Shown here in pieces: positions 1 through 64,000 of a stretch of DNA of 64,000 nucleotides (positions are counted from its first letter, which is position 1; the number at the start of each line of letters is the position of its first letter). Origin of the DNA: Thermomicrobiales bacterium. GTDB taxonomy: Bacteria; Chloroflexota; Chloroflexia; Thermomicrobiales; CFX8. The stretch lies in assembly GCA_039810005.1 (NCBI GenBank), contig JBDHWD010000003.1, forward strand, positions 3,078 through 67,077. Reading direction: 5' to 3'. The translations under genes and the position numbers were made by a program. The notes beneath the pieces were generated by a model. It searched no databases. It was not told where the DNA came from and was given only the letters and a program-made list of their open reading frames with translations.

Positions 1-632
1 GTGGTAATCCACAGACGTGCAACCTGTCCGTGCCAGTCGCGGGGCGTGCTGCGGGTGGTGGCGCGTTCGATGATGTCCCAGACGTATTCGGCGTAGTGAT
101 GCGCGCGACGATCGTCCACTGGTCTGGCCAGGCGTTCAGCGAGCTGTTCGTTGCGCCGAAAGCGCACCAAGTGGCGGACGCTCGGCTCGTTGAGTGCAGC
201 GTCGAGCGCGATGAGATCGACACGCCGCACCTCGTCAGTGATCGCTGCCTCCAGCGTCCGCTCCTGCTGGCATAGTCGCGCATGGAGCGCGTGGGCGCTG
301 CGCAGAGACGCAGCAAGGTCGCGGGTCGCCGGGAGACTGTCGGCGAGACAGGCGACCGCCAGCAGGTCAGGGCCAGAGTCCAGCGAGCCGTTGTGCAAAC
401 GCCGGCGCAAACGCAGCGCCTGGCGACGCCCTTCGCGGTCAAGTGCGTCGTTGGGAATCAGCTCGTCGCCGATTCGTTCGGCAAGGGATGCTGCAACGGA
501 TTCGCTGGCCGATTTGTCGCGATCGTAGGCGCGAAGCGCTGCGGTGTGAGCCGGGTTTGCAGCATGCAGCCAGACGCGCACCGGACAGCCAGCGATGCGC
601 AGAAGACCAGATTCTCCGAGCAAGGCGGACAT
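1..632 (-). CDS. Lantibiotic dehydratase (LanB-type) N-terminal/glutamylation-domain protein, 5' part only; gene continues past the left edge
   Basis: Not in the ORF track because no stop lies in the window. Checked by hand: minus-strand frame with ATG at 632-630 has no stop codon down to base 3 (210 codons). Translation begins MSALLGESGLLRIAGCPVRVWLHAANPAHTAALRAYDRDK and ends ERATTRSTPRDWHGQVARLWIT. Start is 1 nt after the TAG (636-634) of the upstream elimination-domain gene. Family call rests on operon context and general resemblance to LanB N-termini, not a search. Confidence 0.55.
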   Translation of the reverse strand, partial: MSALLGESGLLRIAGCPVRVWLHAANPAHTAALRAYDRDKSASESVAASLAERIGDELIPNDALDREGRRQALRLRRRLHNGSLDSGPDLLAVACLADSLPATRDLAASLRSAHALHARLCQQERTLEAAITDEVRRVDLIALDAALNEPSVRHLVRFRRNEQLAERLARPVDDRRAHHYAEYVWDIIERATTRSTPRDWHGQVARLWIT

Positions 633-633
633 G

Positions 634-1617
634 CTAGATCGTCTCTCTGGTCAGGAGCGCTTCGGTGATCAGCGCCTGGCGAGTCATCGGAAGCGCAGCG
701 CGGTTCCAGTGGAAGATGACGAAGAGCGCTGCCGCAGCACGCGGTCCGATACGCGCTCCGTGAGATTCGAAGTAGTCCTGTTGCCAGCGCAAGGCGATCA
801 GGCGAATGGCGCTGTCGTAGCGCTCGATAACTGCACGCTGCGACTCCGAGAGGTCGGCATAGAGCGACTCGGGTTGACTCCAGGCAGCACGTATTTCGGC
901 GAACAGCTCGGCACTGTCGGGTAAGTTGAGAATATCTGGAGGCAGCATTCGACCGGTACGACGGACACGCTCCCAGATGTCGACGTCTTCCCAGTCCGCA
1001 ATTGACAGCGCAGTCAGGAACGCGCGCAGCATCAGCAGCGACACTGCCCAGCTCGGCGCGGCAGCACGGGTATCCAGCGCGTGGATGTCGAGCCAGGCGA
1101 GCGCGTCGACGCTGAACAGCTCGTGGACATGCTGCATCGAGAGCGCGCCACCGAACAGGTACGTCTCGGGCTCGTAGACCGCGGGAAGCCAGCCGTCGAT
1201 CAGCCCCGAATGCAGCCAGCGGCCCAGTGCCGCGTCGAGCAGTTGAGCCAGAGCGCCGTCGTCAGGCGACGGCGAACGTAAGCGCAGCCGTATGCCCGGC
1301 GGCTTGTGCATGAAGAATGCGAGATCCGCCAGCTCTCGTTCTCGCGCCTGCCTGATGAGGTCGGCGACCGACTGATAGAGCTGCGGAGATGGCGCGTGCC
1401 CGGGCACAGTGATGTTTCGCTGTAGCCATCCAACGGCGCACCCATCGGTTGCGAGCGCACGCTGGCCTGCCGCGATGAAGCGCGCGCAGGCGTCGCGGAT
1501 GTCGTCTGTGACAGCAGGTGACTGATCGATGCAGAGGCTCAGGAAATCCGACAGAGGCATTGCAGCCCCACCGATGACGACTGTCTCGGCGATTGTTTCC
1601 GCGCGACTCGGCGTCAT
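634..1617 (-). CDS. Stand-alone LanB C-terminal (SpaB_C / thiopeptide-type bacteriocin biosynthesis) elimination-domain protein
   Basis: ORF track 634..1689 (-). Start trimmed to ATG 1617-1615, which overlaps the lanC stop as ATGA (plus-strand tcat at 1614-1617). Family-typical motifs: LAFFMHKPPGIRLRLR and AVYEPETYLFGG. Confidence 0.7.
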   Translation of the reverse strand: MTPSRAETIAETVVIGGAAMPLSDFLSLCIDQSPAVTDDIRDACARFIAAGQRALATDGCAVGWLQRNITVPGHAPSPQLYQSVADLIRQARERELADLAFFMHKPPGIRLRLRSPSPDDGALAQLLDAALGRWLHSGLIDGWLPAVYEPETYLFGGALSMQHVHELFSVDALAWLDIHALDTRAAAPSWAVSLLMLRAFLTALSIADWEDVDIWERVRRTGRMLPPDILNLPDSAELFAEIRAAWSQPESLYADLSESQRAVIERYDSAIRLIALRWQQDYFESHGARIGPRAAAALFVIFHWNRAALPMTRQALITEALLTRETI

Positions 1618-2852
1618 CGCAGACCGACGATTCGGAGCCAGTCGCGCGAGCCGCCTACGCGGGTCAGCAGGACGGCGAGGATGCCGCAAGCGCCACTCAG
1701 GAGTGTCTGGTTCTCGACACCGAGACGTCGGATATCGTCGACTCGGGACACGAGTGCTGCTTCGAGCATCCGGGCCAGCTCGTGCGCTGCCGGCAGGTCC
1801 GCGTGGCGCGCGAAGGCGTCGGCAATCGCCAGAATGCCCGCGACGCCGTGGCAGAAAGCGAGCTCGTCACTGATCGGGGCTGCGTCGATGAACCGACGCT
1901 CGTCAAACACGCGACAATACGACGCCATCGCATCGATCGCAAAGCGGGTGATCATGGCATCACCGAGCGTCCGGCCGACTTCATAGAGCACCCACGCCAG
2001 CCCGGGCGTGCCATAGCACCAGGCCTCCCGCCGCGAGAGCGTTGTCGGCGGGGTCCGCCCCTCTCGCGCCGCCGGCGCCCAGGTTCGCAATCCGGATGCA
2101 TCGCTATACGCCTCGCCGATCATCCAGGCTGCGACTCGCTGAAGTGGCGCGATGAGCCGCTCGGTAAGGCTGGGATAGGTCTCTGCTGCTGCGGCCAGAG
2201 CCAGCGCAACGCCGCCCACGCCGTGCGCGAGGCCGGTGTTGATACGCCCGTAGTTCCAGAAGCGCAACCCGTCGTGCTGATAAGTGGTGACCCGCAGGCC
2301 GTCCAGATCCGGCTCGCGAAGAAGCTCGCTGAGACAATCGACCAGCGGTGCGACGTGCTCCAGTGACGCGCCGGCGGCAATCAGCGCGAGCGCGCTGCCG
2401 GATGGGCCGGAGATGAGATCGTAGTCGTGCCAGGCGCGTGGTTCGGTCATCCAGCCCGGCGCGAGGGCAGTGCTGCTGACCGCCTCAATGAGCGGTTCGG
2501 TCAGCTTCGTCAATCCAGGCGCGCGCTGTTGGGACAGCGCAATGCCGGCGAGCAGGCCGCCAAGCCCACCGAATAACGCGCCGGAGTATGCCGCCCGCTC
2601 AGCGTCGTCGAGCCAGCGCGCGATGCCGCGCTCGCCTGCGGCAGTATCGCGGGCGAGCGCGGCGAGGATCGCCAGCCCGGCATCGAATGTCGGCGTGCTG
2701 CCGTCACTCGCTGCCGGCGCTGGCGTCGTGAGCAGGACCTCGGCAGCCAGCGCCTCGATCGCCTCAGGCCAGGCCACCGTCGCCTCGAACGGCGGCATCT
2801 GTATCTGACGACTGGTCGGGGAGGCCGACTGCTGAGGAGCGCTGCTCGTCAT
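1614..2852 (-). CDS. lanC: LanC-type lanthionine cyclase
   Basis: ORF track 1614..2927 (-). Start trimmed to ATG 2852, 25 nt after the precursor stop; the 2927 start would overlap the precursor gene. LanC motifs present: GLAHGVGG, WCYGTPG, AFCHGVAG (Cys/Cys/His zinc ligands). Confidence 0.85.
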   Translation of the reverse strand: MTSSAPQQSASPTSRQIQMPPFEATVAWPEAIEALAAEVLLTTPAPAASDGSTPTFDAGLAILAALARDTAAGERGIARWLDDAERAAYSGALFGGLGGLLAGIALSQQRAPGLTKLTEPLIEAVSSTALAPGWMTEPRAWHDYDLISGPSGSALALIAAGASLEHVAPLVDCLSELLREPDLDGLRVTTYQHDGLRFWNYGRINTGLAHGVGGVALALAAAAETYPSLTERLIAPLQRVAAWMIGEAYSDASGLRTWAPAAREGRTPPTTLSRREAWCYGTPGLAWVLYEVGRTLGDAMITRFAIDAMASYCRVFDERRFIDAAPISDELAFCHGVAGILAIADAFARHADLPAAHELARMLEAALVSRVDDIRRLGVENQTLLSGACGILAVLLTRVGGSRDWLRIVGLR

Positions 2853-2877
2853 TGCGGATACAGTCCGTTTCGCTTTG

Positions 2878-3213
2878 TCACGGAGTCGTATCGTTCGCCG
2901 CGCGCACGAGACGTTCGAAGAGCTCAACGCTCGGCGGTTGCGCGACTTCGGCCTGAATCAACGCCTGGAACGCTCCAGCAGCGTGGTCAACTGCTCCCTG
3001 CCACTGAACACCGCAGGCGTCGGTGCAACCGTTTGTGCACGCATCGGTGCAACCGTAGGTGCAGTCACCGGTTGGATCCGGGCACGTGCCCGTACACCCG
3101 TGGGTACAACCGTGCGTCTGCGGGTCTTCGGCGGTGGGACGCCTCCGCGGAACGGTGCGAACCCGTGCTTCAAGTGCCTTGATGCGAGCTTCGAGCTGAT
3201 TGATGTCGACCAT
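2878..3213 (-). CDS. Lanthipeptide precursor paralog 1 (111 aa) with central Cys/Thr core of eight T-x-x-C units
   Basis: Internal ATG (3213-3211) of track ORF 2878..3657. Sequence MVDINQLEARIKALEARVRTVPRRRPTAEDPQ THGCTHGCTGTCPDPTGDCTYGCTDACTNGCTDAC GVQWQGAVDHAAGAFQALIQAEVAQPPSVELFERLVRAANDTTP. N-terminus is homologous to paralog 2. Lies directly upstream of lanC on the same strand. RBS is weak, so the exact start is uncertain. Confidence 0.7.
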   Translation of the reverse strand: MVDINQLEARIKALEARVRTVPRRRPTAEDPQTHGCTHGCTGTCPDPTGDCTYGCTDACTNGCTDACGVQWQGAVDHAAGAFQALIQAEVAQPPSVELFERLVRAANDTTP

Positions 3214-3289
3214 GTGGCAGACCCATGTCGTTTCCGGCAGCGCACCGGCGGCGAAGGGTTCCGCAACCGATGCCGGCCGCCTCCAGCTC

Positions 3290-3580
3290 CTAGCCGCGTC
3301 CCGCTGCCTTCTCAAAAACCATGAACGCGTCCGCCATGACGCCCTGCAGATCGAGTTGCGGCTTGATTGCCTCCATCTCGACCGGCGCGGCGGCGCACCC
3401 GTCCGTGCAGCCCTTGGTGCAGCCGATCGTGCAGGCGGCGGTGCAGTTATTGGTGCAGCTTCCAGCACTGAACGCAGCAAGATCGCCCGGCCTCGATCCG
3501 CCGGTTGGCACCTGACGCAGCGATGCCTCGAGCTGGGCAATGCGCGCTTCCAGAGCCGAGACTTTGCTCTGATCAACCAT
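3290..3580 (-). CDS. Lanthipeptide precursor paralog 2 (96 aa) with central Cys/Thr core of five T-x-x-C units
   Basis: Internal ATG (3580-3578) of track ORF 3290..3940, preceded by AAGGGAG RBS (minus strand cgaagggagcgttccATG). Sequence MVDQSKVSALEARIAQLEASLRQVPTGGSRPGDLAAFSAGS CTNNCTAACTIGCTKGCTDGC AAAPVEMEAIKPQLDLQGVMADAFMVFEKAAGRG. Confidence 0.75.
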   Translation of the reverse strand: MVDQSKVSALEARIAQLEASLRQVPTGGSRPGDLAAFSAGSCTNNCTAACTIGCTKGCTDGCAAAPVEMEAIKPQLDLQGVMADAFMVFEKAAGRG

Positions 3581-3597
3581 GGAACGCTCCCTTCGAG

Positions 3598-3618
3598 GGT
3601 CGCGTTGTGGACGCGACC
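3598..3618 (-). promoter_or_regulatory. Perfect 8-bp stem-loop in the 5' leader of precursor gene 2
   Basis: GGTCGCGT tgtgg ACGCGACC. On the minus strand it ends 17 nt upstream of the ATG at 3580, immediately before the RBS. No U-tract follows. Confidence 0.3.
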
Positions 3619-4261
3619 GGTGATGATGCACTGGTGCGACGATCGCCAGACACGCAAGCGGGATCGGGTGTCGGCGATTGATGGGTGCGATGAACGTGAT
3701 TGAAAGCGAACAACTGAGACATGCCGGGTAGCGAATCAAGTAGAACGGCACTTCAGGAAGCGAAGGGGGCAGCCCGTCGAAACCGGCAACCGACAGACGC
3801 TCCGCGAGGCCGGGCGCCTGGAGGAATGGGCATCGAAGGATGTCGGGTCGGTCCTGCCGAACATGTGGCTCGGCACTGCCAGGATGACTCCGCTGCCCTG
3901 ACTCTCGCTGGATGACGTTTGCGCCACGCCGGAATCGCATGCTGCGATCCAGCCCATTCGCATGCCATGCCGCAGACTATTCAGGATCCTGTACGCTCCC
4001 GCATACGCACTGCAATGGCCATGCGGCATGTGCCATCCAACAAGAATGCCTCACCCTAACATTGCGATTTGCGGTTGTCAACATCCGTTTACATACGCAT
4101 TGTGAATAGCACTGTGCGTTGTTGCTACCAAGCTTGACTATCTGCGGTACCGCGCGTTGATTGTGCGCACAGCGTTCGGCTCGCGATCCTCGGATCTCGG
4201 TGATAATGCGGCTGGTGCTGCTGATAACCTGCACGTTCGATTGTTCGGTGGGAGGGATGCT

Positions 4262-5203
4262 GTGGTCCTGCGACAGGTGCTGGATGCCTTCGATGTCCTG
4301 GACAGCGCGACAGTCGATGGCCAACGCGTTGCCGAGATGCTGACGAATAGCGGTCTTGGCGACGTTCAGGTCGAGCGCGTGACCGGCCCGAATGGCTACA
4401 CCGACTTTGTCAAGGCGCTGATCCCCGGCCGCGACGGCCGATCGTGCGGCGGGTCCGCGCCGACCCTCGGCATCATCGGTCGACTCGGCGGACTCGGGGC
4501 GCGGCCGGAGCGCATTGGCTTTGTGTCGGATGGCGACGGCGCGCTAGCTGCAATTGCAGCGGCTATGAAGATGGGCCAGATGCAGCGCAATGGCGACACG
4601 CTCCCCGGCGATGTCATCGTCGCAACCCACATCTGCCCAGATGCACCGGTGCGTCCCCACGATCCCGTGCCGTTCATGGCATCGCCGGTTGCCACTGCCC
4701 AGATGAACCAGTTCGAGGTCGACGACCGGATGGAGGCGATCCTCTCAGTCGACACGACCAAGGGCAATCGCATCATCAACACGCGTGGTTTCGCGATCTC
4801 CCCCACCGTCAAGCAGGGGTACATCCTGCGCGTCAGCGAAGATCTGCTCGACATCATGCAGTGGACGACCGGACGACTGCCAGCGGTCTTCGCGCTCACA
4901 ACGCAGGACATTACGCCCTATGGCAATGGCGTCTTCCACCTGAACAGCATTCTCCAGCCAGCGACAGCGACCCCCGCGCCGGTGGTCGGCGTCGCGATCA
5001 CAACCGAAGTTCCGGTGCCAGGCTCAGGCACCGGCGCGACGCACCTGACCGATGTTGAGCAGGTGGCGCGGTTCTGCATTGAGGTCGCCAAAGCGTTCGG
5101 CGCAGGACAATGCAGCTTCCACGACGCAGATGAATTCGAGCGCATCGTCACGCTCTACGGTGAGATGACGCACTTGCAACAGCACAGCGAAGCCGGGAGC
5201 TGA
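4262..5203 (+). CDS. DUF1177-family protein
   Basis: ORF track 4157..5203. Start moved to GTG 4262, preceded by GGGAGGGA (4249-4256). Call based on overall resemblance to DUF1177 proteins (about 310 aa, N-terminus VVLRQVLDAFDVLDS...), from memory of the family. Confidence 0.6.
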   Translation: MVLRQVLDAFDVLDSATVDGQRVAEMLTNSGLGDVQVERVTGPNGYTDFVKALIPGRDGRSCGGSAPTLGIIGRLGGLGARPERIGFVSDGDGALAAIAAAMKMGQMQRNGDTLPGDVIVATHICPDAPVRPHDPVPFMASPVATAQMNQFEVDDRMEAILSVDTTKGNRIINTRGFAISPTVKQGYILRVSEDLLDIMQWTTGRLPAVFALTTQDITPYGNGVFHLNSILQPATATPAPVVGVAITTEVPVPGSGTGATHLTDVEQVARFCIEVAKAFGAGQCSFHDADEFERIVTLYGEMTHLQQHSEAGS

Positions 5204-5243
5204 TGCGTTCGGCAACTACACGGTGACGATGAGGAGGCTCACG

Positions 5244-7175
5244 ATGAGCGACACGGCGAGTGACAGGGCGATGAGCGTCGATGACTATCTGAATCTGCTG
5301 CAGGTCAGCGACGCGAACCTGCGGCCGCAAGGCGATCAGATCGCCTACATCGTCGCCGAAAGCACAACGCCGGCGCGCGTCCGTAAGGCGGCGTCACGTA
5401 TCTGGCTCGTTGATACCGACGACGGGACGGCAAGACCACTCACCGCAGACGGGATGCGCGCACACTCGCCGCGCTGGTCGCCGAACGGCGAGCATCTGGC
5501 GTTCCTCGGCTCGCGCGACAACGCCGGTCCGGATCAGGTTCATATCCTCAGCCACGCCATGGGCGAGGCTCGCGCCCTGACCTGCGGCCCGGCGTCCGTC
5601 GCAGACGTGGCCTGGCTGCCATCGAGCGATGGCCTGATCGTCGCGATCTCTGACCCCGCGCCCGAAGACGAAGAGGCAGATCACGAAGCCGGACGCGACT
5701 GGACCGTCTATGAGGACGGACCGCGGTTGACGCGGCTCTGGCGTCTCGACACTGCAACCGGCGACCGCTCACCGATCGAGCATGGCGATCTCCACATCTG
5801 GGAATTCGCCATCGCGCCGGACAGCCGGTCCGTCGTCGCGATCGTATCCGACACCTCGTTCAACTGGGACTGGTATCGCGGGCGGCTGGTGCGGATTGAT
5901 CTCGCCAGTGGCGTCGTTTCGGCATTCGCCTCGGATACCGGGCAGGCGACACGACCGACCTGGTCGCCGGATAGCCGCCGGGTTGCGTCGATTGTCTCTG
6001 CGTTCAGCGATCAGGGGATGACCGGCGGCGATGTCCAGATCAGTAGTATCGATGGCAAGGTAGCGGTCATTACCGCGGGACATCCACGCTCATACCTGCA
6101 GGTACTCTGGAACGAGCCGGACCAGCTACTCTGCGCGGCTATTGAGAACGGTGAGCTGACCATCGGACGACTCGCGCTGTCCGGCGAATACAGTGAAATC
6201 TGGCGCGGCAGGAACGGGATCAATCGCTATGGCAGCACGGTAGTATCGGCGGCAACAGCCGAGCAGCGCACGCGACTCGCAACAGTCCTCAGCACTCCCG
6301 AGCAGCCGGCCGAGGTACACATCGCCGACCTCATGGGCGACTCATTGCAATGGTCGATGCTGACCACGACGAACCCGGAGATCGCCGGCCGCTCGCTCGT
6401 GTCCCCAGAGACGATCCACTGGACATCGTCCGACGGCATGACGATCCAGGGCCTGCTTCTACGCCCTGATGGCGCAGGCGACGGGCCGTTGCCGACAATC
6501 GTGCTCGTCCATGGCGGGCCGACGGCATTATGGGGTTACGACTTCATGGGCACGCGCTCGATGGGCTGGGGGCAGATGCTGGCGGCGCACGGTTACGCGA
6601 TCTTCCTTCCCAATCCACGTGGCAGCATGGGCTGGGGCCGCGCCTTCGCCGAGGCAAACATCGGCGACATGGGCGGTGGGGATCTGCATGATGTCCTCTC
6701 CGGAGTCGACTGGCTGGTCGCGCATGGCATTGCCGACCCGAACCGCCTCGGCATCGGTGGCTGGAGCTATGGCGGCTACATCACAGCCTGGGCTGTGACA
6801 CAGACGGGACGCTTCAAGGCAGCCGTTGCCGGCGCGTCGATCACCAACTGGATCTCGTTCCACGGCTGCAGCACAATCCAGGATTTCGACACCACGTTCT
6901 ATCGGGACGATCCGTTCGGTTGGGACGGTCGCTACGGCCAGTTCTCGCCAATGGCGCACGTGCGCCACGTCTCGACGCCGACGCTGTTTCTGCATGGTGA
7001 GCAGGATCCGATCTGCCCGGTCGGTCAGGCTCACGAGATGTGGCGCGCGCTCCGCGAGTGCGGGGTCGAGACGCAACTTGTCGTCTACCCCCGCGAAGGC
7101 CACGGACCGATCGAGCGGGAACACAGTCGCGATGTACTGGAGCGCGCGGTCGGCTGGTTCGTGGAGCGGGTCTGA
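5244..7175 (+). CDS. S9-family serine peptidase (prolyl oligopeptidase / acylaminoacyl-peptidase type) with N-terminal beta-propeller
   Basis: ORF track 5223..7175. ATG 5244 follows GAGGAGG. Nucleophile motif GGWSYGGY; Asp and His contexts HGEQDPICP and REGHGP. TolB-like propeller repeats (SPRWSPNGEHLAF, RPTWSPDSRRVA). Confidence 0.85.
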   Translation: MSDTASDRAMSVDDYLNLLQVSDANLRPQGDQIAYIVAESTTPARVRKAASRIWLVDTDDGTARPLTADGMRAHSPRWSPNGEHLAFLGSRDNAGPDQVHILSHAMGEARALTCGPASVADVAWLPSSDGLIVAISDPAPEDEEADHEAGRDWTVYEDGPRLTRLWRLDTATGDRSPIEHGDLHIWEFAIAPDSRSVVAIVSDTSFNWDWYRGRLVRIDLASGVVSAFASDTGQATRPTWSPDSRRVASIVSAFSDQGMTGGDVQISSIDGKVAVITAGHPRSYLQVLWNEPDQLLCAAIENGELTIGRLALSGEYSEIWRGRNGINRYGSTVVSAATAEQRTRLATVLSTPEQPAEVHIADLMGDSLQWSMLTTTNPEIAGRSLVSPETIHWTSSDGMTIQGLLLRPDGAGDGPLPTIVLVHGGPTALWGYDFMGTRSMGWGQMLAAHGYAIFLPNPRGSMGWGRAFAEANIGDMGGGDLHDVLSGVDWLVAHGIADPNRLGIGGWSYGGYITAWAVTQTGRFKAAVAGASITNWISFHGCSTIQDFDTTFYRDDPFGWDGRYGQFSPMAHVRHVSTPTLFLHGEQDPICPVGQAHEMWRALRECGVETQLVVYPREGHGPIEREHSRDVLERAVGWFVERV

Positions 7176-7718
7176 CGCTGATCAATCCCAGACGCCTGCT
7201 CCGGGCGCGTTCACCACATCGTCAATTTATCGCGACAGACCGGCATTGACAGCGCAATGTCGCGGTCTCACAATGCGAATTGTGCGCAACGTTGCGTCGC
7301 ACTGCTTCAGGAACGAGCTTCCCAATGAACGGAGGTAATTGCGTCAATCCCGGAATCGCAAACTCCGGCGCTCACAGGTGAGCCCGACTGCGCGATCAAA
7401 TTGTCGAACACCCATCAAGTGTCCAGCACAGACCAGCATTCACGATGGAGGCACTTGGATGACTACCCCCTTGCATGACCATCGCCGCGACTGTCGGCGA
7501 CTCGTCAGGTCAGGACAGCTGATCCCTGGTGTGCGTGAGCTGATCGCTCTTCCAGGCGGCTAGACGTGACCCTTCATCCAATAGGTTCACCCGCCCCAAC
7601 ACAGAAGTGCGTCATACGCAGTCGGCGCTCGATAAGCGCGGCTTATCCTCGCAGGCTCGGCCATCATTCATGCACGCGCCGCACACATTTGTGAGAACCA
7701 CAGAGAAGCGAGAGCATC

Positions 7719-8243
7719 ATGGCCAACATCACCGGTATTCTCTGCCAAGTCATTACCGGCACCGGCAATGGCGCGGGGACGGACGGCGACGTCTATCTCG
7801 GCATCTGCGGACGCGAGTTTCATCTCGATTCATCGGCCGATGATTTCGAGCGCGGCTCCCTGCGCGAGTACATCATGGGGCGCGCGCCGCTTGAGCCGAA
7901 CCTGCCGTCGCCGCAGATCCGGGTGAACAACAGCGTGCTCAACGACCCGCGAACCGACTACATCATGAAGACGGAAACGCTGCCGAGCATGCCAGTCTAC
8001 ATTCGCTTTGAGCCAAACGGTGACAACGATCACTGGCAGCTGCATTTCGCTGCGGTACTCGTCTACACCGGGCGAGGCGACTTCAACACGGCCTACATCC
8101 CGCCCCAGGACTTCGACAATCTCTGGCTCGGGTATCGCTCAGGGAAGATTCTCTACTTGCAGGAGCTCCCGGACGTAACCGGTGACCACGCGCTGGAGCG
8201 CGGGCGGGAGAAGGCAAAGACGCTCGGTATCAACGCCGAATAG
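7719..8243 (+). CDS. Stand-alone PLAT/LH2-domain protein (174 aa)
   Basis: N-terminal pattern ILCQVITGTGNGAGTDGDVYLGICGREFHLDSSADDFERGSLREY and later DHWQLHFAAVLV match the PLAT beta-sandwich signature (TG..aGTD..V.l.l.G ... FerG ... W.l..v.v). RBS gagag precedes the ATG. Confidence 0.55.
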   Translation: MANITGILCQVITGTGNGAGTDGDVYLGICGREFHLDSSADDFERGSLREYIMGRAPLEPNLPSPQIRVNNSVLNDPRTDYIMKTETLPSMPVYIRFEPNGDNDHWQLHFAAVLVYTGRGDFNTAYIPPQDFDNLWLGYRSGKILYLQELPDVTGDHALERGREKAKTLGINAE

Positions 8244-8258
8244 TGCTACCGCGTGATT

Positions 8259-8293
8259 GTGATAGACGCTGCCGAGCGTGCAGCGTCTATCAC
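8259..8293. terminator. Perfect 13-bp hairpin between convergent genes (bidirectional terminator candidate)
   Basis: GTGATAGACGCTG ccgagcgtg CAGCGTCTATCAC between the PLAT stop (8243) and the hydrolase stop (8307). No clear U-tract. Confidence 0.5.
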
Positions 8294-8306
8294 GACCAGG
8301 CGTTGC

Positions 8307-9155
8307 TCAGGGAATACGACCGAAGCCAGCGAGATGCCCGCCCCAGTATGAGTCGCTGAGTGGTGTCAGTTGCACTGGCTCACCCCAGTCAACTGAGTGC
8401 AGGAAGTAGCCGTTGCCGGCGTAGATACCGGAGTGTGAGATTCCGGCACCCCAGGTCCCGCCAAAGAAGACGAGATCACCCGGTTGAAGCTGCGACTGAT
8501 CGATCCGCTGCGTCGCGTTCCACTGCGCGCCGGAGCCGTGCGGAAGCTCGACGCCGGCCATGTGGAACGACCAGTAGACCAGACCCGAGCAGTCGAACCC
8601 GCCGTCGGCGATGTCATCGCCCCCGGCGAGGTACGGCATGCCAATAGCCTCCAGGCCATACGACAGGGCTAGCGCCTGCGTGAGCGGGGTAGCGTTATCG
8701 TAGCGACCATCATGGAGCGACTGCTGGTAGCGCGCGAGCGTACCGAAAGCGGACGAATAGCGATCGTGACGCTCGGCCGGATAGCGGCCCGTGTCATCGA
8801 TCATGCCAAGATACGAAGCGACCGCAAGGTCCCAGGTGCCCCAGCGTGCGTAGGCTGCCGTCAGGTAGCGCGACGCGGCGGTGAGGTTCGTATCCGGTTG
8901 TTGCAGATCTCCGCCGACCTGGACGAGGCCGGCCATTTCTGGAGTGATCTGAGCCAATCCCTGTTGGCCGCTGGAGCCGTTCGGAATGGCAACGTTGCCG
9001 TCCGATTCGACAGCGATCAGCGCTCGCATCACGCCGGCTGGTACGCCGGATTCCTGTGACACACGCGCGATCAGTGCGATCCACGGCGCTGTTGACTGAG
9101 TCAGCGAGCGCGTGGGTTCCTTAGCCTGGACTTCCGCTGCGCCGCCCGGAATCAC
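8307..9155 (-). CDS. Bifunctional cell-wall hydrolase: lytic transglycosylase (SLT) domain + NlpC/P60 endopeptidase domain
   Basis: SLT motif AVESDGNVAIPNGSSGQQGLAQITPEMA. NlpC/P60 motif DCSGLVYWSFHMAGVELPHGSGAQW ... GDLVFF ... SHSGIYAGNGYFLHS. Track start is GTG 9155, but the true start is probably further upstream (see finding); possible extension to 9227. Confidence 0.8.
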   Translation of the reverse strand: MIPGGAAEVQAKEPTRSLTQSTAPWIALIARVSQESGVPAGVMRALIAVESDGNVAIPNGSSGQQGLAQITPEMAGLVQVGGDLQQPDTNLTAASRYLTAAYARWGTWDLAVASYLGMIDDTGRYPAERHDRYSSAFGTLARYQQSLHDGRYDNATPLTQALALSYGLEAIGMPYLAGGDDIADGGFDCSGLVYWSFHMAGVELPHGSGAQWNATQRIDQSQLQPGDLVFFGGTWGAGISHSGIYAGNGYFLHSVDWGEPVQLTPLSDSYWGGHLAGFGRIP

Positions 9156-9352
9156 GTCCGGTGCGATCGGCGAGACGAGCAGTGTCCCGCCCAGCAGCAG
9201 AATGCCAAGCGCTTTCCCCCGCTTGATACGGCATCCCCTCCACTGTTCCGATGCCCCTCCCGGCTGACGACGACGCGTCAGCGCTGTGGCATGTGCGGCG
9301 GCACGAACCCCCCAGTCCGTGACTTGACCTCGAAAGGCTCCGCCGGTCGGGG

Positions 9353-9397
9353 ATTGTACGGACCCCTCAGGCGACCCGCAATGTGAATCGCATCACA
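9353..9397 (-). promoter_or_regulatory. CRP/FNR-type palindrome TGTGA-N6-TCACA abutting a minus-strand promoter (TTGCGG-17-TACAAT)
   Basis: Plus strand 9382-9397 = TGTGAatcgcaTCACA (perfect). On the minus strand it is followed directly by TTGCGG (9381-9376), a 17-nt spacer, and TACAAT (9358-9353). Confidence 0.45.
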
Positions 9398-9604
9398 AAG
9401 GAGTCACATCATGTAGATTCAGGCGTACGGACGCACGCCAATTTGAGCAGATGCGGAAGGCCATCTGCCGTGCGGTCACTATGTACGTACGCAGCCTTAC
9501 GCGCATTCAGCGTATGATTGGCAGGTGAATATGCGGCAGAATACAGGCAGCGGCCCGCCCGACAGCGGCGATTGGGCGTAACGGAAGAGCGAGGGACGAC
9601 GCAG

Positions 9605-10756
9605 ATGGAATCAGCGTTGCTTCAGCAGCGGGTCGAGCGCATGCGGGCCGGTATGCGCGATTCCGGTATGGACGCTGCATTTCTCCCGTACGGATCGGTC
9701 TTCCAGTATGTCACCGGTTTGGAGACGCCGATCACCTGGGAGGTCGGTCGGCAGTACGGCGACTGGATCACCGGCCTCGTTTTGCGCCTCGACGCTGAAC
9801 CGGTGCTCATCCTGCGGCCCAGTTGGGTCGGCGAATACGTCGAGGGCTTGCCGTTCGATGTGCTTGTCATGCCTGATGGCGCTGACCCGGACGAGTTTCT
9901 CGCCGAGTCGGTGCGCTCACTCGGTCTTGAAGGGCTGAGCATCGGCGTCCCGAAGATGCTCTGGAGCCAGGCATTGCTCAGCCTCCAGCGCGCGCTGCCG
10001 GCAGCGCAGTTCCTGGCAATGTCAGACGGCTGGTTCGACCGGGTATGCGCCATCAAGGACGCGGGCGAGATCGCCATCCTTGAGCGGGCCGCGCAGATCA
10101 CGGACGCTGCCTTCGCCGATGTCATCGCCCGGATCACACCCGGAATGCTCGACCGCGATCTCGTGATTGAGGTCGACTACCAGCTCAAGCGCCACGGCGG
10201 AGATGGCTTCTCATTCATGCCGGTCGTCGTGGTCGATGGCCACGGCTCACGGTACGCGCGTGCCTGGATTGACCGCGATGAGCCCAAGCCGCTGCTCCAC
10301 GGGACGTCGCTGGCGTTTGACTTGGGCGTGCGCTATCGCGGCTATTGCTCCGACTTCGGCCGCTCGGCATTCATCGGCGACCCGGACCCGACGGCACTAG
10401 CCGCCTGGAATTCGATCACCCGCGTTATTCAGGCTGCAATGAACGTCATGGGCGATGGACAGATCACGCCGAGCGGTGTACACGATTTCGTCGTTGACGA
10501 AGTCACGAAAGACGGCTTCCGCGATCAGTTTTCGTGGTACGCGCTGGGGCACTCGATCGGACTCGATGTGCATGAGGATCCGTGGATGCTGCCGCAATTC
10601 AATGAGCCGATCCGGGCTGGGATGTGCTTCGCGCTGGAACCGAAGATCGGCATGCCCGGCCAGTTCTATGTGCGCTGCGAAGATGTTGTGCTTATTGAAT
10701 CCGAGCGCGCCAGACCATTGACACGGTTCCCCTACGATCCGATTATCATCGCATGA
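9605..10756 (+). CDS. M24-family metallopeptidase (Xaa-Pro aminopeptidase / prolidase type)
   Basis: ORF track 9518..10756. ATG 9605 follows gagggac. Creatinase/prolidase-type N-domain plus pita-bread motifs (FDLGVRYRGYCSDFGR, LGHSIGLDVHEDP, FALEPK, EDVVL). Confidence 0.85.
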   Translation: MESALLQQRVERMRAGMRDSGMDAAFLPYGSVFQYVTGLETPITWEVGRQYGDWITGLVLRLDAEPVLILRPSWVGEYVEGLPFDVLVMPDGADPDEFLAESVRSLGLEGLSIGVPKMLWSQALLSLQRALPAAQFLAMSDGWFDRVCAIKDAGEIAILERAAQITDAAFADVIARITPGMLDRDLVIEVDYQLKRHGGDGFSFMPVVVVDGHGSRYARAWIDRDEPKPLLHGTSLAFDLGVRYRGYCSDFGRSAFIGDPDPTALAAWNSITRVIQAAMNVMGDGQITPSGVHDFVVDEVTKDGFRDQFSWYALGHSIGLDVHEDPWMLPQFNEPIRAGMCFALEPKIGMPGQFYVRCEDVVLIESERARPLTRFPYDPIIIA

Positions 10757-10995
10757 CAGAGAAGCCACGGCGGGATCGCTACAGATTCCCACAAACGCGC
10801 GACTCCCGCATCGCGATGGTCGCGACGCTGGCCGCCTTCCTGATCGTCATGGCGATCTTCATCATCATTATCTTCCGTCAGGGTCGGCTGGAGTTCCCGA
10901 CGCCAACGCCCGAAACATCGCGAGATGTCATCGTGCAGGCCGCGCTGCTCTGGCAGGCGCCGCGCGAGGCGGTATCGACTTCCATCAACGCCTGA
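10753..10995 (+). CDS. Small single-pass membrane protein (80 aa), function unknown
   Basis: ATG overlaps the M24 stop as ATGA (10753-10756). One clear TM segment: IAMVATLAAFLIVMAIFIIIIF. Confidence 0.45.
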   Translation: MTEKPRRDRYRFPQTRDSRIAMVATLAAFLIVMAIFIIIIFRQGRLEFPTPTPETSRDVIVQAALLWQAPREAVSTSINA

Positions 10996-11029
10996 CTGCA
11001 ACCGTCGACCGGCTCGTGCGTCCACAGGA

Positions 11030-11057
11030 AACGCGCCCCCTGTGCGGGGGGCGCGTT
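11030..11057. terminator. 11-bp GC hairpin between convergent genes
   Basis: AACGCGCCCCC tgtgcg GGGGGCGCGTT between 10995 (+ stop) and 11073 (- stop). Confidence 0.5.
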
Positions 11058-11072
11058 CTGCATGCGTGCTGT

Positions 11073-13028
11073 CTATTCGCCGCGTTCAATCCCGAGGTGA
11101 CGGTCATACCAGTCAACGACGCGCTGGAGCAGGTCGAGCTGATGCTTCCGTTCACCGATCGTGTGCGGCTCGCGCGGGTAGGTGACGAGCTGCGTCTCAA
11201 CGCCGAGCGCCTTGAGCCCCTCGTACAGCTCGTAGCCCTGCGACGGTGGGACGCGCGCGTCGGCCGCTCCGTAGAGGATCAGCGTCGGCGTCTTTGCGTT
11301 GCCGATAACGCGAATCGGCGACAACCGCCAGTGGACTTCAACATCGTCGACGACTGAGCCGAGGTAGGCATCGAAGACGCCGCGCACATCGGCGGTTCCC
11401 TGGAAGCTGACCCAGTTGGCGATGCCCGCGCCAGAGACGGCGGCCTTGAAGCGATCGCTGTGGGTGATCGTCCAGTTCGTCAGGAAGCCGCCGCCACTCC
11501 AGCCGCCGACGACGAGGCGCTCCGGATCGGCGATGCCTTGCTCGATCATGGAATCAACGCCGGTAATCAGGTCGTCCCAGTCCGGTTCTCCGTAGCAGCC
11601 GACGATAGCGCAGAGGAAGTCCGAGCCCTGGCCGGACGAGCCGCGTGGGTTCGGCATCAGCACGGCGTAGCCGCGCTGCGCCAGGAACTGGCCCCAGTCG
11701 TGCCAGTTCGCATACAGCTGGCTCGTCCACGCACCGCATGGGCCGCCGTGGATGTGCAGCAACAGCGGGTAGCGCTGGCCCTCTTCATAGCCGACCGGCA
11801 GGATCAGCAAACCTTCGATCTCCATGCCGTCGGTCGACTTCCACGAGACTTCGCGCATCTCACCGAAGTCGTAGTCTCTGATCCACGGGTTGAGATCGGT
11901 GACCTTCTGCGGCGTGCCGCCCACGTCAGCGACATAGAGGTCGGCGAGTGAGTCCATGTTGGCCCGCGCAAAGGCGACACGCGATCCATCGCGCGACACG
12001 CTTAGCGGATTCCCGCTTCGCCCTGCCGATCCCGCCGGCAAGGTGAAGGCGGCTTCGGCCGACTGCTCCTCGATATCAACGAAGCGGATCGCGTGCTGCT
12101 GGCCCTCTTCGATCATTGCCAGCATCCTGTCGCCCTCGGGCAACCAGGCGATGCTGGTGAACGAGCCCTTGTAGTCGGGCAGGACGACAGTCGAATCGCC
12201 GCCGCCAGCCGGGATGGTGCGCAGCGAGAACAGCGACGGCATCTCACGCTCGCAGGCGATGAAGCCCAGCGTCGAGCCATCCGGGCTGTAGAGCGGTCGG
12301 TCGCCGAGGCCGGGGAAGTTGCCGAGGTTGTTCATCGTCCCGTCAAGATCGAACGTCGCCAGATCGGGCGAGAACAGGAAATCAGCCTTCGGACCGGGTG
12401 CGACGATCGCGGCGAGCCCCTTCGAGTCCGGTGCCCAGGAGAACGCGCGACCCGAAAGCGAACCGACATGCAGCCCCTCTGGCGAGATGCGTCGCGGTTC
12501 GGGGAACCCGGTTGCGGCACGCGGGTCTTCGGGCACATCAATCACCCAGAGCGTCGCACGCTTGAGGTCGGCGTCAACGACCAGCCAGTCCTCGCGCTCC
12601 TCCTTGCGCCGCTTCTCATCTGGGGACTCGCCGTCCATCGAGGTAAACGCGATCTGCTTACCGTCCGGCGACCAGTCGAGGTCGGTGACTGGCCCGTCGT
12701 GGTTGGTCAGGCGCACTGCCTCGCCGCCGTTAACGGCGATGACGTAGGCCTGTGGTGAGCCGGACTTCAGGCGGTCCGAGAGAAACGCGACCGACGTACC
12801 GTCCGGCGACCAGCGCGGCGACCCATCGGCGGCCTCGGAAGTCGTCAACCGTCGCGGCTTGCCGCCATCGGAATCGACGATCCAGATGGCGCTCGTCCTG
12901 GCCTCACCTTCGACCGACGCAGCGGTCGTGACGTACGCGACCTGCTTGCCATCCGGTGAGATCTGGATGTCAGCTAGCATCGTTGCAGAGACTGCTACCT
13001 CAAATGGCAGCATACGAATATCGGACAC
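11073..13028 (-). CDS. S9-family serine peptidase (second copy; prolyl oligopeptidase / acylaminoacyl-peptidase type)
   Basis: ORF track 11073..13070. GTG 13028 follows AAAGGAGA. Nucleophile GGWSGGGF; C-terminal YGAADARVP and REPHTI. Propeller repeats (SPRWSPDGTSVAF, DWSPDGKQIAF). Confidence 0.85.
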   Translation of the reverse strand: MSDIRMLPFEVAVSATMLADIQISPDGKQVAYVTTAASVEGEARTSAIWIVDSDGGKPRRLTTSEAADGSPRWSPDGTSVAFLSDRLKSGSPQAYVIAVNGGEAVRLTNHDGPVTDLDWSPDGKQIAFTSMDGESPDEKRRKEEREDWLVVDADLKRATLWVIDVPEDPRAATGFPEPRRISPEGLHVGSLSGRAFSWAPDSKGLAAIVAPGPKADFLFSPDLATFDLDGTMNNLGNFPGLGDRPLYSPDGSTLGFIACEREMPSLFSLRTIPAGGGDSTVVLPDYKGSFTSIAWLPEGDRMLAMIEEGQQHAIRFVDIEEQSAEAAFTLPAGSAGRSGNPLSVSRDGSRVAFARANMDSLADLYVADVGGTPQKVTDLNPWIRDYDFGEMREVSWKSTDGMEIEGLLILPVGYEEGQRYPLLLHIHGGPCGAWTSQLYANWHDWGQFLAQRGYAVLMPNPRGSSGQGSDFLCAIVGCYGEPDWDDLITGVDSMIEQGIADPERLVVGGWSGGGFLTNWTITHSDRFKAAVSGAGIANWVSFQGTADVRGVFDAYLGSVVDDVEVHWRLSPIRVIGNAKTPTLILYGAADARVPPSQGYELYEGLKALGVETQLVTYPREPHTIGERKHQLDLLQRVVDWYDRHLGIERGE

Positions 13029-13038
13029 GGATTCTCCT

Positions 13039-14250
13039 TTATTCCTTGTTCGCCATTGGCGGCTGAACACCTACCTGACGCTCCGGGAGCTTTGCCCAGG
13101 AGTGCATTGGTCGCTCGGAAGTGCGCGGCAGTTGCACACCATCGACGAGTGTCGCGGTCGCACTGAGCAGCTTGCCGCCCTCCCGACGAGCCATGTCAGT
13201 ATCGAAGAAGCTGTAGTCGCCGTCATCGAGCCGGAATACTGCCACGTCGGCAGGAGCGCCGACCGCAAGCGTGCCCATATCCGGACGGCGCATTGCCCTG
13301 GCCGCGTTGGTCGTCGCACGGGCGATCACGTCCGGCAGGCTCATGCCCAGATTGAGGAACTTCGACAACGTCGTCGGCAGATCAAACATGGGCCCCTGCC
13401 GGGCAGTCTGGTGAATGTCGCTGGAAATGACGTCCGGCAAGACGCCCTGATCCAGCATCGCTTCGGTGACCTCGTAGGAGAATGAGCCGGTGCCGTGGCC
13501 AATGTCGAGCACCAACCCCTGCCGTTGCAGCTCGGCGATCTCCGGCAGAATCTTGCCGTTGTCGTCCATGATGCGCATGTCGCCGCCGCTGAAGCAGTGG
13601 GTCAGGATGTCGCCGGGCCGCAGCAACGTCGCGACCTCCTGGATGGTCGGTGGCCCCGAGCCGATGTGCACCATCAACGGTAGCCCGACCTTGTCGGCCA
13701 GCTCGCGAGCGCGCTCGACGGCCAGCATACCAACGCCGCGCGTCGTCCGTCCGTCGATGCGCGCCTTGATGCCGAGGATCAGGTCGCGGTTCTCGTCAAC
13801 AATCGAGGCAGCCAGATCGACGTTCAGATAGTCCGGGTTCGACAGTTCCCACGACGGCGCGACGAGACCAATCGCCGACAGGTTCAGCAGCGCGAAGATA
13901 CGCGCCTTACTCGGCTCAACAACATAGCGCCGGAAGCCGGGGAATGTGTACGAGCCGGCGCTGCCGACATCGAGCCAGGTTGTGACGCCACTGACGGCTG
14001 CGACCGGATCCGCTTCGATCCCCCAGTAGGTCACGCCCCAGTAAATGTGCGTGTGCAGATCGATAAGCCCCGGTGTGACGATCCGGTCGGTCGCGTCGAT
14101 AACCTCCTTCGCGCCGGACGGATCGATACCCGCTGCGACCTCAGCGATCTTGCCGTCTGTGACCGCGACGTCCAGCATGCCATCTACGCCGGACGCGGGG
14201 TCGATGACGCGGCCGCCCCGGATGAGCGTGTCGATTCCTGCTGTTGGCAT
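13039..14250 (-). CDS. Amidohydrolase-superfamily metallohydrolase (dihydroorotase / isoaspartyl-dipeptidase-like)
   Basis: ORF track 13039..14325. ATG 14250 follows GGGAGGGGAG. Motifs IDLHTHIYWG, MVHIGSGPP, GDILTHCF, DIGHG, SSDIH are typical of the TIM-barrel amidohydrolase fold. Confidence 0.8.
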   Translation of the reverse strand: MPTAGIDTLIRGGRVIDPASGVDGMLDVAVTDGKIAEVAAGIDPSGAKEVIDATDRIVTPGLIDLHTHIYWGVTYWGIEADPVAAVSGVTTWLDVGSAGSYTFPGFRRYVVEPSKARIFALLNLSAIGLVAPSWELSNPDYLNVDLAASIVDENRDLILGIKARIDGRTTRGVGMLAVERARELADKVGLPLMVHIGSGPPTIQEVATLLRPGDILTHCFSGGDMRIMDDNGKILPEIAELQRQGLVLDIGHGTGSFSYEVTEAMLDQGVLPDVISSDIHQTARQGPMFDLPTTLSKFLNLGMSLPDVIARATTNAARAMRRPDMGTLAVGAPADVAVFRLDDGDYSFFDTDMARREGGKLLSATATLVDGVQLPRTSERPMHSWAKLPERQVGVQPPMANKE

Positions 14251-14413
14251 CTCTCCAGGCTCCCCTCCCAATAGCGAGTATTCGCATGGCCCGGACAACC
14301 TACCGGGGTCGTCGCGTTGCGTCAATGGCCTGCTGCGCCTATCGCGAAAAACCCGCGCTTCATCTACTATGCCCAGCGGTCGAGACCATGAGTGAGTGAT
14401 GAAGAGGAGCAGT

Positions 14414-15262
14414 ATGAACGTCTACATCTCGGTGGATATGGAAGGCATTACCGGCATCGTCCACGGCGACATGATGGGCGCAGAGGGTCGCGAATACGAT
14501 CGTGGCCGCCGGCTCATGACCGGCGACGCCAGTGCAGCAGTCGAGGGCGCAGTCCGAGCCGGGGCCGACTACATCCTCGTCGCCGATGGACACGGACCGA
14601 TGCGCAACATCTTCTTCGAGGAGTTGCACCCCGCCGCGCACCTGATGTCCGGCAGCGCCAACGCGCGCGACTATTGCCAGCTGCAGGGCGCCGACGCCCG
14701 CACGTTCGACGCGGCGCTCTTCGTCGGTTACCACGCTATGGCGCAGACCTACGACGCCGTCCACCCGCACACGATTGCCGGCGTGGCCGTTCACGAGCTG
14801 CGCGTCAATGGCAAAGCGCACGGCGAGACCGGACTCAACGCCGCGATCCTCGGCGCGCTCGGCATCCCAGTCGTCCTCGTGACCGGCGACCTGACAACGA
14901 CCGGCGAGGCGCGCGCCTTCCTCGGCGAGCAGATCGAGACGGTCGCGGTGAAGGAGGCCTGCGGACGCAACGCCGCGATCTGCAGACCGCTGAAGGCCGC
15001 CCAGGACGACATCACCGCTGCTGCCGAGCGCGCGCTGTCGCGGCTCGACGAAGCCAGGGTCTACGCGCCCGGCGACCCGCTGCGGATCGAGGTTGATTTC
15101 CTGACGATGCAGCAGTGCGATCGCGCAGCCCGCACCGCCGGTATCGAGCGTATCAGCCCGATCACGATCGCCGTCCAGGGCGAGGGCGCATGGGAGCAGT
15201 ACCGGAATCTATGGGCCGGGCTGCGTTCCTCGCTGTACGAGCCGGCTTCATGGCTCGCCTGA
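14414..15262 (+). CDS. dppA: M55-family D-aminopeptidase (DppA-like)
   Basis: ORF track 14396..15262. ATG 14414 follows GAGGAG. N-terminus MNVYISVDMEGITGIV is the DppA/M55 signature. Confidence 0.8.
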   Translation: MNVYISVDMEGITGIVHGDMMGAEGREYDRGRRLMTGDASAAVEGAVRAGADYILVADGHGPMRNIFFEELHPAAHLMSGSANARDYCQLQGADARTFDAALFVGYHAMAQTYDAVHPHTIAGVAVHELRVNGKAHGETGLNAAILGALGIPVVLVTGDLTTTGEARAFLGEQIETVAVKEACGRNAAICRPLKAAQDDITAAAERALSRLDEARVYAPGDPLRIEVDFLTMQQCDRAARTAGIERISPITIAVQGEGAWEQYRNLWAGLRSSLYEPASWLA

Positions 15263-15308
15263 TGCGGCCCGCGTAGCCCGACCCACGAACGCTCAGAAAG
15301 GAGACGGC

Positions 15309-18300
15309 ATGTCTCGGCAAGCAATCCTCGATCGACTCGACTGGCGCTCGATCGGCCCAACCCGCGGAGGGCGGGTTACAACGGTCAGCGGCGATCCCGA
15401 TCACGTCGGCACGTTCTATTTCGGCTCCACGGGTGGCGGCGTCTGGAAGACGGATGACGCCGGCTCGACCTGGCAGAACGTCTCCGACGGCTACTTTCGC
15501 CGCGCGTCGGTCGGTGCGATTGCCGTTGCTCCTTCCGATCCGAACGTCATCTACGTCGGCATGGGTGAGACAACCATCCGTGGCAATGTCTCACACGGCG
15601 ATGGCATCTATCGCTCAACCGACGCCGGCCAGACCTGGCAGCACATCGGCCTCGGCGCGGTCCACCATATCGGCCGCGTCGTCGTTCATCCGACGAATCC
15701 GGACCTCGTCTGGGTTGCGGCCTTCGGTCACGCCTGGGGTCCCAGCTCCGACCGGGGCGTCTACCGCTCGAAGGACGGTGGCGCAACCTGGGATCGCGTG
15801 CTTTTCGTCAACGAGCGCACCGGCGCGAACTTCATCGAAATCGACCCGATGAATCCGCGCATCCTGTACGCCTGCTTCTGGGAAGCTCAACGTGGCCCGT
15901 ACTACCTGAACAGCGGCGGACCCGGCAGCGCGATCTTCCGCTCGACCGATGGTGGCGACACCTGGCAGGAGATCACGAAGAACCCCGGTATGCCGCCGGG
16001 CGACAAGGGCAAGATGGAGGTCGCTGTCGCCGCGAACGGCAACCGCATCTGGGCGATCGTTGAGGCCGATCAGTTCGAGAAGCACAACGGCGTGTACCGC
16101 TCGGAAGATCGTGGCGAGACCTGGCAGCAGCTCTCCAGCGACACGAATCTCACCGGCCGGCCATGGTATTTCAACCACATCCGCGCCGATCCGCGCGACC
16201 CCAACACTGTCTGGGTACTGAACTTCGAGATCTGGCGCTCGGTCGACGGCGGCTCAAACTACTCCGTCGTCTCCGGCCCGCACGCCGACTACCACGACCT
16301 GTGGATCGATCCGGTCAATACCGACCGCGCGATCCTCGGCGGCGACGGCGGCGGCTGCGTCAGTTTCAACTACGGACAGAGCTGGTCAACGGTCTACAAC
16401 CAGCCGACTGGCGAGTTCTATCACGCTGCCGTTGACTCTCGGTACCCATATCGCGTCTACGGCGCACAGCAGGACAACACGACGATGAGCGTGCCGAGCC
16501 GCTCGAACACCGACGCGATCGCGATGACCGACTGGTACGAGATTGGCGGCGGTGAGTCCGGTTACATCGCCATCCGACCGGACGACCCGAACATCATCTA
16601 CGCCGGCGCCCAGGCCGGCACGCTCACCCGCTACGACCACGCGCGCGGCCAGAAGCTCGACATCGCCGTCTGGCCCGATAGCAATCGCGGGGCAGGAGCG
16701 GAAGGGTATAAGTTCCGCCCGAACTGGACATCGCCGACCATCCTCGCGCCGGACGATCCCAACGTCCTCTACTACGGCACGAACGTCGTCCATCGTTCAA
16801 CCAGCGAAGGCCGAGCCTGGGACGTCATCTCGCCGGATCTGACCCGCGCCGACCCGGAGACGTTGCACTCCTCTGGTGGTGAGATCACGAAGGACAACAG
16901 CGGCGCTGAGGTGTATGCGACCATCTTCACGATCGCCGTCTCGGCGCTCGATCCGCAGGTGATCTGGGCCGGTTCCGATGACGGCCTCGTCCACGTCTCC
17001 CGCAACGGCGGCGAGACCTGGGAGGGCGCGACCCCGTCAACAATCCCCGACTGGGCCCTGATGAGCCTGATCGACGCGTCGCCGCACGATCCGGCGACTG
17101 CCTGGCTGGCAGCCACGCGCTACAAGCTCAACGACTTTCAACCCTACATTTATGTCACGCGCGACTACGGCAAGAGCTGGACGAAGATCACCAACGGTAT
17201 CCCGACCAATGTCTTCACCCGCGTCGTCCGTGAGGATCCGACCGTGCCCGGCCTGCTCTACGCCGGCACCGAGGTCGGCATCTACGTCTCGTTCGACGCT
17301 GGTGAAAGCTGGCAGCCGATGGGTGGCACCGCGCCAGAGACGGCCCGTCTCGGCCTGCCGGTCGTGCCAATTCATGATCTGTTGATCGTCGGCGACGAGC
17401 TGCTCGTCTGCACGCACGGACGCTCGTTCTGGATTCTGGACGACCTGACGCTCGTGCGCCAGCTGGCCAACGACGACGCGACAGGTAAGGCGCATCTCTT
17501 CCAACCGAAGGACACCGTGCGCTCGAAGCGACTGAGCGGATTTGGCAACAGCGAAACGCCCGATCGCAACTACCTGTTCGTTGGCGGCATCGTTCAAACG
17601 TACGTGTCAGTCACGGACTACTGGGGGCAGAAGCGACGACGCTTCCTCGATGCCGGCAATAACCCCGATGACGGCGTGGTCTTCTACTACAACCTCGCCG
17701 ACGAGCCGAAGGAGCCGATCTCGCTGACGATCCTCGACGCCAACGGCAACGAGGTGCGGTCGTTCAGCAGCAAGCCGAAGAATGGCAGCGGCGACGCGAA
17801 GGAGACGTACATTCCCGCAATCGCCGGGCTGAATCGTTTCGTCTGGGACATGCGCTATCCCGACGCCGTCAGGCTGGTGGCCAAGGGCGGCGACCAGGCC
17901 GCGACGGCTGGGCCGCGTGCTGTGCCGGGTCAATACGAAGCGCGGCTGGTCGTTGGAGACGCGACCTCCTCGCAACCTTTCACCATCCTGAAGGACCCGC
18001 GCTACGATGCGACGCCGGAGGACTTACAGGCGCAGTTCGACTTCCTGATCCAGGTGCGCGACAAGCTCTCCAAGACAAACACCGCGATCAATCGCATCCG
18101 CTCGGCCCGCGATCAGATTGAGCGCTGGATCGAGCGCACGAAGGACAGCGAGGCCGGAGAAACGATCGCGGCTAAGGGCAACGAGATCAAGGACGCGATT
18201 GGCGCGGTCGAAGCGGAACTGATCCAGGTGCGCGCCAACAGCCCGAAGGACACGCTCGCCCTGCCGGTGATGCTCAACTCCAAGCTCGCTCGGGTCGCAA

Positions 18301-18482
18301 ATGCGGCGGCAAGCGCCGACGAGCCGCCGACGCGCCAGGCGCAGGATGTCTTTGCTGAGCTTTCGCAACGCGTTGACGAGCAGGTCGCTCGTGTCAACGA
18401 GACGCTCAAGCGCGAAATACCGGCGTTCAACGCTCTCGTCAACGCGGCCAATCTCGACCCGGTCGTGATTGGCGACGAGTAA
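15309..18482 (+). CDS. Large BNR/Asp-box repeat protein (sortilin/Vps10-like, 1057 aa)
   Basis: At least nine Asp-box repeats (S/T-x-D-x-G-x-T/S-W): TDDAGSTWQ, STDAGQTWQ, SKDGGATWD, STDGGDTWQ, SEDRGETWQ, SRNGGETWE, TRDYGKSWT, SFDAGESWQ. RBS gaaaggaga. Confidence 0.8.
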   Translation: MSRQAILDRLDWRSIGPTRGGRVTTVSGDPDHVGTFYFGSTGGGVWKTDDAGSTWQNVSDGYFRRASVGAIAVAPSDPNVIYVGMGETTIRGNVSHGDGIYRSTDAGQTWQHIGLGAVHHIGRVVVHPTNPDLVWVAAFGHAWGPSSDRGVYRSKDGGATWDRVLFVNERTGANFIEIDPMNPRILYACFWEAQRGPYYLNSGGPGSAIFRSTDGGDTWQEITKNPGMPPGDKGKMEVAVAANGNRIWAIVEADQFEKHNGVYRSEDRGETWQQLSSDTNLTGRPWYFNHIRADPRDPNTVWVLNFEIWRSVDGGSNYSVVSGPHADYHDLWIDPVNTDRAILGGDGGGCVSFNYGQSWSTVYNQPTGEFYHAAVDSRYPYRVYGAQQDNTTMSVPSRSNTDAIAMTDWYEIGGGESGYIAIRPDDPNIIYAGAQAGTLTRYDHARGQKLDIAVWPDSNRGAGAEGYKFRPNWTSPTILAPDDPNVLYYGTNVVHRSTSEGRAWDVISPDLTRADPETLHSSGGEITKDNSGAEVYATIFTIAVSALDPQVIWAGSDDGLVHVSRNGGETWEGATPSTIPDWALMSLIDASPHDPATAWLAATRYKLNDFQPYIYVTRDYGKSWTKITNGIPTNVFTRVVREDPTVPGLLYAGTEVGIYVSFDAGESWQPMGGTAPETARLGLPVVPIHDLLIVGDELLVCTHGRSFWILDDLTLVRQLANDDATGKAHLFQPKDTVRSKRLSGFGNSETPDRNYLFVGGIVQTYVSVTDYWGQKRRRFLDAGNNPDDGVVFYYNLADEPKEPISLTILDANGNEVRSFSSKPKNGSGDAKETYIPAIAGLNRFVWDMRYPDAVRLVAKGGDQAATAGPRAVPGQYEARLVVGDATSSQPFTILKDPRYDATPEDLQAQFDFLIQVRDKLSKTNTAINRIRSARDQIERWIERTKDSEAGETIAAKGNEIKDAIGAVEAELIQVRANSPKDTLALPVMLNSKLARVANAAASADEPPTRQAQDVFAELSQRVDEQVARVNETLKREIPAFNALVNAANLDPVVIGDE

Positions 18483-18578
18483 CGTCATATCCAGCCCGGG
18501 CATCTTTGATTGGGGAGGGCAAATGTGCCCGCCCCACGTCTCGGGGCAGACCCGAGTGATAGCAGGGAGCAACCTGAC

Positions 18579-19544
18579 GTGGCTTCATCACCAGAAGGGA
18601 CAGTCGGAATCGTCGTCGGCAGCGCCAACGCGCGAGTCGGCATGCAGGCCGCGATCGACGTGCTGAAGGATGGGGGCAGCGCGCTCGATGCCGCCATCGC
18701 CGCCGTGCGCTGTGTCGAGGATAACCTGGAGGACTTTGGGGTCGGCACCGGCGGTATCCCGAACCTGCTCGGCGAGGTTGAGCTCGACGCGACGGTCATG
18801 GACGGCAAGACGCTGGCGGCCGGTGCGGTCGGCGCAGTCAAGGGCTACCCGCACCCGATCGACATCGCCCGCAAGGTGATGGAGGAGACGCCGCACGTCA
18901 TGCTCGCCGGCACAGGCGCGGAGCTTTTCGCCGAAGCGCACGGCTTCGAGAAGGCCGAGCTGCTGACGCCGGAAGCCCGCGAGGTCTGGCGCGCCCGCAT
19001 CATCGGCGATGTCGAGACGTCCAGCAACGCCTACGAAGACCAGTACTCGACCTACATGACGACAGTGCGCCACTGGAAAGAGCTCCTGCACGACAAGATC
19101 TTCGGCACGACGAACGTCATCGCGCGCGACCTGCAGGGCAACATCGCCTGCGCTGTCTCAACCTCCGGCTGGGGCTTCAAGTGGCCGGGCCGCCTCGGCG
19201 ACTCGCCGATCATCGGCGCAGGCAACTACGCCGACAATCGCTACGGCTCGGCCGCTTGCACCGGACGCGGCGAGATGGCGATTCGCTGCGCATCGGCCCA
19301 CAGCGTCGTGACCTACCTGCGTTTCGGCATGTCGCTGGAAGAAGCGCTTACGACGGCGATGCAGGATCTCAGCCACCTCGTCGACCCGTACGCCGAGCGC
19401 TCGAACGTCATGAACATCGTCGCGATGGATGCGCTCGGCAATGTCAACGCCGCATCCACCGCCGAGGGTGCGGGCTATGTCGTCCAGACCGTCGAGATGG
19501 ATGAGTTCGAAGAGCGAACGCGAATGGTTGTGCCGCTGGGATAA
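18579..19544 (+). CDS. Ntn-hydrolase isoaspartyl peptidase / L-asparaginase (Asparaginase_2 family)
   Basis: ORF track 18510..19544. GTG 18579 follows AGGGAG. Autoprocessing/nucleophile region IFGTTNVIARD, then STSGWGFKWPGRLGDSPIIGAGNYAD. Confidence 0.8.
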   Translation: MASSPEGTVGIVVGSANARVGMQAAIDVLKDGGSALDAAIAAVRCVEDNLEDFGVGTGGIPNLLGEVELDATVMDGKTLAAGAVGAVKGYPHPIDIARKVMEETPHVMLAGTGAELFAEAHGFEKAELLTPEAREVWRARIIGDVETSSNAYEDQYSTYMTTVRHWKELLHDKIFGTTNVIARDLQGNIACAVSTSGWGFKWPGRLGDSPIIGAGNYADNRYGSAACTGRGEMAIRCASAHSVVTYLRFGMSLEEALTTAMQDLSHLVDPYAERSNVMNIVAMDALGNVNAASTAEGAGYVVQTVEMDEFEERTRMVVPLG

Positions 19545-19559
19545 CGGCAGCGTCCGGAC

Positions 19560-19587
19560 GTCAGCCGCGCCGATTGGCGCGGCTGAC
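19560..19587. terminator. Perfect 12-bp hairpin between convergent genes
   Basis: GTCAGCCGCGCC gatt GGCGCGGCTGAC between 19544 (+ stop) and 19611 (- stop). No U-tract. Confidence 0.5.
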
Positions 19588-19610
19588 TCATCGGCGAGAG
19601 AGCCGGCCGC

Positions 19611-22600
19611 CTAATTCGCCCGCACCACCTCGTCATCCGAGCTCAGCGTGTCCTCGTTCCGCCTGCTGCCCCAGACCTGGACGCCGGTGCCGCCGAAATC
19701 GCCGTCCCAGATCAGGCCCGTGCATTGCCGGCGCAACAGGTTCTTCCAGATTTGTGCATTCTCGAATGTCTCTTCGTCCGACGAGAAGATGCTGAACACC
19801 GACCGCGCTGCGACGACGATGACCTTGCGGCGCGCGCGGCTGAGCGCGACGGTCAGGCGGCGCGGGTCCATCAGGAACTTGCTGGCGGATACCAGATAGT
19901 GCGGGTCGCTCTCGGTCGCGCTGTAGACGATGACCATGCGCTCGTCGCCCTGGAACCGTTCGACCGTATCAACCGACGAGCGCACGATGAGGCCTTCGTC
20001 ATCGCGCTCGGACAGCACCGGTAGCGCCTCCTGTAGCGCGGCGCGTTGCGCTCGGTGCGGCACAACGACGCCGAGCCCCGATCGGCAATCGAGCTCGTAG
20101 ACCTCGGCCAGCGCGTTCAGCACTGGAGCGATGAGCTCCTGCTCAAACTGGTTGCGCAATTGGCTGGCATCCTCGTTGTGGACGACGACGACAATCGGGT
20201 AGTCCGGCGATAGCACCGCTTCGATGAACGTGCCCAGTCCAAGCTGGGATGGAAGCGTCGCGCGCTCACGCGAATGGAAGTCGATGCCGTCCTTCGAGTA
20301 GATCTCGCGGCGCAGGAACTCAGCCATCTCCTCATGCAGGCGGAAGCTGCGGCTGAAGCGAATCGTCGGTGGCTTCTTCTCCATGAGCATCTCGAAGAGC
20401 GATGCGTAGGTTCGGTACTCCTGGAATGTCCGCCGACGCTCGTTGGCCCAGTCGTGCTTGATAATCGGCGGCATCTGGCGATGGTCGCCGACGACGATCA
20501 GATGGCCGTCCGATGCCAGCGCCAGCGACGCGATCAGCGCCAACGGCAAGTTCATCTGCGATGCCTCGTCGATGATCAGGCACTGGAACAGCTCGTGTCC
20601 CAGGAGATCGTTGGCTTTGAACTTCCCGGCTACCAATTGTCGTAGCCCCAGTGGTGTTCCGCCGACGACGCAGTGCTGTTCGCGTTCGATGCGATTCCAG
20701 CTCGTCGCGCTAAAGCTGCCGCTCGGCGTGCGCTGCAACGGGATGATCGACTCCTCCGGCAGATCGCGGGGCAGCACACGGAAGATCGGCACCCTGGTGA
20801 TGGCCGGATGAAAATACTGGCCGGCGATTGTCGGATGACCGGCAATCAGCTCGTCGAGCTGCTGCTGCACATCGACCAGCTTGCTGAGCAGCACGTCGAT
20901 TGCCGCGTGTGTGTGACACGACACCGAGACGCGGAACGGGATGCCCGCCTCGATCGCGCCCTGGATGCGTGCCAGAATGGCGAACGCGGTCGTGAAGCTC
21001 TTGCCGGTTCCGGGTGGCCCCTGCACCATGAGCACCGGAGCATCGCCATGATCGCGCATGTATTCGAGCTTGCTCAGCTCGAAGTCGTTGAGCAGGTCGG
21101 CTTCGTACAGCGCCTGCAGACCAGCAACGAAGCGCTGCTGCCCAACACGGGCAGCCTCCGGCCATGCCGTCGATTCGGGCAGGTTACCGTCGAGCCATCG
21201 ATAGAGCGTGTGCTTGTCGCCCTCGCCCTCCAGCGTCTCGGCGAGCTTCAGCGAGTGTGAGCCAGTCCAGTCGTTGGGATCTCCATCGAGCATATAAAGG
21301 CGGCCATCATCAAACGGCTGATTCTTGCCCGGCATTGTCGAGAAGATGAACTGATCTGCGCCTCTCCCGCCAAAGGAGCGTAGATCAACATTCGCCCAGG
21401 CTCGTCGCGGCTTCCCATCGCCATCGCGATCGACCGACAGGCCGATGAGTGACCCGCGCAACGCATAGAGCATGGACTTTGCTGTCGGTGTGTATTCACG
21501 ATTGTTGAACCCGGGTCGGCTATCAATCTCTGTGCGCGGATTGATGAGTATCGGCGCGTCACTTCGCAGATTCGTAAGCAGTAAGGTCTCTTCGAGACCA
21601 CAATCGGTGTCGGCTATGTCAAGACGCAACCGTACCGGCGACTCAAGTGCGATCGGCTTCACAGAGTTCTTGATCTCTTTCGCGAGCTCCACCTTTTCCC
21701 CCGGTGGAGTCGCTGCCGTCGCGTCGGCCCAGGCCTTTTCCCGCAACGGCAAACGCCGACGATTCTCCTCGTTCGCGATGCGCACATCGGCACTCTGGTC
21801 GTCATCGAAGTAGCGCACCAGCAGCGTCTCGCCGGAGAGGACGCGTTTCTCCGGTGCCGGACTCCGCGCGGCCCGCCAGGCAGACAGTTCCACGAAGCGC
21901 TCGATCAGCACGAACTCCTTGAGCGCCGAGGCCAGCGAGTGCGACTTGCCGTCAAGCAGATGCAGGTCGGGGAGCAGATACGCCGTCTTGGTTGTGTCCT
22001 GATTCGTCGGCAGGTTGTGCGTGATGTGCTCGAGCGCCTCAAGCCGCCGACGCTCGAAACCAGCGAGGTTCGCCGTAGTGATCGCGCCAAAGCGTCGGTA
22101 CTCCCTGGTTTCGGCGACATCCGGCAGCTCGTCCCAGGCACCGTAGGCGTATTCCAGCGGGATCTGGCTGTTGAACCGCGAGCGAGCCATATACCACGAT
22201 GTGTTGTCTTCGGAATCGAACTTGCCCCAGAAGTCGAAGAGTCGGCCGGCGAACAGCTTGCGATACTCCTCCGGCTCATTCCAGTTGAAGCCCAGCCAGG
22301 CCGCAACCGACTGCAAAGACTGACAGACGAACGGGTAGTTGCGATGCTGGCGAATCTCCTCGGACAGGAAGCTGCCGAGCGCCGAGTCGAAGCTCGCCAT
22401 CTGGGTCATGAAGTCGTAGAGCGGCGTCGCCTCAACGATCGTGCGGAAGTGGCGGGCCAGCGCATCAAGCAGCAGCTTCTGCGTCAGTGGCTCCCAGAAG
22501 ATGAGATGCACCGGCGCGCGCGGCTCCCCGTCGGCGTCCGGCGCGGCCACGTCAATGACACCTTTCAGAACCTCGCTGATCCAGTCCACCAGCAGATGCT

Positions 22601-24047
22601 GCTCAGCCGCTTCGGTGTCCGGAGGGCTGTCGGCCAGCCGCACGATCGTGCGTCGCCGCTCCGCGGACTCCTTGCCGTTTTCCGCGCCAACGATGAGCGC
22701 GCCAAGCATGTAGACACGGTTGTGCAGGTAATCCTCCTGCGCATCAATGTAGACCCGCACGAGATTCGGATGCTGCTCTGGCGTGCTGGCCGGCAGCGTG
22801 CCGTAGCCCTTGTCCGGGATGTAGGACGGCGGCTTCTCGCCATCGTGGCGCATGCGAGACCGGTAGCTCCGTGCGCGCAGCACAAGCTCATCGATCCGCG
22901 GCCCGACCGGCCAGGTCGTCGCAGCGACTTCAGCGAGCAGCTCCTGCCCCGGCGCTGCGACAAGCGTGAAATCCGCTGGCGACTTCGGCTGCTTGAGCGC
23001 AGCCAGGTCGGCCACTGTTCGCAGGCCAATCTGCTGCAGGGCAGTCTTGTCAGTCATGGTCAGATGCGGGATGCCCGACAGGTCGTCGTGCTCGTGCGAC
23101 CACTTCATGCAGTACTCGTTGAAGATGCAGCCGTCGCAGTGGCGGCCAATGTGGAACGGGACGTCCTCGAACGGCTGTGCCGCGACCCGCCGCGCCGTCG
23201 AGTGCTCGCCGGTCACCAGATCCTCGACGGCATCAACGTAGTGCTGCGGATCGCGGACGATCTCAAGGTAGCCGACACTCGTGCCAAGCTGGTCGGCAGC
23301 TTCCTGCCGCTGACGCTCCAGTTCGGCACGTTCCTCGTCGGTCAGGGCCGGATCGGGGCTGAGCGATCCACGGAAGAGAATGGCTATCTCGATCCCAGCC
23401 AGCGGTTCATTCGCCTCGGCAAAGATGGCTGAGATCATGACCTGATAGAAAGCGACCTGGAGACGATGTTCGATCTTTGTGGCCCGCGTCGCCTTCATGT
23501 CTGCGATCAGGATCGACAGACGACCTTCGTCGTCGCGCCGCATCCGCAGCACATCGACCGCACCGCGCATTCGCCAGCCATTCACATCGGCCTGCAAACG
23601 CGGCTGAAACAGCAGTGTCGTTTCGCCAGCCGCCAATGCGCGCGCCTGCGCCAGCACGGCGGCGTTGTCGTCGGTCCACGTGCCACGCTCATGCGCCGGC
23701 TGGCGGAAGCTGCGCGATGGAAATGCAGCTGCCGCCTCGGCCTCAATCTGATCCTCAAATTCCAGGCCGGAGCGCGGAAACAGCAACGGGATCTGCTGCG
23801 CTTGCACGCCGTAATCGGCCATGAAGCCGGTCCCGAGCGTCCGCTCGTGCAGGCGGAAGCGCAGGAAGCGTTCGCACTGCTGCAGGCGGACGAAGCGCGC
23901 GACGTCGGTTGGCGCAATCGTGCGCGTCGCGTGCATATCAAGCGGCGGGAGGCAGGGCTCTGGCATTGGTTGGCGCATTCCTGAACTGTCACAGATGGTC
24001 TGAAGGCTAGGATACGCCATTGTCTCGAAACAAGACAGACGATCCAC
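19611..24047 (-). CDS. Fusion protein: N-terminal Cas4/RecB-like PD-(D/E)xK nuclease with Cys cluster, RNase-H-like middle region, C-terminal SF1B (Dna2/Upf1-like) helicase, 1478 aa
   Basis: Nuclease: GAVDVL, ILIADMKAT (DxK), QVAFYQ, and Cys pattern C(QQCERF)...CDGCIFNEYC. Middle: VYIDAQEDYLHNRVYMLGALIV. Helicase: GPPGTGKS (Walker A), IIDEASQM (Walker B), VGDHRQMPP, TVERFQGDE, VALSRARRKV. Start codon uncertain (GTG 24047 or internal ATGs down to 23936). Confidence 0.85.
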   Translation of the reverse strand: MDRLSCFETMAYPSLQTICDSSGMRQPMPEPCLPPLDMHATRTIAPTDVARFVRLQQCERFLRFRLHERTLGTGFMADYGVQAQQIPLLFPRSGLEFEDQIEAEAAAAFPSRSFRQPAHERGTWTDDNAAVLAQARALAAGETTLLFQPRLQADVNGWRMRGAVDVLRMRRDDEGRLSILIADMKATRATKIEHRLQVAFYQVMISAIFAEANEPLAGIEIAILFRGSLSPDPALTDEERAELERQRQEAADQLGTSVGYLEIVRDPQHYVDAVEDLVTGEHSTARRVAAQPFEDVPFHIGRHCDGCIFNEYCMKWSHEHDDLSGIPHLTMTDKTALQQIGLRTVADLAALKQPKSPADFTLVAAPGQELLAEVAATTWPVGPRIDELVLRARSYRSRMRHDGEKPPSYIPDKGYGTLPASTPEQHPNLVRVYIDAQEDYLHNRVYMLGALIVGAENGKESAERRRTIVRLADSPPDTEAAEQHLLVDWISEVLKGVIDVAAPDADGEPRAPVHLIFWEPLTQKLLLDALARHFRTIVEATPLYDFMTQMASFDSALGSFLSEEIRQHRNYPFVCQSLQSVAAWLGFNWNEPEEYRKLFAGRLFDFWGKFDSEDNTSWYMARSRFNSQIPLEYAYGAWDELPDVAETREYRRFGAITTANLAGFERRRLEALEHITHNLPTNQDTTKTAYLLPDLHLLDGKSHSLASALKEFVLIERFVELSAWRAARSPAPEKRVLSGETLLVRYFDDDQSADVRIANEENRRRLPLREKAWADATAATPPGEKVELAKEIKNSVKPIALESPVRLRLDIADTDCGLEETLLLTNLRSDAPILINPRTEIDSRPGFNNREYTPTAKSMLYALRGSLIGLSVDRDGDGKPRRAWANVDLRSFGGRGADQFIFSTMPGKNQPFDDGRLYMLDGDPNDWTGSHSLKLAETLEGEGDKHTLYRWLDGNLPESTAWPEAARVGQQRFVAGLQALYEADLLNDFELSKLEYMRDHGDAPVLMVQGPPGTGKSFTTAFAILARIQGAIEAGIPFRVSVSCHTHAAIDVLLSKLVDVQQQLDELIAGHPTIAGQYFHPAITRVPIFRVLPRDLPEESIIPLQRTPSGSFSATSWNRIEREQHCVVGGTPLGLRQLVAGKFKANDLLGHELFQCLIIDEASQMNLPLALIASLALASDGHLIVVGDHRQMPPIIKHDWANERRRTFQEYRTYASLFEMLMEKKPPTIRFSRSFRLHEEMAEFLRREIYSKDGIDFHSRERATLPSQLGLGTFIEAVLSPDYPIVVVVHNEDASQLRNQFEQELIAPVLNALAEVYELDCRSGLGVVVPHRAQRAALQEALPVLSERDDEGLIVRSSVDTVERFQGDERMVIVYSATESDPHYLVSASKFLMDPRRLTVALSRARRKVIVVAARSVFSIFSSDEETFENAQIWKNLLRRQCTGLIWDGDFGGTGVQVWGSRRNEDTLSSDDEVVRAN

Positions 24048-24249
24048 GCTTTCCAGCGACCATCGAGCCGATATGACAGTCCCGCTGCTGGCCCGGAGGA
24101 CAGGTACAAAGCCATCCCGAGTGACGGCGTGCCAGCACAGCGACCATCATATTCTCTGTGTCAGACGGTGAGCGGCAACGAAGCCGCACGACTCGCAAGG
24201 GTGCGGGACGTCGATGGGACGCTCATTGATGAGACGAAAGGACAGCGCC

Positions 24250-24348
24250 ATGGATCCGTATACCGCAGGCAGGCTGCTCGATTACAACCGCCAGGAGCTG
24301 GTAAAGCTGCGCGGTTTCCGGAAGTGGAGCGAGTTCTTCCGGAGGTAG
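24250..24348 (+). CDS. Candidate small basic ORF (32 aa; up to 44 aa from ATG 24214)
   Basis: MDPYTAGRLLDYNRQELVKLRGFRKWSEFFRR. AAAGGA sits 7 nt upstream of ATG 24250. A strong intrinsic terminator follows 24 nt after the stop. Too short for the ORF track; no family recognised. Confidence 0.3.
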   Translation: MDPYTAGRLLDYNRQELVKLRGFRKWSEFFRR

Positions 24349-24371
24349 TCCAATGCAAGCGCCAACAGGAT

Positions 24372-24406
24372 AACGGGATGAGCCTTGACGCTCATCCCGT
24401 TTTTCG
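24372..24406 (+). terminator. Rho-independent terminator
   Basis: AACGGGATGAGC cttgac GCTCATCCCGTT followed by TTTTCG (12-bp perfect stem). Confidence 0.65.
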
Positions 24407-24481
24407 TGTGCCCCGGTCTTGCGTTGCGTCCTGACAGTGATTCAATCTCAGAGGGAAATGACCGATTGTGAGGAGTCCTGA

Positions 24482-26611
24482 TTGAGCCGCAAGCAACGAC
24501 CCGGAGCACCATACCCACTCGGCGCAACCTGGGATGGACGGGGCACCAACTTCGCCGTCTATTCCGAAAACGCCACCAGCATGATCCTTTGCCTGTACGA
24601 TTCCGACGACCCAGCGAAAGAAACTGAGCGTTTCACCCTCACCGAGGTGACGGCGCACGTCTGGCACATCTGGCTCGCCGGCATTGGCCCCGGACAGCTC
24701 TACGGTTTCCGCGCCGATGGCGAGTACGCGCCGGAGCGCGGGCTGCGCTTCAACGTCAACAAGCTGCTCATCGACCCCTACGCCAAAGCGATCACCGGGC
24801 GCGTCGACTGGAATGCGCCGGTCTTCGGCTACGATCCGCAGCACGATGACGCCGATCTGTCGTTTGAGCCGAACGATAGCGCCTGGGGTATGCCCAAGGC
24901 GGTCGTGATTGACTCGGCGTTCGACTGGGGCAACGACAGAGCGCCGCAAATCCCCTGGCAGGACTCAGTCATCTACGAAACGCACGTCAAGGGCTTCAGC
25001 GCCACGCACCCGGACATCCCCGAGGACATTCGCGGCACCTACCTGGGCCTCGCGCACCCGGTGGCGATCAAATACCTGACCGATCTCGGCATCACCGCGG
25101 TCGAGCTGCTACCGGTTCATGGGTTCCTCGACGACCATCGGCTTGTCGAGCACGGATTGTCGAACTATTGGGGCTACAACACACTCACCTTCTTCGCGCC
25201 GGAAGCACGCTACGCCTGCGGAGATCGGGGCAGGCAGGTGCAGGATTTCAAGACGATGGTGCGCGCCCTCCATGAGGCCGGCATCGAGGTCATCCTCGAT
25301 GTGGTCTACAACCACACAGCCGAGGGCAGCGAGCTTGGCCCGACGCTCAGCATGCGCGGACTGGACAACGTCACCTACTATCGCGTCGATGGCGAGCAAC
25401 CGCGCTATTATGTCGATTACACCGGAACGGGTAATTCGCTCGACGCCCGCAACCCGCAGGTCCTGCAGCTCATCATGGACTCGTTGCGCTACTGGGTAAA
25501 CGACATGCACGTCGATGGCTTCCGCTTCGATCTCGCAGCGACGCTCGCCCGCGAGCTGCACGATGTCGACCGTCTGAGCGCGTTCTTCGACATCATCCAC
25601 CAGGATCCGGTCATCTCACAAGTGAAGCTCATTGCCGAGCCGTGGGATGTCGGCGAAGGTGGCTATCAGGTCGGGAACTTCCCGGTGCTCTGGACCGAGT
25701 GGAACGGGAAATATCGCGACACCGTTCGGCACTTCTGGCGCGGCGACATGGGCAAGATGGCCGACCTCGCCTATCGCCTGACCGGCTCAAGCGACCTGTA
25801 TCAGAGCGACGGTCGCAAGCCCTACGCGAGCATCAACTTCGTTACCGCACACGACGGCTTCACGCTGGCAGACCTCGTCTCCTACAACGAGAAGCACAAC
25901 GAGGCCAACGAAGAGGACAACCGCGACGGCACCAACGACAACATCTCGTGGAACCACGGGGTTGAGGGGCCGACCGACGACCCGGAAATCCTGGCGTTGC
26001 GCGCCCAGCAGCAGCGAAACCTGCTGGCAACCCTGCTCCTCTCGCAGGGTGTTCCGATGCTATCCGGCGGCGACGAGATCGGCCGCACGCAACACGGCAA
26101 CAACAACGCCTATTGTCAGGACAATGAGATTTCCTGGTACGACTGGAATCTGTCTGAAGCCGACACGACCCTTCTCACGTTCACGCGCGATCTGATCGCG
26201 TTCCGCAAGAAGCACCCGGTCCTGCGTCGTCGTCGCTTCTTTCAGGGCCGACGGGTGCAGGGATCGGACGTGCGCGACATCACCTGGATCCGGCCTGACG
26301 GCGGAGAGATGGCCGACACCGAGTGGCAGGAGGGCTGGATCAAGACCCTCGGCATGCGCCTCGGTGGCGATGCGCTCAACGAGGTGGACGAAAACGGCGA
26401 TCCCATCGTTGATGATACGTTGCTGATCCTGCTCTCAGCCTACGATGCACCGATCGACTTCGTCATGCCCGGTTTCAAGCCTGATGTTGTCTGGGAGCAG
26501 GTCTTCGACACGTCTGAAGTGAATGGCCGCGGCAAGACCAAAGAGTACCGCTTCGGCGAAACCTATCCGCTGGCCGGTCGTTCGATCGCCGTCCTCAGAC
26601 GGAAGGACTGA
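24482..26611 (+). CDS. glgX: Glycogen debranching enzyme (GH13, GlgX type)
   Basis: TTG start after GAGGAG. N-terminus [22 protein letters not shown]. Catalytic regions [32 protein letters not shown]. Confidence 0.9.
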
Positions 26612-27701
26612 CCGCGCCATCCAGCCGGTCAACAACGTGAACGGCATCGGCCGGGACGACGCATTGCAGTCGATCGCCGCGGCCGATGCCGAGCCGGCGC
26701 ACGTCGCCACGCGTCACTCCGGCCTCAAGCCGACCGTCCCCGACGGCGAGCGTGACGGTCGCACGCGTGCCGTAATCGACGAGGTCGATGACCGTGCCGT
26801 CCAGCACTGTGTCCCGACCGTTGCATGTCGCCGTCTGGGAGAGGCGCAGCAGGTCTGGCCGGATGATGACATCGACAGGTCCGCTGCGTTGCGACGCGGC
26901 TGCGCGCAGTCGACCGATCGCGGTGACAACGACCGGGCCGGCTCCGTCGCACTCCAGCATACCCGGCAGGACGTTGCGCGCCTGAACGAGATCGGCTACC
27001 AGTCGATCGGCGGGCGCATCCAGAACACGCGCGACAGCGTCAAGCTGGCGTACCCGGCCTTCGATCATCACCGCCATCGTTGTGCCGACCGACACCGCTT
27101 CTTCCAGGTCGTGAGTGACGAAGATGACCGGCACAGCCAGCTCGCGCTGCATCTGCCGTAGCAGATCGCGCAGCTCGCGGCGTGTCGGCGCATCCAGCGC
27201 GGCGAGCGGCTCGTCGAGCAGCAGGACCTCGGAATCCGCGCTCACGGCACGGGCGATGGCGACGCGCTGCTGCTGCCCGCCGGAGAGCCGTGCAGGCGGC
27301 GCATCGGCGCGATCGGCAATGCCCACCATGTCGAGCAGTTCTCGCGCTCGCTTGCGCGCTTCGGAGCGACGCACGCCGCGACCAGCAACCATCGGATAAG
27401 CGACGTTATCGACCGCACTCAGGTGCGGAAAGAGCGCGTACTGCTGCGGAACGTATCCGACGCGGCGCTGTCGCGAATCGAGATTGATCCCAAGGCTGGT
27501 GTCGAGCAGCAGCCGCCCACCGAGCTCAATCTGGCCCGCGTCAACGCGCTCGATACCCGCAATCGTGCGCAGCAACATCGACTTCCCAGCGCCAGATGGG
27601 CCGAACAGCACGAGGATGCCGGCATCGACCGCAATCGAGACATCTAGTGCGAACAGCGCAAGCTGCCGGCGCACGCTCACCTTAAGCACGCGTCGCCGCA
27701 T
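26595..27701 (-). CDS. modC: ABC transporter ATP-binding protein, ModC/CysA type with C-terminal TOBE-like domain
   Basis: ORF track 26595..27935. Start trimmed to ATG 27701 (MRRRVLKV...), overlapping the permease stop. Walker A GPSGAGKS, signature LSGGQQQRV, Walker B LLLDEP. 3' end overlaps glgX by 17 nt (convergent). Confidence 0.8.
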
Positions 27702-28563
27702 CCGATGCCACATTGCCAGCGCTGTGCCGAACGAGGTACTTGAACACAAACAGAACCGTGAACGACACGACGACGAGGATGATCGAGAGCGCCAGCGCTG
27801 CGTCGAGCTTGCCCGACTCAAGCGTCTGATAGATTGCCAGCGGCATCGTCTGCGTCCGACCGGCGAAGTTGCCGGCAAACATGAGCGTCGCACCGAACTC
27901 GCCGAGCGCCCGCGCCCAGGCCATGACTGCACCACCGAGCAGGGCCGGCAGCGCCAGCGGAATCGTCACTGTCCGAAAGATCGTCACCCGGCTCGCGCCG
28001 AGCGTTCCGGCGACCTCTTCCAGACCCGGGTCGATCGACTCGAACCCGGCGCGCGCCGACCGCACGTAGAACGGAATCGCAACGAACGTCTGAGCGATCA
28101 CGACCGCCAGCGTGGTGAACGGGATCTCGATCCCGATGTCCGACAGAAATGGCCCGACCACGCCACGACGACCGAACGCCATCAACAGGGCGACACCGGC
28201 AACAGCCGGCGGCAGGACCATCGGCAGATCGACCAGCGTATCCAGCAACTGATGGCCGCGAAAGCGATAGCGCGCCAACAGATAGGCAACCGGGGTACCG
28301 AGGAGCAGGACAAGGACGAGCGAAATCCCGGTCGTCAGGAGCGAAAGCGTCAGTGCCTGCCGAACAACGTCATTCTCAATGACGGTGGCCAGCGCTCCGG
28401 CCGGGATACCGCGAATGAAGATCGCCGCGAGCGGCAGTGCGAGGAAGGCCACCAGCGCGAAGCTCGCAAACACGAGAATCGCCCGGGCCGACGTCGCGAC
28501 ACCCAGGCGACGCCAGCCGCTGGCCTGCGGCTCCACCCTCGGAGCCGGGACTACGTCATGCAT
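27682..28563 (-). CDS. modB: ABC transporter permease, ModB/CysT family (molybdate/sulfate type)
   Basis: Multi-pass membrane protein with EAA-type loop IDPGLEEVAGTLGASRVTIFRTVTIPLALPAL and the C-terminal motif ARALGEFGATLMFAGN typical of ModB. Confidence 0.8.
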   Translation of the reverse strand: MHDVVPAPRVEPQASGWRRLGVATSARAILVFASFALVAFLALPLAAIFIRGIPAGALATVIENDVVRQALTLSLLTTGISLVLVLLLGTPVAYLLARYRFRGHQLLDTLVDLPMVLPPAVAGVALLMAFGRRGVVGPFLSDIGIEIPFTTLAVVIAQTFVAIPFYVRSARAGFESIDPGLEEVAGTLGASRVTIFRTVTIPLALPALLGGAVMAWARALGEFGATLMFAGNFAGRTQTMPLAIYQTLESGKLDAALALSIILVVVSFTVLFVFKYLVRHSAGNVASDAATRA

Positions 28564-28578
28564 CGTCGTGTTCGCTCG

Positions 28579-29094
28579 TCATAGGACCACATGCTCGGAC
28601 GCGCGATCCAGCCACTTCAGCAGGGCGGTGTTCTGTGCCAGCCGCATTTCGAGCACGAGGCGCCGAAAGTCGTCGTCCTCCGCATCATGCTGGGCACGCA
28701 GCGAGGACACAAACCCCTTGCATACTTCGCGCTGGTCCCTGATGAGCTGCGCCGCGTCGCCTCGCCCGATCAGGCGGGCGATGTAGAGTTTCATCAGGAA
28801 CTCCAGCCGAAGGTCGCGCGTGCGCTCGACCGGCTCAGCGAGCCATGCATCGAGCGTCGTCTCTCCTTGCGGCGTCAGCACCAGCATGCGCCGCGGCGGC
28901 CGGGTCCCCTGTGGCTGGACGCTCGACTGCACCAGGCCTTCTCGCTCGAGCTTCTTGATGTTGGCGTAGAGCAGGCTAGGCTCGAGACGGACAATGTCGC
29001 CGAGGACCGTGTCAGGGGAAAACTCGCGTGTCAGATCATAGCCATGTCGCGGCCCCTGTCGCAGCAGTCCGAGCAAGACCATTTCGACTGCCAT
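28579..29094 (-). CDS. PadR-family transcriptional regulator
   Basis: N-terminal winged-helix pattern LLGLLRQGPRHGYDLTREF ... LYANIKKLEREGLV. Confidence 0.8.
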   Translation of the reverse strand: MAVEMVLLGLLRQGPRHGYDLTREFSPDTVLGDIVRLEPSLLYANIKKLEREGLVQSSVQPQGTRPPRRMLVLTPQGETTLDAWLAEPVERTRDLRLEFLMKLYIARLIGRGDAAQLIRDQREVCKGFVSSLRAQHDAEDDDFRRLVLEMRLAQNTALLKWLDRASEHVVL

Positions 29095-29121
29095 CGGTGA
29101 CCATCCAATCGCTAGTCACAT

Positions 29122-29138
29122 GGTGATTAGTTATCACC
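29122..29138. promoter_or_regulatory. Inverted repeat GGTGAT-N5-ATCACC, candidate PadR operator
   Basis: atGGTGATtagttATCACCta, 28 nt upstream of the padR start (29094), in the divergent intergenic region shared with the M50 protease gene. Confidence 0.4.
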
Positions 29139-29248
29139 TATAGTACCGTGTCGCGCCACGGCTCACCATTGACCAACGGCGTGTATGCTGCGATCGTACG
29201 TATCCCGAAGATGCTTACACGCGCGCTGAAGCGAAGGGATGAATCCAG

Positions 29249-30403
29249 ATGGATGCGTCGATCGGCATCGGTTCGATTCGCGGGATTCGCCTCGGCATCC
29301 ACTACAGCTGGTTTATCGTACTGATCGTCTTTTCGTACCTGCTGTCCGAGGGACAGTTCCCGAATCAGTTCGAGGGCTGGACACGAACGCAATACTGGGT
29401 CGTTGGTGTCGCGACGGTCATCCTGCTATTCGCCTCAGTGCTCGTCCACGAGCTGGCGCACTCGGTCGTCGCCCAGACGCGCGGCATCGAGGTTGTGGGC
29501 ATCACACTGTTCATCTTCGGCGGCGTCGCCCAACTGTCCGAAGACTCCGACGAACCGGGCGAGGAATTCGCCATCGCTATCGCCGGGCCGCTCGCATCGC
29601 TGGGGCTTGCCGGGCTGTTTGGCGGCCTCTGGTACCTGCTGCGCGATTCCAACGAGCAGCTCGGCGCGCTGCTGGGCTATCTGGCGGTCGTCAATACCAT
29701 CCTGGCCGTCTTCAATCTCATTCCGGGATTCCCGCTCGACGGTGGTCGCGTGTTGCGGGCCATCCTCTGGAAGATCACCGGCAATGTACGCCGCGCCACC
29801 CGTATCGTCTCGGTGATCGGCACGCTGGTGGGCACGCTCTTCTTCATGCTCGGCATCATCTCGGCGCTGAGTGGCAACCTGATCAACGGGCTCTGGTACA
29901 TCGCCCTCGGCTGGTTCATGCAGAACGCTGCGCAGGGCGGCTACCGCGATGTCGAGCTTCGCGAGCTACTGTCCGGCCACGTCGTGTCCGAGGTCATGGA
30001 CGCCGCGCCGGTCGTCGTGCGGAGCGGGTTGAGTGTCAGCGAGCTGGTCGATGACTGGTTTCTGGCCCGCAACCTTCGCGGCGCGCCGGTCGTGACGAAC
30101 GACTGGTTCGAGGGCATCGTGACGATTTCGGATGTGCGCACCATACCGCGCGAGCAGTGGGATCAGACTGTCGTCCGCGCGATCATGACGCCGCGCGAGC
30201 GCGTGTATTCCGTCGCACCAACAGATAGCGTCGAGACGGCGCTCCGTCTGCTGTCGGAGCACGACGTCGACCAACTGCCGGTGCTCGACGATGGTCAGCT
30301 CGTTGGGCTGCTGCGCCGCTCATCGCTGGTGCGGTTTGTGCACCTCCAGCAGGCGCTCGGCTCTCAGGAAGCACGGCGCATTCCAGCTGCGTCAGGAGGT
30401 TGA
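29249..30403 (+). CDS. M50-family (site-2 protease type) metalloprotease with tandem CBS domains
   Basis: HELAHSVVA (HExxH) in a TM helix and NLIPGFPLDGGR (second metal-ligand motif). C-terminal CBS pair (VMDAAPVVV... / HDVDQLPVLDDGQLVGLL). Confidence 0.85.
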   Translation: MDASIGIGSIRGIRLGIHYSWFIVLIVFSYLLSEGQFPNQFEGWTRTQYWVVGVATVILLFASVLVHELAHSVVAQTRGIEVVGITLFIFGGVAQLSEDSDEPGEEFAIAIAGPLASLGLAGLFGGLWYLLRDSNEQLGALLGYLAVVNTILAVFNLIPGFPLDGGRVLRAILWKITGNVRRATRIVSVIGTLVGTLFFMLGIISALSGNLINGLWYIALGWFMQNAAQGGYRDVELRELLSGHVVSEVMDAAPVVVRSGLSVSELVDDWFLARNLRGAPVVTNDWFEGIVTISDVRTIPREQWDQTVVRAIMTPRERVYSVAPTDSVETALRLLSEHDVDQLPVLDDGQLVGLLRRSSLVRFVHLQQALGSQEARRIPAASGG

Positions 30404-30404
30404 A

Positions 30405-31403
30405 GTGGAGACGCGTATCGCGGGAACCAGTGAGCTTCGGTTAACGCGGATCGGCCTCGGCCTGGCGGCGTTGGGACGGCCGGGCTATGTCAACCTCGGC
30501 CACGCTGCCGACCTGGACCGCGACTACGACATCGCGGCGATGCGGGACCACGCTGCGAGCGTCCTCGACGCAGCCTGGAACGCCGGCATTCGCTACATTG
30601 ATACGGCACGCTCGTACGGCCGCGCTGAGGAGTTCCTCGCCCACTGGCTCGCAACTCGCGGACGTCGGCCCGAGCAGGTTACGATCGGATCGAAGTGGGG
30701 CTACACCTACACGGCCGACTGGCGCACCGACGCCGATGTCCATGAGGTCAAGGACCACACCCTGCCAACCCTCCAACGACAGATCGAAGAATCCGTCGCT
30801 ACTCTCGGCGACTGGATCGACCTGTACCAGATCCACTCGGCGACGATCGACTCTGGCGTGCTGGATCGAGCCGACGTCCTCGACGCGCTGGCGATGCTGC
30901 GTGCGGATCGCGGCTGGGCGATCGGGCTGTCGTTGAGCGGTGCGAGCTCGCGCGAGACGCTCGAACGCGCGCTAACAGTCGAGCGCGACGGAGTCCGCCT
31001 CTTCACCGCCGTGCAGGCAACCTGGAACATCCTGGAACCGTCGCTCTCCGCCATCCTCGCTGAGGCGCATCGCGCGGGGCTGGCGGTCATCGCCAAGGAG
31101 ACGCTGGCCAACGGGCGACTGACCGACCGCAACGACGACGCAGCGTTTGCTCCGTCACGCGCCGTCCTTGAGGCACATGCCGGGCGACTCGGCTGCTCAA
31201 TCGATCAGCTCGCGCTGGCAGCAGTATTGGACAACGCCTGGGTCGATTGCGTCCTGTCAGGCGCAGCAACGATCGCGCAGCTTGAGTCCAACATCGGCGC
31301 TATGGCGATCAACCTCGACGACGACGCTCGTTCCGCACTGGCGGCGCTTGCCGAAAGCCCGGCCAAGTACTGGAGTAAACGCGGCGAGCTGGAGTGGAAC
31401 TGA
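30405..31403 (+). CDS. Aldo/keto reductase
   Basis: ORF track 30291..31403. GTG 30405 follows AGGAGG, 1 nt after the upstream stop. Motifs RIGLGLAALG, IDTARSYG, YQIHS. Confidence 0.8.
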   Translation: METRIAGTSELRLTRIGLGLAALGRPGYVNLGHAADLDRDYDIAAMRDHAASVLDAAWNAGIRYIDTARSYGRAEEFLAHWLATRGRRPEQVTIGSKWGYTYTADWRTDADVHEVKDHTLPTLQRQIEESVATLGDWIDLYQIHSATIDSGVLDRADVLDALAMLRADRGWAIGLSLSGASSRETLERALTVERDGVRLFTAVQATWNILEPSLSAILAEAHRAGLAVIAKETLANGRLTDRNDDAAFAPSRAVLEAHAGRLGCSIDQLALAAVLDNAWVDCVLSGAATIAQLESNIGAMAINLDDDARSALAALAESPAKYWSKRGELEWN

Positions 31404-31476
31404 CGCGCCGATTCTCCTCATCTCCTGATACTGTTGCATCTGCGAGATTTCGGATGGCGGACAGAGAGGGACACCA

Positions 31477-32352
31477 ATGACCGATCGGGCCTGGGGCGGG
31501 AACACCATGGCGGGCAAGCTGGAGCGGGTACTCGTCTATCCTCCGGTTCCACCCGATCCGTCTGTTTCGTGGGAAGAATTCGGCTATCTTCGGCCGCTCG
31601 ACCACGACCTGGCCGTCTCGGAGCATGCCGCCTTCCGTCGCATCCTTGCGGACGCGGGCATCGAAGTCATCACTGGCGAAATCGACGACGCTCGCCTGCA
31701 GGATGGCATCTTCGGCTTCGATCCGGTGTTCACCACCAACGCCGGCGCTGTGCTGGCGCGGATGGGCAAGCCGCTCCGTGAGGCAGAAGTCGATCTGGCC
31801 GAGCGCACAATGGAGGAGATTGGCGTGCCGATCGCCGGTCGCATCGAAGCGCCGGGGACGCTGGAGGGCGGCGACTGCCTCTGGATCGACGCCCGGACGC
31901 TGGCGATCGGTCGCGGCTACCGCACCAATGAATCCGGCATCCAGCAGATGCGCGCTATCCTCGCGCCATCGGGCGTCGAGGTCATTGGATACGATCTGCC
32001 GTATTGGCACGGCCCTGACGAATGCCTGCATCTGCTGTCGATGATCAGCATGATCGACGACGACCTCGCGATCGTCTACCGGCCGCTCATGCCGGTTGCT
32101 CTCGTTCAGCTCCTCGAAGAGCGCGGGATCGAGATGGTCGAGATCCCGGACGAGGAATTCGCGACACAGGGCTGCAATGTACTCGCGCTTGGCCCACGCC
32201 ACTGTGTCGTGCTACGCGAGAACACCGTTAGTGCCGAGCGGATGCGCGCAGCAGGCTGCACGGTCATCACCTACGCGGGTGATGAGATTTCGCACAATCG
32301 CACCGGTGGGCCGACCTGCCTGACGCGCCCGATCCTGCGGCGCGAGGGCTGA
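31477..32352 (+). CDS. Amidinotransferase-fold enzyme (dimethylarginine dimethylaminohydrolase / arginine deiminase-like)
   Basis: Motifs LEGGDCLWI, IGRGYRTN, HLLSMISMID and C-terminal catalytic-Cys context GGPTCLTRPI. Confidence 0.7.
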   Translation: MTDRAWGGNTMAGKLERVLVYPPVPPDPSVSWEEFGYLRPLDHDLAVSEHAAFRRILADAGIEVITGEIDDARLQDGIFGFDPVFTTNAGAVLARMGKPLREAEVDLAERTMEEIGVPIAGRIEAPGTLEGGDCLWIDARTLAIGRGYRTNESGIQQMRAILAPSGVEVIGYDLPYWHGPDECLHLLSMISMIDDDLAIVYRPLMPVALVQLLEERGIEMVEIPDEEFATQGCNVLALGPRHCVVLRENTVSAERMRAAGCTVITYAGDEISHNRTGGPTCLTRPILRREG

Positions 32353-32388
32353 GCACTCGAGCATTGCCCGTGATCCATTGCGGTACAC

Positions 32389-32433
32389 TTCGGCGGCGCT
32401 GCGGCGAAACATGCCGCTGCCGCCGAAAATTTC
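32389..32433 (+). terminator. Two-tier GC hairpin followed by AATTT (terminator candidate)
   Basis: TTCGGCGGC gct GCGGC gaaacat GCCGC t GCCGCCGAA aatttcg, 37 nt after the stop at 32352. Confidence 0.55.
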
Positions 32434-32481
32434 GATCGCAGATTCGTTCCGCATCGCGCCAACATTGGATCTCCATCTCCT

Positions 32482-34332
32482 ATGTCAACAGCTCCATCTC
32501 CATTGCGAAAGCTCCTGAGTACCGCTGACCGCGTACGTCCGGGAGGCAGCCGCCGCGAAGGGCACGACCCGAACCTGCTGCGTCTCGAGCGCATCGCCTG
32601 GCTGGCGGCTATCGGTATTCTCCTGCTGTTTGTTGCCGGGGTTGTCGGTGTGCAGCTGGACGGACAAGGTAAGGCGCGCACCGGCGTGCATGCCCTCGGC
32701 GTGGACCTGAGTGGCATGAACCGCGATGAGGCGTTCGCCGCAGTCTCGACGGCCGCAAACGCGCAGATGTCGGAACCGCTTACGCTCACGGATGGCGATA
32801 ATTCGTGGACCGTCAGCGCCGCCGACCTGGGACTGACCATAGACGCTAACGGGATCGTGGACGATGCGCTCAAAGTCGGCCACGAAGGCATTGGACCGTC
32901 GCGGCTCGGCATCCTCTGGCGCTTCCGCGATGATCCATATGTCGTTGGGCAGGATCGCCTCGGCGTTGACCGCAGCCTTCTCGATCAGCAGCTGCAATCG
33001 CTTGCCGGCGCAATCCAGCAATCGCGCGTCGATGGTCAGCTTGAGGTTGCGCCATCCGGCGTGACCTGGGTAGCGCCAGTCGTTGGGCGGGAACTGGATA
33101 TTCCGGCGAGCGACGCAGCCATTATGAACGCACTGTCGAGCGGCACAGATACAGTTAGCCTCGTTGTTGCAGAGGATCCGCCGCCGGCGACGCTCGCCCA
33201 GTACATCGACGCCCGCGACCAGCTCACTCGTATCTGGGATGCCCCGATTGAGCTCGTCGCCGCTGACCAGACCTGGACGCTGACACCCGACCTGATCGCT
33301 ATTCACCTGTCGCTGACGCAGCCTGCTGACGGCAACCCGGCGGTCCTCAATCTCGACGAGGAATGGCTCAACGCTGTCGTCCGCGAAATTTCGATCGGCA
33401 CCGATTCAACGCCGAAGAGCGCGCGGGCCTGGTGGGGCGATGGCGGAGCGCTGGTCAAGATCCGCGACGCCGAGGCCGGCAGGGACATGGACGAAGACGC
33501 TGCTTACACGCTCATCAAGGACGCATTCACCGGCCACTCCGATGCGAACAGAATCGACCTGCCGGTCGCCCTCATCGATCCGCCGGAGCAGCCGGCGGAT
33601 TTCGCCTCGATTAATGTGTCAACGTTGCTGGCCAGCTCCAGCACGACATACGGCGGTGGTCTCGCCGAGCGGTCGCACAATATCGAGCTTGCAGCCAGCC
33701 TGCTGAACGGCGCGCTCATCTTCCCTGGCGAGACATTCTCGTTCAACTCTGAGGTCGGCCCGACGACTGTCGAGGCCGGCTGGCAGATCGCCTACGGCAT
33801 CGCTGAGACAGACGGACAGGTCACGACCGTTCCGGCAGAAGCTGGTGGCATTTGCCAGGTCGCAACGACAGTCTTCCAGCCGGTCTTCTTCAGTGGCTTC
33901 CGGATCGACCAGCGCGCCAGCCATTCATACTGGATTCCGCGCTATGCCTATCAGGGCAACGTCGGCATCGACGCCGCCGTCGAGTCGACAGTCGGCCTCG
34001 ACCTGCGCTGGACGAATGACGGACCATCGCCGGTTCTGCTGGAGGTCTACGCCGATGGGCAGACCCTGTCGGTCAACCTCTACGGCGCTCCGCTCCCGTG
34101 GAGTGTCGAAGTTGATCCGCCGGTTGTGACGAATGTCGTCACCGCTGATCCAACCATTCACTATCAGGAGACTGATACGCTGCCGACCGGCAGCCAGCGC
34201 GCTGTCGAGACGGCGCAGGACGGCTTCGACGTGACCGTCACTCGCCGGGTGATTCAGGGCGACAACGTCATTTCCGAGGACTTCTCGACGACCTACACGC
34301 CGGCTCAGAACCTCGTCCTTGTCGGTGCCTGA
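32482..34332 (+). CDS. VanW-family protein with N-terminal TM anchor and C-terminal G5-like region
   Basis: TM IAWLAAIGILLLFVAGVVGV. VanW core PGETFSFNSEVGPTTVEAGWQIAYGI ... GGICQVATTVF. Confidence 0.8.
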   Translation: MSTAPSPLRKLLSTADRVRPGGSRREGHDPNLLRLERIAWLAAIGILLLFVAGVVGVQLDGQGKARTGVHALGVDLSGMNRDEAFAAVSTAANAQMSEPLTLTDGDNSWTVSAADLGLTIDANGIVDDALKVGHEGIGPSRLGILWRFRDDPYVVGQDRLGVDRSLLDQQLQSLAGAIQQSRVDGQLEVAPSGVTWVAPVVGRELDIPASDAAIMNALSSGTDTVSLVVAEDPPPATLAQYIDARDQLTRIWDAPIELVAADQTWTLTPDLIAIHLSLTQPADGNPAVLNLDEEWLNAVVREISIGTDSTPKSARAWWGDGGALVKIRDAEAGRDMDEDAAYTLIKDAFTGHSDANRIDLPVALIDPPEQPADFASINVSTLLASSSTTYGGGLAERSHNIELAASLLNGALIFPGETFSFNSEVGPTTVEAGWQIAYGIAETDGQVTTVPAEAGGICQVATTVFQPVFFSGFRIDQRASHSYWIPRYAYQGNVGIDAAVESTVGLDLRWTNDGPSPVLLEVYADGQTLSVNLYGAPLPWSVEVDPPVVTNVVTADPTIHYQETDTLPTGSQRAVETAQDGFDVTVTRRVIQGDNVISEDFSTTYTPAQNLVLVGA

Positions 34333-34544
34333 TCGGCGCTCGGACGCGATTCTGACACCGGAGTGGCCCGAATTCGGAGTGACACTCCGACACATCGCGG
34401 CGATCAGCGGTTATACTAGCCACACGGCAGCGCGTCGTCAGGCACGGACATGTAGGGGTCGGCACAGTGTGCCCGTCCGGTGCCACTGGGTTTGACGCGC
34501 GACATTCGTTTGAAACGCAATGACGGTTGGGGAGGCAGCGGCGG

Positions 34545-35159
34545 ATGAGCGGACTGACGCTCCTGACGGTGATACTTGTTGTGGCTGTCCTCGTCTGGCT
34601 TGCCCAACTCGTCTGGCTCTTCAGGTTCGCCGAGCAGCATCGGGCTGATCCTTTCAGAATCGTCTCCGGTGCGGCGATATTCTTCGTCGCGGCCGCCCCC
34701 GTCGCCATGAACAGCCCGCAGATCGTCGAGCGCGTTGCTGACTTCTGGGATCGCCTGTTCGGCAGTCGCCCGCAGGCAGTCGAGTCTCCGCGCGTGCCGG
34801 CGCGCTTGCTGATTAATGGCGAGCAGATTCCGCTCGACCAGCAGCGTATGCGGATTGGGCGCTACCCCAACAATGAGATCGTGCTCGATCACCCAACGGT
34901 TTCCGCGTATCACGCCGACATTGTCGAGCGCCCGGACGGTCGTCACGAGATCCACGATAACGGCAGCCGCAACGGCACACGGGTGAACGGCGACATCGTG
35001 ACCAACCGCGCCCTGCGCGACGGCGACCTGATTACGCTCGGCGCAGCGTCGATGCACTACCTCGGGTCGTCCAGCCGTGAGACAGAGGCTGCGATGGCGG
35101 CCGATTATCGCCGGCGCGAACCGCAATACGAGGACGATCACTACGATCGTGGGCGATAG
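34545..35159 (+). CDS. Membrane-anchored FHA-domain protein
   Basis: ORF track 34527..35159. ATG 34545 follows GGGGAGG. TM LTLLTVILVVAVLVWLAQLVWL. FHA core MRIGRYPNNEIVLDHPTVSAYHADIV ... DNGSRNGTRVNG. Confidence 0.8.
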   Translation: MSGLTLLTVILVVAVLVWLAQLVWLFRFAEQHRADPFRIVSGAAIFFVAAAPVAMNSPQIVERVADFWDRLFGSRPQAVESPRVPARLLINGEQIPLDQQRMRIGRYPNNEIVLDHPTVSAYHADIVERPDGRHEIHDNGSRNGTRVNGDIVTNRALRDGDLITLGAASMHYLGSSSRETEAAMAADYRRREPQYEDDHYDRGR

Positions 35160-35273
35160 CTCTCCGCATTCAATTCACGTCTTCTATCGCGATGCGATAG
35201 CCATTTGCGTATGATAGGTGCAGGCGTCCTGTCGCCTTTCCTTTCGCGTCACTCACGTTAGGCCAAAGCGTTC

Positions 35274-35999
35274 GTGGAGCTTGACTTCATTACGAAGGTT
35301 CTGTCGATCATCGCGATCGACCTCGTCCTGAGCGGCGACAACGCGGTAGTGATCGCAATGGCGTCGCGCCGACTCCCGGCGGAGCAGCGCAAGAAGGCGA
35401 TCATCCTCGGTGGTGGCGGTGCGGTCGTACTCCGCATCCTGTTCACAATCGGCGCGGCACTGCTGCTCGGCGTTCCGCTGCTCCAGGCCATCGGCGGTTT
35501 GCTGCTGGTCTACATCGCGATCAAGCTGGTCAAGCCCAGCGGCGGCGAGCACGCGGACATCCAGGCATCCGACTCACTCACTGCTGCTGTCCGCACGATC
35601 ATCCTGGCGGACGTCGTGATGAGCCTCGACAACATGCTCGCCGTTGGCGGCGCGGCGCACGGGCACATCGGCCTGCTGATCTTCGGCCTGATGCTGTCGA
35701 TCCCGATCCTGCTGTTCGGCAGCAGCTTCATCGCCCGCATGATCGATCGCTATCCGTGGCTGAACCTGGTCGGCGCAGCGATCCTGGTCCACACCGCAAT
35801 GGAGATGTTCTTCAAGGACAAGTACGTCCGCGACATCGTGCACATGGATCGGCCGCTGGAGCTCGGCGTCATCCTGCTGATCGTGCTGGCAGTCGTCGCC
35901 CTCGGCTGGCACTGGAACAAGCGCGCCGAAGAGGCAGCGCGTTCGATGCAGGCAACCCAGCATCATCGCTCGGTTGATGCAACCGAGTCAGGTAGCTAA
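35274..35999 (+). CDS. TerC/YjbE-family integral membrane protein
   Basis: GTG start. Duplicated signature DLVLSGDNAVVIA and DVVMSLDNMLAV. Confidence 0.85.
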   Translation: MELDFITKVLSIIAIDLVLSGDNAVVIAMASRRLPAEQRKKAIILGGGGAVVLRILFTIGAALLLGVPLLQAIGGLLLVYIAIKLVKPSGGEHADIQASDSLTAAVRTIILADVVMSLDNMLAVGGAAHGHIGLLIFGLMLSIPILLFGSSFIARMIDRYPWLNLVGAAILVHTAMEMFFKDKYVRDIVHMDRPLELGVILLIVLAVVALGWHWNKRAEEAARSMQATQHHRSVDATESGS

Positions 36000-36002
36000 T
36001 CG

Positions 36003-36449
36003 ATGGCTGGCGATCCACTCGCAGCGCTGCGCACCTGGTTTGACCACTGGGGCAGCCTCGTTGCAGCACGCGACTTTGAGGCGGCACGGCCCCTGTTCTC
36101 CTCAGAGGTTATCGGTTTCGGGACGCACATGCGGATCGTTCACGGCCTCAGCGCGCTGGAACGCGACCAGTGGCGTAACGTCTGGCCAACGATCTCGGAC
36201 TTCACCTTCCTGACTGCTGAGCTGGAAGGCGGCATTTCAACCGATGGCTTGCAAGCCTGGGCGATCGTGCCGTGGACGTCTACCGGCTTCTCCGAAGACG
36301 GCACGCCGTTTGAGCGCCCGGGACGTGCGACGGCGATTTTCACGCGCAATGAGCCAGACGCCGACTGGCGCGCCATCCACACGCACTTCTCGCTGGTACC
36401 GGGAACGCCGCACCGCTCGTGGGGACCACCGGACGATCCTAGGCGTTAA
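36003..36449 (+). CDS. NTF2-fold protein (SnoaL-like / DUF4440)
   Basis: Size (148 aa) and N-terminal pattern LAALRTWFDHWGSLVAARDFEAARPLFSSEV are typical of DUF4440/SnoaL-like proteins. Call from memory of the family. Confidence 0.5.
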   Translation: MAGDPLAALRTWFDHWGSLVAARDFEAARPLFSSEVIGFGTHMRIVHGLSALERDQWRNVWPTISDFTFLTAELEGGISTDGLQAWAIVPWTSTGFSEDGTPFERPGRATAIFTRNEPDADWRAIHTHFSLVPGTPHRSWGPPDDPRR

Positions 36450-36654
36450 TACCGCAACTCTGGCCGGACGACTGGCTCCAGCGCAGAAGCTCCTCGTGCT
36501 CGTCCTCGTCAAGAGTGAACATCGTCCCGCACTCCGGGCAGGTCACAACCCAGGTGCAATCGCCGCGCATTTCGCAGAGCTCGGCGACATCGCCATAAAT
36601 CCCCTTGGAACAGAGATGATCTCTCACGCGATCGACGCTTGACGCAATCGACAT
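36439..36654 (-). CDS. Small Cys-rich protein (71 aa), zinc-ribbon-like, function unknown
   Basis: ORF track 36439..36675. ATG 36654 follows GAGGGGG. Six Cys including CPEC. Preceded by a promoter-like TTGCCA-17-TACACT and a CGTGA-N6-TCACG palindrome. Confidence 0.45.
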   Translation of the reverse strand: MSIASSVDRVRDHLCSKGIYGDVAELCEMRGDCTWVVTCPECGTMFTLDEDEHEELLRWSQSSGQSCGINA

Positions 36655-36691
36655 ATGCACCCCCTCGCTCAACATGCATCTGCGTCATTCG

Positions 36692-36739
36692 AGTGTAGTC
36701 ATGTCGTTGCATGCTGGCAACATCGTGAATCTCGTCACG
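36692..36739 (-). promoter_or_regulatory. Near-consensus CRP-type palindrome CGTGA-N6-TCACG plus promoter TTGCCA-17-TACACT
   Basis: Plus strand 36724-36739 = CGTGAatctcgTCACG. On the minus strand it is followed after 3 nt by TTGCCA (36720-36715), a 17-nt spacer, and TACACT (36697-36692). Confidence 0.35.
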
Positions 36740-36927
36740 CAAATCATCGTGAGACAGCGCAATGCATCACGCATGTGGGAGCCGTAGGCCGACGCTCTCT
36801 CGCGGCCCCGCAGCTCCGCAGGACAGCGAGGCAGCCGCACATCGATTCGTACGGATGGCTTGGCCTACTTAGTCCTATCCATAACACTGCACACCATTGC
36901 TTGGAGGCTACCGGACCTTCGTTTTGC

Positions 36928-37659
36928 TCAATGGCGGAGCGCGGCGACGCGGGCGATCACGCCTTCGTGGGCGCGGCGCTCGAGCGTGCTGTCGAGGTCG
37001 GCGAGAGCAACGTCGCCGTAGCGGCGCTCCAGCGCGCGCTCGATCAACCAGTCGGCCAAATGCGGGTTCTTCGGCAACAGCGCGCCGTGCAGGTAGCAGC
37101 CGACGACGTTGCGATAGCGCGCGCCCTCGGTGCCGTCCTGGCCGTTGTTACCACGACCAACGCGGACGCGGCCGAGTGGCTTGACGCCTGCGCCGAGGTG
37201 CGTCTTGCCGGAGTGGTTCTCGAAGCCGACGAGCGTGCCAAACTCTTCCGAATCGACGACGACATTGCCGATGAAGCGCTCGTGCCCGGCTTCGCTCGTG
37301 ACGTCGATCGCGCCAATACCGGGGAGATCGTCACCCTCGTGTGGGTGGTACGAGTGGCCAAGCAGCTGATAGCCGCCGCAGACCGCAAGGACGGGCGCAC
37401 CGTCCTCGATCGCCGTCTTCAGGACGCGGCCCTTTTCGCCCTGCACATCACGCGAGACAGCGATCTGCTCACGATCCTGACCGCCGCCCCAGAAGTAGAG
37501 GTCGATGCCATCAATGTCGATCGGATCACCGAGGCCGATGGTCACGACGGACGCTTCCAGTCCGCGCCACTCAGCGCGACGGGCCAGCGCCATGACGTTG
37601 CCACGATCGCCGTAGATGTTCATCTCGTGTCCGTAGAGCCAGCCGATTCGCAACTGCAT
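36928..37659 (-). CDS. gatD: Lipid II isoglutaminyl synthase, glutaminase subunit GatD
   Basis: MQLRIGWLYGHEMNIYGDRGN ... LAVCGGYQLLG (nucleophile Cys) ... HSGKT. Lies immediately downstream of murT. Confidence 0.85.
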   Translation of the reverse strand: MQLRIGWLYGHEMNIYGDRGNVMALARRAEWRGLEASVVTIGLGDPIDIDGIDLYFWGGGQDREQIAVSRDVQGEKGRVLKTAIEDGAPVLAVCGGYQLLGHSYHPHEGDDLPGIGAIDVTSEAGHERFIGNVVVDSEEFGTLVGFENHSGKTHLGAGVKPLGRVRVGRGNNGQDGTEGARYRNVVGCYLHGALLPKNPHLADWLIERALERRYGDVALADLDSTLERRAHEGVIARVAALRH

Positions 37660-37681
37660 GGATGATGCTCCACTCGCGAGG

Positions 37682-39115
37682 CTATTGTGCCCAGAATTCT
37701 TCGACGATACCGCGGTCGGCCAGCGCCTGCCGCAGTTGCAGCAGGGCGGTGTAGGTCAGCAGCATGAAGACGTCGCTCCCCTCAGGGGTGGAATCGATGA
37801 CCTCGTCCAGCACCTCGCCAAGCGGCCGTCCGCAAGTCGCGTCGTTGATGCGCTCCGCTGCGACACCGGCGTACTTCAGGCGCACGGCCAGATCGTGCCC
37901 GCGCAGGCCGGCGGCGATGAATCGCGCAGCAACGTGCTGCGGTTCGGCCAGCACCTCGAAATCGACATCCCAAAGCCAGGACACGTCGCGGCCATCGGCG
38001 TCAAGGTCGTTGATCGCGATAACGAGCGGCATCGCGAGTGGCTCGCCAGTGATCATTCGCAGGATCTCGTTGAAGCCGACCGGGTTCTTCGACAGCGCCA
38101 ACGTCAGCGATCGGCCGCGGTAGGTCACGCGCTCCAGCCGCCCGAAGGCAGCCTCGAACGATGCCAGCGCGCGCCGGATTGGCGCAATCTCCAGACCGAG
38201 CACGCGTGCTGCGGCCGTTGCGGCCAGCGCATTGTAGGCGTTGTACAGACCGGGCAGTGCCACATCGATGTCAAGCGCCGTCGTCGGCTCTGCGCCGCGC
38301 CGATCCTCGATGTCCATCGTCAGACCGCGCATACCGTCGAGACGGATCGACGCGGCCGCGATCTGCAGCTCCGGTCGCGCTGCCCCACACACCGAGCAGT
38401 ACCACTCGCCGAGATGCGAAAGGAAGAGCGCACGATATTGCAGTGGCGACTCGCAGTTGCGACAGGCCGCAGCGTCAGACGCATGCGGCAACGCCGAAAG
38501 CGTTCCTGGCGCCTCGGTCAGCCCGAACGTCACCACCGTTGCAGGCGATTCGGCGGCCAGCGCCGCGAGTGTCGGGTCGTCGGCGTTGACGACGAGCGTC
38601 GTCGATGAGTCGAGCGTACGCAGCGCTTCGCGCCAGCGCGACGCGATTGTCTCCAGCTCGCCATAGCGATCGAGCTGGTCGCGGAACAGGTTCAGCAGGA
38701 CGACAACGCGCGGACTCGTGCGCCGCAGAATCTCCGGCAGAGCGTTCTCGTCGCTCTCAATCACGCCGATCTCCGGGCCGCTCTTGCCGAGCGTCGGCAT
38801 CTGTTCGGCGAGCGCGGCCGATATACCACGCACCAGATTCGAGCCGGAGCGATTGTGCGCCACGCGGTGTCCGGATTCGGCGAGCATCCCGGCCAGCATG
38901 CGGCTGGTCGTCGTCTTGCCGTTTGTGCCGGCTACGACGACCGCGCCAAGCGGCAGGCGCTGGGCCAGCTTGTCGAGCATCCGCGGATCGAGATAGCCCG
39001 CGACAAGGCCCGGTAATGCGGTGCCGCCCCCACGACCGAGCCGCCGGATGCCAGTCGTCAACGCCTTGCTCGTCGTGACTGCCAGCAGCAGCCGTGGATC
39101 GATCGTGCGTGTCAT
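37682..39115 (-). CDS. murT: Lipid II isoglutaminyl synthase, Mur-ligase-like subunit MurT
   Basis: GTNGKTTT P-loop, Cys4 ribbon CRNCESPLQY...WYCSVCG, C-terminal DUF1727-like region. ATG 39115 overlaps the mreC stop as ATGA (39112-39115). Confidence 0.85.
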   Translation of the reverse strand: MTRTIDPRLLLAVTTSKALTTGIRRLGRGGGTALPGLVAGYLDPRMLDKLAQRLPLGAVVVAGTNGKTTTSRMLAGMLAESGHRVAHNRSGSNLVRGISAALAEQMPTLGKSGPEIGVIESDENALPEILRRTSPRVVVLLNLFRDQLDRYGELETIASRWREALRTLDSSTTLVVNADDPTLAALAAESPATVVTFGLTEAPGTLSALPHASDAAACRNCESPLQYRALFLSHLGEWYCSVCGAARPELQIAAASIRLDGMRGLTMDIEDRRGAEPTTALDIDVALPGLYNAYNALAATAAARVLGLEIAPIRRALASFEAAFGRLERVTYRGRSLTLALSKNPVGFNEILRMITGEPLAMPLVIAINDLDADGRDVSWLWDVDFEVLAEPQHVAARFIAAGLRGHDLAVRLKYAGVAAERINDATCGRPLGEVLDEVIDSTPEGSDVFMLLTYTALLQLRQALADRGIVEEFWAQ

Positions 39116-39966
39116 GGGCTGGGTGTCGCCTGTTCCTGTGGTTGGCCGGGTGTGGTGCCGGTAATGACTGTTACCGATTCAAGGTTATCGAAGTTGACCA
39201 GCGGGAGGATCTCAACGACCGTCTCGTTCTTCGCCTGATCCTTTTTGATCTCCATCACCTTCCCGACGACGAGCCCTTCCGGAATTCCGGCCGACTTGCC
39301 GGAGGTGACAACGACCTCGCGGTCGTCAATGTTGACATCGTAGGGAATGTGACGCATTTCGACACGCCCGCCCTCCTGCCAGAGGCCATAGACGATGCCT
39401 TCGGCACGCGCCATCTGCAGTCGGCCGCCCGTCTGGAAGCCGGAGTCGATAATGAGCAGCACCTTGGCGCGATGTGCCTCGACCTCGGTGATCTGACCAA
39501 CCAGGAAGTTCGGGCTGACGACAGCCATGCCGAGCTGCAGCCCATCATCCGAGCCACGATTGATGATGACGAATTTCTCGCGGCTCTCCGGGTCGCGACT
39601 GATGACCTCGGCGGTGACGTACGTGAGGTCCGGACGAGATTCCTGGAAGTTGAGCTGCTGACGCAGGTTCTCGACCTCGCTGGACAGCTCCTTGAGCTTG
39701 GCATTTTCAGCCAGCAATGCATCGCGTTCGGCCGTCACCTCATCGAGCTGCTGGCGCAGCGATGGGTCGCCGCCTGGCTTATCGCTGCCAATCCCCATGC
39801 CGAGCGATGTCAGCGCGCTGCTCACAGGCGAGACAACGGCATCAGCGACGCGCTTGGGCGCATTGAGCCAGCCGCGCGTGTCGGCGAACATCAGGAGTAG
39901 CGCAGCGACAACAACCGCAGCGATGACCGCCAGGTTGCGTCGTGCTGTGGCCGACATGGAAAACAC
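39112..39966 (-). CDS. mreC: Rod shape-determining protein MreC
   Basis: N-terminal TM (LAVIAAVVVAALLLMF), coiled-coil LRQQLDEVTAERDALLAENAKLKEL, and beta-barrel region VISRDPES...GQITEV. Follows mreB by 6 nt. Start is GTG 39966 or ATG 39957. Confidence 0.85.
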   Translation of the reverse strand: MFSMSATARRNLAVIAAVVVAALLLMFADTRGWLNAPKRVADAVVSPVSSALTSLGMGIGSDKPGGDPSLRQQLDEVTAERDALLAENAKLKELSSEVENLRQQLNFQESRPDLTYVTAEVISRDPESREKFVIINRGSDDGLQLGMAVVSPNFLVGQITEVEAHRAKVLLIIDSGFQTGGRLQMARAEGIVYGLWQEGGRVEMRHIPYDVNIDDREVVVTSGKSAGIPEGLVVGKVMEIKKDQAKNETVVEILPLVNFDNLESVTVITGTTPGQPQEQATPSP

Positions 39967-39972
39967 CCGAAC

Positions 39973-41031
39973 TCAGACCCCGCGTCGGAGTTCCTGGCCG
40001 CTGGCAAGCGCCCTGGAATACAGATGCAACGCCTCAGCAACGCGACCGGTGCCGCGCGCCACGCAGGTCAATGGGTCTTCGGCGCGACGCACCGGCATAC
40101 GCAGCTCGGATTGCAAGCGCCGATCGAGCCCCAGCAGCAGCGCGCCACCACCACCGAGGATGATGCCCTGCTCCATGATATCGGCAACGAGCTCGGGCGG
40201 CGTCTCTTCAACACACGTCTTCACCGTATCGACGATCATGTTGACCGGACCGCTGATGGCATCGCGGATCTCAACGCTGGAGACCTCGACCGATTTCGGC
40301 AGGCCGGTCAGCAGGTCGCGACCGCGCAGCGTCACGCGGCGCTCTTCCTCCAGCGGATAGGCCGAGCCGGCTGCGATCTTCGCGTTCTCCGCCGTCCGCT
40401 CCCCGATAACCAGGTTATGGTCGCGGCGGGCGTACTGGATGATCGCTTCGTCGATCTCGTCCCCGGCGACGCGGAGCGAATGATTGACGACGATGCCGCC
40501 GAGCGAGACGACGGCCACCTCGGTCGTGCCGCCGCCGATATCCACGATCATGCTGCCGACCGGCTCGTTGATCGGCAACCCTGCTCCGATCGCTGCCGCC
40601 ATTGGCTCCTCGATCGTGTACGCCTCGCGCGCACCGGCCGAGAGTGCCGCGTCCTTCGCTGCGCGCTTCTCAACTTCGGTGACGCCGGATGGGATGCCGA
40701 TCACAACCCGCGGGTGCGGGGCCATGATGCGCTGAACGTGAACCTTCTCGATGAAGTAATGCAACATCAGCTCGACCGTGTCGAAGTCGGCGATGACGCC
40801 ATCCTTCAACGGACGCACGGCGACGATCGCCTCAGGCGTCTTGCCGACCATCGCCTTCGCTTCAACGCCAACGGCGAGCGCGCGCTTCGATTTGGTATCG
40901 ACAGCGACGACCGAGGGCTCGGAGATGACAATCCCCTTCCCGCGGACATACACAAGCGTATTTGCGGTCCCGAGGTCGATCCCCAGATCCCGACTGAAGA
41001 GGCCAAAGAAATAGTTCAGGGGCCGGATCAT
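39973..41031 (-). CDS. mreB: Rod shape-determining actin homologue MreB
   Basis: FSRDLGIDLGTANTLVYVRGKGIVISEPSVVA, DIGGGTTEVAV, GIILGGGGALL. Confidence 0.95.
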   Translation of the reverse strand: MIRPLNYFFGLFSRDLGIDLGTANTLVYVRGKGIVISEPSVVAVDTKSKRALAVGVEAKAMVGKTPEAIVAVRPLKDGVIADFDTVELMLHYFIEKVHVQRIMAPHPRVVIGIPSGVTEVEKRAAKDAALSAGAREAYTIEEPMAAAIGAGLPINEPVGSMIVDIGGGTTEVAVVSLGGIVVNHSLRVAGDEIDEAIIQYARRDHNLVIGERTAENAKIAAGSAYPLEEERRVTLRGRDLLTGLPKSVEVSSVEIRDAISGPVNMIVDTVKTCVEETPPELVADIMEQGIILGGGGALLLGLDRRLQSELRMPVRRAEDPLTCVARGTGRVAEALHLYSRALASGQELRRGV

Positions 41032-41078
41032 CGTGCGGAAACCTCAGAATGAGCGCCGTATGAAGGCAAGGTCGGCAT

Positions 41079-41101
41079 CAAAAAATCCGCGTCAGATCGC
41101 G
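41079..41101 (-). terminator. Short hairpin with U-tract (minus strand) about 50 nt upstream of mreB
   Basis: Minus strand: ttttCCGCG atctga CGCGG aTTTTTTga. Confidence 0.45.
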
Positions 41102-41174
41102 GAAAACAGGTACCGTCCATATGGAAGGCACCGCAGAAGTCTATCACGCGATATTCAGGCGACACGCGGGAATC

Positions 41175-41213
41175 GGCACGAGCGAGACGGCTGTTGCCGA
41201 TCCCGCTCGTGCC
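41175..41213 (-). terminator. Perfect 10-bp outer stem hairpin just after the M23 gene stop
   Basis: GGCACGAGCG ... (inner CGGC tgtt GCCG) ... CGCTCGTGCC, 21 nt downstream of the stop at 41234. No U-tract. Confidence 0.4.
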
Positions 41214-41233
41214 CCCTCCCAGATACCCCGGCG

Positions 41234-42931
41234 TTATGGCAGATATTGAAGCGGGTTCTCGTAAATGCTGTTGTGCAGCACGACGAAGTGGAGATGCGGG
41301 CCGGTCGACTTGCCGGTTGAGCCCATGCTCCCGAGCCACTGGCCCTGGCTGACTCGATCGCCAGCCTTGACCGCCGGCGGCTCGACCATGTGGCCGTACC
41401 AGGTCACGTAACCGTTCTCGTGGTCAATCGCCACCGCGTAACCCAGCCCGAACTCGTTCCAGCCGGAGAAGGTCACCACTCCACCGTCGGCGGCGACGAT
41501 CGGCGTCCAGGCGACGTTGGCGATGTCGAGGCCATTGTGTCCGCCGCCAAACTGGGTGGTGATGGTTCCATTGGCCGGCCACACGAACGTCCCCGTCGCC
41601 TCGCCCGAGCCGCTGGCCTCGGCAGTGCCCGCGAACGGATCCTCGGCAGGGCCAGCCTCGACGCCACCCTTGCCGCCGGCAGCGTTGGAAAGATCGACCG
41701 TCGGGATCAGAATCTGCTGTCCCGGCTGAAGCGCCTGTCCGGCCGACAGGTTGTTGAACGGGAAGTTGATGATCACGTCCGGCGCGACATTGTAGGCCGC
41801 GGCGATTGTCTCAACGCTCTCGCCCGGCTGAACCGTGTAAAGAATGCCGTCGGCCGGTGGGATCACAAGCACCTGGTCCGGGTAGATCAGGTAGTCATCC
41901 GGCAGATCGTTCGCGACCGCGATCGTGACAGGATTCAGTCCGTAAAAGCTTGCGATCTTCCAGAGATCGTCGCCCTGTGCGACGGTGTAGTGCGCGATCG
42001 TCGGGCGGCTCACCGGCCGAGCGTTGTAGATCGTGATGGTCGCGCCGGGCCGCAGGTCGGCGTCGGACGTCACGCCGTTCTGGATGACGCCGGTGATGGC
42101 TGTCGGATCGACGCCGAACTGAGCCGCGACCGACTCCAGGGTGTCGCCATCCTGAACCGTGTAGGTGACGCCATCGACGACTGGCACCTCAACGGTCGTG
42201 CCGCCTTCGAGCGGCGCAGTCGGATCGTCGATGTCCGGGTTCGCCCAGACAAGCGTCGAAACACTCAGGCCCCACGTCTGTGCGACATCGGCGAGCGATT
42301 CACCATCGCTAACCGTCTGCGAGACGACCGGCGCCTGCGTGCCGTTGGAACCAGTTGACGTCGTGCCGGTCTCACTCCCGGCGACTTCGCCTTCGCCGGC
42401 GGTGGCGGTCGTTTCGGACGTTGAGCCACTGTTCGCCTCGCCGGTCGATCCAGCGATCGCGGAGCCACCGGTCGGGCTAGCTGCAGCGCCTCCCGCGCCC
42501 GGCCGCTGCGTCGCTGAGCCGTTGGTCTCGTTGGTTGCGATGGCTGAGATGCCGGCCGTGCCGGTGGCCGCCGGGTTCTCTCCATCGCCGCCGAGCAGCT
42601 GCCAGGCAGCAAACGCCGTCACTGCTACCAGCAGAAGTGCGACCGGCGCAAGCTTCATCCAGTTCGGCGTGGTGGAGAACACCTCTTCGAGGGTCGCACC
42701 CGGTCGTGCTTCGTCAGCGGCAAGCGCCGCGACCGCCGCCCGCTCTGCGCCGCCAGGAAATGGCAGCGGGAAGTCGCGTGACTCCGGCGACCACTCGAAC
42801 TGCGGGATGAACGGCGTCAATGTCGTCGCGCCGGCCAAGCCACTCGAACGTGGTCGGCCAGTCCCGCTATTCGGATCTCGCGATCCCCAGTCTCGTAGAT
42901 CCACTCGACCACTCCATCCCCAGAGCATCAA
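41234..42931 (-). CDS. LysM-repeat M23-family peptidoglycan endopeptidase
   Basis: TM (LAPVALLLVAVTAFAAWQLL), low-complexity linker, four LysM-like repeats (e.g. YTVQDGDTLESVAAQFGV, YTVAQGDDLWKIASFYGL, YTVQPGESVETIAAAYNV). M23 core GLDIA ... GYAVAIDHENGYVTWYGHM ... GSTGKSTGPHLHF. Confidence 0.85.
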   Translation of the reverse strand: MMLWGWSGRVDLRDWGSRDPNSGTGRPRSSGLAGATTLTPFIPQFEWSPESRDFPLPFPGGAERAAVAALAADEARPGATLEEVFSTTPNWMKLAPVALLLVAVTAFAAWQLLGGDGENPAATGTAGISAIATNETNGSATQRPGAGGAAASPTGGSAIAGSTGEANSGSTSETTATAGEGEVAGSETGTTSTGSNGTQAPVVSQTVSDGESLADVAQTWGLSVSTLVWANPDIDDPTAPLEGGTTVEVPVVDGVTYTVQDGDTLESVAAQFGVDPTAITGVIQNGVTSDADLRPGATITIYNARPVSRPTIAHYTVAQGDDLWKIASFYGLNPVTIAVANDLPDDYLIYPDQVLVIPPADGILYTVQPGESVETIAAAYNVAPDVIINFPFNNLSAGQALQPGQQILIPTVDLSNAAGGKGGVEAGPAEDPFAGTAEASGSGEATGTFVWPANGTITTQFGGGHNGLDIANVAWTPIVAADGGVVTFSGWNEFGLGYAVAIDHENGYVTWYGHMVEPPAVKAGDRVSQGQWLGSMGSTGKSTGPHLHFVVLHNSIYENPLQYLP

Positions 42932-43028
42932 CCCGATCTGCTGGCGTTCGGGGCGACGTCTCCGTACGGATCTGCATCAGAATTGGCGTCGTCTTCACGC
43001 TCCATAGGGTGTACGGACACCCACCACG

Positions 43029-43057
43029 AGGATAACACCACGCATGCGCATGGTCAA
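43029..43057 (-). promoter_or_regulatory. Sigma-70-like promoter for the LysM/M23 gene
   Basis: Minus strand TTGACC (43057-43052), 17-nt spacer, TATCCT (43034-43029), about 100 nt upstream of the start at 42931. Confidence 0.4.
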
Positions 43058-43230
43058 TTTTTCCACGGTGTCACAGGTCGGGGTGCATCGCGCTCGCAGA
43101 ATGCTGATGCAGACGGGTCTCGCGTCGTTAACACGTCGTACAGCACCGACTTCGTGTCACAGTCCTCCCGACGGATACCGTATTCCGCTGATAATACGGT
43201 GACTGTCAACACATCCCGCGTCAGAACTGC

Positions 43231-43270
43231 AGAAAACGGCAAGCGGCGTGCCGGGTCGCACACCGCTTGC
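43231..43270 (-). terminator. Rho-independent terminator of the binding-protein gene
   Basis: Minus strand GCAAGCGGtGTGC gacccg GCACgCCGCTTGC followed by CGTTTTCT. Located 39 nt after the stop at 43309. Confidence 0.65.
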
Positions 43271-43308
43271 GGAGTTCCGAGAATCAATGTCTGTCCGGCC
43301 GCCGAGGG

Positions 43309-45411
43309 CTAGACGAGGTTCGCGTCAGCATCACGGATGATGCCGGCCAGCTCCTTAAGCGTCGGGGCGAGCTGCACGTAACTGTATGGCGCCCCGGCAT
43401 ACCACGGGCCAATCTGACCTGCGACAACCGCCGGCAGCGATGTCCACGTCCCGATCGATTTCAGCGTATCCAGCTGATCGATGACCCGGGCATCAACGAG
43501 GATCAGGTCGGCAGGATATCTGTTTGCCTGCTCCCAGCTCAGGATCTCCCAGAAGTCGTCGGTCTCCGGCTTGACCAGGTCCAGCCCGAGCTCACGCCAG
43601 TACCACAGGTCAATCATGTAATCCGGCGAGGCGACGTAAATCTCCTCGGGCGTGGGTGACACGACGATCACCTTGAGCCCGGGGTTCGAGGCAATAGCGT
43701 CCTTCAGCTCAGCCTCGGCGCTGTCGAACTCGGCCTTGATGGCAACCTGCTCCGACGAGTTGAGATCGACGCCGAGCGATTCGACGAAACCCTCGAAACG
43801 CTCGATCTGCTTCACCACCGAAAGCCCGTACATCGAGAAGCCGAGCGTCGGCATGATCTCCTCGACCTGCTTCTGCTCATCCTCAGACAGATACCAGAGC
43901 GCCTTCCCATCCCAGGTCAGGTCGACGTAGAGGTCAGGCTTGAGGGCGATCAGCTTCTCCATGTCGAGCGTGCCGTAGTCGCCGACGTATTCGACCGCAT
44001 CGAAATCGATGGCACCTGCCTGAAAGTCGGTCGGGCCGTAGACACCCACCGGCTTCACACCGAAGTCCCATAGCACGGCAGCCGACGTCGTCTGCGCAAC
44101 AATGCGCTTTGGAGCCTCGGGCAGCGATACGGTGACACCACGGTCGTCGGTGAATGACCAGGCACCGGCCGTCGATCCGCTCGCGCCGGAGCCGGTGTCG
44201 AAGCCGACCAGCGTCTCCTCGATGTCATTCATGATCAGCTCGGCGGCGCGGTAGCCGATGCCCGCCATCCAGACGTCATCGCTGACCACCATGAAGTGGC
44301 CGGCCTTGACGGCATCGAGGCTCGTCCAGAGCGGGCTCGTCAGCATCTTCTGTGCGAACTCGTCCTGCTCGCCTGCATACGGGCTGACGTAGATGAAGTC
44401 CGCCGGTGCTGACGCGCCGATCGTTTCGAGGCTCTGATTCATGAGCGCGAAATCGTCGACATTCTGCGACTCCGGCCGTGGGAGTCCGAGATCGGTCAGC
44501 AGCGTGCCGCTGTAGTTGGCCCGCTGGTAGTAGCGAAGGTTGTCCGCCAGGACGCGAACGATCGAGACGGTTGGACGCGGGTCAGGCAGCTTGGCATTGA
44601 GATCGCGGACGCGCGCCTCGTACTTCTCGATGACCTTCGCGCCTTCTTCTTCGCGACCGAGAGCGACGGCGTGGAGCGCGAAGTTCTGCTTCCAGACGAC
44701 ACCAGTACGGACGCCGAATACGGTTGGCGCGATGGCGGCCAGTGTGTCGTAGATCGCCTCGTGGCGAATGTTGCTGGAGAGGATCAGGTCCGGCTTGAGC
44801 GCGGCAATCGCCTCAATATCAGGTTCGCTCAGCTGTCCAAGATGGGTCGCACCGTTGTATGGCTCCTTGAGATACTCCGGCAGAAACTCGACCTCGTAGG
44901 TAAGCGTGCCGACCGGATTCAGGCCCAGGTTGACAACCGAATCGAACTCGCCGCTATCCAGCACGACAACCCGTTCTGGCCTGGCGGGAATCTCCGTCTC
45001 GCCGTTGGCGTGGCGCACGACGCGCGGGAACACGCCGGGAGCGGCGTCCGTGCCGAAGTCGTCATACTCTGCTGCGGCAGCGGCCTGCGCCACGACACCT
45101 TCGGCAGTCGAGACCTTCGCCTCTGGAACGGGTGGGGCGCCCAGCTCTTCCGGCGGCAGTGGGATCAGACGGAATGTCGTCGCCGTTCCGGCGCTGGTCG
45201 GCGACGCGCCGGCCGCTGGAGACGCCGTATCGTCGGAGACAGTTGGCTCGGCAGGGGCAGTCGTCGCCGTCGCCGGCGAGCTGGACTCGTCGTCGCCACC
45301 GCACGCTGCCAGACCGGCAGCAATCAGCAAGCCACCCGGGATTGCCGCCAGCAGCGTACGGCGACTGAATCTCCTTCCGCCCACGAACAAGGCTGTTTCC
45401 TTCTCACTCAT
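43309..45411 (-). CDS. Tat-signal lipoprotein with two tandem siderophore-type (Peripla_BP_2 / FecB-like) substrate-binding domains
   Basis: ORF track 43309..45453. ATG 45411 gives MSEKETALFVGGRRFSRRTLLAAIPGGLLIAAGLAAC (twin-Arg plus lipobox). Domain 1 starts PERVVVLDSGEFDSVVNLGLNPVG ... LKPDLILSS. Domain 2 starts PKRIVAQTTSAAVLWDFGVKPVG ... LKPDLYVDL. Confidence 0.8.
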   Translation of the reverse strand: MSEKETALFVGGRRFSRRTLLAAIPGGLLIAAGLAACGGDDESSSPATATTAPAEPTVSDDTASPAAGASPTSAGTATTFRLIPLPPEELGAPPVPEAKVSTAEGVVAQAAAAAEYDDFGTDAAPGVFPRVVRHANGETEIPARPERVVVLDSGEFDSVVNLGLNPVGTLTYEVEFLPEYLKEPYNGATHLGQLSEPDIEAIAALKPDLILSSNIRHEAIYDTLAAIAPTVFGVRTGVVWKQNFALHAVALGREEEGAKVIEKYEARVRDLNAKLPDPRPTVSIVRVLADNLRYYQRANYSGTLLTDLGLPRPESQNVDDFALMNQSLETIGASAPADFIYVSPYAGEQDEFAQKMLTSPLWTSLDAVKAGHFMVVSDDVWMAGIGYRAAELIMNDIEETLVGFDTGSGASGSTAGAWSFTDDRGVTVSLPEAPKRIVAQTTSAAVLWDFGVKPVGVYGPTDFQAGAIDFDAVEYVGDYGTLDMEKLIALKPDLYVDLTWDGKALWYLSEDEQKQVEEIMPTLGFSMYGLSVVKQIERFEGFVESLGVDLNSSEQVAIKAEFDSAEAELKDAIASNPGLKVIVVSPTPEEIYVASPDYMIDLWYWRELGLDLVKPETDDFWEILSWEQANRYPADLILVDARVIDQLDTLKSIGTWTSLPAVVAGQIGPWYAGAPYSYVQLAPTLKELAGIIRDADANLV

Positions 45412-45661
45412 CCGGTTCTCAACATCCCTCTCGTTGCCACGCCCGGCGGGCACGGTTCTGCACGACCGAATTTATACCCGAGTAATATAGTCTGAATTAA
45501 CGGGATTTACCAAGGCAGGTCGCGACAGCCCTGAAGAAGCGTCGTCCGAACACGTTGCGCTGCGCCGCGCGTTCGGCATATCATAGCCGAGTAGCGCACT
45601 CGGGATTGGGCATCAGTCCGGGGAGACGACCCTGGAGCAGCTAGCGGGGGCCGGGAAGCGG

Positions 45662-46708
45662 ATGCAGAGTGTACAACCAGCTCAGCCACTAGCGCGCGTT
45701 GAAGGCGCTGGCGTCGCCTGGCGCAGTCTTGGCCTGTTGTTCGGCCTGGCGGCCGTCATTGTGGTTGGCCTGCTCAGCCTGCGTATCGGCTCGATCGACA
45801 TCAGCACCCGCGATGCCTGGGACGCGCTCTTCAATTACAACAGCGACATCTACAACCAGACTGTCGTGCGGACACTGCGCCTGCCCCGGACGGTGATTGC
45901 GCTGGCAGTCGGGGCCGCCCTTGCCATCGCCGGGACAACGATGCAGGGTGTCACGCGCAACCCACTCGCCGATCCGTCAATCCTCGGTGTCAGCAGCGGC
46001 GCGACCTTCGCCGTAGTCACCGTCACCTATTACCTGCACCTGAGTGCGCCATCGCAATACGTCTGGTTCGCGTTCGCCGGGGCGCTGGCGGCGTCGCTGC
46101 TCGTCTTCGCGATCGGCTCGACCGGGAATGATGGTGCATCGCCGATCAAGCTGGCGCTAGCTGGTGTCGTTCTATCGGCGTTCCTCGGCTCGTGGACGAG
46201 CGCGCTGCTCCTGCTCGATGAGAACACGCTGGACACCGTTCGATTCTGGCTGGCCGGATCGGTCGTTGGCCGCGACCTCAGCACATTCTGGACGCTGTCG
46301 CCGTTCCTGATCGGCGGCAGCGTCGTGCTGCTATTCCTCGGTCACCAGCTGAATGTGCTGGATCTCGGCGAAGACTCGGCTCGCGCGCTCGGCATGCAGA
46401 CCGGCCGTATCCGGCTGATCTGCTCCGTCCTCGTCGTCATCGTCGTCGGGTCGGCTGTGTCGATTGCCGGGCCGATCGCGTTCGTTGGCCTTGCCACGCC
46501 GCACATCGTTCGCTCGATCATTGGCCCGGACTACCGCTGGGTCCTTCCATATTCAGCGCTCGCTGGCGCGCTGCTTCTGACCGTGGCGGACATCAGCGGC
46601 CGCGTCCTGCTCCGACCGGCTGAGATTCAGGTCGGGATCATGACGGCCCTGGTTGGTGCGCCGTTCCTCATCTATCTGGCGCGCCGCACAGTCATGGAGC
46701 GTGGCTGA
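45662..46708 (+). CDS. FecCD-family iron-chelate ABC permease
   Basis: Typical FecCD pattern: LRLPRTVIALAVGAALAIAGTTMQGVTRNPLADPSILGVSSGA ... GPIAFVGLATPHIVR. Confidence 0.85.
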   Translation: MQSVQPAQPLARVEGAGVAWRSLGLLFGLAAVIVVGLLSLRIGSIDISTRDAWDALFNYNSDIYNQTVVRTLRLPRTVIALAVGAALAIAGTTMQGVTRNPLADPSILGVSSGATFAVVTVTYYLHLSAPSQYVWFAFAGALAASLLVFAIGSTGNDGASPIKLALAGVVLSAFLGSWTSALLLLDENTLDTVRFWLAGSVVGRDLSTFWTLSPFLIGGSVVLLFLGHQLNVLDLGEDSARALGMQTGRIRLICSVLVVIVVGSAVSIAGPIAFVGLATPHIVRSIIGPDYRWVLPYSALAGALLLTVADISGRVLLRPAEIQVGIMTALVGAPFLIYLARRTVMERG

Positions 46709-47775
46709 TGGATGGATTGAACCTGAGCCAGCCTGTCACGCCAGTCCCCCGCGCTCGGCATCGCGTCATTCGCACGCGGTACTTCTCGGCACGCTTCAAC
46801 GGCCGAGTGCTCCTCATGGCGGGACTCACGCTCATGCTACTGACGGTTGTCGCGGTCTGGGCGATGACGCTGGGCAGCTATCACATCGCCTTTCTGGACG
46901 TGGTGAAAGCGGCCATTGGCGACGGTTCACCGGACCAGGAGCTGATCGTCCGCAATCTGCGCCTGCCGCGCGTCGTCTCAGCGATGTTCATTGGCGCGAG
47001 CCTGGCCATGTCGGGCGCGATTTTCCAGGGATTGGTGCGCAACGCGCTGGTCTCGCCCGACATCATCGGCATTGAGACGGGCGCGGCGCTGGCTGCCGTC
47101 TTCTGGATCGTCACCAGCCAGGTGCAGGCGCTGCTGCCATTCGCCGCATTTGTCGGTGCCATCGTCACCGCGACGCTGATTTACGTGCTCTCCTGGAAGG
47201 GCGGCATCTCGCCGTCGCGGCTGATTCTGGTCGGCATTGGCGTTGGCGCGACGCTCAACGCCGCCATTACGCTGATGATCGTCCGCTTCCCGATTGAGAT
47301 CGTGCGTCCGGCAGTCGTCTGGCAGATGGGGTCGCTCTACGGGAGCACCTGGAGCGACGTTCGCATGCTCGCGATCGGCTTCGCGATTCTCACGCCGGTT
47401 GCGATTGTGCTGACGTGGCCGCTACGCACGATGCAGCTTGGCGACGATGTGACGCGCGGCCTCGGCATGCCGCTGGAGCGCACGCGCCTCGGTCTTATCG
47501 TCGTCGGTTGTGGCCTGTGCGCAATAGCGACGGCGCTGGCCGGCCCGATCGGCTTCGTCGCCCTGATGGTCCCCCACATGGCCCGCATGATTGCCGGCCC
47601 TCTGTCGGGCAGCGTCATGGCGTTCTCGGCTGTGCTTGGCGCCTGCTTCCTGCTGGTCGCCGACATCATTGCGCAGCACTTTCTCCCGGTTGCATTGCCG
47701 ACCGGCGTCGTGACCGCCGCCGTCGGCGCGCCGTATTTCCTGCTGTTGCTGTATCGGTACAACACACGGATTTAG
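46708..47775 (+). CDS. FecCD-family iron-chelate ABC permease (second subunit)
   Basis: LRLPRVVSAMFIGASLAMSGAIFQGLVRNALVSPDIIGIETGA ... GPIGFVALMVPHMAR. Start overlaps the upstream stop. Confidence 0.85.
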   Translation: MDGLNLSQPVTPVPRARHRVIRTRYFSARFNGRVLLMAGLTLMLLTVVAVWAMTLGSYHIAFLDVVKAAIGDGSPDQELIVRNLRLPRVVSAMFIGASLAMSGAIFQGLVRNALVSPDIIGIETGAALAAVFWIVTSQVQALLPFAAFVGAIVTATLIYVLSWKGGISPSRLILVGIGVGATLNAAITLMIVRFPIEIVRPAVVWQMGSLYGSTWSDVRMLAIGFAILTPVAIVLTWPLRTMQLGDDVTRGLGMPLERTRLGLIVVGCGLCAIATALAGPIGFVALMVPHMARMIAGPLSGSVMAFSAVLGACFLLVADIIAQHFLPVALPTGVVTAAVGAPYFLLLLYRYNTRI

Positions 47776-49419
47776 GTGGGTATGGACACGCTACGATCTG
47801 AAAATATTACGCTGTCGTATGGTGCCAATCCGGTCGTGATCAACCTCTCGACCGGCATTCGCAAGGGCGAGATCACGACGATTCTCGGGCCAAACGGATG
47901 CGGCAAATCGACGCTGCTGCGCGCGCTCGCCCGCCTGATGCGCCCGGACGGTGGATCGATTCTGCTCGATGGCCAGGAGATTCATCGCCTGCCGACCCGC
48001 GAAGTCGCCAAGCGCATGGGTCTGATGCAGCAGCAGCCGATCCCGCCGGACGGCATCACGGTCGAGAATCTCGTCCGCCGCGGTCGCTACCCGCACCAGG
48101 GATTCCTCCAGCCGCCGTCGCAGCAGGACACCGACGCGGTTGAGAACGCATTGCGACTGACCGGCATCGAGGATATCCGCGACCGATCGATCGATCAGCT
48201 CTCCGGCGGCCAGCGCCAGCGCGCCTGGATGGCAATGGCGATCGCACAGGAGACGCCGCTACTGCTGCTCGATGAGCCGACCACTTACCTCGACATCCGC
48301 CACCAGATGGAGATCCTGGAGCTCGTGCAGCGGCTGAACCGCGAGGCCGAGCGTACCATCGTCATGGTGCTGCACGACGTGAACGAGGCTGCCCGGATCA
48401 GCGATCGCATCATTGCGCTGCGTGACGGCCAGATCCTGTGCGACGGCGCGCCGGCGGACGTCCTCGACGCGCCAATGCTCTCCAGCCTCTACGGCATTGA
48501 GTGCGACGTGTTCACGCACCCGCTCACCGGCGCGCCATTCTGCCTGCCACAGAGCGCTGTCGTGGACGACTCCGCGCCACCTGCTCTGCAGCCTGAGGCG
48601 ACCGGCTTCGACATCCGCTCGATCCGCACCGGCTACGGAAAGCGCATCGTTCTGGATGACATCTCACTGTCACTGCCTCCCGGCAAGATCACGGCGATCA
48701 TCGGGCCCAACGCCTGCGGAAAGTCGACGCTGCTGCGCACCTGCAGCCGCCTGCTGAAAGCGAACAAGGGCGAGGTCCAGCTCGACGGCTGCGACATCTG
48801 CCGCGGGTCGCACCGCAAGTTCGCTCGCAAGTGCGCCCTGCTTACCCAGGGGCCAACGCCGCCGGCCGGGTTCCTCGTCGAGGACCTCGTCTCGGCCGGC
48901 CGCGCGCCGTATCAGTCGATCTTCCATCAGTGGCGACCGGACGATGAGCGCGCTGTCGAGGCTGCTCTGGAGCGCTGCGCCATCGGCGCACTGCGCGATC
49001 GCGACATCGATACGCTGTCCGGTGGCCAGCGTCAGCGCGCCTGGATGGCACTTGCGCTGGCGCAGGACACGCCAGTGATGCTGCTCGACGAGCCGACGAC
49101 GTTCCTCGACATCGCCGCGCAGATCGAGCTGCTGGACCTTGCCTGGGCGCTGAATCGGCAGGAAGGCCGCACGATCGTCGTCATCCTCCACGATCTGAAC
49201 ATGGCTGCCCGCTATGCCGACCTTGTTGTCGCGCTGAAGGACGGACGCGTTGTCTCCAGCGGCACGCCGGACGAAGTCATGACGACCGAGACCGTCCGCG
49301 AGATCTTCGGCATCGAGTCAACGATCATCACCGACCCGCTAACTGCGCGACCGCTGGTCATGCCCTACTCGGTCACCGGCTCGGACACGCCGGCCGTCGA
49401 AGAACTGCTTGTCAGCTAA
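47776..49419 (+). CDS. Fused double-NBD ABC ATPase (two FecE/FhuC-like domains in one 547-aa chain)
   Basis: Two complete motif sets. Set 1: GPNGCGKSTLL / LSGGQRQRAWMAMAIAQETPLLLLDEPT. Set 2: GPNACGKSTLL / LSGGQRQRAWMALALAQDTPVMLLDEPT. Confidence 0.85.
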   Translation: MGMDTLRSENITLSYGANPVVINLSTGIRKGEITTILGPNGCGKSTLLRALARLMRPDGGSILLDGQEIHRLPTREVAKRMGLMQQQPIPPDGITVENLVRRGRYPHQGFLQPPSQQDTDAVENALRLTGIEDIRDRSIDQLSGGQRQRAWMAMAIAQETPLLLLDEPTTYLDIRHQMEILELVQRLNREAERTIVMVLHDVNEAARISDRIIALRDGQILCDGAPADVLDAPMLSSLYGIECDVFTHPLTGAPFCLPQSAVVDDSAPPALQPEATGFDIRSIRTGYGKRIVLDDISLSLPPGKITAIIGPNACGKSTLLRTCSRLLKANKGEVQLDGCDICRGSHRKFARKCALLTQGPTPPAGFLVEDLVSAGRAPYQSIFHQWRPDDERAVEAALERCAIGALRDRDIDTLSGGQRQRAWMALALAQDTPVMLLDEPTTFLDIAAQIELLDLAWALNRQEGRTIVVILHDLNMAARYADLVVALKDGRVVSSGTPDEVMTTETVREIFGIESTIITDPLTARPLVMPYSVTGSDTPAVEELLVS

Positions 49420-49453
49420 TCAGAAGCCAGCACGCACACGGGAAGGCGAAGCC

Positions 49454-50293
49454 GTGCAGACCATCGGAAATGAACTCACTCGCTCGCCGATTGAGGAGAC
49501 GCTTGCCAGAGCTGCGGCAACGGTGCCGTACTTCTCAGCGAGCTTTGGCGAGCCGACCCACGGCATGGTCCGCGCAGGCAACGTGATCAACGATCCGGCG
49601 ATGGTCACGCAATACCTCGATTACGTCGAGTCGGCCTACAAAATGGGCGACGGCTATCGCCAAATCGCGGCCAGCTTCCTCGTGCTGGGCTACTTCTGGC
49701 CGCCAATGCTCGGCGCGGCCGCCTGCATGCTGCTCGAACGTCGCGTGCCCGACCTCAGCACGTCGAACGTCTGGCTGAACATCAACGGCTACGGCGTGCG
49801 CTTTTCGTCACCACGCTTCTACGCGCTGCCGGATGACCCCGACGCAGCGCACCCGGATGCAACGGTCGTGCCTGACATCGGTGCGCTGCGCGACTACATC
49901 GCAGCGACGTTCACAGACGGCCACGCCGAGCCTCTGTTCGCGACGTTGCGATCCGTCGCTCCCTACGGCCTGAACGGCATGCGCGCGAATTATGTCGATC
50001 GCATGGTGTCGGCGCTGATCTGGATGAGCGATGTCATCGGCGATCCAGCGGTTGCCGAAACTGAGGTTCCGGCGTTCGTCAGCCGGATGACCGACAAACG
50101 TCGCGCTGGAGTTATTCAGGTTGAGCACCGCGCCAAGCCGCGCATGCTGCAAATCCGCTCCGGCTGCTGCCTGAACTACCGGCTCCCCGGCCGCGAGAAG
50201 TGCGAGACATGCAGTCTACTCTCAATGGACGAGCGCATCGCACGCTTCTGCGCATCGCTCGATCAGCAAGAGGCAGCCTCCGTCGCCGACTGA
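49454..50293 (+). CDS. FhuF-like ferric-siderophore reductase (C-terminal 2Fe-2S Cys motif)
   Basis: ORF track 49409..50293. GTG 49454 follows GGAAGG. C-terminal CCLNYRLPGREKCETCSL matches the FhuF_C C-C-x10-C-x2-C motif. Confidence 0.65.
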   Translation: MQTIGNELTRSPIEETLARAAATVPYFSASFGEPTHGMVRAGNVINDPAMVTQYLDYVESAYKMGDGYRQIAASFLVLGYFWPPMLGAAACMLLERRVPDLSTSNVWLNINGYGVRFSSPRFYALPDDPDAAHPDATVVPDIGALRDYIAATFTDGHAEPLFATLRSVAPYGLNGMRANYVDRMVSALIWMSDVIGDPAVAETEVPAFVSRMTDKRRAGVIQVEHRAKPRMLQIRSGCCLNYRLPGREKCETCSLLSMDERIARFCASLDQQEAASVAD

Positions 50294-50578
50294 TACCCGG
50301 AGTCGATCGTCCGAGCCACAGAGTCGCACATTCTTTCGCTGTAGCCTCTGCCCTCTCCTGTCCTTTCCTGGCGGGAGTGACCGCCCAGTGGGGCGTTTCT
50401 TCACGTCCCAGTTCAACGGCCCATCGCACCAGACTCGGAACGACAGATACAAGCCCTTTCCCCTGTCTCGCCAGGCAGGCTACTGCGCCTGAGCGTCGCT
50501 CGACGATGCGCATCGACGACAGCGTCCATGTCGTTTCCAAAGCATCAACCCACGTAGCGAAGAAAACACAGGAACTTC

Positions 50579-50608
50579 TTGACATACTGTGTATAGCGGG
50601 CGTATTGT
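50579..50608 (+). promoter_or_regulatory. Sigma-70-like promoter TTGACA-18-TATTGT with embedded palindrome ATACtgtGTAT
   Basis: TTGACA 50579-50584; TATTGT 50603-50608. Palindrome at 50584-50594 lies in the spacer. About 320 nt upstream of the next credible start (50931). Confidence 0.45.
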
Positions 50609-50930
50609 GAATCTGCCACCGGAAGTCAGCGACTGAGCTCGCTCGACCTTGCCGGGACGGTGCGCAGCGACTTCCCAGCGCCAGCACCGCCGACCGCTTC
50701 CTGCGGCCTAGCGGCAGCGCTACCGCGGGGACGTCTTGAATAGAAGGGCGGTATAGCGGGCACCGAGGGTAGCGGCGATTCGCGCGGATGCAGGGGGTAT
50801 CCACCGAGGCGAGAGAACGCCGGCCGAATCCGGCCAGCAGTCCCCGATCTGGAAACAGCCGCCTTCGCCGAATCCAGGCAATAGAACGTCAACGTGGTTG
50901 GAATCAGCGCTATCGAAAGGACGCACCATC

Positions 50931-51470
50931 GTGAGACATGTTGCACTTCTTCTGGGCATTGGCCTTTTGACACTTCTGCTGGTGTCGCCGGCTGCTGCGG
51001 CGGATGGCGATCAGCTACAGGTGCCGTTTGCCGCGCAGAACGACTCCGGCATCACCGGAACGGCGACGTTCGTCGAGCAGTCCGGCAAGACAACGGTCAC
51101 CGTCGATCTGATCGGCGCATCTACTGATGTCGAACATCCTTCTCACATTCATGTCGGTACCTGCGACAATCTCGACCCGGCACCCACCTATCCGCTCAAC
51201 AACATCGTTGATGGCCACTCTGAGACCGTGATCGACGCGACGTTGGCGACGCTGCTCGCCTCGCCGTTCGCCGTCAACGTCCACAAGTCGGCTGAAGAGA
51301 TCACGACCTACGTTGCCTGCGCCGACATCGTTGCCAGCACGAGCGGGCACGTAATGCCGAACACTGGCGGCGGCCAGGGAAGTGACACCCTCCCGTTGGC
51401 TGCCATCGCCGGTCTGGCGCTGATCGCGCTCGGCGGCGGTCTGTTCGTTGTTCGCCAGCGTATGGCCTGA
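50931..51470 (+). CDS. Secreted Cu/Zn-SOD-like (or CHRD-like) domain protein with C-terminal MPNTG sortase sorting signal
   Basis: ORF track 50898..51470. GTG 50931 follows AAAGGA. Signal peptide RHVALLLGIGLLTLLLVSPAAAA. Core GITGTATFVEQSGKTTVTVDLIG...HPSHIHVGTC. C-terminus MPNTG + GQGSDTLPLAAIAGLALIALGGGLFVV + RQR. Confidence 0.65.
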   Translation: MRHVALLLGIGLLTLLLVSPAAAADGDQLQVPFAAQNDSGITGTATFVEQSGKTTVTVDLIGASTDVEHPSHIHVGTCDNLDPAPTYPLNNIVDGHSETVIDATLATLLASPFAVNVHKSAEEITTYVACADIVASTSGHVMPNTGGGQGSDTLPLAAIAGLALIALGGGLFVVRQRMA

Positions 51471-51494
51471 CAGCTGTTCAGTCACTAACGACAA

Positions 51495-51528
51495 CGTGCC
51501 GCGCCCGACAACTGCCGAGCGCGGCACG
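51495..51528 (+). other. Perfect 10-bp hairpin between the SOD-like and cupredoxin genes
   Basis: CGTGCCGCGC (14-nt loop) GCGCGGCACG. No U-tract; possible partial terminator or mRNA processing/stability element. Confidence 0.35.
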
Positions 51529-51553
51529 CCGACCAGATGTGGAGACCTCGCTC

Positions 51554-52135
51554 ATGCGACCATTGAGGCACCCAAAACCCATACGCGTCGGAAAGGTTCT
51601 GACAGTTGCGCTGTGCATGGTGACGGTGATGGCACTCGTCGCCGCCTGTGGCGGCAGCTCAGACGACGGAGCGAGTGATGCGCCAACAGCAGTTCCATCG
51701 TCGACAATAGCGACCTCGCCCACGACAGCCCCCACTGCACCGCAAACTGCTGCGACGGTCGAACCAACAATGGATCACGCGACCATGTCTGAATATCCAT
51801 CTGAATACCCCGCCGCGCAATCCACATCTACGACCAGCGCGACGGCATCGACGGCGCCGGCAACCGCAACGACGTCGGATTCCAAGCAGGCTGAAGTACA
51901 GATCCTCGACTTTCGCTTCGAGCCGGCCGTTCTGGAGATCGATGCGGGCACAACGGTGACGTTCACAAACAAGGGCGTCGATCACACTGCGACCGCGAAA
52001 GACGATCCCTCCATCTTCGATTCCGGCATCCTGCATACCGGCGAGTCATTCACCGTCACCTTTGACACGCCCGGCATGATCGACTACTGGTGCCTGCTGC
52101 ACCCAAACATGCTCGGGATGATCATGGTGCATTAA
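51554..52135 (+). CDS. Type-1 copper (cupredoxin; plastocyanin/amicyanin-like) lipoprotein
   Basis: ORF track 51539..52135. ATG 51554 follows GGAG. Lipobox MALVAAC. Thr/Ala/Ser/Pro-rich low-complexity linker. Ligand pattern VDHTA ... YWCLLHPNMLGM (His, Cys, His, Met). Confidence 0.8.
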   Translation: MRPLRHPKPIRVGKVLTVALCMVTVMALVAACGGSSDDGASDAPTAVPSSTIATSPTTAPTAPQTAATVEPTMDHATMSEYPSEYPAAQSTSTTSATASTAPATATTSDSKQAEVQILDFRFEPAVLEIDAGTTVTFTNKGVDHTATAKDDPSIFDSGILHTGESFTVTFDTPGMIDYWCLLHPNMLGMIMVH

Positions 52136-52158
52136 TCAGGTCGATCGTGAGGTAGCGT

Positions 52159-52953
52159 TTGAATTCGCAGTCGAGAGTCGCAGTCATCATCAAGATCGTC
52201 GCACTCCTGCTCATCGCTGCAGGTGTCATCCTGCTGACCGCCGCCTCACGATCCTCCACACCGAACACCGCCGAGATCGCCCGTGAGCGCGCCCGATTCG
52301 AAGCAATCGGCGCGCTCCAGCCCCCGACGACTGCGGCTGGCGGTGACTCGCAGCCGACGCCGACGGCATCTACGCCCACTAGCAGCCGTTCACCGGACGA
52401 GACCAACCTCATCATCTCCGCGCACATCGGCCCGGAGCCCGGAGACCTGGCGACAACCGATCCGGTGTCGGACGGCACGGTATTCGAAGCACCCGCCGAC
52501 ATGCCACCAGCGCTGCACATTACGATTCCGGCGGTCGGTATCGACACGGATATCGTTGAGGTCGTGCCAAAGACTGAAACAATCGACGGCCAACTCGTCG
52601 AATCCTGGCAGGTGGCCGACTGGGCAGCCGGCCACCATGCCGGCAGCGCTGACCCGGGCGAGCGCGGCAACATCGTCCTTGCTGGACACGACGATGTCCG
52701 TGGCGAGGTATTTCGCGGACTGCACGACATCGAGATCGGCGCGGAGATTCTGCTGACGACGCCAGATGGAGTCCACCGCTACGTCGTCGAGGAGATTCAT
52801 GTTCGCCTGGAGCGTGGCGCTCCACTCGCCGATCGACTGGCTACCGGCCAGTTCATCGCGCCGATGCCGGAAGAGCGCCTGACGCTGATCACCTGCTGGC
52901 CTTATGGCATCGACGACCACCGCATCATCGTTGTTGCGAAGCCGCCTGCCTAA
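52159..52953 (+). CDS. Sortase (transpeptidase) with N-terminal membrane anchor
   Basis: TTG start after GAGG. TM VAVIIKIVALLLIAAGVILL. Catalytic His region NIVLAGHDDVRGEVFRGLHDIEIG. Active-site LTLITCWPYG (TLxTC). Confidence 0.8.
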   Translation: MNSQSRVAVIIKIVALLLIAAGVILLTAASRSSTPNTAEIARERARFEAIGALQPPTTAAGGDSQPTPTASTPTSSRSPDETNLIISAHIGPEPGDLATTDPVSDGTVFEAPADMPPALHITIPAVGIDTDIVEVVPKTETIDGQLVESWQVADWAAGHHAGSADPGERGNIVLAGHDDVRGEVFRGLHDIEIGAEILLTTPDGVHRYVVEEIHVRLERGAPLADRLATGQFIAPMPEERLTLITCWPYGIDDHRIIVVAKPPA

Positions 52954-53049
52954 CCCTGCTCACCCCAACGCACCTCTTCACCCCGTCTCGTGCCCGTGCT
53001 AGATTGCCCACGCAAGCGGAATCGAAGTTCAGGGAGGAGAGACGCCACG

Positions 53050-54276
53050 ATGGCAGTCGATACGAAGACAGACCTGGCTACCCTTCGCGAGCGCGTTCGC
53101 GAAGCGATTACCGGCGCGAAAGACCATGTCGTCGAGGTCGCCGAAACGATCCGGATCAATCCGGAGCTGGGCTACGAGGAGCGCATGGCCTCACAGCTCC
53201 TCGCCGACCACCTGAAGGAGGCGGGCTTTGAGGTCGAGAAGCCCTACAAGGGCATCGAGACCGCCTTCCGCGCCACGCGCAAAGGCAAGGGCGACGGCCC
53301 GACGATCGCCGTGCTGGCCGAATACGACGCGCTGGCCGGCATCGGTCACGGCTGCGGCCATAACCTGATCGGCGGCTCCGGCCTGGCCGCCGCGCTCGGT
53401 CTGGGAGCAGTGATCGACGAGGTTGATGGCACGGTCGTCATCATGGGCACACCAGCCGAAGAAGGAGGCGGCGGCAAGATCAAGCTCGCCGAGCAGGGCG
53501 CATTCGACGACGTTGATGCAGCCGTCATGATCCACCACGCCGGCGACCGCTCAGGCGCGGCGACCGAGTGGCCGCAGGGCACCTGCCTCGCCGTCCAGAG
53601 CCTCAAGATGGAGTTCTTCGGCAAGCCGGCCCACGCGGCAGCCGACCCATACAACGGCGTGAACGCGCTCAATGCGCTGATCAAGGTGTTCACCGGCATC
53701 GACGCGCTCCGCCAGCACATCCGTATGGAAGCGCGCATCCACGGCATCATCACCCACGGCGGCGACGCGGCCAACGTCGTCCCTCACCATTCGGCCGGCG
53801 AGTTCCTCGTCCGCGCCGACACGCGCGACTACGTCGATGAGCTCGTCGAGAAGGTCAAGAACATCGCCCAGGGCGCGGCGCTGATGACCGGCTGCGAGGT
53901 GCAGATCGTCGAGGGCCAGATGCACTACGACATGCGCCCGAGCTACGTCATCGGTCGCGTCTATCAGGACAACATGGCAGACGTCGGCATCGACCTGAGC
54001 AAGGGCCGCGAAGGGCGCGGAATGCACTCGACGGACTTCGGCAACGTCTCCTACCTGATCCCGTCGGTCACCGGCTCGTTCGCCATCTCGAAGACGCCGA
54101 TCCCCGGCCACTCGCAGCAAGTCGTCGATGCGTCCGGCTCCGAGTTCGGCTACGAGCAGTACGTCAAAGTTTCGACGGCGATGGCGCTCACCGTGCTGGA
54201 CCTGCTGACTAAGCCCGAGTTGCTGCAGGAAGCCAAGGACGCGCATGCCCGCTGGTCTGAGCTGTACGAGCGATAA
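53050..54276 (+). CDS. M20-family amidohydrolase/peptidase (M20D-like), copy 1
   Basis: ORF track 52990..54276. ATG 53050 follows GGGAGGAGAG. Motifs GHGCGHNLIG, GTPAEEGGGGK, HAAADPYNGVNA. Confidence 0.85.
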   Translation: MAVDTKTDLATLRERVREAITGAKDHVVEVAETIRINPELGYEERMASQLLADHLKEAGFEVEKPYKGIETAFRATRKGKGDGPTIAVLAEYDALAGIGHGCGHNLIGGSGLAAALGLGAVIDEVDGTVVIMGTPAEEGGGGKIKLAEQGAFDDVDAAVMIHHAGDRSGAATEWPQGTCLAVQSLKMEFFGKPAHAAADPYNGVNALNALIKVFTGIDALRQHIRMEARIHGIITHGGDAANVVPHHSAGEFLVRADTRDYVDELVEKVKNIAQGAALMTGCEVQIVEGQMHYDMRPSYVIGRVYQDNMADVGIDLSKGREGRGMHSTDFGNVSYLIPSVTGSFAISKTPIPGHSQQVVDASGSEFGYEQYVKVSTAMALTVLDLLTKPELLQEAKDAHARWSELYER

Positions 54277-54285
54277 GGGGACGGT

Positions 54286-55506
54286 GTGACGAACGAGCGA
54301 GCTGACGCGCTCCGCGAACGCGTGCGGACCGCAATCGAAAACGAACGTGAGCATCTGGTTGAGGTCGGCGAGACGATCCGGCTGAACCCGGAGCTCGGCT
54401 ATCAGGAGTTCATCGCCTCCCAGACGCTGGCAGATCAGTTGCGTGAAGCCGGCTTCGAGGTCGAGAAACCCTACAAGGGCATCGAGACATCGTTCCGCGC
54501 CACGCGCAAGGGCAAAGGCGACGGTCCGACGGTCGCGATCCTGGCTGAGTACGACGCGCTGCGCGGGATCGGCCACGGCTGCGGCCACAACCTGATCGGC
54601 ACGTCAGGGCTGGCAGTCGCCATCGGTCTTGGCGAAGTCATCGACGAACTCTCCGGGACGATCACCATCATCGGCACGCCGGCCGAAGAGGGCGGCGGCG
54701 GCAAGATCAGGCTGCTCGAAGCCGGCGCGTTCGACGACGTTGACGCAGCGCTGATGGTGCATCACATGAGCGACCAGACGGGCTCGGCGGTCAATTGGCC
54801 GGACGGCACCAGCCTGGCGACAACCGGCCTGACCTTCGAGTTCTTCGGCAAACCGGCTCACGCCGCTGGCGACCCGTACAACGGTGTCAACGCACTGAAC
54901 GCTGTCATCCAGACGTTCGAGGGGATCGATGCCCTGCGCCAGCATGTGACGATGGATTCCCGCATCCACGGCATCGTCACGCATGGTGGCGATGCTGCGA
55001 ACGTCGTGCCGAAGTACGCCGCCTGTACGTTCGGCATCCGGGCCTCGTTCAGCGAGACGGCCGCCGACCTGGCAGCGAAAGTACGCAAGATCGCCGAGGG
55101 CGCAGCGCTGATGACCGGCTGCGAGCTGAAGGTCACCGAGCGCGAGTCCGCCTACGCCGATCGTCGCCCGAGCTACGTCATCGGCCGACGCTACGAAGCC
55201 AACATGGTGGCGGCCGGGCTGGATATCAGTAAGCGCCCGAGTGGACGCATGATGGCATCGACCGATCTCGGCAATGTTTCGCACAAGATCCCGGCGGTGA
55301 CTGGAAACTTTGCGATCGCGACGACGCCGATCCCGCACCACTCGCAGCAGGTGGTCGATGCGTCCGGTTCCGAGTTCGGCTACGACCAGCTGATCAAAGT
55401 CTCAACAGCGATGGCGTGGACGGCACTCGACATCCTGCTTGATCCCACAATCAGCGAGGAGGCGTGGGACGAGCAGAAGCACTGGATGGAACGCTACTCG
55501 AGCTGA
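54286..55506 (+). CDS. M20-family amidohydrolase/peptidase (M20D-like), copy 2 (tandem paralog)
   Basis: GTG start after AAGGGGA. Same motif set (GHGCGHNLIG, GTPAEEGGGGK, HAAGDPYNGVNA). Long near-identical blocks with copy 1, e.g. EKPYKGIET.FRATRKGKGDGPT. Confidence 0.85.
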   Translation: MTNERADALRERVRTAIENEREHLVEVGETIRLNPELGYQEFIASQTLADQLREAGFEVEKPYKGIETSFRATRKGKGDGPTVAILAEYDALRGIGHGCGHNLIGTSGLAVAIGLGEVIDELSGTITIIGTPAEEGGGGKIRLLEAGAFDDVDAALMVHHMSDQTGSAVNWPDGTSLATTGLTFEFFGKPAHAAGDPYNGVNALNAVIQTFEGIDALRQHVTMDSRIHGIVTHGGDAANVVPKYAACTFGIRASFSETAADLAAKVRKIAEGAALMTGCELKVTERESAYADRRPSYVIGRRYEANMVAAGLDISKRPSGRMMASTDLGNVSHKIPAVTGNFAIATTPIPHHSQQVVDASGSEFGYDQLIKVSTAMAWTALDILLDPTISEEAWDEQKHWMERYSS

Positions 55507-55578
55507 TTCTTCATGCTGAGGCCGACTGCTCGGCCCCAGCACACGTTTACCCGACACGTTGAAGCGACAGGAGGCCAC

Positions 55579-56100
55579 ATGCCTGAGCTATCGAGCCGCG
55601 CCGACCTGCTGAGCACCATTCAGAAGCTTGGCGACGACATCGAGCAGATCGCCAGTCAGGTCGACCCGGAGCAGGCAGCGCAGCCAAACGCCTTCGGCGA
55701 CTGGTCGTTCAAGGACGTCATCGCCCACCTGAACAGTTGGCGGCTCCTCACGGCGGCGCGTCTTGAGGCGGGATTGAACGGCACCGAGCCGATAGTGCCC
55801 TGGCCGGCGCACCTCGATGAGGACCGCGATATCGACGGCCTCAATCGTTGGCTCTACGAATCAAATCGCGACAAATCGCTGGCCGAAATTATGGCCGATT
55901 CGCGCGCGACGATTGAACGCAGCGCCGCGGCGATCCGTGCGATGCCGGAGGATGCGCTGCTGCAGGTCGGGCACTTCACCTGGATGCCCAGCTATGCACT
56001 CGGCCCGGGCGTTGTGCAGGGCACCTGGGAGCATTTCCACATCGACCACGAACCGGAAATTCGCGCCTGGCTCGCCAGGCAGGAGGCGTCGTCCTCCTAG
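55579..56100 (+). CDS. ClbS/DfsB-like four-helix-bundle protein (DUF1706 / DinB-like fold)
   Basis: ORF track 55513..56100. ATG 55579 follows CAGGAGG. Pattern RADLLSTIQKL...FGDWSFKDVIAHLNSW... resembles ClbS/DfsB family N-termini; call from memory. Confidence 0.5.
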   Translation: MPELSSRADLLSTIQKLGDDIEQIASQVDPEQAAQPNAFGDWSFKDVIAHLNSWRLLTAARLEAGLNGTEPIVPWPAHLDEDRDIDGLNRWLYESNRDKSLAEIMADSRATIERSAAAIRAMPEDALLQVGHFTWMPSYALGPGVVQGTWEHFHIDHEPEIRAWLARQEASSS

Positions 56101-58331
56101 CCGCCATCCTCTACGCCCTGATGCTCCAGCGTCATCGCTGGGGCACTCAGCGGCTCACCCTCCACCCGCAAATCGGGCAGCCACTGGAGCCAGCGAGGCA
56201 TGTACCAGTTCCATGAACCCAGCAGCGCCATCGTTGCCGGCACCAGGATCGTGCGCACGATCGTTGCGTCGAGGAAGATCGCGACAGCCAGCCCGAAGCC
56301 CAGCTGCTGAAGCTCGACCAGCTCGCCCATCGAGAAGGCGAAGAAGACCACGACCATGATGAGCGCTGCGCCGGTGATGATCTTGCCGGTCGATTCCAGC
56401 CCGACCGCGACAGACTCGCGATTCTTGCCTGTCTGATCGTAATGCTCGCGGATGCGGCTCAGCAGGAAGACGTGATAGTCCATCGACAGGCCGAAGAGGA
56501 TGCAGAACAGGAAGATCGGCAACCAGTTGGTAATGATGTCGGTCTGCCTGAATCCGACCAGCCCGGCACCATAGCCCTTCTGGAACACGAGCACGAGAAT
56601 GCCGTAGGTCGCGCCGACCGACAGCAGGTTCATCAGGATGGCCTTCAGCGGCACGACGACCGAGCGGAACGCCAGCGTCAGCAGAATGAAGCTCAGGCCG
56701 AGGACGAAAGCGAACACGAACGGCGTCCGGTTCGCAACGACCTCATTGAAGTCGTAGTTGAACGCTGGCGTACCACCGACGAACACGCCATCGGCGAGGT
56801 CGCCGAAGGCGGCCGGCACCAGATCACCACGCAGATGGCGGACTGCGTCCGTCGCTTCAACTGCCGACGCATCCACGGTGAGCGGCGTCGTCAGGAGCGT
56901 CAGATCACCGGCATCGTTTGTCTCCGCTTGCACCGGCCCAAAGGTGGGATCTTCGGCCATGCTGGCGGTCAGCTGTGCGATACCCGCTTGCACGGTCGGA
57001 TCGTCAGCCGGCGCATCAATGACGATCTCGATCGGCGCAATAACGCCAGCGAAGAAGTCGCGCGACAGGATGTGGTAAGCGCGCAGGATCTCGCCTTCGG
57101 GATAGTTCTCGACGCCGACAAGACCAGTGCGGAAATCCCGAATCGGGAGCGCCAGGGCAAGCAGTAGCCCGCCGGCCAGGACAATGCTGATAACGGGCCG
57201 GGCCATAACGATATGGCTAATCTTCGCCCAGGTTCCGTGATGGAGCGCCGGATTCTCCGCCTCCGGGCGTGAGAACGCGCGGCGACGCGGCCAGTTGATT
57301 CGATCACCCAGAAGACCGAGCAACGCCGGAACGAGCGTCGCTGAGGCCGCCACCGAGACCGCCACCACAATGACCGCCCCGACGCCGACGCTGCGGAAAA
57401 TCGTGAGCGGCATCAGGAACATGCCCAGCAGCGCGATGATGACGGTCGTTCCAGAGAAGACAACCGCCTTCGTAGCTGAGCCTCCGGCGCGCTCGATCGC
57501 GTCGTGGCGCTCGAATCCGCGGGCGCGCTCCTCGCGATAGCGCTCGATGATGAAGAGCGAGTAATCGATCCCGACCGCGAGACCGATCATCGTGATGACG
57601 TTGAGGATCAGCGACGTCAGGTCCATCGTCAGGCCGACAAAGGCGGTGATACCGATCGCAACTGCGATAGCCGCCAGCGCGATCACCAGCGGCACAAGCG
57701 CCGCGATCAGCGCACCGAAGACGAGGATCAGCACGAGCAACGCGACCGGCAGGCCAAAGATCTCGGCCTGCTCCAGGTCCTCCTGCGCGCGCCGGTTGTA
57801 GTCGTGCGAAATGCTTAGCTCACCAACGGTGAGAACTTCAACGCCATCACGCGACTGACCGAGGACAGTGTTGGTGAAACGCTCACCAAACTCTTCAACA
57901 GACTTGAGATCGCCGGTCAGCGTGACCGGAATGATCGTCGAGTGGCGATCGGCCGATACCAGTAACGCAGCCTCGGGAGCGCCGGCTGCGCCGGCCTGAA
58001 TGAAGTTGACAGCCGACGCGACGACGTCGGTCATCGCCATCAGATCGGTTGTCGTCTGCTCGACAACCTGCTGGAACACCGGATCATCGACGGTGAGCGA
58101 CGACGACGTAACAACGACCGTTTCGCCGACCGGCTCGACGCCGTGCATCCGATCTTCGATCAGACGCAGCGCCTGCACTGATTCCGGGTTGTTCGTAAAT
58201 TCGGCCTGGCCGGTGAGGTTGCTGGGCAGCACCGCTTGCGAAACGACACCTGCTGCCATCGCAACGAGCCAGAGGATGATGACCAGCCACGGCCGTCGGG
58301 AGCTCGCACGCGCCAACCGCGCAATCGACAT
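56097..58331 (-). CDS. MMPL-family (RND superfamily) membrane transporter
   Basis: ORF track 56097..58403. ATG 58331 (MSIARLARASSRRPWLVIILWLV). Two six-TM bundles with soluble domains between them. 3' end overlaps the ClbS-like gene stop by 4 nt. Confidence 0.85.
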   Translation of the reverse strand: MSIARLARASSRRPWLVIILWLVAMAAGVVSQAVLPSNLTGQAEFTNNPESVQALRLIEDRMHGVEPVGETVVVTSSSLTVDDPVFQQVVEQTTTDLMAMTDVVASAVNFIQAGAAGAPEAALLVSADRHSTIIPVTLTGDLKSVEEFGERFTNTVLGQSRDGVEVLTVGELSISHDYNRRAQEDLEQAEIFGLPVALLVLILVFGALIAALVPLVIALAAIAVAIGITAFVGLTMDLTSLILNVITMIGLAVGIDYSLFIIERYREERARGFERHDAIERAGGSATKAVVFSGTTVIIALLGMFLMPLTIFRSVGVGAVIVVAVSVAASATLVPALLGLLGDRINWPRRRAFSRPEAENPALHHGTWAKISHIVMARPVISIVLAGGLLLALALPIRDFRTGLVGVENYPEGEILRAYHILSRDFFAGVIAPIEIVIDAPADDPTVQAGIAQLTASMAEDPTFGPVQAETNDAGDLTLLTTPLTVDASAVEATDAVRHLRGDLVPAAFGDLADGVFVGGTPAFNYDFNEVVANRTPFVFAFVLGLSFILLTLAFRSVVVPLKAILMNLLSVGATYGILVLVFQKGYGAGLVGFRQTDIITNWLPIFLFCILFGLSMDYHVFLLSRIREHYDQTGKNRESVAVGLESTGKIITGAALIMVVVFFAFSMGELVELQQLGFGLAVAIFLDATIVRTILVPATMALLGSWNWYMPRWLQWLPDLRVEGEPLSAPAMTLEHQGVEDGG

Positions 58332-58495
58332 GGACACATCCCTGACTGCTTCGCGACCGGCAGTTCCGTCGTCCGGCGCGCAACCAGTACGGAAGTATCC
58401 CACACGGAATCCCGGTCACACCGGCAAACCGCACCCCGTGGCTTCCCTCAGGAAACACGGTCTCAGGGCTGCTCCGGTCAGCGCGAACGCGCGTC

Positions 58496-59617
58496 TTAAT
58501 CGGCGAGCGTCATGTTGCCGCCAGTGCCCGGCTGGTAAGCACAGGCAGTGTCGCTCTCAAGGTAATCACCGGTGTGAGCGAACGCACGCGAGCGCGAGCC
58601 ACCGCAGATCGCGCGGAACTCGCAGACGCCGCACTTGCCCTTCAGCAACGTCGGGTCACGAAGCTCCTGGAAGACCGGATGGTTGCGATAGACATCGACG
58701 ACCGAGTCTGAGCGGACGTTGCCGGCGACGACCGGCAGGAAGCCACTCGGGCAAATCTCCCCAATGTGCGAGATGAAGCAGAAGCCGTTTCCCGCGTTCA
58801 CCGCCCGCGTCGCGCGACCGATGCCATCGGACGACTGGAAGCCGAGTCCGGCAACCGGCGCGCGCTGGTGTTGCATCAGCACCCGACGATAGTGATAGCC
58901 CTCGGTCAGCTTCAGGTTCCAGGACGCGGTCAGGCTACGCTCGGCGAGCCATTCGAAGACGCGCTCGTACTCATCGCCCGTCAGCTCATCCAGGTCAACA
59001 CCACGACCGGTCGGCACCAGGCAGAAGACGGCCCAGACGACCGCGCCAAGCGATTCGGCGAGGTCGGCCATCTGTTCCAAATATGGCAGCGTGCGCCGGC
59101 AGAGTGTCGTGTGGATCTGGACAGGGATACCCAGCCGGTGCGCGGCAGCGATGATGTCCATCGACCAACCGAACGAGCCATCGACCCGCCGGAAGGCGTC
59201 ATGTGTCTCCGCCGTCGGTCCATCCAGGCTGACCGCGATGCGCGACAGTCCAGCTGCCTGTGCCTCGGCAAGCTTGCGCTCGCTCGTCAGCGCCGTGCCG
59301 GCCGGCGTCAGCGTGCAGCGTACGCCGCAGTTCGTCGCATGGCGGATCAGGTCGTTCAGGTCGGGGCGACGCATCGGGTCGCCACCGGTCAGGATCAGGA
59401 CGGGTGGCACGTCGAACCGAGCAATGTCATCGATGACGCGCAACGCCTCTTCAGTGCGCAACTCACGCGGATCGCGCCGCAATTGCGCCTCGGCGCGACA
59501 GTGGACGCAAGCGAGATTGCAGGCTCGGGTCAGCTCCCACGCCAGTACAAACGGCTGTCGGTTGAAATTGCTCTCGGCCAGCACCGGCCGTTGCGGCAGC
59601 ACGGCAGCACCACTCAT
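58496..59617 (-). CDS. Radical SAM enzyme with C-terminal SPASM domain (AhbD/NirJ-like; resembles the TIGR04053-type subgroup)
   Basis: ORF track 58496..59641. ATG 59617 follows GGAAGGA. Cluster motif TRACNLACVHCRAEA. SAM-binding ILTGGDPMRRPD. SPASM Cys motifs NGFCFISHIGEICPSG and GKCGVCEFRAICGGSRS. Confidence 0.85.
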   Translation of the reverse strand: MSGAAVLPQRPVLAESNFNRQPFVLAWELTRACNLACVHCRAEAQLRRDPRELRTEEALRVIDDIARFDVPPVLILTGGDPMRRPDLNDLIRHATNCGVRCTLTPAGTALTSERKLAEAQAAGLSRIAVSLDGPTAETHDAFRRVDGSFGWSMDIIAAAHRLGIPVQIHTTLCRRTLPYLEQMADLAESLGAVVWAVFCLVPTGRGVDLDELTGDEYERVFEWLAERSLTASWNLKLTEGYHYRRVLMQHQRAPVAGLGFQSSDGIGRATRAVNAGNGFCFISHIGEICPSGFLPVVAGNVRSDSVVDVYRNHPVFQELRDPTLLKGKCGVCEFRAICGGSRSRAFAHTGDYLESDTACAYQPGTGGNMTLAD

Positions 59618-59710
59618 CGCGCAGTCCTTCCCGGGCATCACGCATCCCAGCGCAGCTGTCGTACGCTGCGCTCGTGATTGGGATCATGGCTGCCCTGGCC
59701 ACCTTCGCGC

Positions 59711-59726
59711 TGTGAGATTGATCACA
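59711..59726. promoter_or_regulatory. Perfect CRP/FNR-type palindrome TGTGA-N6-TCACA upstream of the radical SAM gene
   Basis: TGTGAgattgaTCACA, about 94 nt upstream of ATG 59617. A -10-like CATGAT (minus, 59688-59683) lies 22 nt beyond the site. Confidence 0.4.
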
Positions 59727-60042
59727 ATTACCCAGAATTGCTCGGTTTGTCAGCCACGAGGAACGCTCCGTTGCGGCCCAGGAAGCTCCCCTGACGAACT
59801 GGGCATTCACGGTATCCATCGTCAGCCAGATGTGAAACCGATCCGTCCGTTGCCTGCCGCTCCAGGTACTCGTCGCATGGCGACGTTGATGCGCAGCGCA
59901 TCAGCGGCGGCCTCGCTACGTTGCGTGATTTGTATGAAAGCCATCAGGTTGAGCGTCTCAATTGACGCCCGTCTCCGGCGCAGCCTATGATCGTCCCGAG
60001 CAGAATCGGAATGAAGCCGAATGATGGGACGAGGAATCGCTG

Positions 60043-60423
60043 ATGGGGTCTGCTGGATTGATCGACCGCGTGCTGTGGGCGATCGCACGGGCCCCGCGAG
60101 AGTTACTCCTCTACGCAATCGTCTCGCTCGGGACCTTCGCCTATCAGGCTCTCGTGCCCGGTGAGCCGCATTATGGCGATGCGGGAATGCCCTGGGGCTG
60201 GGTGATCATCAGCCTCATCCTCGTGATACTGCTATACCGACGCGTCCGACTCGCCTGGTTCCTTTCTTTGATGCTGAATCTGCTGACGACCATCGTGCTG
60301 ATTCTGTTCAGCACCTGGCCATGGACTGTCAAGTACGGCGGCCTCGTCGTGCTTTCGGCTCTCGGCGTTGTGCTGTTGGCCAGCTCGGCCGTACGCCGGT
60401 ACATGGATGGCAAGCCAGTCTGA
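60043..60423 (+). CDS. Small polytopic membrane protein (126 aa, about 4 TM), function unknown
   Basis: Four hydrophobic segments (LLLYAIVSLGTFAY, WGWVIISLILVILLY, LAWFLSLMLNLLTTIVLILF, GGLVVLSALGVVLLA). No family recognised. Confidence 0.5.
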   Translation: MGSAGLIDRVLWAIARAPRELLLYAIVSLGTFAYQALVPGEPHYGDAGMPWGWVIISLILVILLYRRVRLAWFLSLMLNLLTTIVLILFSTWPWTVKYGGLVVLSALGVVLLASSAVRRYMDGKPV

Positions 60424-60457
60424 CGCCGAACGTGGCGTGCTACACTTTCTTCAGACG

Positions 60458-60553
60458 GATGCCAGGGGTGCGCGAGATCGCGCTGAGAGTGCGGGGCGAA
60501 GCCCGCTGACCCTCCGAACCTGATCTGGGTCATACCAGCGAAGGGACGGCATC
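60458..60553 (+). promoter_or_regulatory. TPP (THI-box) riboswitch aptamer
   Basis: GATGCC aGGGGTGCgcgagatcgcgCTGAGAgtgcggggcgaagcccgcTGACCCtccgAACCTGATCTGGgtcATACCAGCGaAGGGAc GGCATC. The conserved CTGAGA, ACCTGATCTGG.TAATACCAGCG.AGGGA core and the P1 pairing (60458-63 with 60548-53) are all present. Confidence 0.9.
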
Positions 60554-60573
60554 GACAACCAGCCTCACCAAGG

Positions 60574-60609
60574 CGCCGTCGACCCATACGGGTCGCGGCG
60601 TTTGTGTTT
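60574..60609 (+). terminator. Riboswitch expression-platform terminator
   Basis: CGCCGTCGACCC atac GGGTCGCGGCG followed by TTTGTGTTT, located between the aptamer and thiD. Confidence 0.7.
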
Positions 60610-60706
60610 CGGGACAGGTGCAGGCGGGGGTCTCCACGGAGGGCGCACCGACCTGGCATATACGAGACCGGCAGTAGCCGGCTTTCGCCCGCCGAGGGAG
60701 GCGTCC

Positions 60707-61552
60707 ATGTCCAATCTCCTGCCGGCCATCAGCCGGCGCATTCCTGCCGCAGTGACAATCGCTGGCTCCGACTCCGGCGCTGGAGCTGGTATTCAGGCCG
60801 ATCTCAAGACGTTCGCCGCACACGGTGTCTACGGCACATCGGTAATTACTGCTGTGACCGCACAAAACACTCGTGGCGTTCAGTCGTTCGCGGCGCTCGA
60901 CCCCGGACTGGTTGCGGCCCAGATTGAAGCCGTCATTGACGACATCAAGCCTGCCGCCGCCAAGACCGGCATGCTGGCGAATGCCGGCATTGTCCGTGTC
61001 ATCGTCGAGGCGCTGGAACATTATCCGGACCTTCCGGTTGTGATCGATCCGGTCGCAAACGCCAAGAGCGGAGACGCGCTGATCGACGCCGAGGCGCTCG
61101 CCGCCCTGCGCAGCGACCTGCTGCCACGCGCCCGCCTGATCACGCCGAACCTGCCCGAGGCGGCGGCGCTAACCGGCCTCCGCGCCGAGACGACCGATGA
61201 CATGCCGCGGGTCGGCGAGGCGCTGCTGGCGCTCGGTGTCGGGGCGGTCGTCGTCAAGGGCGGCCACCTGATCGATCGCGCCGACGACCTGTTCATGGAC
61301 GGCAGCCGCAGCGAGTGGCTCAGCGCCGCGCGTGTCATCACACGCTGCACACACGGGACCGGCTGCACGTTCAGCGCCGCGATCACGGCCAACCTGGCGC
61401 TCGGCCACGAGCTCTTTGAGGCAGTGGTCGCGGCCAAGCGCTATCTCACTGAGGCGTTGATCGCCGGCTACGAAGTCGGCGATGGGCATTCGCCGGTCGA
61501 TCACTTTTACGCCGGAACACGCTTCCCTACAAATGAAAGGGTCATCGCATGA
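60707..61552 (+). CDS. thiD: Hydroxymethylpyrimidine / phosphomethylpyrimidine kinase
   Basis: ORF track 60602..61552. ATG 60707 follows [48 protein letters not shown] ... [10 protein letters not shown]. Confidence 0.9.
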
Positions 61553-62355
61553 CGACAACATCATCGACACTGGCCACCGCGGTTGACTCGCCACTCATCA
61601 TCGGCGGCAAGGAGTTCACCTCGCGCCTGATGGTCGGGACTGGCAAGTACCGGACGAACGAAGAGATGCTCGCCGCGTTTGAGGCGTCCGGCACGCAAAT
61701 CATCACCGTCGCGCTACGGCGCATCGACTTCGACGATCCGAAGAGCCGCAGCGTCCTCGAGGATGTTGACTGGACGCGCTTCCAGATCCTGCCGAACACG
61801 GCCGGCTGCGCAACCGCCGAGGAGGCGATTCGCGTCGCCCGTCTCGCCCGCGCGATGGGTCTGTCCGACTGGATCAAGCTGGAGGTGATCCCCGATCCTG
61901 TCTACCTCTTTCCCGATCCTATCGGCACGCTGAGCGCCGCAGAGACGCTGGTGAAAGAGGGCTTCACCGTTCTGCCGTACATCAACGACGACCCGATCCT
62001 GGCGCGTCGACTGGAGGAGGTCGGCTGCGCGACGGTCATGCCGCTGGCTGCGCCGATCGGCTCCGGGCAGGGACTGGTTCACTTTGACCGCATCCGGATG
62101 ATCGTCGAGCAGGCCAACGTGCCGGTCGTCGTCGATGCGGGTATCGGCGTACCTAGCGATGCATCGAAGGCGATGGAGCTCGGCGCTGATGCCTGCCTGG
62201 TGAACTCGGCGATCGCGCTGGCCGGTAATCCAGCCGCGATGGCCCGCGCAATGGCGCTCGGCGTCGAAGCCGGCCGGGCTGCCTATCTGGCGGGCCGGAT
62301 GGCTCAGCGCTCAGCGGCGTCGCCCAGCAGCCCGACCGCCGGAGTCGTCAGATGA
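61549..62355 (+). CDS. thiG: Thiazole synthase
   Basis: [19 protein letters not shown] ... ILPNTAGC ... KLEVIPD ... [12 protein letters not shown] ... VDAGIG. Confidence 0.9.
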
Positions 62356-62984
62356 CGAGCGAGCAGTTGGCAGCGCTGCGCCGCTATCTGGTGACCGATA
62401 TTCGGGCCGGAAGCGTCGAGCGGCTCGTGGAGATTTGCCGGGCAGCGATCGACGGCGGCATGACGACCGTGCAGCTGCGCGCCAAGGGCTGGACCGACAG
62501 GCAGCTTCTTGAGGCCGCCAACGCGCTCGCACCGATTTGCCGGTCATCCGGCGCGCTGCTGATCGTGAACGACCGGGTTGACATTGCACTTGCTGCCGGT
62601 GCAGATGGCGTCCATCTCGGCGTCGATGATCTACCGGTCGCTGCCGCCCGGCGCCTGCTCGGCCCCGCCGCGCTGATCGGCTATTCGCCGGAAACGCTGG
62701 AGGATCGTATCCATGCCGAGCAGGATGGCGCAGACTACCTGGGGGTCGGGCCGGTCTACGGCACGACGACCAAGGGCGATGCCGGTGCTGCGATCGGGCT
62801 CGACGGCATTCGGGCGGCTGTCACGGCGTCACCGCTGCCGATCGTTGGCATCGGTGGGATCGGCATCGACACGGCTCGACCGGTTGTCGAAGCCGGGGCA
62901 GTTGGCGTCGCGCTCGTCGGCGCGGTCTTCCTGAGCGATGACCCGCGCAGTGCAGCCGCGCACCTGGCGAGCGCACTCGGATGA
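62352..62984 (+). CDS. thiE: Thiamine-phosphate synthase
   Basis: LYLVTD-type start (RYLVTD), [44 protein letters not shown]. Confidence 0.85.
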
Positions 62985-63601
62985 CCGACCTGTCGCTACC
63001 GCGTCTTCATCTCGTCGGCCCGCTCGACGCCGTAAACGACGCGGCGCTCATCAAGATCGCGACAGCGGCTGCGCTCGGTGGTATCGATGCCGTGCACGTC
63101 CGCCTGCCGGGCCGCCCGGCCGCTGACGTCTTCGACATTGCCCGTCAACTGAAGGCGGCGCTGCCGGTCACGGCCGCGTTGATCGTCAACGACCGGATCG
63201 ACGTAGCAATGGCGGTGAGTGCAACCGGCGTTCAGCTCGGCGAGCGCTCGCTGCCGGTTGACGCGGCGCGCGCAGTCAGCGGGAGCCGACTTCTGCTGGG
63301 GCGCTCGATTCACGACGTTGATGGCGCTCGCAATGCCGCAGAGCTGGGCACCGACTACCTGCTGGCTGGCAACGTCTTCGCGACCGCAAGCCATCCGGGC
63401 GCAGAGGGACGCGGACTCGACTGGCTCGCCAAGATCGTGGAGACGGTGTCGATACCGGTGATCGCGATCGGAGGCATCACCAGCAAGCGCATTGCTGAGG
63501 TCATCGCGACCGGCGCATACGGCGTCGCCGTCGGCCGCGAGATCCTGCTCGCGCCCAATCCACAACAGGCAGCCGAAGATCTACGCATACAGCTCAAATA
63601 A
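62981..63601 (+). CDS. ThiE/TenI-family paralog, TenI-like (candidate thiazole tautomerase)
   Basis: Same fold as thiE, but the phosphate-loop region reads AGNVFATASHPGAEGRG. This resembles B. subtilis TenI (GHVFETDCKKGLEGRG, from memory) rather than the ThiE GPVFPTxTK motif. IPVIAIGGI is conserved. Confidence 0.6.
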   Translation: MTDLSLPRLHLVGPLDAVNDAALIKIATAAALGGIDAVHVRLPGRPAADVFDIARQLKAALPVTAALIVNDRIDVAMAVSATGVQLGERSLPVDAARAVSGSRLLLGRSIHDVDGARNAAELGTDYLLAGNVFATASHPGAEGRGLDWLAKIVETVSIPVIAIGGITSKRIAEVIATGAYGVAVGREILLAPNPQQAAEDLRIQLK

Positions 63602-63611
63602 GGAGAGAAGC

Positions 63612-63836
63612 ATGCAGTCCACAAACGAACAGACCATTGCGCTGACACTGAACGGGCGTCCGACGGAAGTGGTGCCCGGGACGTCGCTCGGTACACTGCT
63701 GGACGACAACGGCATCATCCGCCGCATGATCGCCATCGAGTACAACGGCGAGATCCTGCCGCGCCACCGCTACGACGAAACCATCCTCGCCGACGGCGAC
63801 GAACTGGAGGTCGTCCAGATGGTTGGCGGTGGATGA
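63612..63836 (+). CDS. thiS: Sulfur-carrier protein ThiS (74 aa, C-terminal GG)
   Basis: ATG 63612 follows AGGAGAGAAG. Sequence ends VVQMVGGG. Confidence 0.85.
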   Translation: MQSTNEQTIALTLNGRPTEVVPGTSLGTLLDDNGIIRRMIAIEYNGEILPRHRYDETILADGDELEVVQMVGGG

Positions 63837-63841
63837 TGGCG

Positions 63842-63869
63842 AGACGGGCCACGCGGTGGCGTGGCCCGT
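63842..63869. terminator. Perfect 12-bp hairpin between convergent genes
   Basis: GACGGGCCACGC ggtg GCGTGGCCCGTC, directly after the thiS stop. Confidence 0.5.
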
Positions 63870-63881
63870 CAGGTCGCGAAG

Positions 63882-64000
63882 CTACTCCTCGCGATACCAG
63901 TTCTTGAGATCCCAGGTTGAGCTCGCCCACGGCGTGCCTTCAAACCCGCGCAGATTCGCTCGTGCCGCCGTCACGGCGTTGCGATGGACGAGCGTGATCT
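63882..64000 (-). CDS. 3' end of a minus-strand gene running off the right edge; possibly a family-5 ABC substrate-binding protein
   Basis: Manual translation of the minus strand: ...ITLVHRNAVTAARANLRGFEGTPWASSTWDLKNWYREE*, with TAG at 63884-63882. The C-terminal pattern resembles peptide/nickel SBPs; weak evidence. Confidence 0.3.
   Translation of the reverse strand, partial: ITLVHRNAVTAARANLRGFEGTPWASSTWDLKNWYREE

Follow-up and report, generated by a model that had tools for sequence, protein, structure and literature searches.

A probable SapT-type lanthipeptide operon with a split LanB and two tandem-repeat precursors in an uncultured member of the Thermomicrobiales

The question raised by this locus is what kind of peptide is made by five closely spaced minus-strand genes in an uncultured member of the Thermomicrobiales (Chloroflexota). 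The genes lie at one end of the window, i.e., the whole 64,000-nucleotide stretch of DNA that was analysed. An earlier note on this DNA had described a class I split-LanB locus with the order precursors, lanC, eliminase, and glutamylase. All five open reading frames are present where that note placed them, and both domain and fold matches agree with its description. The locus is likely a minimal operon for class I lanthipeptides, with a split LanB and of the SapT type. Its genes, the precursor cores, and the divergent neighbors are listed below.

3580-3290, minus strand: precursor A1, 96-aa ORF
3395..3472, minus strand: A1 core, SxxxC(TxxC)5, placed by conservation and by donor/acceptor statistics across the family
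3213-2878, minus strand: precursor A2, 111-aa ORF
3013..3117, minus strand: A2 core, (TxxC)3-PDP-(TxxC)5, placed from the sequence
2852-1614, minus strand: lanC, lanthionine cyclase, 412 aa, PF05147 match
1617-634, minus strand: stand-alone glutamyl lyase (LanB elimination domain, SptBb type), 327 aa, PF14028 and TIGR03891 matches
632-1, minus strand: glutamyl-tRNA-dependent glutamyl transferase (LanB N-terminal domain), 5' part, first 210 codons of a complete 815-aa protein
4157..7175, plus strand, divergent: DUF1177 protein and S9 (prolyl-oligopeptidase family) peptidase, Pfam matches

The lanC stop and the lyase ATG share the sequence ATGA (context cgATGAcg), and one nucleotide separates the lyase TAG from the transferase ATG (atcTAGcATGtcc). 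Both junctions had been reported before and are read directly in the DNA. The same stop-C-start spacer between lyase and transferase is often found in relatives. Where the two genes overlap here, a small gap separates lanC from the lyase gene in the related loci L007 and L011. Judged from junction spacing alone, the packing is tight enough to suggest that LanC, lyase, and transferase are synthesized in a fixed ratio by translational coupling, as had been proposed.

The lanC product matches LANC_like (PF05147) at 80 bits (cut-off 23.2). It possesses the acid His210 (GLAHGVGG) and the zinc ligands Cys279 (WCYGTPG), Cys334, and His335 (FCHG). Its sequence matches in the PDB are the LanC-like protein 8byk, for which the catalytic and zinc motifs were aligned, and NisC. 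Compared with the LanC of L026, a SapT-like Streptomyces cluster, it shows 40% identity.

The transferase is cut by the window edge, and the 210-aa fragment matches no domain model by itself. The fragment is identical at 209 of 210 positions to the N-terminus of an 815-aa protein (P0033) encoded by contigs that share about 99% identity with the window, from which the full-length sequence was taken. The reading frame is thus the start of a long stand-alone glutamylation enzyme, as had been expected of the left flank. The complete protein passes Lant_dehydr_N (PF04738) at 34.9 bits (cut-off 28), a weak match that spans residues 510-737 only, and its sequence profile found no relative in the PDB. 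The AF2 model (pLDDT 86.9) has TbtB (6ec7) as its best structural match (E 1.5e-26, TM 0.63), followed by GodF, MibB, NisB, and MadB. The assignment as a glutamylation enzyme is made firm only by this comparison of the modeled fold. The protein is also 30-38% identical to Streptomyces "lantibiotic dehydratases", that of L026 included.

The 634-1617 product, previously assigned to the LanB C-terminal domain, matches Lant_dehydr_C (PF14028) at 64 bits (cut-off 24.4) and TIGR03891 at 96 bits (cut-off 48); like the LANC_like match, both lie far beyond chance level. Its AF2 model (pLDDT 91.7) comes closest in the PDB to the elimination domains of MadB, MibB, and NisB (E about 1e-8). The pyridine synthases TbtD and PbtD are poorer matches to the same model (E 1e-4 to 1e-5). 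NCBIfam lists the lyase under "thiopeptide-type bacteriocin biosynthesis protein", and A1 and A2 match TIGR04117, a Cys-Xaa-Xaa-Xaa repeat radical-SAM target family, weakly (about 18 bits, cut-off 50). Such matches would suit a non-lanthipeptide system in which the Lant_dehydr_C homologue is a [4+2] aza-cyclase or another non-lyase paralogue giving a thiopeptide- or pyritide-like product, or in which the Cys-rich peptides are radical-SAM or metal-binding targets. This is highly improbable, as the lyase keeps both glutamate-binding Arg residues as well as the conserved Glu, is the sole Lant_dehydr_C protein available as partner to the transferase, and is encoded with an intact LanC. Moreover, no gene for a YcaO protein, an azoline dehydrogenase, a second Lant_dehydr_C protein, or a radical-SAM enzyme is found within roughly 10 kb on each side.

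Syn-eliminases were distinguished in PMC9486935 by a Lys in place of Tyr and a Leu in place of NisB Arg826. The key residues of the lyase are K105, R110/R112, E151, and L154, with equivalences taken from a profile-to-PDB alignment against NisB, MibB, and MadB. K105 aligns with the Tyr of MibB and MadB (the NisB Tyr is an adjacent insert), R110/R112 with NisB R784/R786, and L154 with NisB R826. By this alignment, both published discriminators, Lys105 and Leu154, are in the syn state. The lyase is also 42% identical over its full length to P0127 of L026, itself near-identical to published SptBb fragments. Where the authors of the discriminators tested it (SapT and the coi product), the residue constellation is reported to have predicted allo-MeLan.

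The same operon could instead encode an anti-eliminating lyase, where (Z)-Dhb would lead to conventional DL- or LL-MeLan rings. One His, H303, is invariant in the lyase family and sits within FHWNR (residues 302-306), a motif that resembles the HNNR context of the NisB catalytic His (supplementary alignment, PMC9486935). If H303 is the base, the syn assignment is left on the Lys/Leu signature only. Syn activity is demonstrated only for SptBb and CoiSA(ED), neither of which exceeds about 40% identity to this lyase. Given the state of both discriminators and the similarity to SptBb, anti elimination is unlikely, and a syn-eliminating lyase is the preferred reading.

The precursors are where the locus looks new. 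In A1, the N-terminal leader contains the motif LEARIAQLE. The A1 core spans residues 37-62 (FSAGSCTNNCTAACTIGCTKGCTDGC) and provides six Cys along with six predicted Ser/Thr donors, and the C-terminal follower is 34 aa long and closes with FMVFEKAAGRG. In A2, the leader carries LEARIKALEARVR, residues 33-67 form the core (THGCTHGCTGTCPDPTGDCTYGCTDACTNGCTDAC), and the follower, 44 aa in length, includes ELFERL. Each of the eight Cys in the A2 core has a Thr at -3, which predicts eight MeLan rings of four residues each. The exact A1 protein is present in NCBI as hypothetical protein MCC6935555.1, from a Thermomicrobiales MAG. Among public contigs, identical A1 is found on 117 and identical A2 on 107, and independent gene calls from such contigs agree with both protein lengths.

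Members of the precursor family are almost wholly metagenomic, and many have a C-terminal follower. No Pfam model, NCBIfam model, or publication was found for the family. In the family alignment, the A1 residues C42, T43, C46, T47, C50, T51, C54, T55, C58, and T59 are invariant. Among A2-like family members, 26 of 27 have exactly eight Cys, with Thr at -3 for 208/215 Cys. Across the family precursors (n=117), Thr stands at -3 for 601 of 736 Cys, Ser at -3 for 36, and Ser/Thr only at -4 for 93, leaving 99% of Cys with an available donor. The TxxC register far exceeds that of shuffled cores (599/734 observed vs 142 expected, same core subset). The conserved precursor pair with tandem Thr-x-x-Cys repeat cores looks to be a new part of the system, while two-piece dehydratases of this type were known before. 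The tandem TxxC cores, the A1/A2 pairing, the followers, and the syn-type lyase signature, none of which were in the earlier note, are the most unusual features of the locus.

Biosynthesis would begin with recognition of A1 and A2 through the N-terminal helical leader (motif LExRIxxLE). The 815-aa transferase would esterify the core Thr residues and one Ser with glutamate from Glu-tRNA(Glu), and the separate 327-aa lyase would eliminate the glutamate to form Dhb and Dha. Because the lyase has the SptBb signature, this elimination is predicted to be syn, yielding (E)-Dhb. The zinc-dependent LanC would then join each Cys to a dehydro residue at -3, or at -4 in the case of the first A1 ring. From the sequence, each product is predicted to be a chain of four-residue rings set end to end, with six rings in A1 and eight in A2. 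A1 would carry one Lan (S38-C42) followed by five contiguous MeLan (T43-C46, T47-C50, T51-C54, T55-C58, and T59-C62), and A2 would have a Pro-Asp-Pro break after the third of its rings. The MeLan stereochemistry is probably D-allo-L. The leader, and probably the follower, would be removed by proteases from outside the conserved module.

With the same enzymology, A1 and A2 may form an obligate two-peptide system that acts jointly, like the class II alpha/beta lantibiotics. A1-type and A2-type genes adjoin each other in 9/9 independent loci while their relative order flips, and within each type the core is distinct and strongly conserved. Farther relatives with another operon order have a single A1-like precursor, making the pair a derived, retained feature. 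Co-occurrence is no proof of synergy, however: at least two precursors are common in class I clusters (38%, PMC7268733), and tested examples, the viridisins among them, had none. No activity is known for any family member, and any biological activity ascribed to the pair would be conjectural. Joint action is possible but doubtful, and two products of one minimal operon is the favored reading.

The lyase gene lies directly before the transferase gene in every relative examined, the SapT-like Streptomyces cluster included. The eliminase does precede the glutamylase here, as had been remarked, but this order is typical of the clade rather than special to the locus. This sub-family is distinguished only by having its precursors and lanC upstream, and the order precursors, lanC, lyase, transferase repeats in L007, L011, and L028. 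The remainder of the cluster had been expected to the left of the window. The rest of the transferase gene is there, but comparison of the flanks of related loci found no conserved transporter, protease, or immunity gene beside the module, and the genes after the transferase vary from locus to locus. An antibiotic role is therefore not implied. The DUF1177 protein and the S9 peptidase are possible leader or follower peptidases outside the conserved module; their genes are absent from the flanks of L007, L010, L011, and L028.

Stand-alone glutamylation polypeptides are also found in the thiomuracin (TbtB/TbtC) and goadsporin (GodF) pathways. Those pathways have YcaO cyclodehydratases and a pyridine synthase, both lacking here, and have no LanC, which is present here. 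In these thiopeptide split dehydratases, the gene order is transferase then lyase.

The pinensin cluster of Chitinophaga pinensis is the source of the lanthipeptide for which synthesis by a split LanB was first shown (cited in PMC7268733 and PMC9011353). It resembles this locus in being class I, with separate glutamylation and elimination proteins plus LanC. The smaller split-LanB groups have anti-type lyases (survey, PMC9486935), unlike the syn signature here.

Nisin biosynthesis shares Glu-tRNA-dependent dehydration followed by zinc-dependent cyclization, and the LanC catalytic residues are conserved. Unlike NisB, the dehydratase is divided into two genes, and its lyase has neither the Tyr nor the Arg826 found in anti-eliminating enzymes. 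The FNLD-type leader and the LanT/LanP/LanFEG genes are absent here. The cores are predicted to form contiguous small rings only, equal in size to nisin ring B (Dhb-x-x-Cys).

The closest known system is the SapT (spt) cluster of Streptomyces lavenduligriseus (SptA, SptBa, SptBb, and SptC), a split-LanB class I system with a syn-glutamyl lyase of glutamyl lyase (GL) similarity-network group 10 (PMC9486935). The same three enzymes are each a separate protein, the lyases have the motifs HKPPGxRxR, YEPETYLFG, and FHWNR in common, and both clusters are minimal and without a protease. Both leaders are acidic and helical, with (D/E)xLIxELE in SapT and LExRIxxLE here. In L026, with the core CSQLCTVIVCGTVVVC, LanC and transferase are 35-40% identical to those here (35-42% for the three enzymes overall), and the lyase gene again directly precedes the transferase gene, with one nucleotide between them. 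Its order is lyase, transferase, A, lanC, whereas precursors and lanC lie upstream here. Unlike SapT, this locus has two dissimilar precursors rather than one, and both bear C-terminal followers. The tandem TxxC cores are polar and Gly-rich rather than hydrophobic and surfactant-like, and so do not imply that the products act as morphogenetic surfactants. Reported homologues of SapT are confined to Streptomyces, whereas the hosts here belong to Chloroflexota and other non-actinobacterial phyla.

The operon is composed of five consecutive minus-strand genes, all of which were found as the earlier note had claimed.

Genes of the operon
3580-3290, minus strand: A1 precursor peptide, 96 aa
3213-2878, minus strand: A2 precursor peptide, 111 aa
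2852-1614, minus strand: lanC, 412 aa, PF05147 LANC_like
1617-634, minus strand: lyase gene (stand-alone LanB elimination protein), 327 aa, PF14028 and TIGR03891
632 to beyond the left edge, minus strand: start of the transferase gene (stand-alone LanB glutamylation protein), 210-residue fragment in the window

The two precursor genes lie immediately upstream of lanC. The lanC stop and lyase start overlap and read cgATGAcg, and the lyase TAG is separated from the transferase ATG by one C, so the ATGA overlap and the 1-nt spacing pointed out earlier are both present in the sequence. From this gene spacing, it is reasonable to infer translational coupling. A promoter and terminator scan of the locus yielded no signal beyond that of shuffled sequence. 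The A1-A2 intergenic hairpin does not exceed shuffles in strength (z = -1.1), and no attenuator is claimed.

The lanC product matches PF05147 (80 bits) and, in a PDB sequence search, also NisC. Aligned to the LanC-like protein 8byk, it contains the motifs GLAHGVGG (H210), WCYGTPG (C279), and FCHG (C334, H335), and both the catalytic His and the three zinc ligands (Cys, Cys, His) are conserved in it. The lyase matches PF14028 (Lant_dehydr_C, 64 bits) and TIGR03891 (96 bits). The exact 327-aa lyase is present on many public contigs, and the six that were fetched are 98.8-99.4% identical to the window over ~11.6 kb. On these near-identical contigs the edge gene encodes 815 aa, and the window fragment is identical to its N-terminus at 209 of 210 residues; the frame running off the left edge is the long gene that had been expected. 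The 210-residue fragment alone has no Pfam match. The full-length transferase matches PF04738 (Lant_dehydr_N) at 34.9 bits against a cut-off of 28, a weak match confined to residues 510-737. Of the three models proposed for checking the enzymes, LANC_like and Lant_dehydr_C are thus matched in the window and Lant_dehydr_N by the full-length 815-aa protein only.

Fold comparison was needed to assign the transferase and the lyase because sequence-only PDB searches with either protein, and with a transferase profile, gave no match. The AlphaFold2 model of the transferase (20 homologues, pLDDT 86.9) has TbtB as its best whole-length PDB match (E 1.5e-26, TM 0.63), followed by GodF and then the N-terminal domains of MibB, NisB, and MadB, over a range of E 1e-26 to 1e-16. 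For the lyase model (pLDDT 91.7), the best folds are the elimination domains of MadB, MibB, and NisB (E ~1e-8), and [4+2] aza-cyclases come second. Taken together, the domain matches, the fold matches, and the LanC residues identify the locus as a class I lanthipeptide operon whose LanB is split, which bears out the class proposed in the earlier note. All defining features of class I lanthipeptide clusters that can be tested on sequence are present, as are those of the split-LanB subtype. The TAG stop separates lyase and transferase, and the two are likewise separate in six other loci (L007, L011, L025, L026, L027, and L028). The sequence predicts (Me)Lan thioether rings in the product.

Two other product classes were rejected. 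The locus is not of the thiopeptide or pyritide type because no YcaO cyclodehydratase or second Lant_dehydr_C-like pyridine synthase was found among the genes of the two ~10-kb flanks, nor among those larger ORFs of the window that were sampled beyond them. The precursors are also not Cys-Xaa-Xaa-Xaa repeat targets of a radical-SAM enzyme (TIGR04117), as their scores of 17.7 and 18.4 bits fall below the cut-off of 50 and a radical-SAM gene was not found nearby.

The lyase (634-1617, minus strand) also possesses an N-terminal extension of ~60 residues (1-63) before the Pfam domain. This extension is confidently modelled as a beta-hairpin and two helices. It is shared with metagenomic relatives and is shorter or absent in Nonomuraea and many Streptomyces homologues. 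It could serve as a docking or peptide-binding element.

The earlier note had drawn attention to the placement of the eliminase before the glutamylation gene. This is no peculiarity of the locus: in every relative inspected, the transferase gene is immediately preceded by the lyase gene, and lyase-before-transferase is thus a hallmark of the clade.

Lyase-transferase junctions in relatives
L025: TGA-C-ATG
L026 (SapT-like cluster of Streptomyces): TGA-C-GTG
L028: 1-nt gap
L027: 4-nt overlap
L007 and L011: short overlaps

Relatives do differ in the position of the remaining genes. The order in the window, L007, L011, and L028 is precursors, lanC, lyase, transferase. The order in L025, L026, and L027, grouped here as SapT-like and other single-precursor relatives, is lyase, transferase, precursor(s), lanC. 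Precursors and lanC upstream are specific to the sub-family of the window. Locus L025 (606-kb contig) has genes for three different short precursors at 9754-10487, and these peptides have a common leader, LELSDVDALISELEVQFQ, and dissimilar small cores. Its transferase is called as two ORFs (249 and 625 aa), perhaps owing to a frameshift or an additional split.

The precursors make up a family of their own. Neither A1 nor A2 has an above-threshold match in Pfam or NCBIfam, and NCBI lists the exact A1 sequence, from a Thermomicrobiales MAG, as a hypothetical protein. When 5.8 billion proteins were searched with A1, 32 relatives were returned, none with a functional annotation. A profile run against 1.84 billion cluster representatives gave 106 matches at E <= 0.001, a handful of which are coiled-coil false positives. 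Scanning 185,579 species genomes of GTDB with the precursor profile gave one further true locus, L007, in a Chloroflexota MAG. Two other GTDB matches were rejected as false positives: in a Gemmatimonadales contig the matching reading frame is stop-interrupted, and in L008, from a Methanobacteriota MAG, the match is an internal Cys/Thr-rich stretch of a large protein. Contigs from the metagenome scan are mostly very short, and L021-L024 were left out, as their partial-match profile is the same as that of L008. In L008 (JAEWQJ010000059), C-T/S-x-x repeats, CTSGCTTSCTASCTIGCTSGCTSSCTASCVAVCTSACISSCT, form a long run at ~9990-10130 after an apparent Ig-like domain. This run mimics the core motif and gave rise to false positives in the pattern scans.

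Members of the family share the N-terminal leader motif LExRIxELExxxR. The A1-type core has the consensus FSxGSCTN(N/E)CTAACTIGCTxGCTGxC, and the A2-type core THGCTxGCTGxCPDPTGxCTYGCTxGCTNGCTxxC. Read in register, A1 is SxxxC(TxxC)5 and A2 is (TxxC)3-PDP-(TxxC)5, where TxxC is Thr-x-x-Cys. A1-like peptides nearly always contain 6 Cys, and A2-like peptides contain 8. Across 117 family members, position -3 is Thr for 601 of 736 Cys and Ser for 36, and another 93 have Ser or Thr only at -4, so that a Ser/Thr donor stands at -3 or -4 for 99% of Cys. Core shuffling gives an expectation of 142 Cys with Thr at -3, against 599 of 734 observed in the same core subset. Because donors and acceptors match one-to-one at a fixed spacing, the product is predicted to be a series of four-residue rings that abut one another and equal nisin ring B in size.

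Many members, including both peptides of the window, extend beyond the core in a C-terminal follower, joined by a variable linker. The follower often ends in aromatic-x-x-Leu/Val (36 of 73 A1-like and 5 of 27 A2-like peptides). C-terminal followers are uncommon in lanthipeptides. Literature queries on split LanB, allo-MeLan, and glutamyl lyases gave only SapT and Coi papers, and no description of a tandem-TxxC precursor family was found, which is weak evidence given incomplete coverage. The precursor family appears to be undescribed.

A1-type and A2-type genes lie side by side in all nine independent loci with enough sequence (the window, L007, L010, L011, L014, L015-18, L019, L020, and L028/29), in the order A1-A2 or A2-A1. 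The more distant L027, which has the other operon order, encodes a single A1-like precursor. The pairing of A1 and A2 is therefore a conserved and derived trait, and it suggests that the two peptides work together. An obligate two-peptide system, in which A1 and A2 act jointly, would be an alternative to or an extension of the plain class I reading, and the genetic pairing kept in 9/9 loci speaks for it. However, class I clusters with several precursors are common (PMC7268733) and their peptides need not be synergistic. The known two-component lantibiotics are class II products made by LanM enzymes, and LanM is absent here. An obligate pair is considered rather unlikely. Less probable still, and best viewed as speculative, is a broader proposal that the A1/A2 pair is an undescribed class I scaffold: two rigid bead-string rods, almost wholly of abutting four-residue D-allo-L-MeLan rings (6 and 8 rings), that function only as a pair and are made from tripartite precursors in which the conserved aromatic-x-x-Leu of the follower would act as a second recognition or export element. 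If true, obligate two-peptide systems would gain their first member in class I, and also their first from outside Firmicutes and Actinobacteria.

The class I operon is flanked by genes of varied content. Upstream in the window is a divergent, peptidase-rich block (4157-13070) that encodes, in order, DUF1177, S9, NlpC/P60-SLT, M24, and second S9 proteins. A 174-aa protein is also encoded in this flank.

Peptidase-block genes with individual coordinates
5223-7175: S9 peptidase
8307-9155, minus strand: NlpC/P60-SLT protein
9518-10756: M24 peptidase
11073-13070, minus strand: second S9 peptidase

These upstream peptidases could act as peptide processors. On the near-identical contigs, the transferase gene is followed on its 3' side by a polysaccharide-deacetylase-family gene and a 53-aa ORF lacking a Cys-rich core, and further 3' by a small RNA-polymerase alpha CTD-like protein and an F420 ligase. 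The left flank of these contigs also carries two ABC-2 transporter pairs on the opposite strand. No flanking gene recurs beside the module in L007, L010, L011, or L028, and the conserved unit is therefore the five genes. The DUF1177, two S9, and M24 peptidases and the left-flank ABC2 transporters were rejected as conserved parts of the cluster, since no related locus shares them. The transporter, protease, and immunity genes that had been expected beyond the window edge did not appear as conserved genes: downstream content differs, and the ABC-2 pairs are not shared by relatives.

Other features of these stretches were observed in passing. In L028, an AAA_21 ATPase and a DUF4276 protein are encoded directly 3' of the transferase gene (6050-7830). 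This gene pair is often linked to defence-type modules. The window contains a TPP riboswitch (RF00059) at 60454-60564 on the plus strand, scoring 71.8 bits (gathering score 54.3), and the ORFs just downstream (60602-61552 and 61549-62355) are presumably thiamine-related. A 1478-aa protein with a PD-(D/E)XK nuclease and a superfamily-1 helicase (AAA_11/AAA_12) is encoded at 19611-24047 on the minus strand and appears unrelated to the operon.

For each of the three enzymes, the nearest named relatives come from actinobacteria. In L026, from Streptomyces coeruleoprunus, the enzyme relative adjoins a precursor whose C-terminal end, CSQLCTVIVCGTVVVC, is a hydrophobic core like those described for SapT homologues. 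Identity between the LanC proteins of the window and L026 is 40%. For the window lyase, full-length comparison with P0127 gives 42% identity, and P0127 itself is nearly identical to the fragments of SptBb, the syn-glutamyl lyase of the SapT (spt) cluster, printed in the supplement of PMC9486935. SptBb-type lyases are group 10 of the similarity network in that paper.

Syn-eliminating lyases have Lys in place of the Tyr of anti-type lyases and, at the position of NisB Arg826, a hydrophobic residue; both types keep a glutamate-binding Arg pair and a conserved Glu (SapT papers, PMC9486935). In an alignment of 30 lyase homologues, K105, R110, R112, and E151 are invariant, with the spacing K105-x4-R110-x-R112. 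By profile-to-PDB alignment, R110 and R112 correspond to NisB R784 and R786, and K105 corresponds to the Tyr of MibB and MadB; the NisB Tyr falls in an adjacent insert. L154 aligns to NisB R826 (YEPETYL154FGG versus YDQEVERYGG in NisB and YDPEYERYGG in MibB). SptBb itself reads HKPPGLRVRF and YEPETYLFG (PMC9486935 supplement). The C-terminal half of the lyase has no profile alignment to NisB or MibB, as the authors of PMC9486935 also report. Near the C-terminus, His303 in an FHWNR motif is invariant in the 30 homologues, and SptBb has this His as well. Syn-type lyases are described as lacking the canonical catalytic His of anti-eliminating enzymes, and His303 is therefore a caveat to the syn reading. 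With both discriminators (K105 and L154) in the syn state, the window lyase is predicted to give (E)-Dhb, the dehydrobutyrine-type residue from Thr, and D-allo-L-methyllanthionine.

If this prediction holds, A1 and A2 would be the most ring-dense lanthipeptides built from a single repeating unit, with the rare D-allo-L stereochemistry in every ring. They would also be a clean natural substrate for syn-lyase and LanC processing of many identical sites in register. The appeal for RiPP mining lies in the ring density, the probably all-allo stereochemistry, the conserved pair, and the followers. The understanding of how lanthipeptides are made is unchanged, and the locus is a useful genome-mining lead that holds no mechanistic surprise.

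What is new here appears to be the precursor family; the enzyme system is of a known kind. The syn-eliminating split-LanB group is recently recognised and was previously described from actinobacteria, with SapT homologues reported only in Streptomyces, and the enzymes of the window are a Chloroflexota branch of it. The spt cluster likewise has no protease, as is the case for the conserved unit of the window. Co-expression for SapT required a matching GluRS/tRNA(Glu) pair. Leaders are also similar, with (D/E)xLIxELE in SapT-like relatives and LExRIxELExxxR here. The products differ. SapT-like peptides have the hydrophobic core S-G-[VILF]-[VIGF]-C ... CTIVIC (PMC9011353), a pattern absent from the window family, whose cores have no similarity to that of L026; inside the predicted rings, N, G, H, D, Y, and A predominate. 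Because its cores are polar and Gly-rich, the window system does not count as a SapT homologue where the product is concerned.

Follow-up and report, generated by a model that had tools for sequence, protein, structure and literature searches.

An open reading frame of 1478 codons in the window (the whole 64-kb stretch of DNA analysed here) raises the question of what a bacterium does with a nuclease, an RNase-H-like domain and a helicase joined in one polypeptide. The initial annotation held that the choice between Dna2-like repair and a single-gene defence effector could not be made from sequence alone. This was a fair judgement, and the searches described here narrow the choice without closing it.

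The gene and its flanks

The features of the gene and its flanks are as follows.

19611..24047, minus strand: the open reading frame as first described, 1478 codons from a GTG
19611..23966, minus strand: the most likely coding sequence, 1451 aa from M28
19560..19587, no strand assigned: perfect 12-bp hairpin, stem 19560-19571/19576-19587, z -4.84
24009..24037, minus strand: promoter-like block TGTCTT-17-TATCCT upstream of M28
24088..24103, no strand assigned: palindrome CTGTCC-N4-GGACAG, with one mismatch in the window
24250..24348, plus strand: 32-aa open reading frame MDPYTAGRLLDYNRQELVKLRGFRKWSEFFRR, divergent from the helicase gene
24372..24401, plus strand: intrinsic-terminator-like hairpin, 12 pairs and a T-run, after the 32-aa frame

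The long frame is present and real, but the GTG is probably not its start. The closest database homologue has 1451 aa and is 100% identical over that length, which indicates that the protein starts at M28. Residues 1-26 are gap columns in most homologues, and the promoter-like block (24037-24009) falls within the first 13 codons of the longer frame. Together, these three observations point to the shorter coding sequence. The block itself, which is conserved in the window, in the related locus L032 and partly in L024, is a putative promoter.

The perfect hairpin reported at the 3' end stands; it separates two genes that converge on it, with last positions 19544 (asparaginase) and 19611 (helicase), and has no T-run. 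The 430-bp region at the 5' end, on the other hand, had been taken as regulatory and is not purely so, as it holds the conserved 32-aa frame and its terminator. This small frame has the same length and 53-72% identity in L032, L033 and L021/L022, and the palindrome lies at a constant distance of about 142-150 nt from its start codon; L024 lacks both the palindrome and the small frame. It is a separate neighbour that carries a leader and a terminator of its own, and at most a candidate part of the system. No Cheo-type LexA box was found upstream of the helicase gene; thus, nothing points to SOS control.

Domain architecture

The gene is a real, stand-alone one, predicted to encode a nuclease, a diverged RNase-H-like domain and an SF1B helicase in one large enzyme. 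Two confident AlphaFold2 models (pLDDT 88.9 and 93.1, pTM 0.85 and 0.91) were obtained, and searches with Pfam, NCBIfam, PDB sequences and folds are concordant on its parts. All of the following parts lie on the minus strand.

23088..23918: Cas4/AddB-type Fe-S ("iron-staple") PD-(D/E)xK nuclease, aa ~44-320 (Pfam, invariant motifs, Foldseek)
22773..23087: helix-hairpin-helix-like linker, aa ~321-425 (TIGR03491, hhalign, model)
22008..22772: diverged RNase-H-like (PolB/DnaQ-exonuclease-like) domain, aa ~426-680 (model, fold, TIGR03491, conservation)
21048..22007: helical stalk, beta-barrel and helical bundle ahead of the motor, aa ~681-1000 (models 1 and 2, alignment with Dna2 5ean_A)
19773..21047: SF1B (Dna2/Upf1-like) helicase core, aa ~1001-1425 (Pfam, PDB sequence and fold, invariant motifs)
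19614..19772: small C-terminal beta-hairpin domain and tail, aa ~1426-1478, with conserved C1442, W1447 and W1459 (conservation, model)

The Cas4/RecB-like nuclease with a 1+3 cysteine pattern was recognized correctly. Pfam PDDEXK_1 covers aa 95-313 (E 1.6e-9), and 121 homologues show little or no variation at D165, D183-x-K185 and Q197xxxY201 or at the four cysteines, C58 and C304xxC307x5C313. The core motifs also hold in 26 superfamily members, including those from haloarchaea, and Foldseek matches the domain to Cas4 SSO0001, EXO5 and the nuclease domains of AdnAB and AddB. The linker that follows the cysteine cluster corresponds to the central stretch of the TM0106 profile (in TIGR03491, aa 301-453 match profile positions 192-313). 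A comparison with the actinobacterial family by hhalign gives Prob 91% over the nuclease, the cysteine cluster and the linker; the model has short helices here, and the sequence pattern suggests a helix-hairpin-helix-like segment.

Domain mapping, proposed earlier as a check, bears out the nuclease and the helicase by Pfam; no Pfam model matches the RNase-H-like region, even at E<=5, and four other lines of evidence support it. The model has the topology b1-b2-b3-aA-b4-aB; fold comparison relates it weakly to CRN-4, ERI1, retroviral RNase H, PIWI and UvrC-C; a fold match of 639 columns links it to a viral "RNase_H superfamily protein"; and the TIGR03491 (TM0106) match runs through this part in a Chlorohelix relative. 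As judged from sequence and model, these lines confirm the proposed RNase-H-like fold and its kinship with the TM0106/COG2251 (PF13482) module. One correction is needed: the canonical exonuclease acids are gone, with DxQ in place of DxE and a variable residue at the ExoII-equivalent position. Invariant across the family are D435, Q437, D439, E482, H514, Q523, D545, D554, D605 and E632. In terms of the fold, invariant D, E, H and D residues lie at b1, aA, b4 and a later helix.

The helicase part is a complete Dna2/Upf1-like SF1B set, as had been claimed. It matches Pfam AAA_11/AAA_12, and motifs I (GPPGTGKS, 1010-1017), II (DEASQ, 1160-1164), III (GDHRQMPP, 1187-1194), V (TVERFQGxER, 1361-1370) and VI (VALSRA, 1400-1405) belong to a full set that is invariant in the 121 homologues. 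Mouse Dna2 is both the top PDB sequence match of the family profile (E 8.9e-24) and the top fold match (5ean_A over aa 690-1478, E 9.8e-26, 792 columns, including the stalk and beta-barrel region). For the core itself, Upf1, Sen1/SETX and IGHMBP2 match about as well as Dna2 by PDB sequence and fold.

Relatives and genomic setting

This architecture is not new: COG2251 proteins with DUF83, PF13482 and tandem AAA domains were catalogued by Majorek et al. in 2014 (PMC3985635). The helicase-fused COG2251/TIGR03491 forms (DUF83 Cas4-like plus PF13482 RNase_H_2), for example an actinobacterial "nuclease" of ~1200 aa from Knoellia flava, have the same order of Fe-S Cas4-like nuclease, helix-hairpin-helix-like linker, RNase-H-like domain and AAA_11/AAA_12 SF1B helicase, and the helicases of the actinobacterial fusion and of the present protein align by hhalign at E 1e-29. 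However, the latter scores 39 bits against a TIGR03491 cutoff of 97, PF13482 is found in none of its 120 close homologues, and the central domains alone do not align significantly with the actinobacterial family (hhalign Prob 2.9%). The canonical FDFEGDP (DxE) of COG2251 is IDAQxD here, the ExoII acid is variable, and ~250 extra residues (stalk and beta-barrel) separate the RNase-H-like domain from the motor.

Among bacterial enzymes of this three-part layout, only Bad from Geobacillus stearothermophilus (Wilkinson et al. 2020) has been characterised biochemically. It translocates on ssDNA and unwinds DNA with 5'-3' polarity, acts as an ssDNA endonuclease, and has an Fe-S cluster and a conserved central domain that is missing in eukaryotic Dna2 (PMC7430649). 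By its published description, Bad shares with the present protein an N-terminal iron-staple Fe-S RecB-family nuclease, a central domain and a C-terminal SF1B helicase; it is likewise a single polypeptide (monomeric) of sporadic distribution. Bad has 1245 aa (D150, K815) compared with 1451 aa (D183, K1016), its central domain was reported, in the description compared here, to have no detectable homology to anything, whereas ours is TM0106-like, and its gene adjoins a Type III-like methyltransferase, unlike the gene studied here. Eukaryotic Dna2 (mouse, PDB 5EAN/5EAW/5EAX) also places an Fe-S PD-(D/E)xK nuclease N-terminal to a beta-barrel and SF1B helicase, but identity is about 16%, our nuclease fold is nearer to Cas4, EXO5 and AddB, Dna2 lacks the helix-hairpin-helix and RNase-H-like insert, and its RPA partner has no bacterial counterpart. 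Orthology with eukaryotic Dna2 is unlikely. The nucleases of AddB/AdnA/AdnB and Cas4/EXO5 share the iron-staple fold (a lone N-terminal Cys and CxxCx5C, motifs II and III, QxxxY); they stand alone or are attached to SF1A (UvrD-like) motors, and the TIGR00372 (cas4) score is 14 bits against a cutoff of 65.

Chloroflexota commonly have full-length homologues of ~1250-1500 aa, which occur here and there in other phyla; Actinobacteria and haloarchaeal plasmids carry more distant relatives. With 715 clusters at E<=1e-3 among 1.84 billion representatives, the family is small and therefore not a universal repair gene. Its distribution is patchy, and in a neighbour-joining tree, Gemmataceae and Abditibacteriaceae sequences are interleaved among those of Chloroflexota, which implies horizontal transfer. 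Among 50,697 phage records there was no homologue apart from one weak nuclease-only match.

The setting is an ordinary conserved chromosomal locus and not a defence island. The window holds peptidase, glycogen, cell-wall and transport genes; in agreement with the initial annotation, it contains no repair or defence neighbours, and neither a mobile-element gene, a CRISPR array nor a cas gene was found in it. The order glgX-gene-asparaginase is retained where orthologues are 66-69% identical, and adjacency to glgX/amylase is retained down to 52% protein identity in the Thermomicrobiales lineage. The gene was described as solitary, and it is so at every locus looked at, with no recurrent partner family among 133 neighbour ORFs of 15 loci. 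Whether homologues sit in defence islands had been raised as a further check: only 2 of 15 sampled bacterial loci have defence genes within 4 kb, namely Wadjet JetC in Oscillochloris and, in an Acidobacteriota MAG, a Dcm methylase.

Genome maintenance, defence and other readings

The protein could be a single-gene anti-phage or anti-plasmid effector, a reading that we consider unlikely but not negligible. Its motor would engage invading DNA at free ssDNA ends or at replication intermediates, which the Fe-S nuclease would degrade, perhaps together with the RNase-H-like domain; in this it would be like the stand-alone helicase-nuclease defence proteins Nhi, Hhe and Hna. The patchy, cross-phylum distribution and signs of transfer agree with this, as do the two defence-adjacent loci, the methyltransferase linked to Bad, and distant relatives on haloarchaeal plasmids, some of which adjoin a restriction endonuclease, or else a helicase, an RNase-H-like gene and an integrase. 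The top library matches of the helicase core are also defence helicases: MkoA (with MkoC, of Mokosh), DpdJ (of Dpd), PLuB, ProA and Hhe share the SF1B AAA_11/AAA_12 core, with E down to 1e-37 over aa ~1007-1437. However, these matches, like those of PADLOC, are restricted to the generic core and score far below the curated family cutoffs, the N-terminal 1000 aa have no counterpart in those proteins, and none of those systems' partner genes is present, nor is any partner for self/non-self discrimination. Neither the window nor five other long contigs contain a defence island or mobile-element gene, base composition is native, and adjacency to glgX that is stable over 52-69% identity is unusual for defence genes, which turn over fast.

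That relatives are carried on a 375-kb Chlorohelix plasmid and several haloarchaeal plasmids could also suggest that this is no host gene but one that serves as cargo, or in replication, for an integrated mobile element or a megaplasmid. We regard this as very improbable and, at this locus, largely refuted: the surroundings of the gene in the window show no integrase, transposase, repeats or tRNA-linked island border, the flanks are syntenic core metabolic genes, GC (0.630) and GC3 (0.787) are like those of the neighbours, and phage genomes lack the gene. Another improbable alternative is an RNA or R-loop enzyme, in which an Upf1/Sen1-like 5'-3' RNA or RNA:DNA helicase and the RNase-H-like domain would take the RNA out of hybrids, as in R-loop or primer removal, while the PD-(D/E)xK domain would play an accessory part. 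The core's roughly equal likeness to Upf1, Sen1/SETX and IGHMBP2 and the invariant D, E, H and D of an RNase-H fold speak for it. Yet the ancestry of this domain lies in the PF13482/PolB-type 3'-5' DNA exonuclease clade rather than in true RNase H (PMC3985635), the nuclease belongs to the DNA-specific Cas4/AddB/EXO5 type and precedes a helix-hairpin-helix-like segment, and both top matches are to Dna2.

With about even confidence, we favour a Dna2/Bad-like single-polypeptide helicase-nuclease, encoded by a resident chromosomal gene of this Thermomicrobiales bacterium, that would help to maintain the genome by processing ssDNA ends, flaps or stalled forks rather than serve as a dedicated defence protein. 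Against it stand the patchy distribution and small size of the family, the two defence-adjacent loci, the haloarchaeal plasmids, the lack of an SOS box, a core as similar to RNA helicases as to Dna2, and the methyltransferase neighbour of Bad. The concordant domain searches, the layout shared with Bad, the conserved synteny, native composition, absence from phages and lack of a recurrent partner lean towards it, as does a haloarchaeal relative whose neighbours encode DNA polymerase, flap endonuclease, ThyA and DHFR. In such an enzyme, the C-terminal SF1B motor would hydrolyse ATP and move 5'->3' on ssDNA, a polarity common to Bad and to every Dna2/Upf1/RecD-class SF1B enzyme that has been characterised. 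The helix-hairpin-helix-like segment and the beta-barrel may grip the DNA junction, and the N-terminal nuclease, with its motifs intact and presumably stabilised by a four-cysteine Fe-S cluster, would cut the ssDNA threaded past it. The central domain appears to derive from the PF13482 3'-5'-exonuclease-like domain of TM0106/COG2251; because its canonical DxE and ExoII acids are lost, it is most likely a DNA-binding or strand-separating scaffold, or else a non-canonical second nuclease built around D435, D439, E482, H514, D605 and E632.

Domain architecture of the nuclease-helicase

The initial annotation described this protein as a fusion of a nuclease, an RNase-H-like part, and an SF1B helicase. 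All three parts were recovered here, with the following approximate boundaries (residues are numbered from the GTG codon of the open reading frame at window 19611..24047, minus strand):

aa ~44-320: Cas4-like Fe-S PD-(D/E)xK nuclease
aa ~321-425: helix-hairpin-helix-like linker
aa ~426-680: RNase-H-like central domain
aa ~681-1000: helical stalk, beta-barrel, and helical bundle
aa ~1001-1425: SF1B helicase core

The nuclease is detected by the Pfam model PDDEXK_1 at E 1.6e-9, and its motifs and four cysteines are conserved. In an alignment of 121 sequences, D165 (motif II), D183-x-K185 (motif III), and the RecB-family QxxxY signature (Q197, Y201) are invariant; among the Fe-S cysteines, C304 and C313 are invariant, C307 is found in 120 sequences, and C58 in 119. 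When haloarchaeal relatives and one relative of TM0106 type are added, D183 is present in 25 of 26 sequences and the other nuclease residues are invariant. An AF2 model of aa 28-1000 has a pLDDT of 88.9 and a pTM of 0.85; the best fold matches of the nuclease in the PDB are Cas4 SSO0001, human EXO5, and the nuclease domains of AdnAB and AddB. The "iron-staple" arrangement of this nuclease is known from AddB, Dna2, and Cas4 (PMC7430649). Together with the cysteine cluster, the linker aligns to the middle of the profile TIGR03491, which defines the TM0106 family (COG2251).

The helicase core is complete, with motifs I, II, III, V, and VI invariant. Dna2 is its best match: in fold searches with a model of aa 690-1478 (pLDDT 93.1), mouse Dna2 ranked best (5ean_A, E 9.8e-26, 792 columns), followed by Upf1, Sen1, SETX, and IGHMBP2, and Dna2 is also the best PDB sequence match of the family profile.

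The central domain was more difficult to assign. Pfam searches at E<=5 with aa 395-720 alone and with several distant relatives returned no match, including to the RNase_H_2 model PF13482, which is also missing from the precomputed domains of 120 homologues. We therefore base the assignment on the fold and on intermediate sequences. The order of elements in the AF2 model (b1-b2-b3-aA-b4-aB) is that of the RNase-H-like fold, with weak fold matches across the superfamily (CRN-4, ERI1, foamy-virus RNase H, Argonaute PIWI, and the C-terminal half of UvrC). Among predicted viral structures, a 471-aa "RNase_H superfamily protein" ranks second, its alignment (639 columns, E 1.8e-7) spanning the nuclease plus RNase-H-like module. 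In a relative from a Chlorohelix plasmid (1326 aa), the TIGR03491 match extends through the RNase-H part (profile positions 65-417 of 462). An hhalign comparison of the central domain with an actinobacterial family that bears PF13482 was not significant (Prob 2.9%), the register alone being suggestive.

These actinobacterial relatives have a Pfam-recognizable PF13482 with the canonical motifs FDFEGDP (DxE), HYxxYE, and YNxxD. In the present family, the first motif is instead I-D435-A-Q437-x-D439, Q being present in 119 of the 121 sequences, and position 522, the ExoII equivalent, varies (E66, A28, D11; T in this protein); thus, the classical DEDD site is degenerate. All family members have D435, D439, E482, H514, D605, and E632, and nearly all have Q523, D545, and D554. 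D439 (on b1), E482 (at the start of aA), and H514 (on b4) are invariant across the wider superfamily as well. With many invariant polar residues and no canonical DEDD site, the domain lends itself to asking whether it was inactivated or had its active site re-invented.

Gene start and flanking elements

The open reading frame is, as initially annotated, uninterrupted over 1478 codons from GTG; the GTG itself did not hold up as the start, and M28 is preferred. A database protein with 100% identity is 1451 aa long and begins at M28, the majority of 120 homologues have gaps in the alignment where residues 1-26 stand, and a TGTCTT-17-TATCCT block (window 24037-24009) that is conserved upstream of two orthologues lies within the first 13 codons of the GTG-started frame. 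On these sequence-based grounds, the coding region is most likely 19611..23966. The GC content (0.630) and GC3 (0.787) of the gene are similar to those of its neighbors.

The gene is monocistronic: its 3' neighbor, an asparaginase gene, is convergent, and its 5' neighbors, a 32-aa ORF followed by glgX, run in the opposite direction. The perfect hairpin noted at the 3' end is also real (arms 19560-19571 and 19576-19587, 12/12 complementary, folding z-score -4.84); it separates the two convergent genes and lacks a T-run. On the other hand, the 5' region is not purely regulatory, as had been supposed, because it holds the divergent 32-aa ORF with its own terminator. The elements of this region and their counterparts at loci of related Thermomicrobiales (L021, L022, L032, and L033) are:

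window 24250-24348 (+): 32-aa ORF, MDPYTAGRLLDYNRQELVKLRGFRKWSEFFRR, divergent from the helicase gene
window 24372-24401: strong terminator hairpin after the 32-aa ORF
L032 7626-7721 (-), L033 7449-7544 (-), L021 9449-9544 (-): counterparts of the 32-aa ORF
window 24088-24103: palindrome CTGTCC-N4-GGACAG (CTGT-N8-ACAG pattern)
L021 9686-9701, L022 3073-3088, L033 7686-7701: counterparts of the palindrome

Four loci of related Thermomicrobiales carry the 32-aa ORF at exactly this length, with 53-72% identity; neither the orthologous locus L024 nor any of the more distant loci has it. We considered it as a general partner of the helicase, or system component, and rejected this because it is limited to this Thermomicrobiales lineage. 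We also asked whether the palindrome might be the operator that controls the helicase gene. However, its distance is constant to the start of the 32-aa ORF (~142-150 nt upstream), not to that of the helicase, and it is lost along with the small ORF; thus, we assign it to the small-ORF unit. The ~100 nt between the two form a conserved leader that includes a TAT(T/C/G)CT -10-like element. RNAalifold predicts 28 pairs, 7 of which are kept via changes on both sides, and there is no match in Rfam. For the small gene, this could serve as an operator or as a structured leader. Upstream of the helicase gene, there is no LexA box of the Gram-positive/Dehalococcoides type (GAAC-N4-GTTC), the count of which in the window is that expected by chance, and a sigma-70 promoter scan, uninformative for this phylum, gave no match.

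Family membership and distribution

Searching 5.8 billion proteins yielded 273 matches among the scored candidates. The 120 matches listed are nearly all full length (~1400-1500 aa) and share 47-89% identity; those that are named all belong to Chloroflexota (Thermomicrobiales, Ktedonobacterales). An exhaustive search of 1.84 billion representatives with aa 28-1000 returned 715 clusters at E<=1e-3, and a contig scan of species genomes found at least 20 loci (the pattern VQGPPGTGK is generic). Full-length relatives in species genomes include those of Chloroflexus, Oscillochloris, Abditibacteriaceae, and Gemmataceae, and a shorter subgroup (~1250-1370 aa) occurs in Ktedonobacterales, Acidobacteriota, and Poribacteria. 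These phyla are interleaved in a neighbor-joining tree, which implies some horizontal transfer. Distant relatives with the same architecture are found on haloarchaeal plasmids (21-23% identity) and in Actinobacteria; hhalign of this family against the actinobacterial one gave E 1e-29 for the helicase and Prob 91% for the nuclease, cysteine cluster, and linker. The family is absent from phage genomes. The best structural matches to the N-terminal module in BFVD are predicted proteins of Sylvanvirus (A0A3G5AGZ9, 814 aa) and Megaviridae (A0A5J6VIM9, 471 aa), at E ~1e-7; we conclude from these giant-virus matches to the nuclease and RNase-H-like module that the TM0106-type module is also present in nucleocytoplasmic large DNA viruses.

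The architecture is already catalogued. PF13482/COG2251 was assigned to the 3'-5' exonuclease clade by Majorek et al. (2014), who described its association with DUF83 (Cas4-like) and, in many cases, tandem AAA domains (PMC3985635). Our protein shares with the TM0106 family the N-terminal Cas4-like PD-(D/E)xK nuclease with four Fe-S cysteines. It lacks a C-terminal PF13482 that Pfam recognizes and that carries DxE, the query reading D435-A-Q437; the fold and descent of its central domain are nevertheless supported. Against TIGR03491 it scores 39.3 bits, below the curated NCBIfam cutoff of 97.45, in a partial match (aa 301-453 to profile 192-313); the control, the L020 protein, scores 134.6 bits. 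Because it falls below this threshold and lacks a PF13482 match, the protein is not a formal member; judged by sequence, it is best described as a diverged, uncharacterized Chloroflexota branch of the COG2251-type architecture.

It also resembles Dna2 in that a single polypeptide carries an SF1B helicase preceded by an Fe-S RecB-family nuclease. Bacterial Dna2-like enzymes are sporadic, with a second class in Mycobacteria and Rhodococcus; experiments showed that Bad, from Geobacillus stearothermophilus, translocates and unwinds in the 5'-3' direction, cuts ssDNA as an endonuclease, and contains an Fe-S cluster (PMC7430649). In Geobacilli, Bad is reported to lie next to a Type III-like DNA methyltransferase; there is none beside the gene in the window or in five Pfam-annotated contexts. 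A Bad-sized relative, P0233, has a motif spacing nearly identical to that published for Bad, which we took as coincidence.

Genomic context and biological role

The gene has, as first observed, no repair or defense neighbors: the window encodes peptidases, an amidohydrolase, a sortilin/BNR protein, asparaginase, GlgX, ABC transporters, MurT, LysM/M23 and MMPL proteins, and the like. A TPP riboswitch (RF00059, 71.8 bits) lies at window 60454-60564 (+), upstream of an ORF at 60602-61552. Assignment as a CRISPR-associated Cas4 was rejected, with a TIGR00372 score of 14.2 bits against a cutoff of 65, metabolic neighbors, and neither a CRISPR array nor CRISPR-like repeats in the window. The order glgX, gene, asparaginase, M55, amidohydrolase, S9 is common to orthologues at 66% and 69% identity, orthologues at 52% identity adjoin isoamylase and amylase genes, and more distant members stand alone in other, unrelated metabolic neighborhoods. 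No recurring family was found among 133 neighboring ORFs at 15 species loci.

In an Acidobacteriota MAG (L018), the homologue consists of two ORFs in different frames, 9956-12148 (nuclease and RNase-H-like) and 12186-14135 (helicase), which could mean that the gene is truly split or that the long-read MAG contains a frameshift error. On a Salinirubellus plasmid (L031, 4726-13416), a "ribonuclease H-like domain protein" gene, a DEAD/DEAH helicase gene, and the nuclease-helicase gene form a co-directional run in that order. This run may represent an archaeal multi-gene system, and genes for a ThiF-family protein, a tyrosyl-DNA phosphodiesterase, and an integrase lie close by.

By analogy with Dna2 and Bad, the protein would be an ATP-driven 5'-3' motor on ssDNA that carries an Fe-S endonuclease and would cut ssDNA whose free end is threaded. 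The initial annotation allowed for either a repair enzyme or a single-gene anti-phage effector. We favor genome maintenance, to which we give an even chance, because the chromosomal setting is stable and native; one haloarchaeal relative also lies among DNA polymerase, FEN, ThyA, and DHFR genes. Defense is distinctly less probable, yet it stays plausible because the distribution is sporadic and some relatives are on plasmids or near defense genes: other haloarchaeal relatives lie beside a restriction endonuclease gene, or beside helicase, RNase-H-like, and integrase genes. At the 15 loci, PADLOC flagged only two items: a complete Wadjet JetC (17823-21104, E 6e-266) 3.6 kb downstream of the homologue in Oscillochloris sp. 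ZM17-4 (L010), and a fragmented Dcm methylase ~1.7 kb downstream of that at L018. As to known anti-phage systems, the protein matches PADLOC-DB v2 models in the helicase core only (MkoA, DpdJ, MkoC, PDC-S37), with no full-length match and no partner genes. A role on RNA or R-loops is less likely, and we regard it as quite improbable.

A more specific, and unlikely, reading is a self-contained machine for double-strand-break resection that is specific to Chloroflexota and some further phyla. Two nucleases would share a single SF1B motor, the Fe-S PD-(D/E)xK nuclease acting on the 5' strand and a re-tooled RNase-H-fold site (D435/D439/E482/H514/D605/E632) on the 3' strand or on RNA:DNA hybrids, and the protein would functionally replace AddAB/RecBCD/AdnAB in lineages where these are missing.

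Dna2-type nuclease-helicase fusions are central to eukaryotic replication and repair, and Bad is the sole bacterial example studied so far. The Chloroflexota clade, in which a TM0106 module is joined to an SF1B helicase, is well populated and strongly conserved. In practical terms, a specific architecture can now replace the annotation "AAA domain-containing protein", accompanied by a defined list of mutants. The conserved chromosomal position makes this family a cleaner case than its plasmid- or island-borne relatives for the question of maintenance versus immunity; if the resection proposal is true, the protein would correspond in bacteria to Dna2, with a second nuclease built in.
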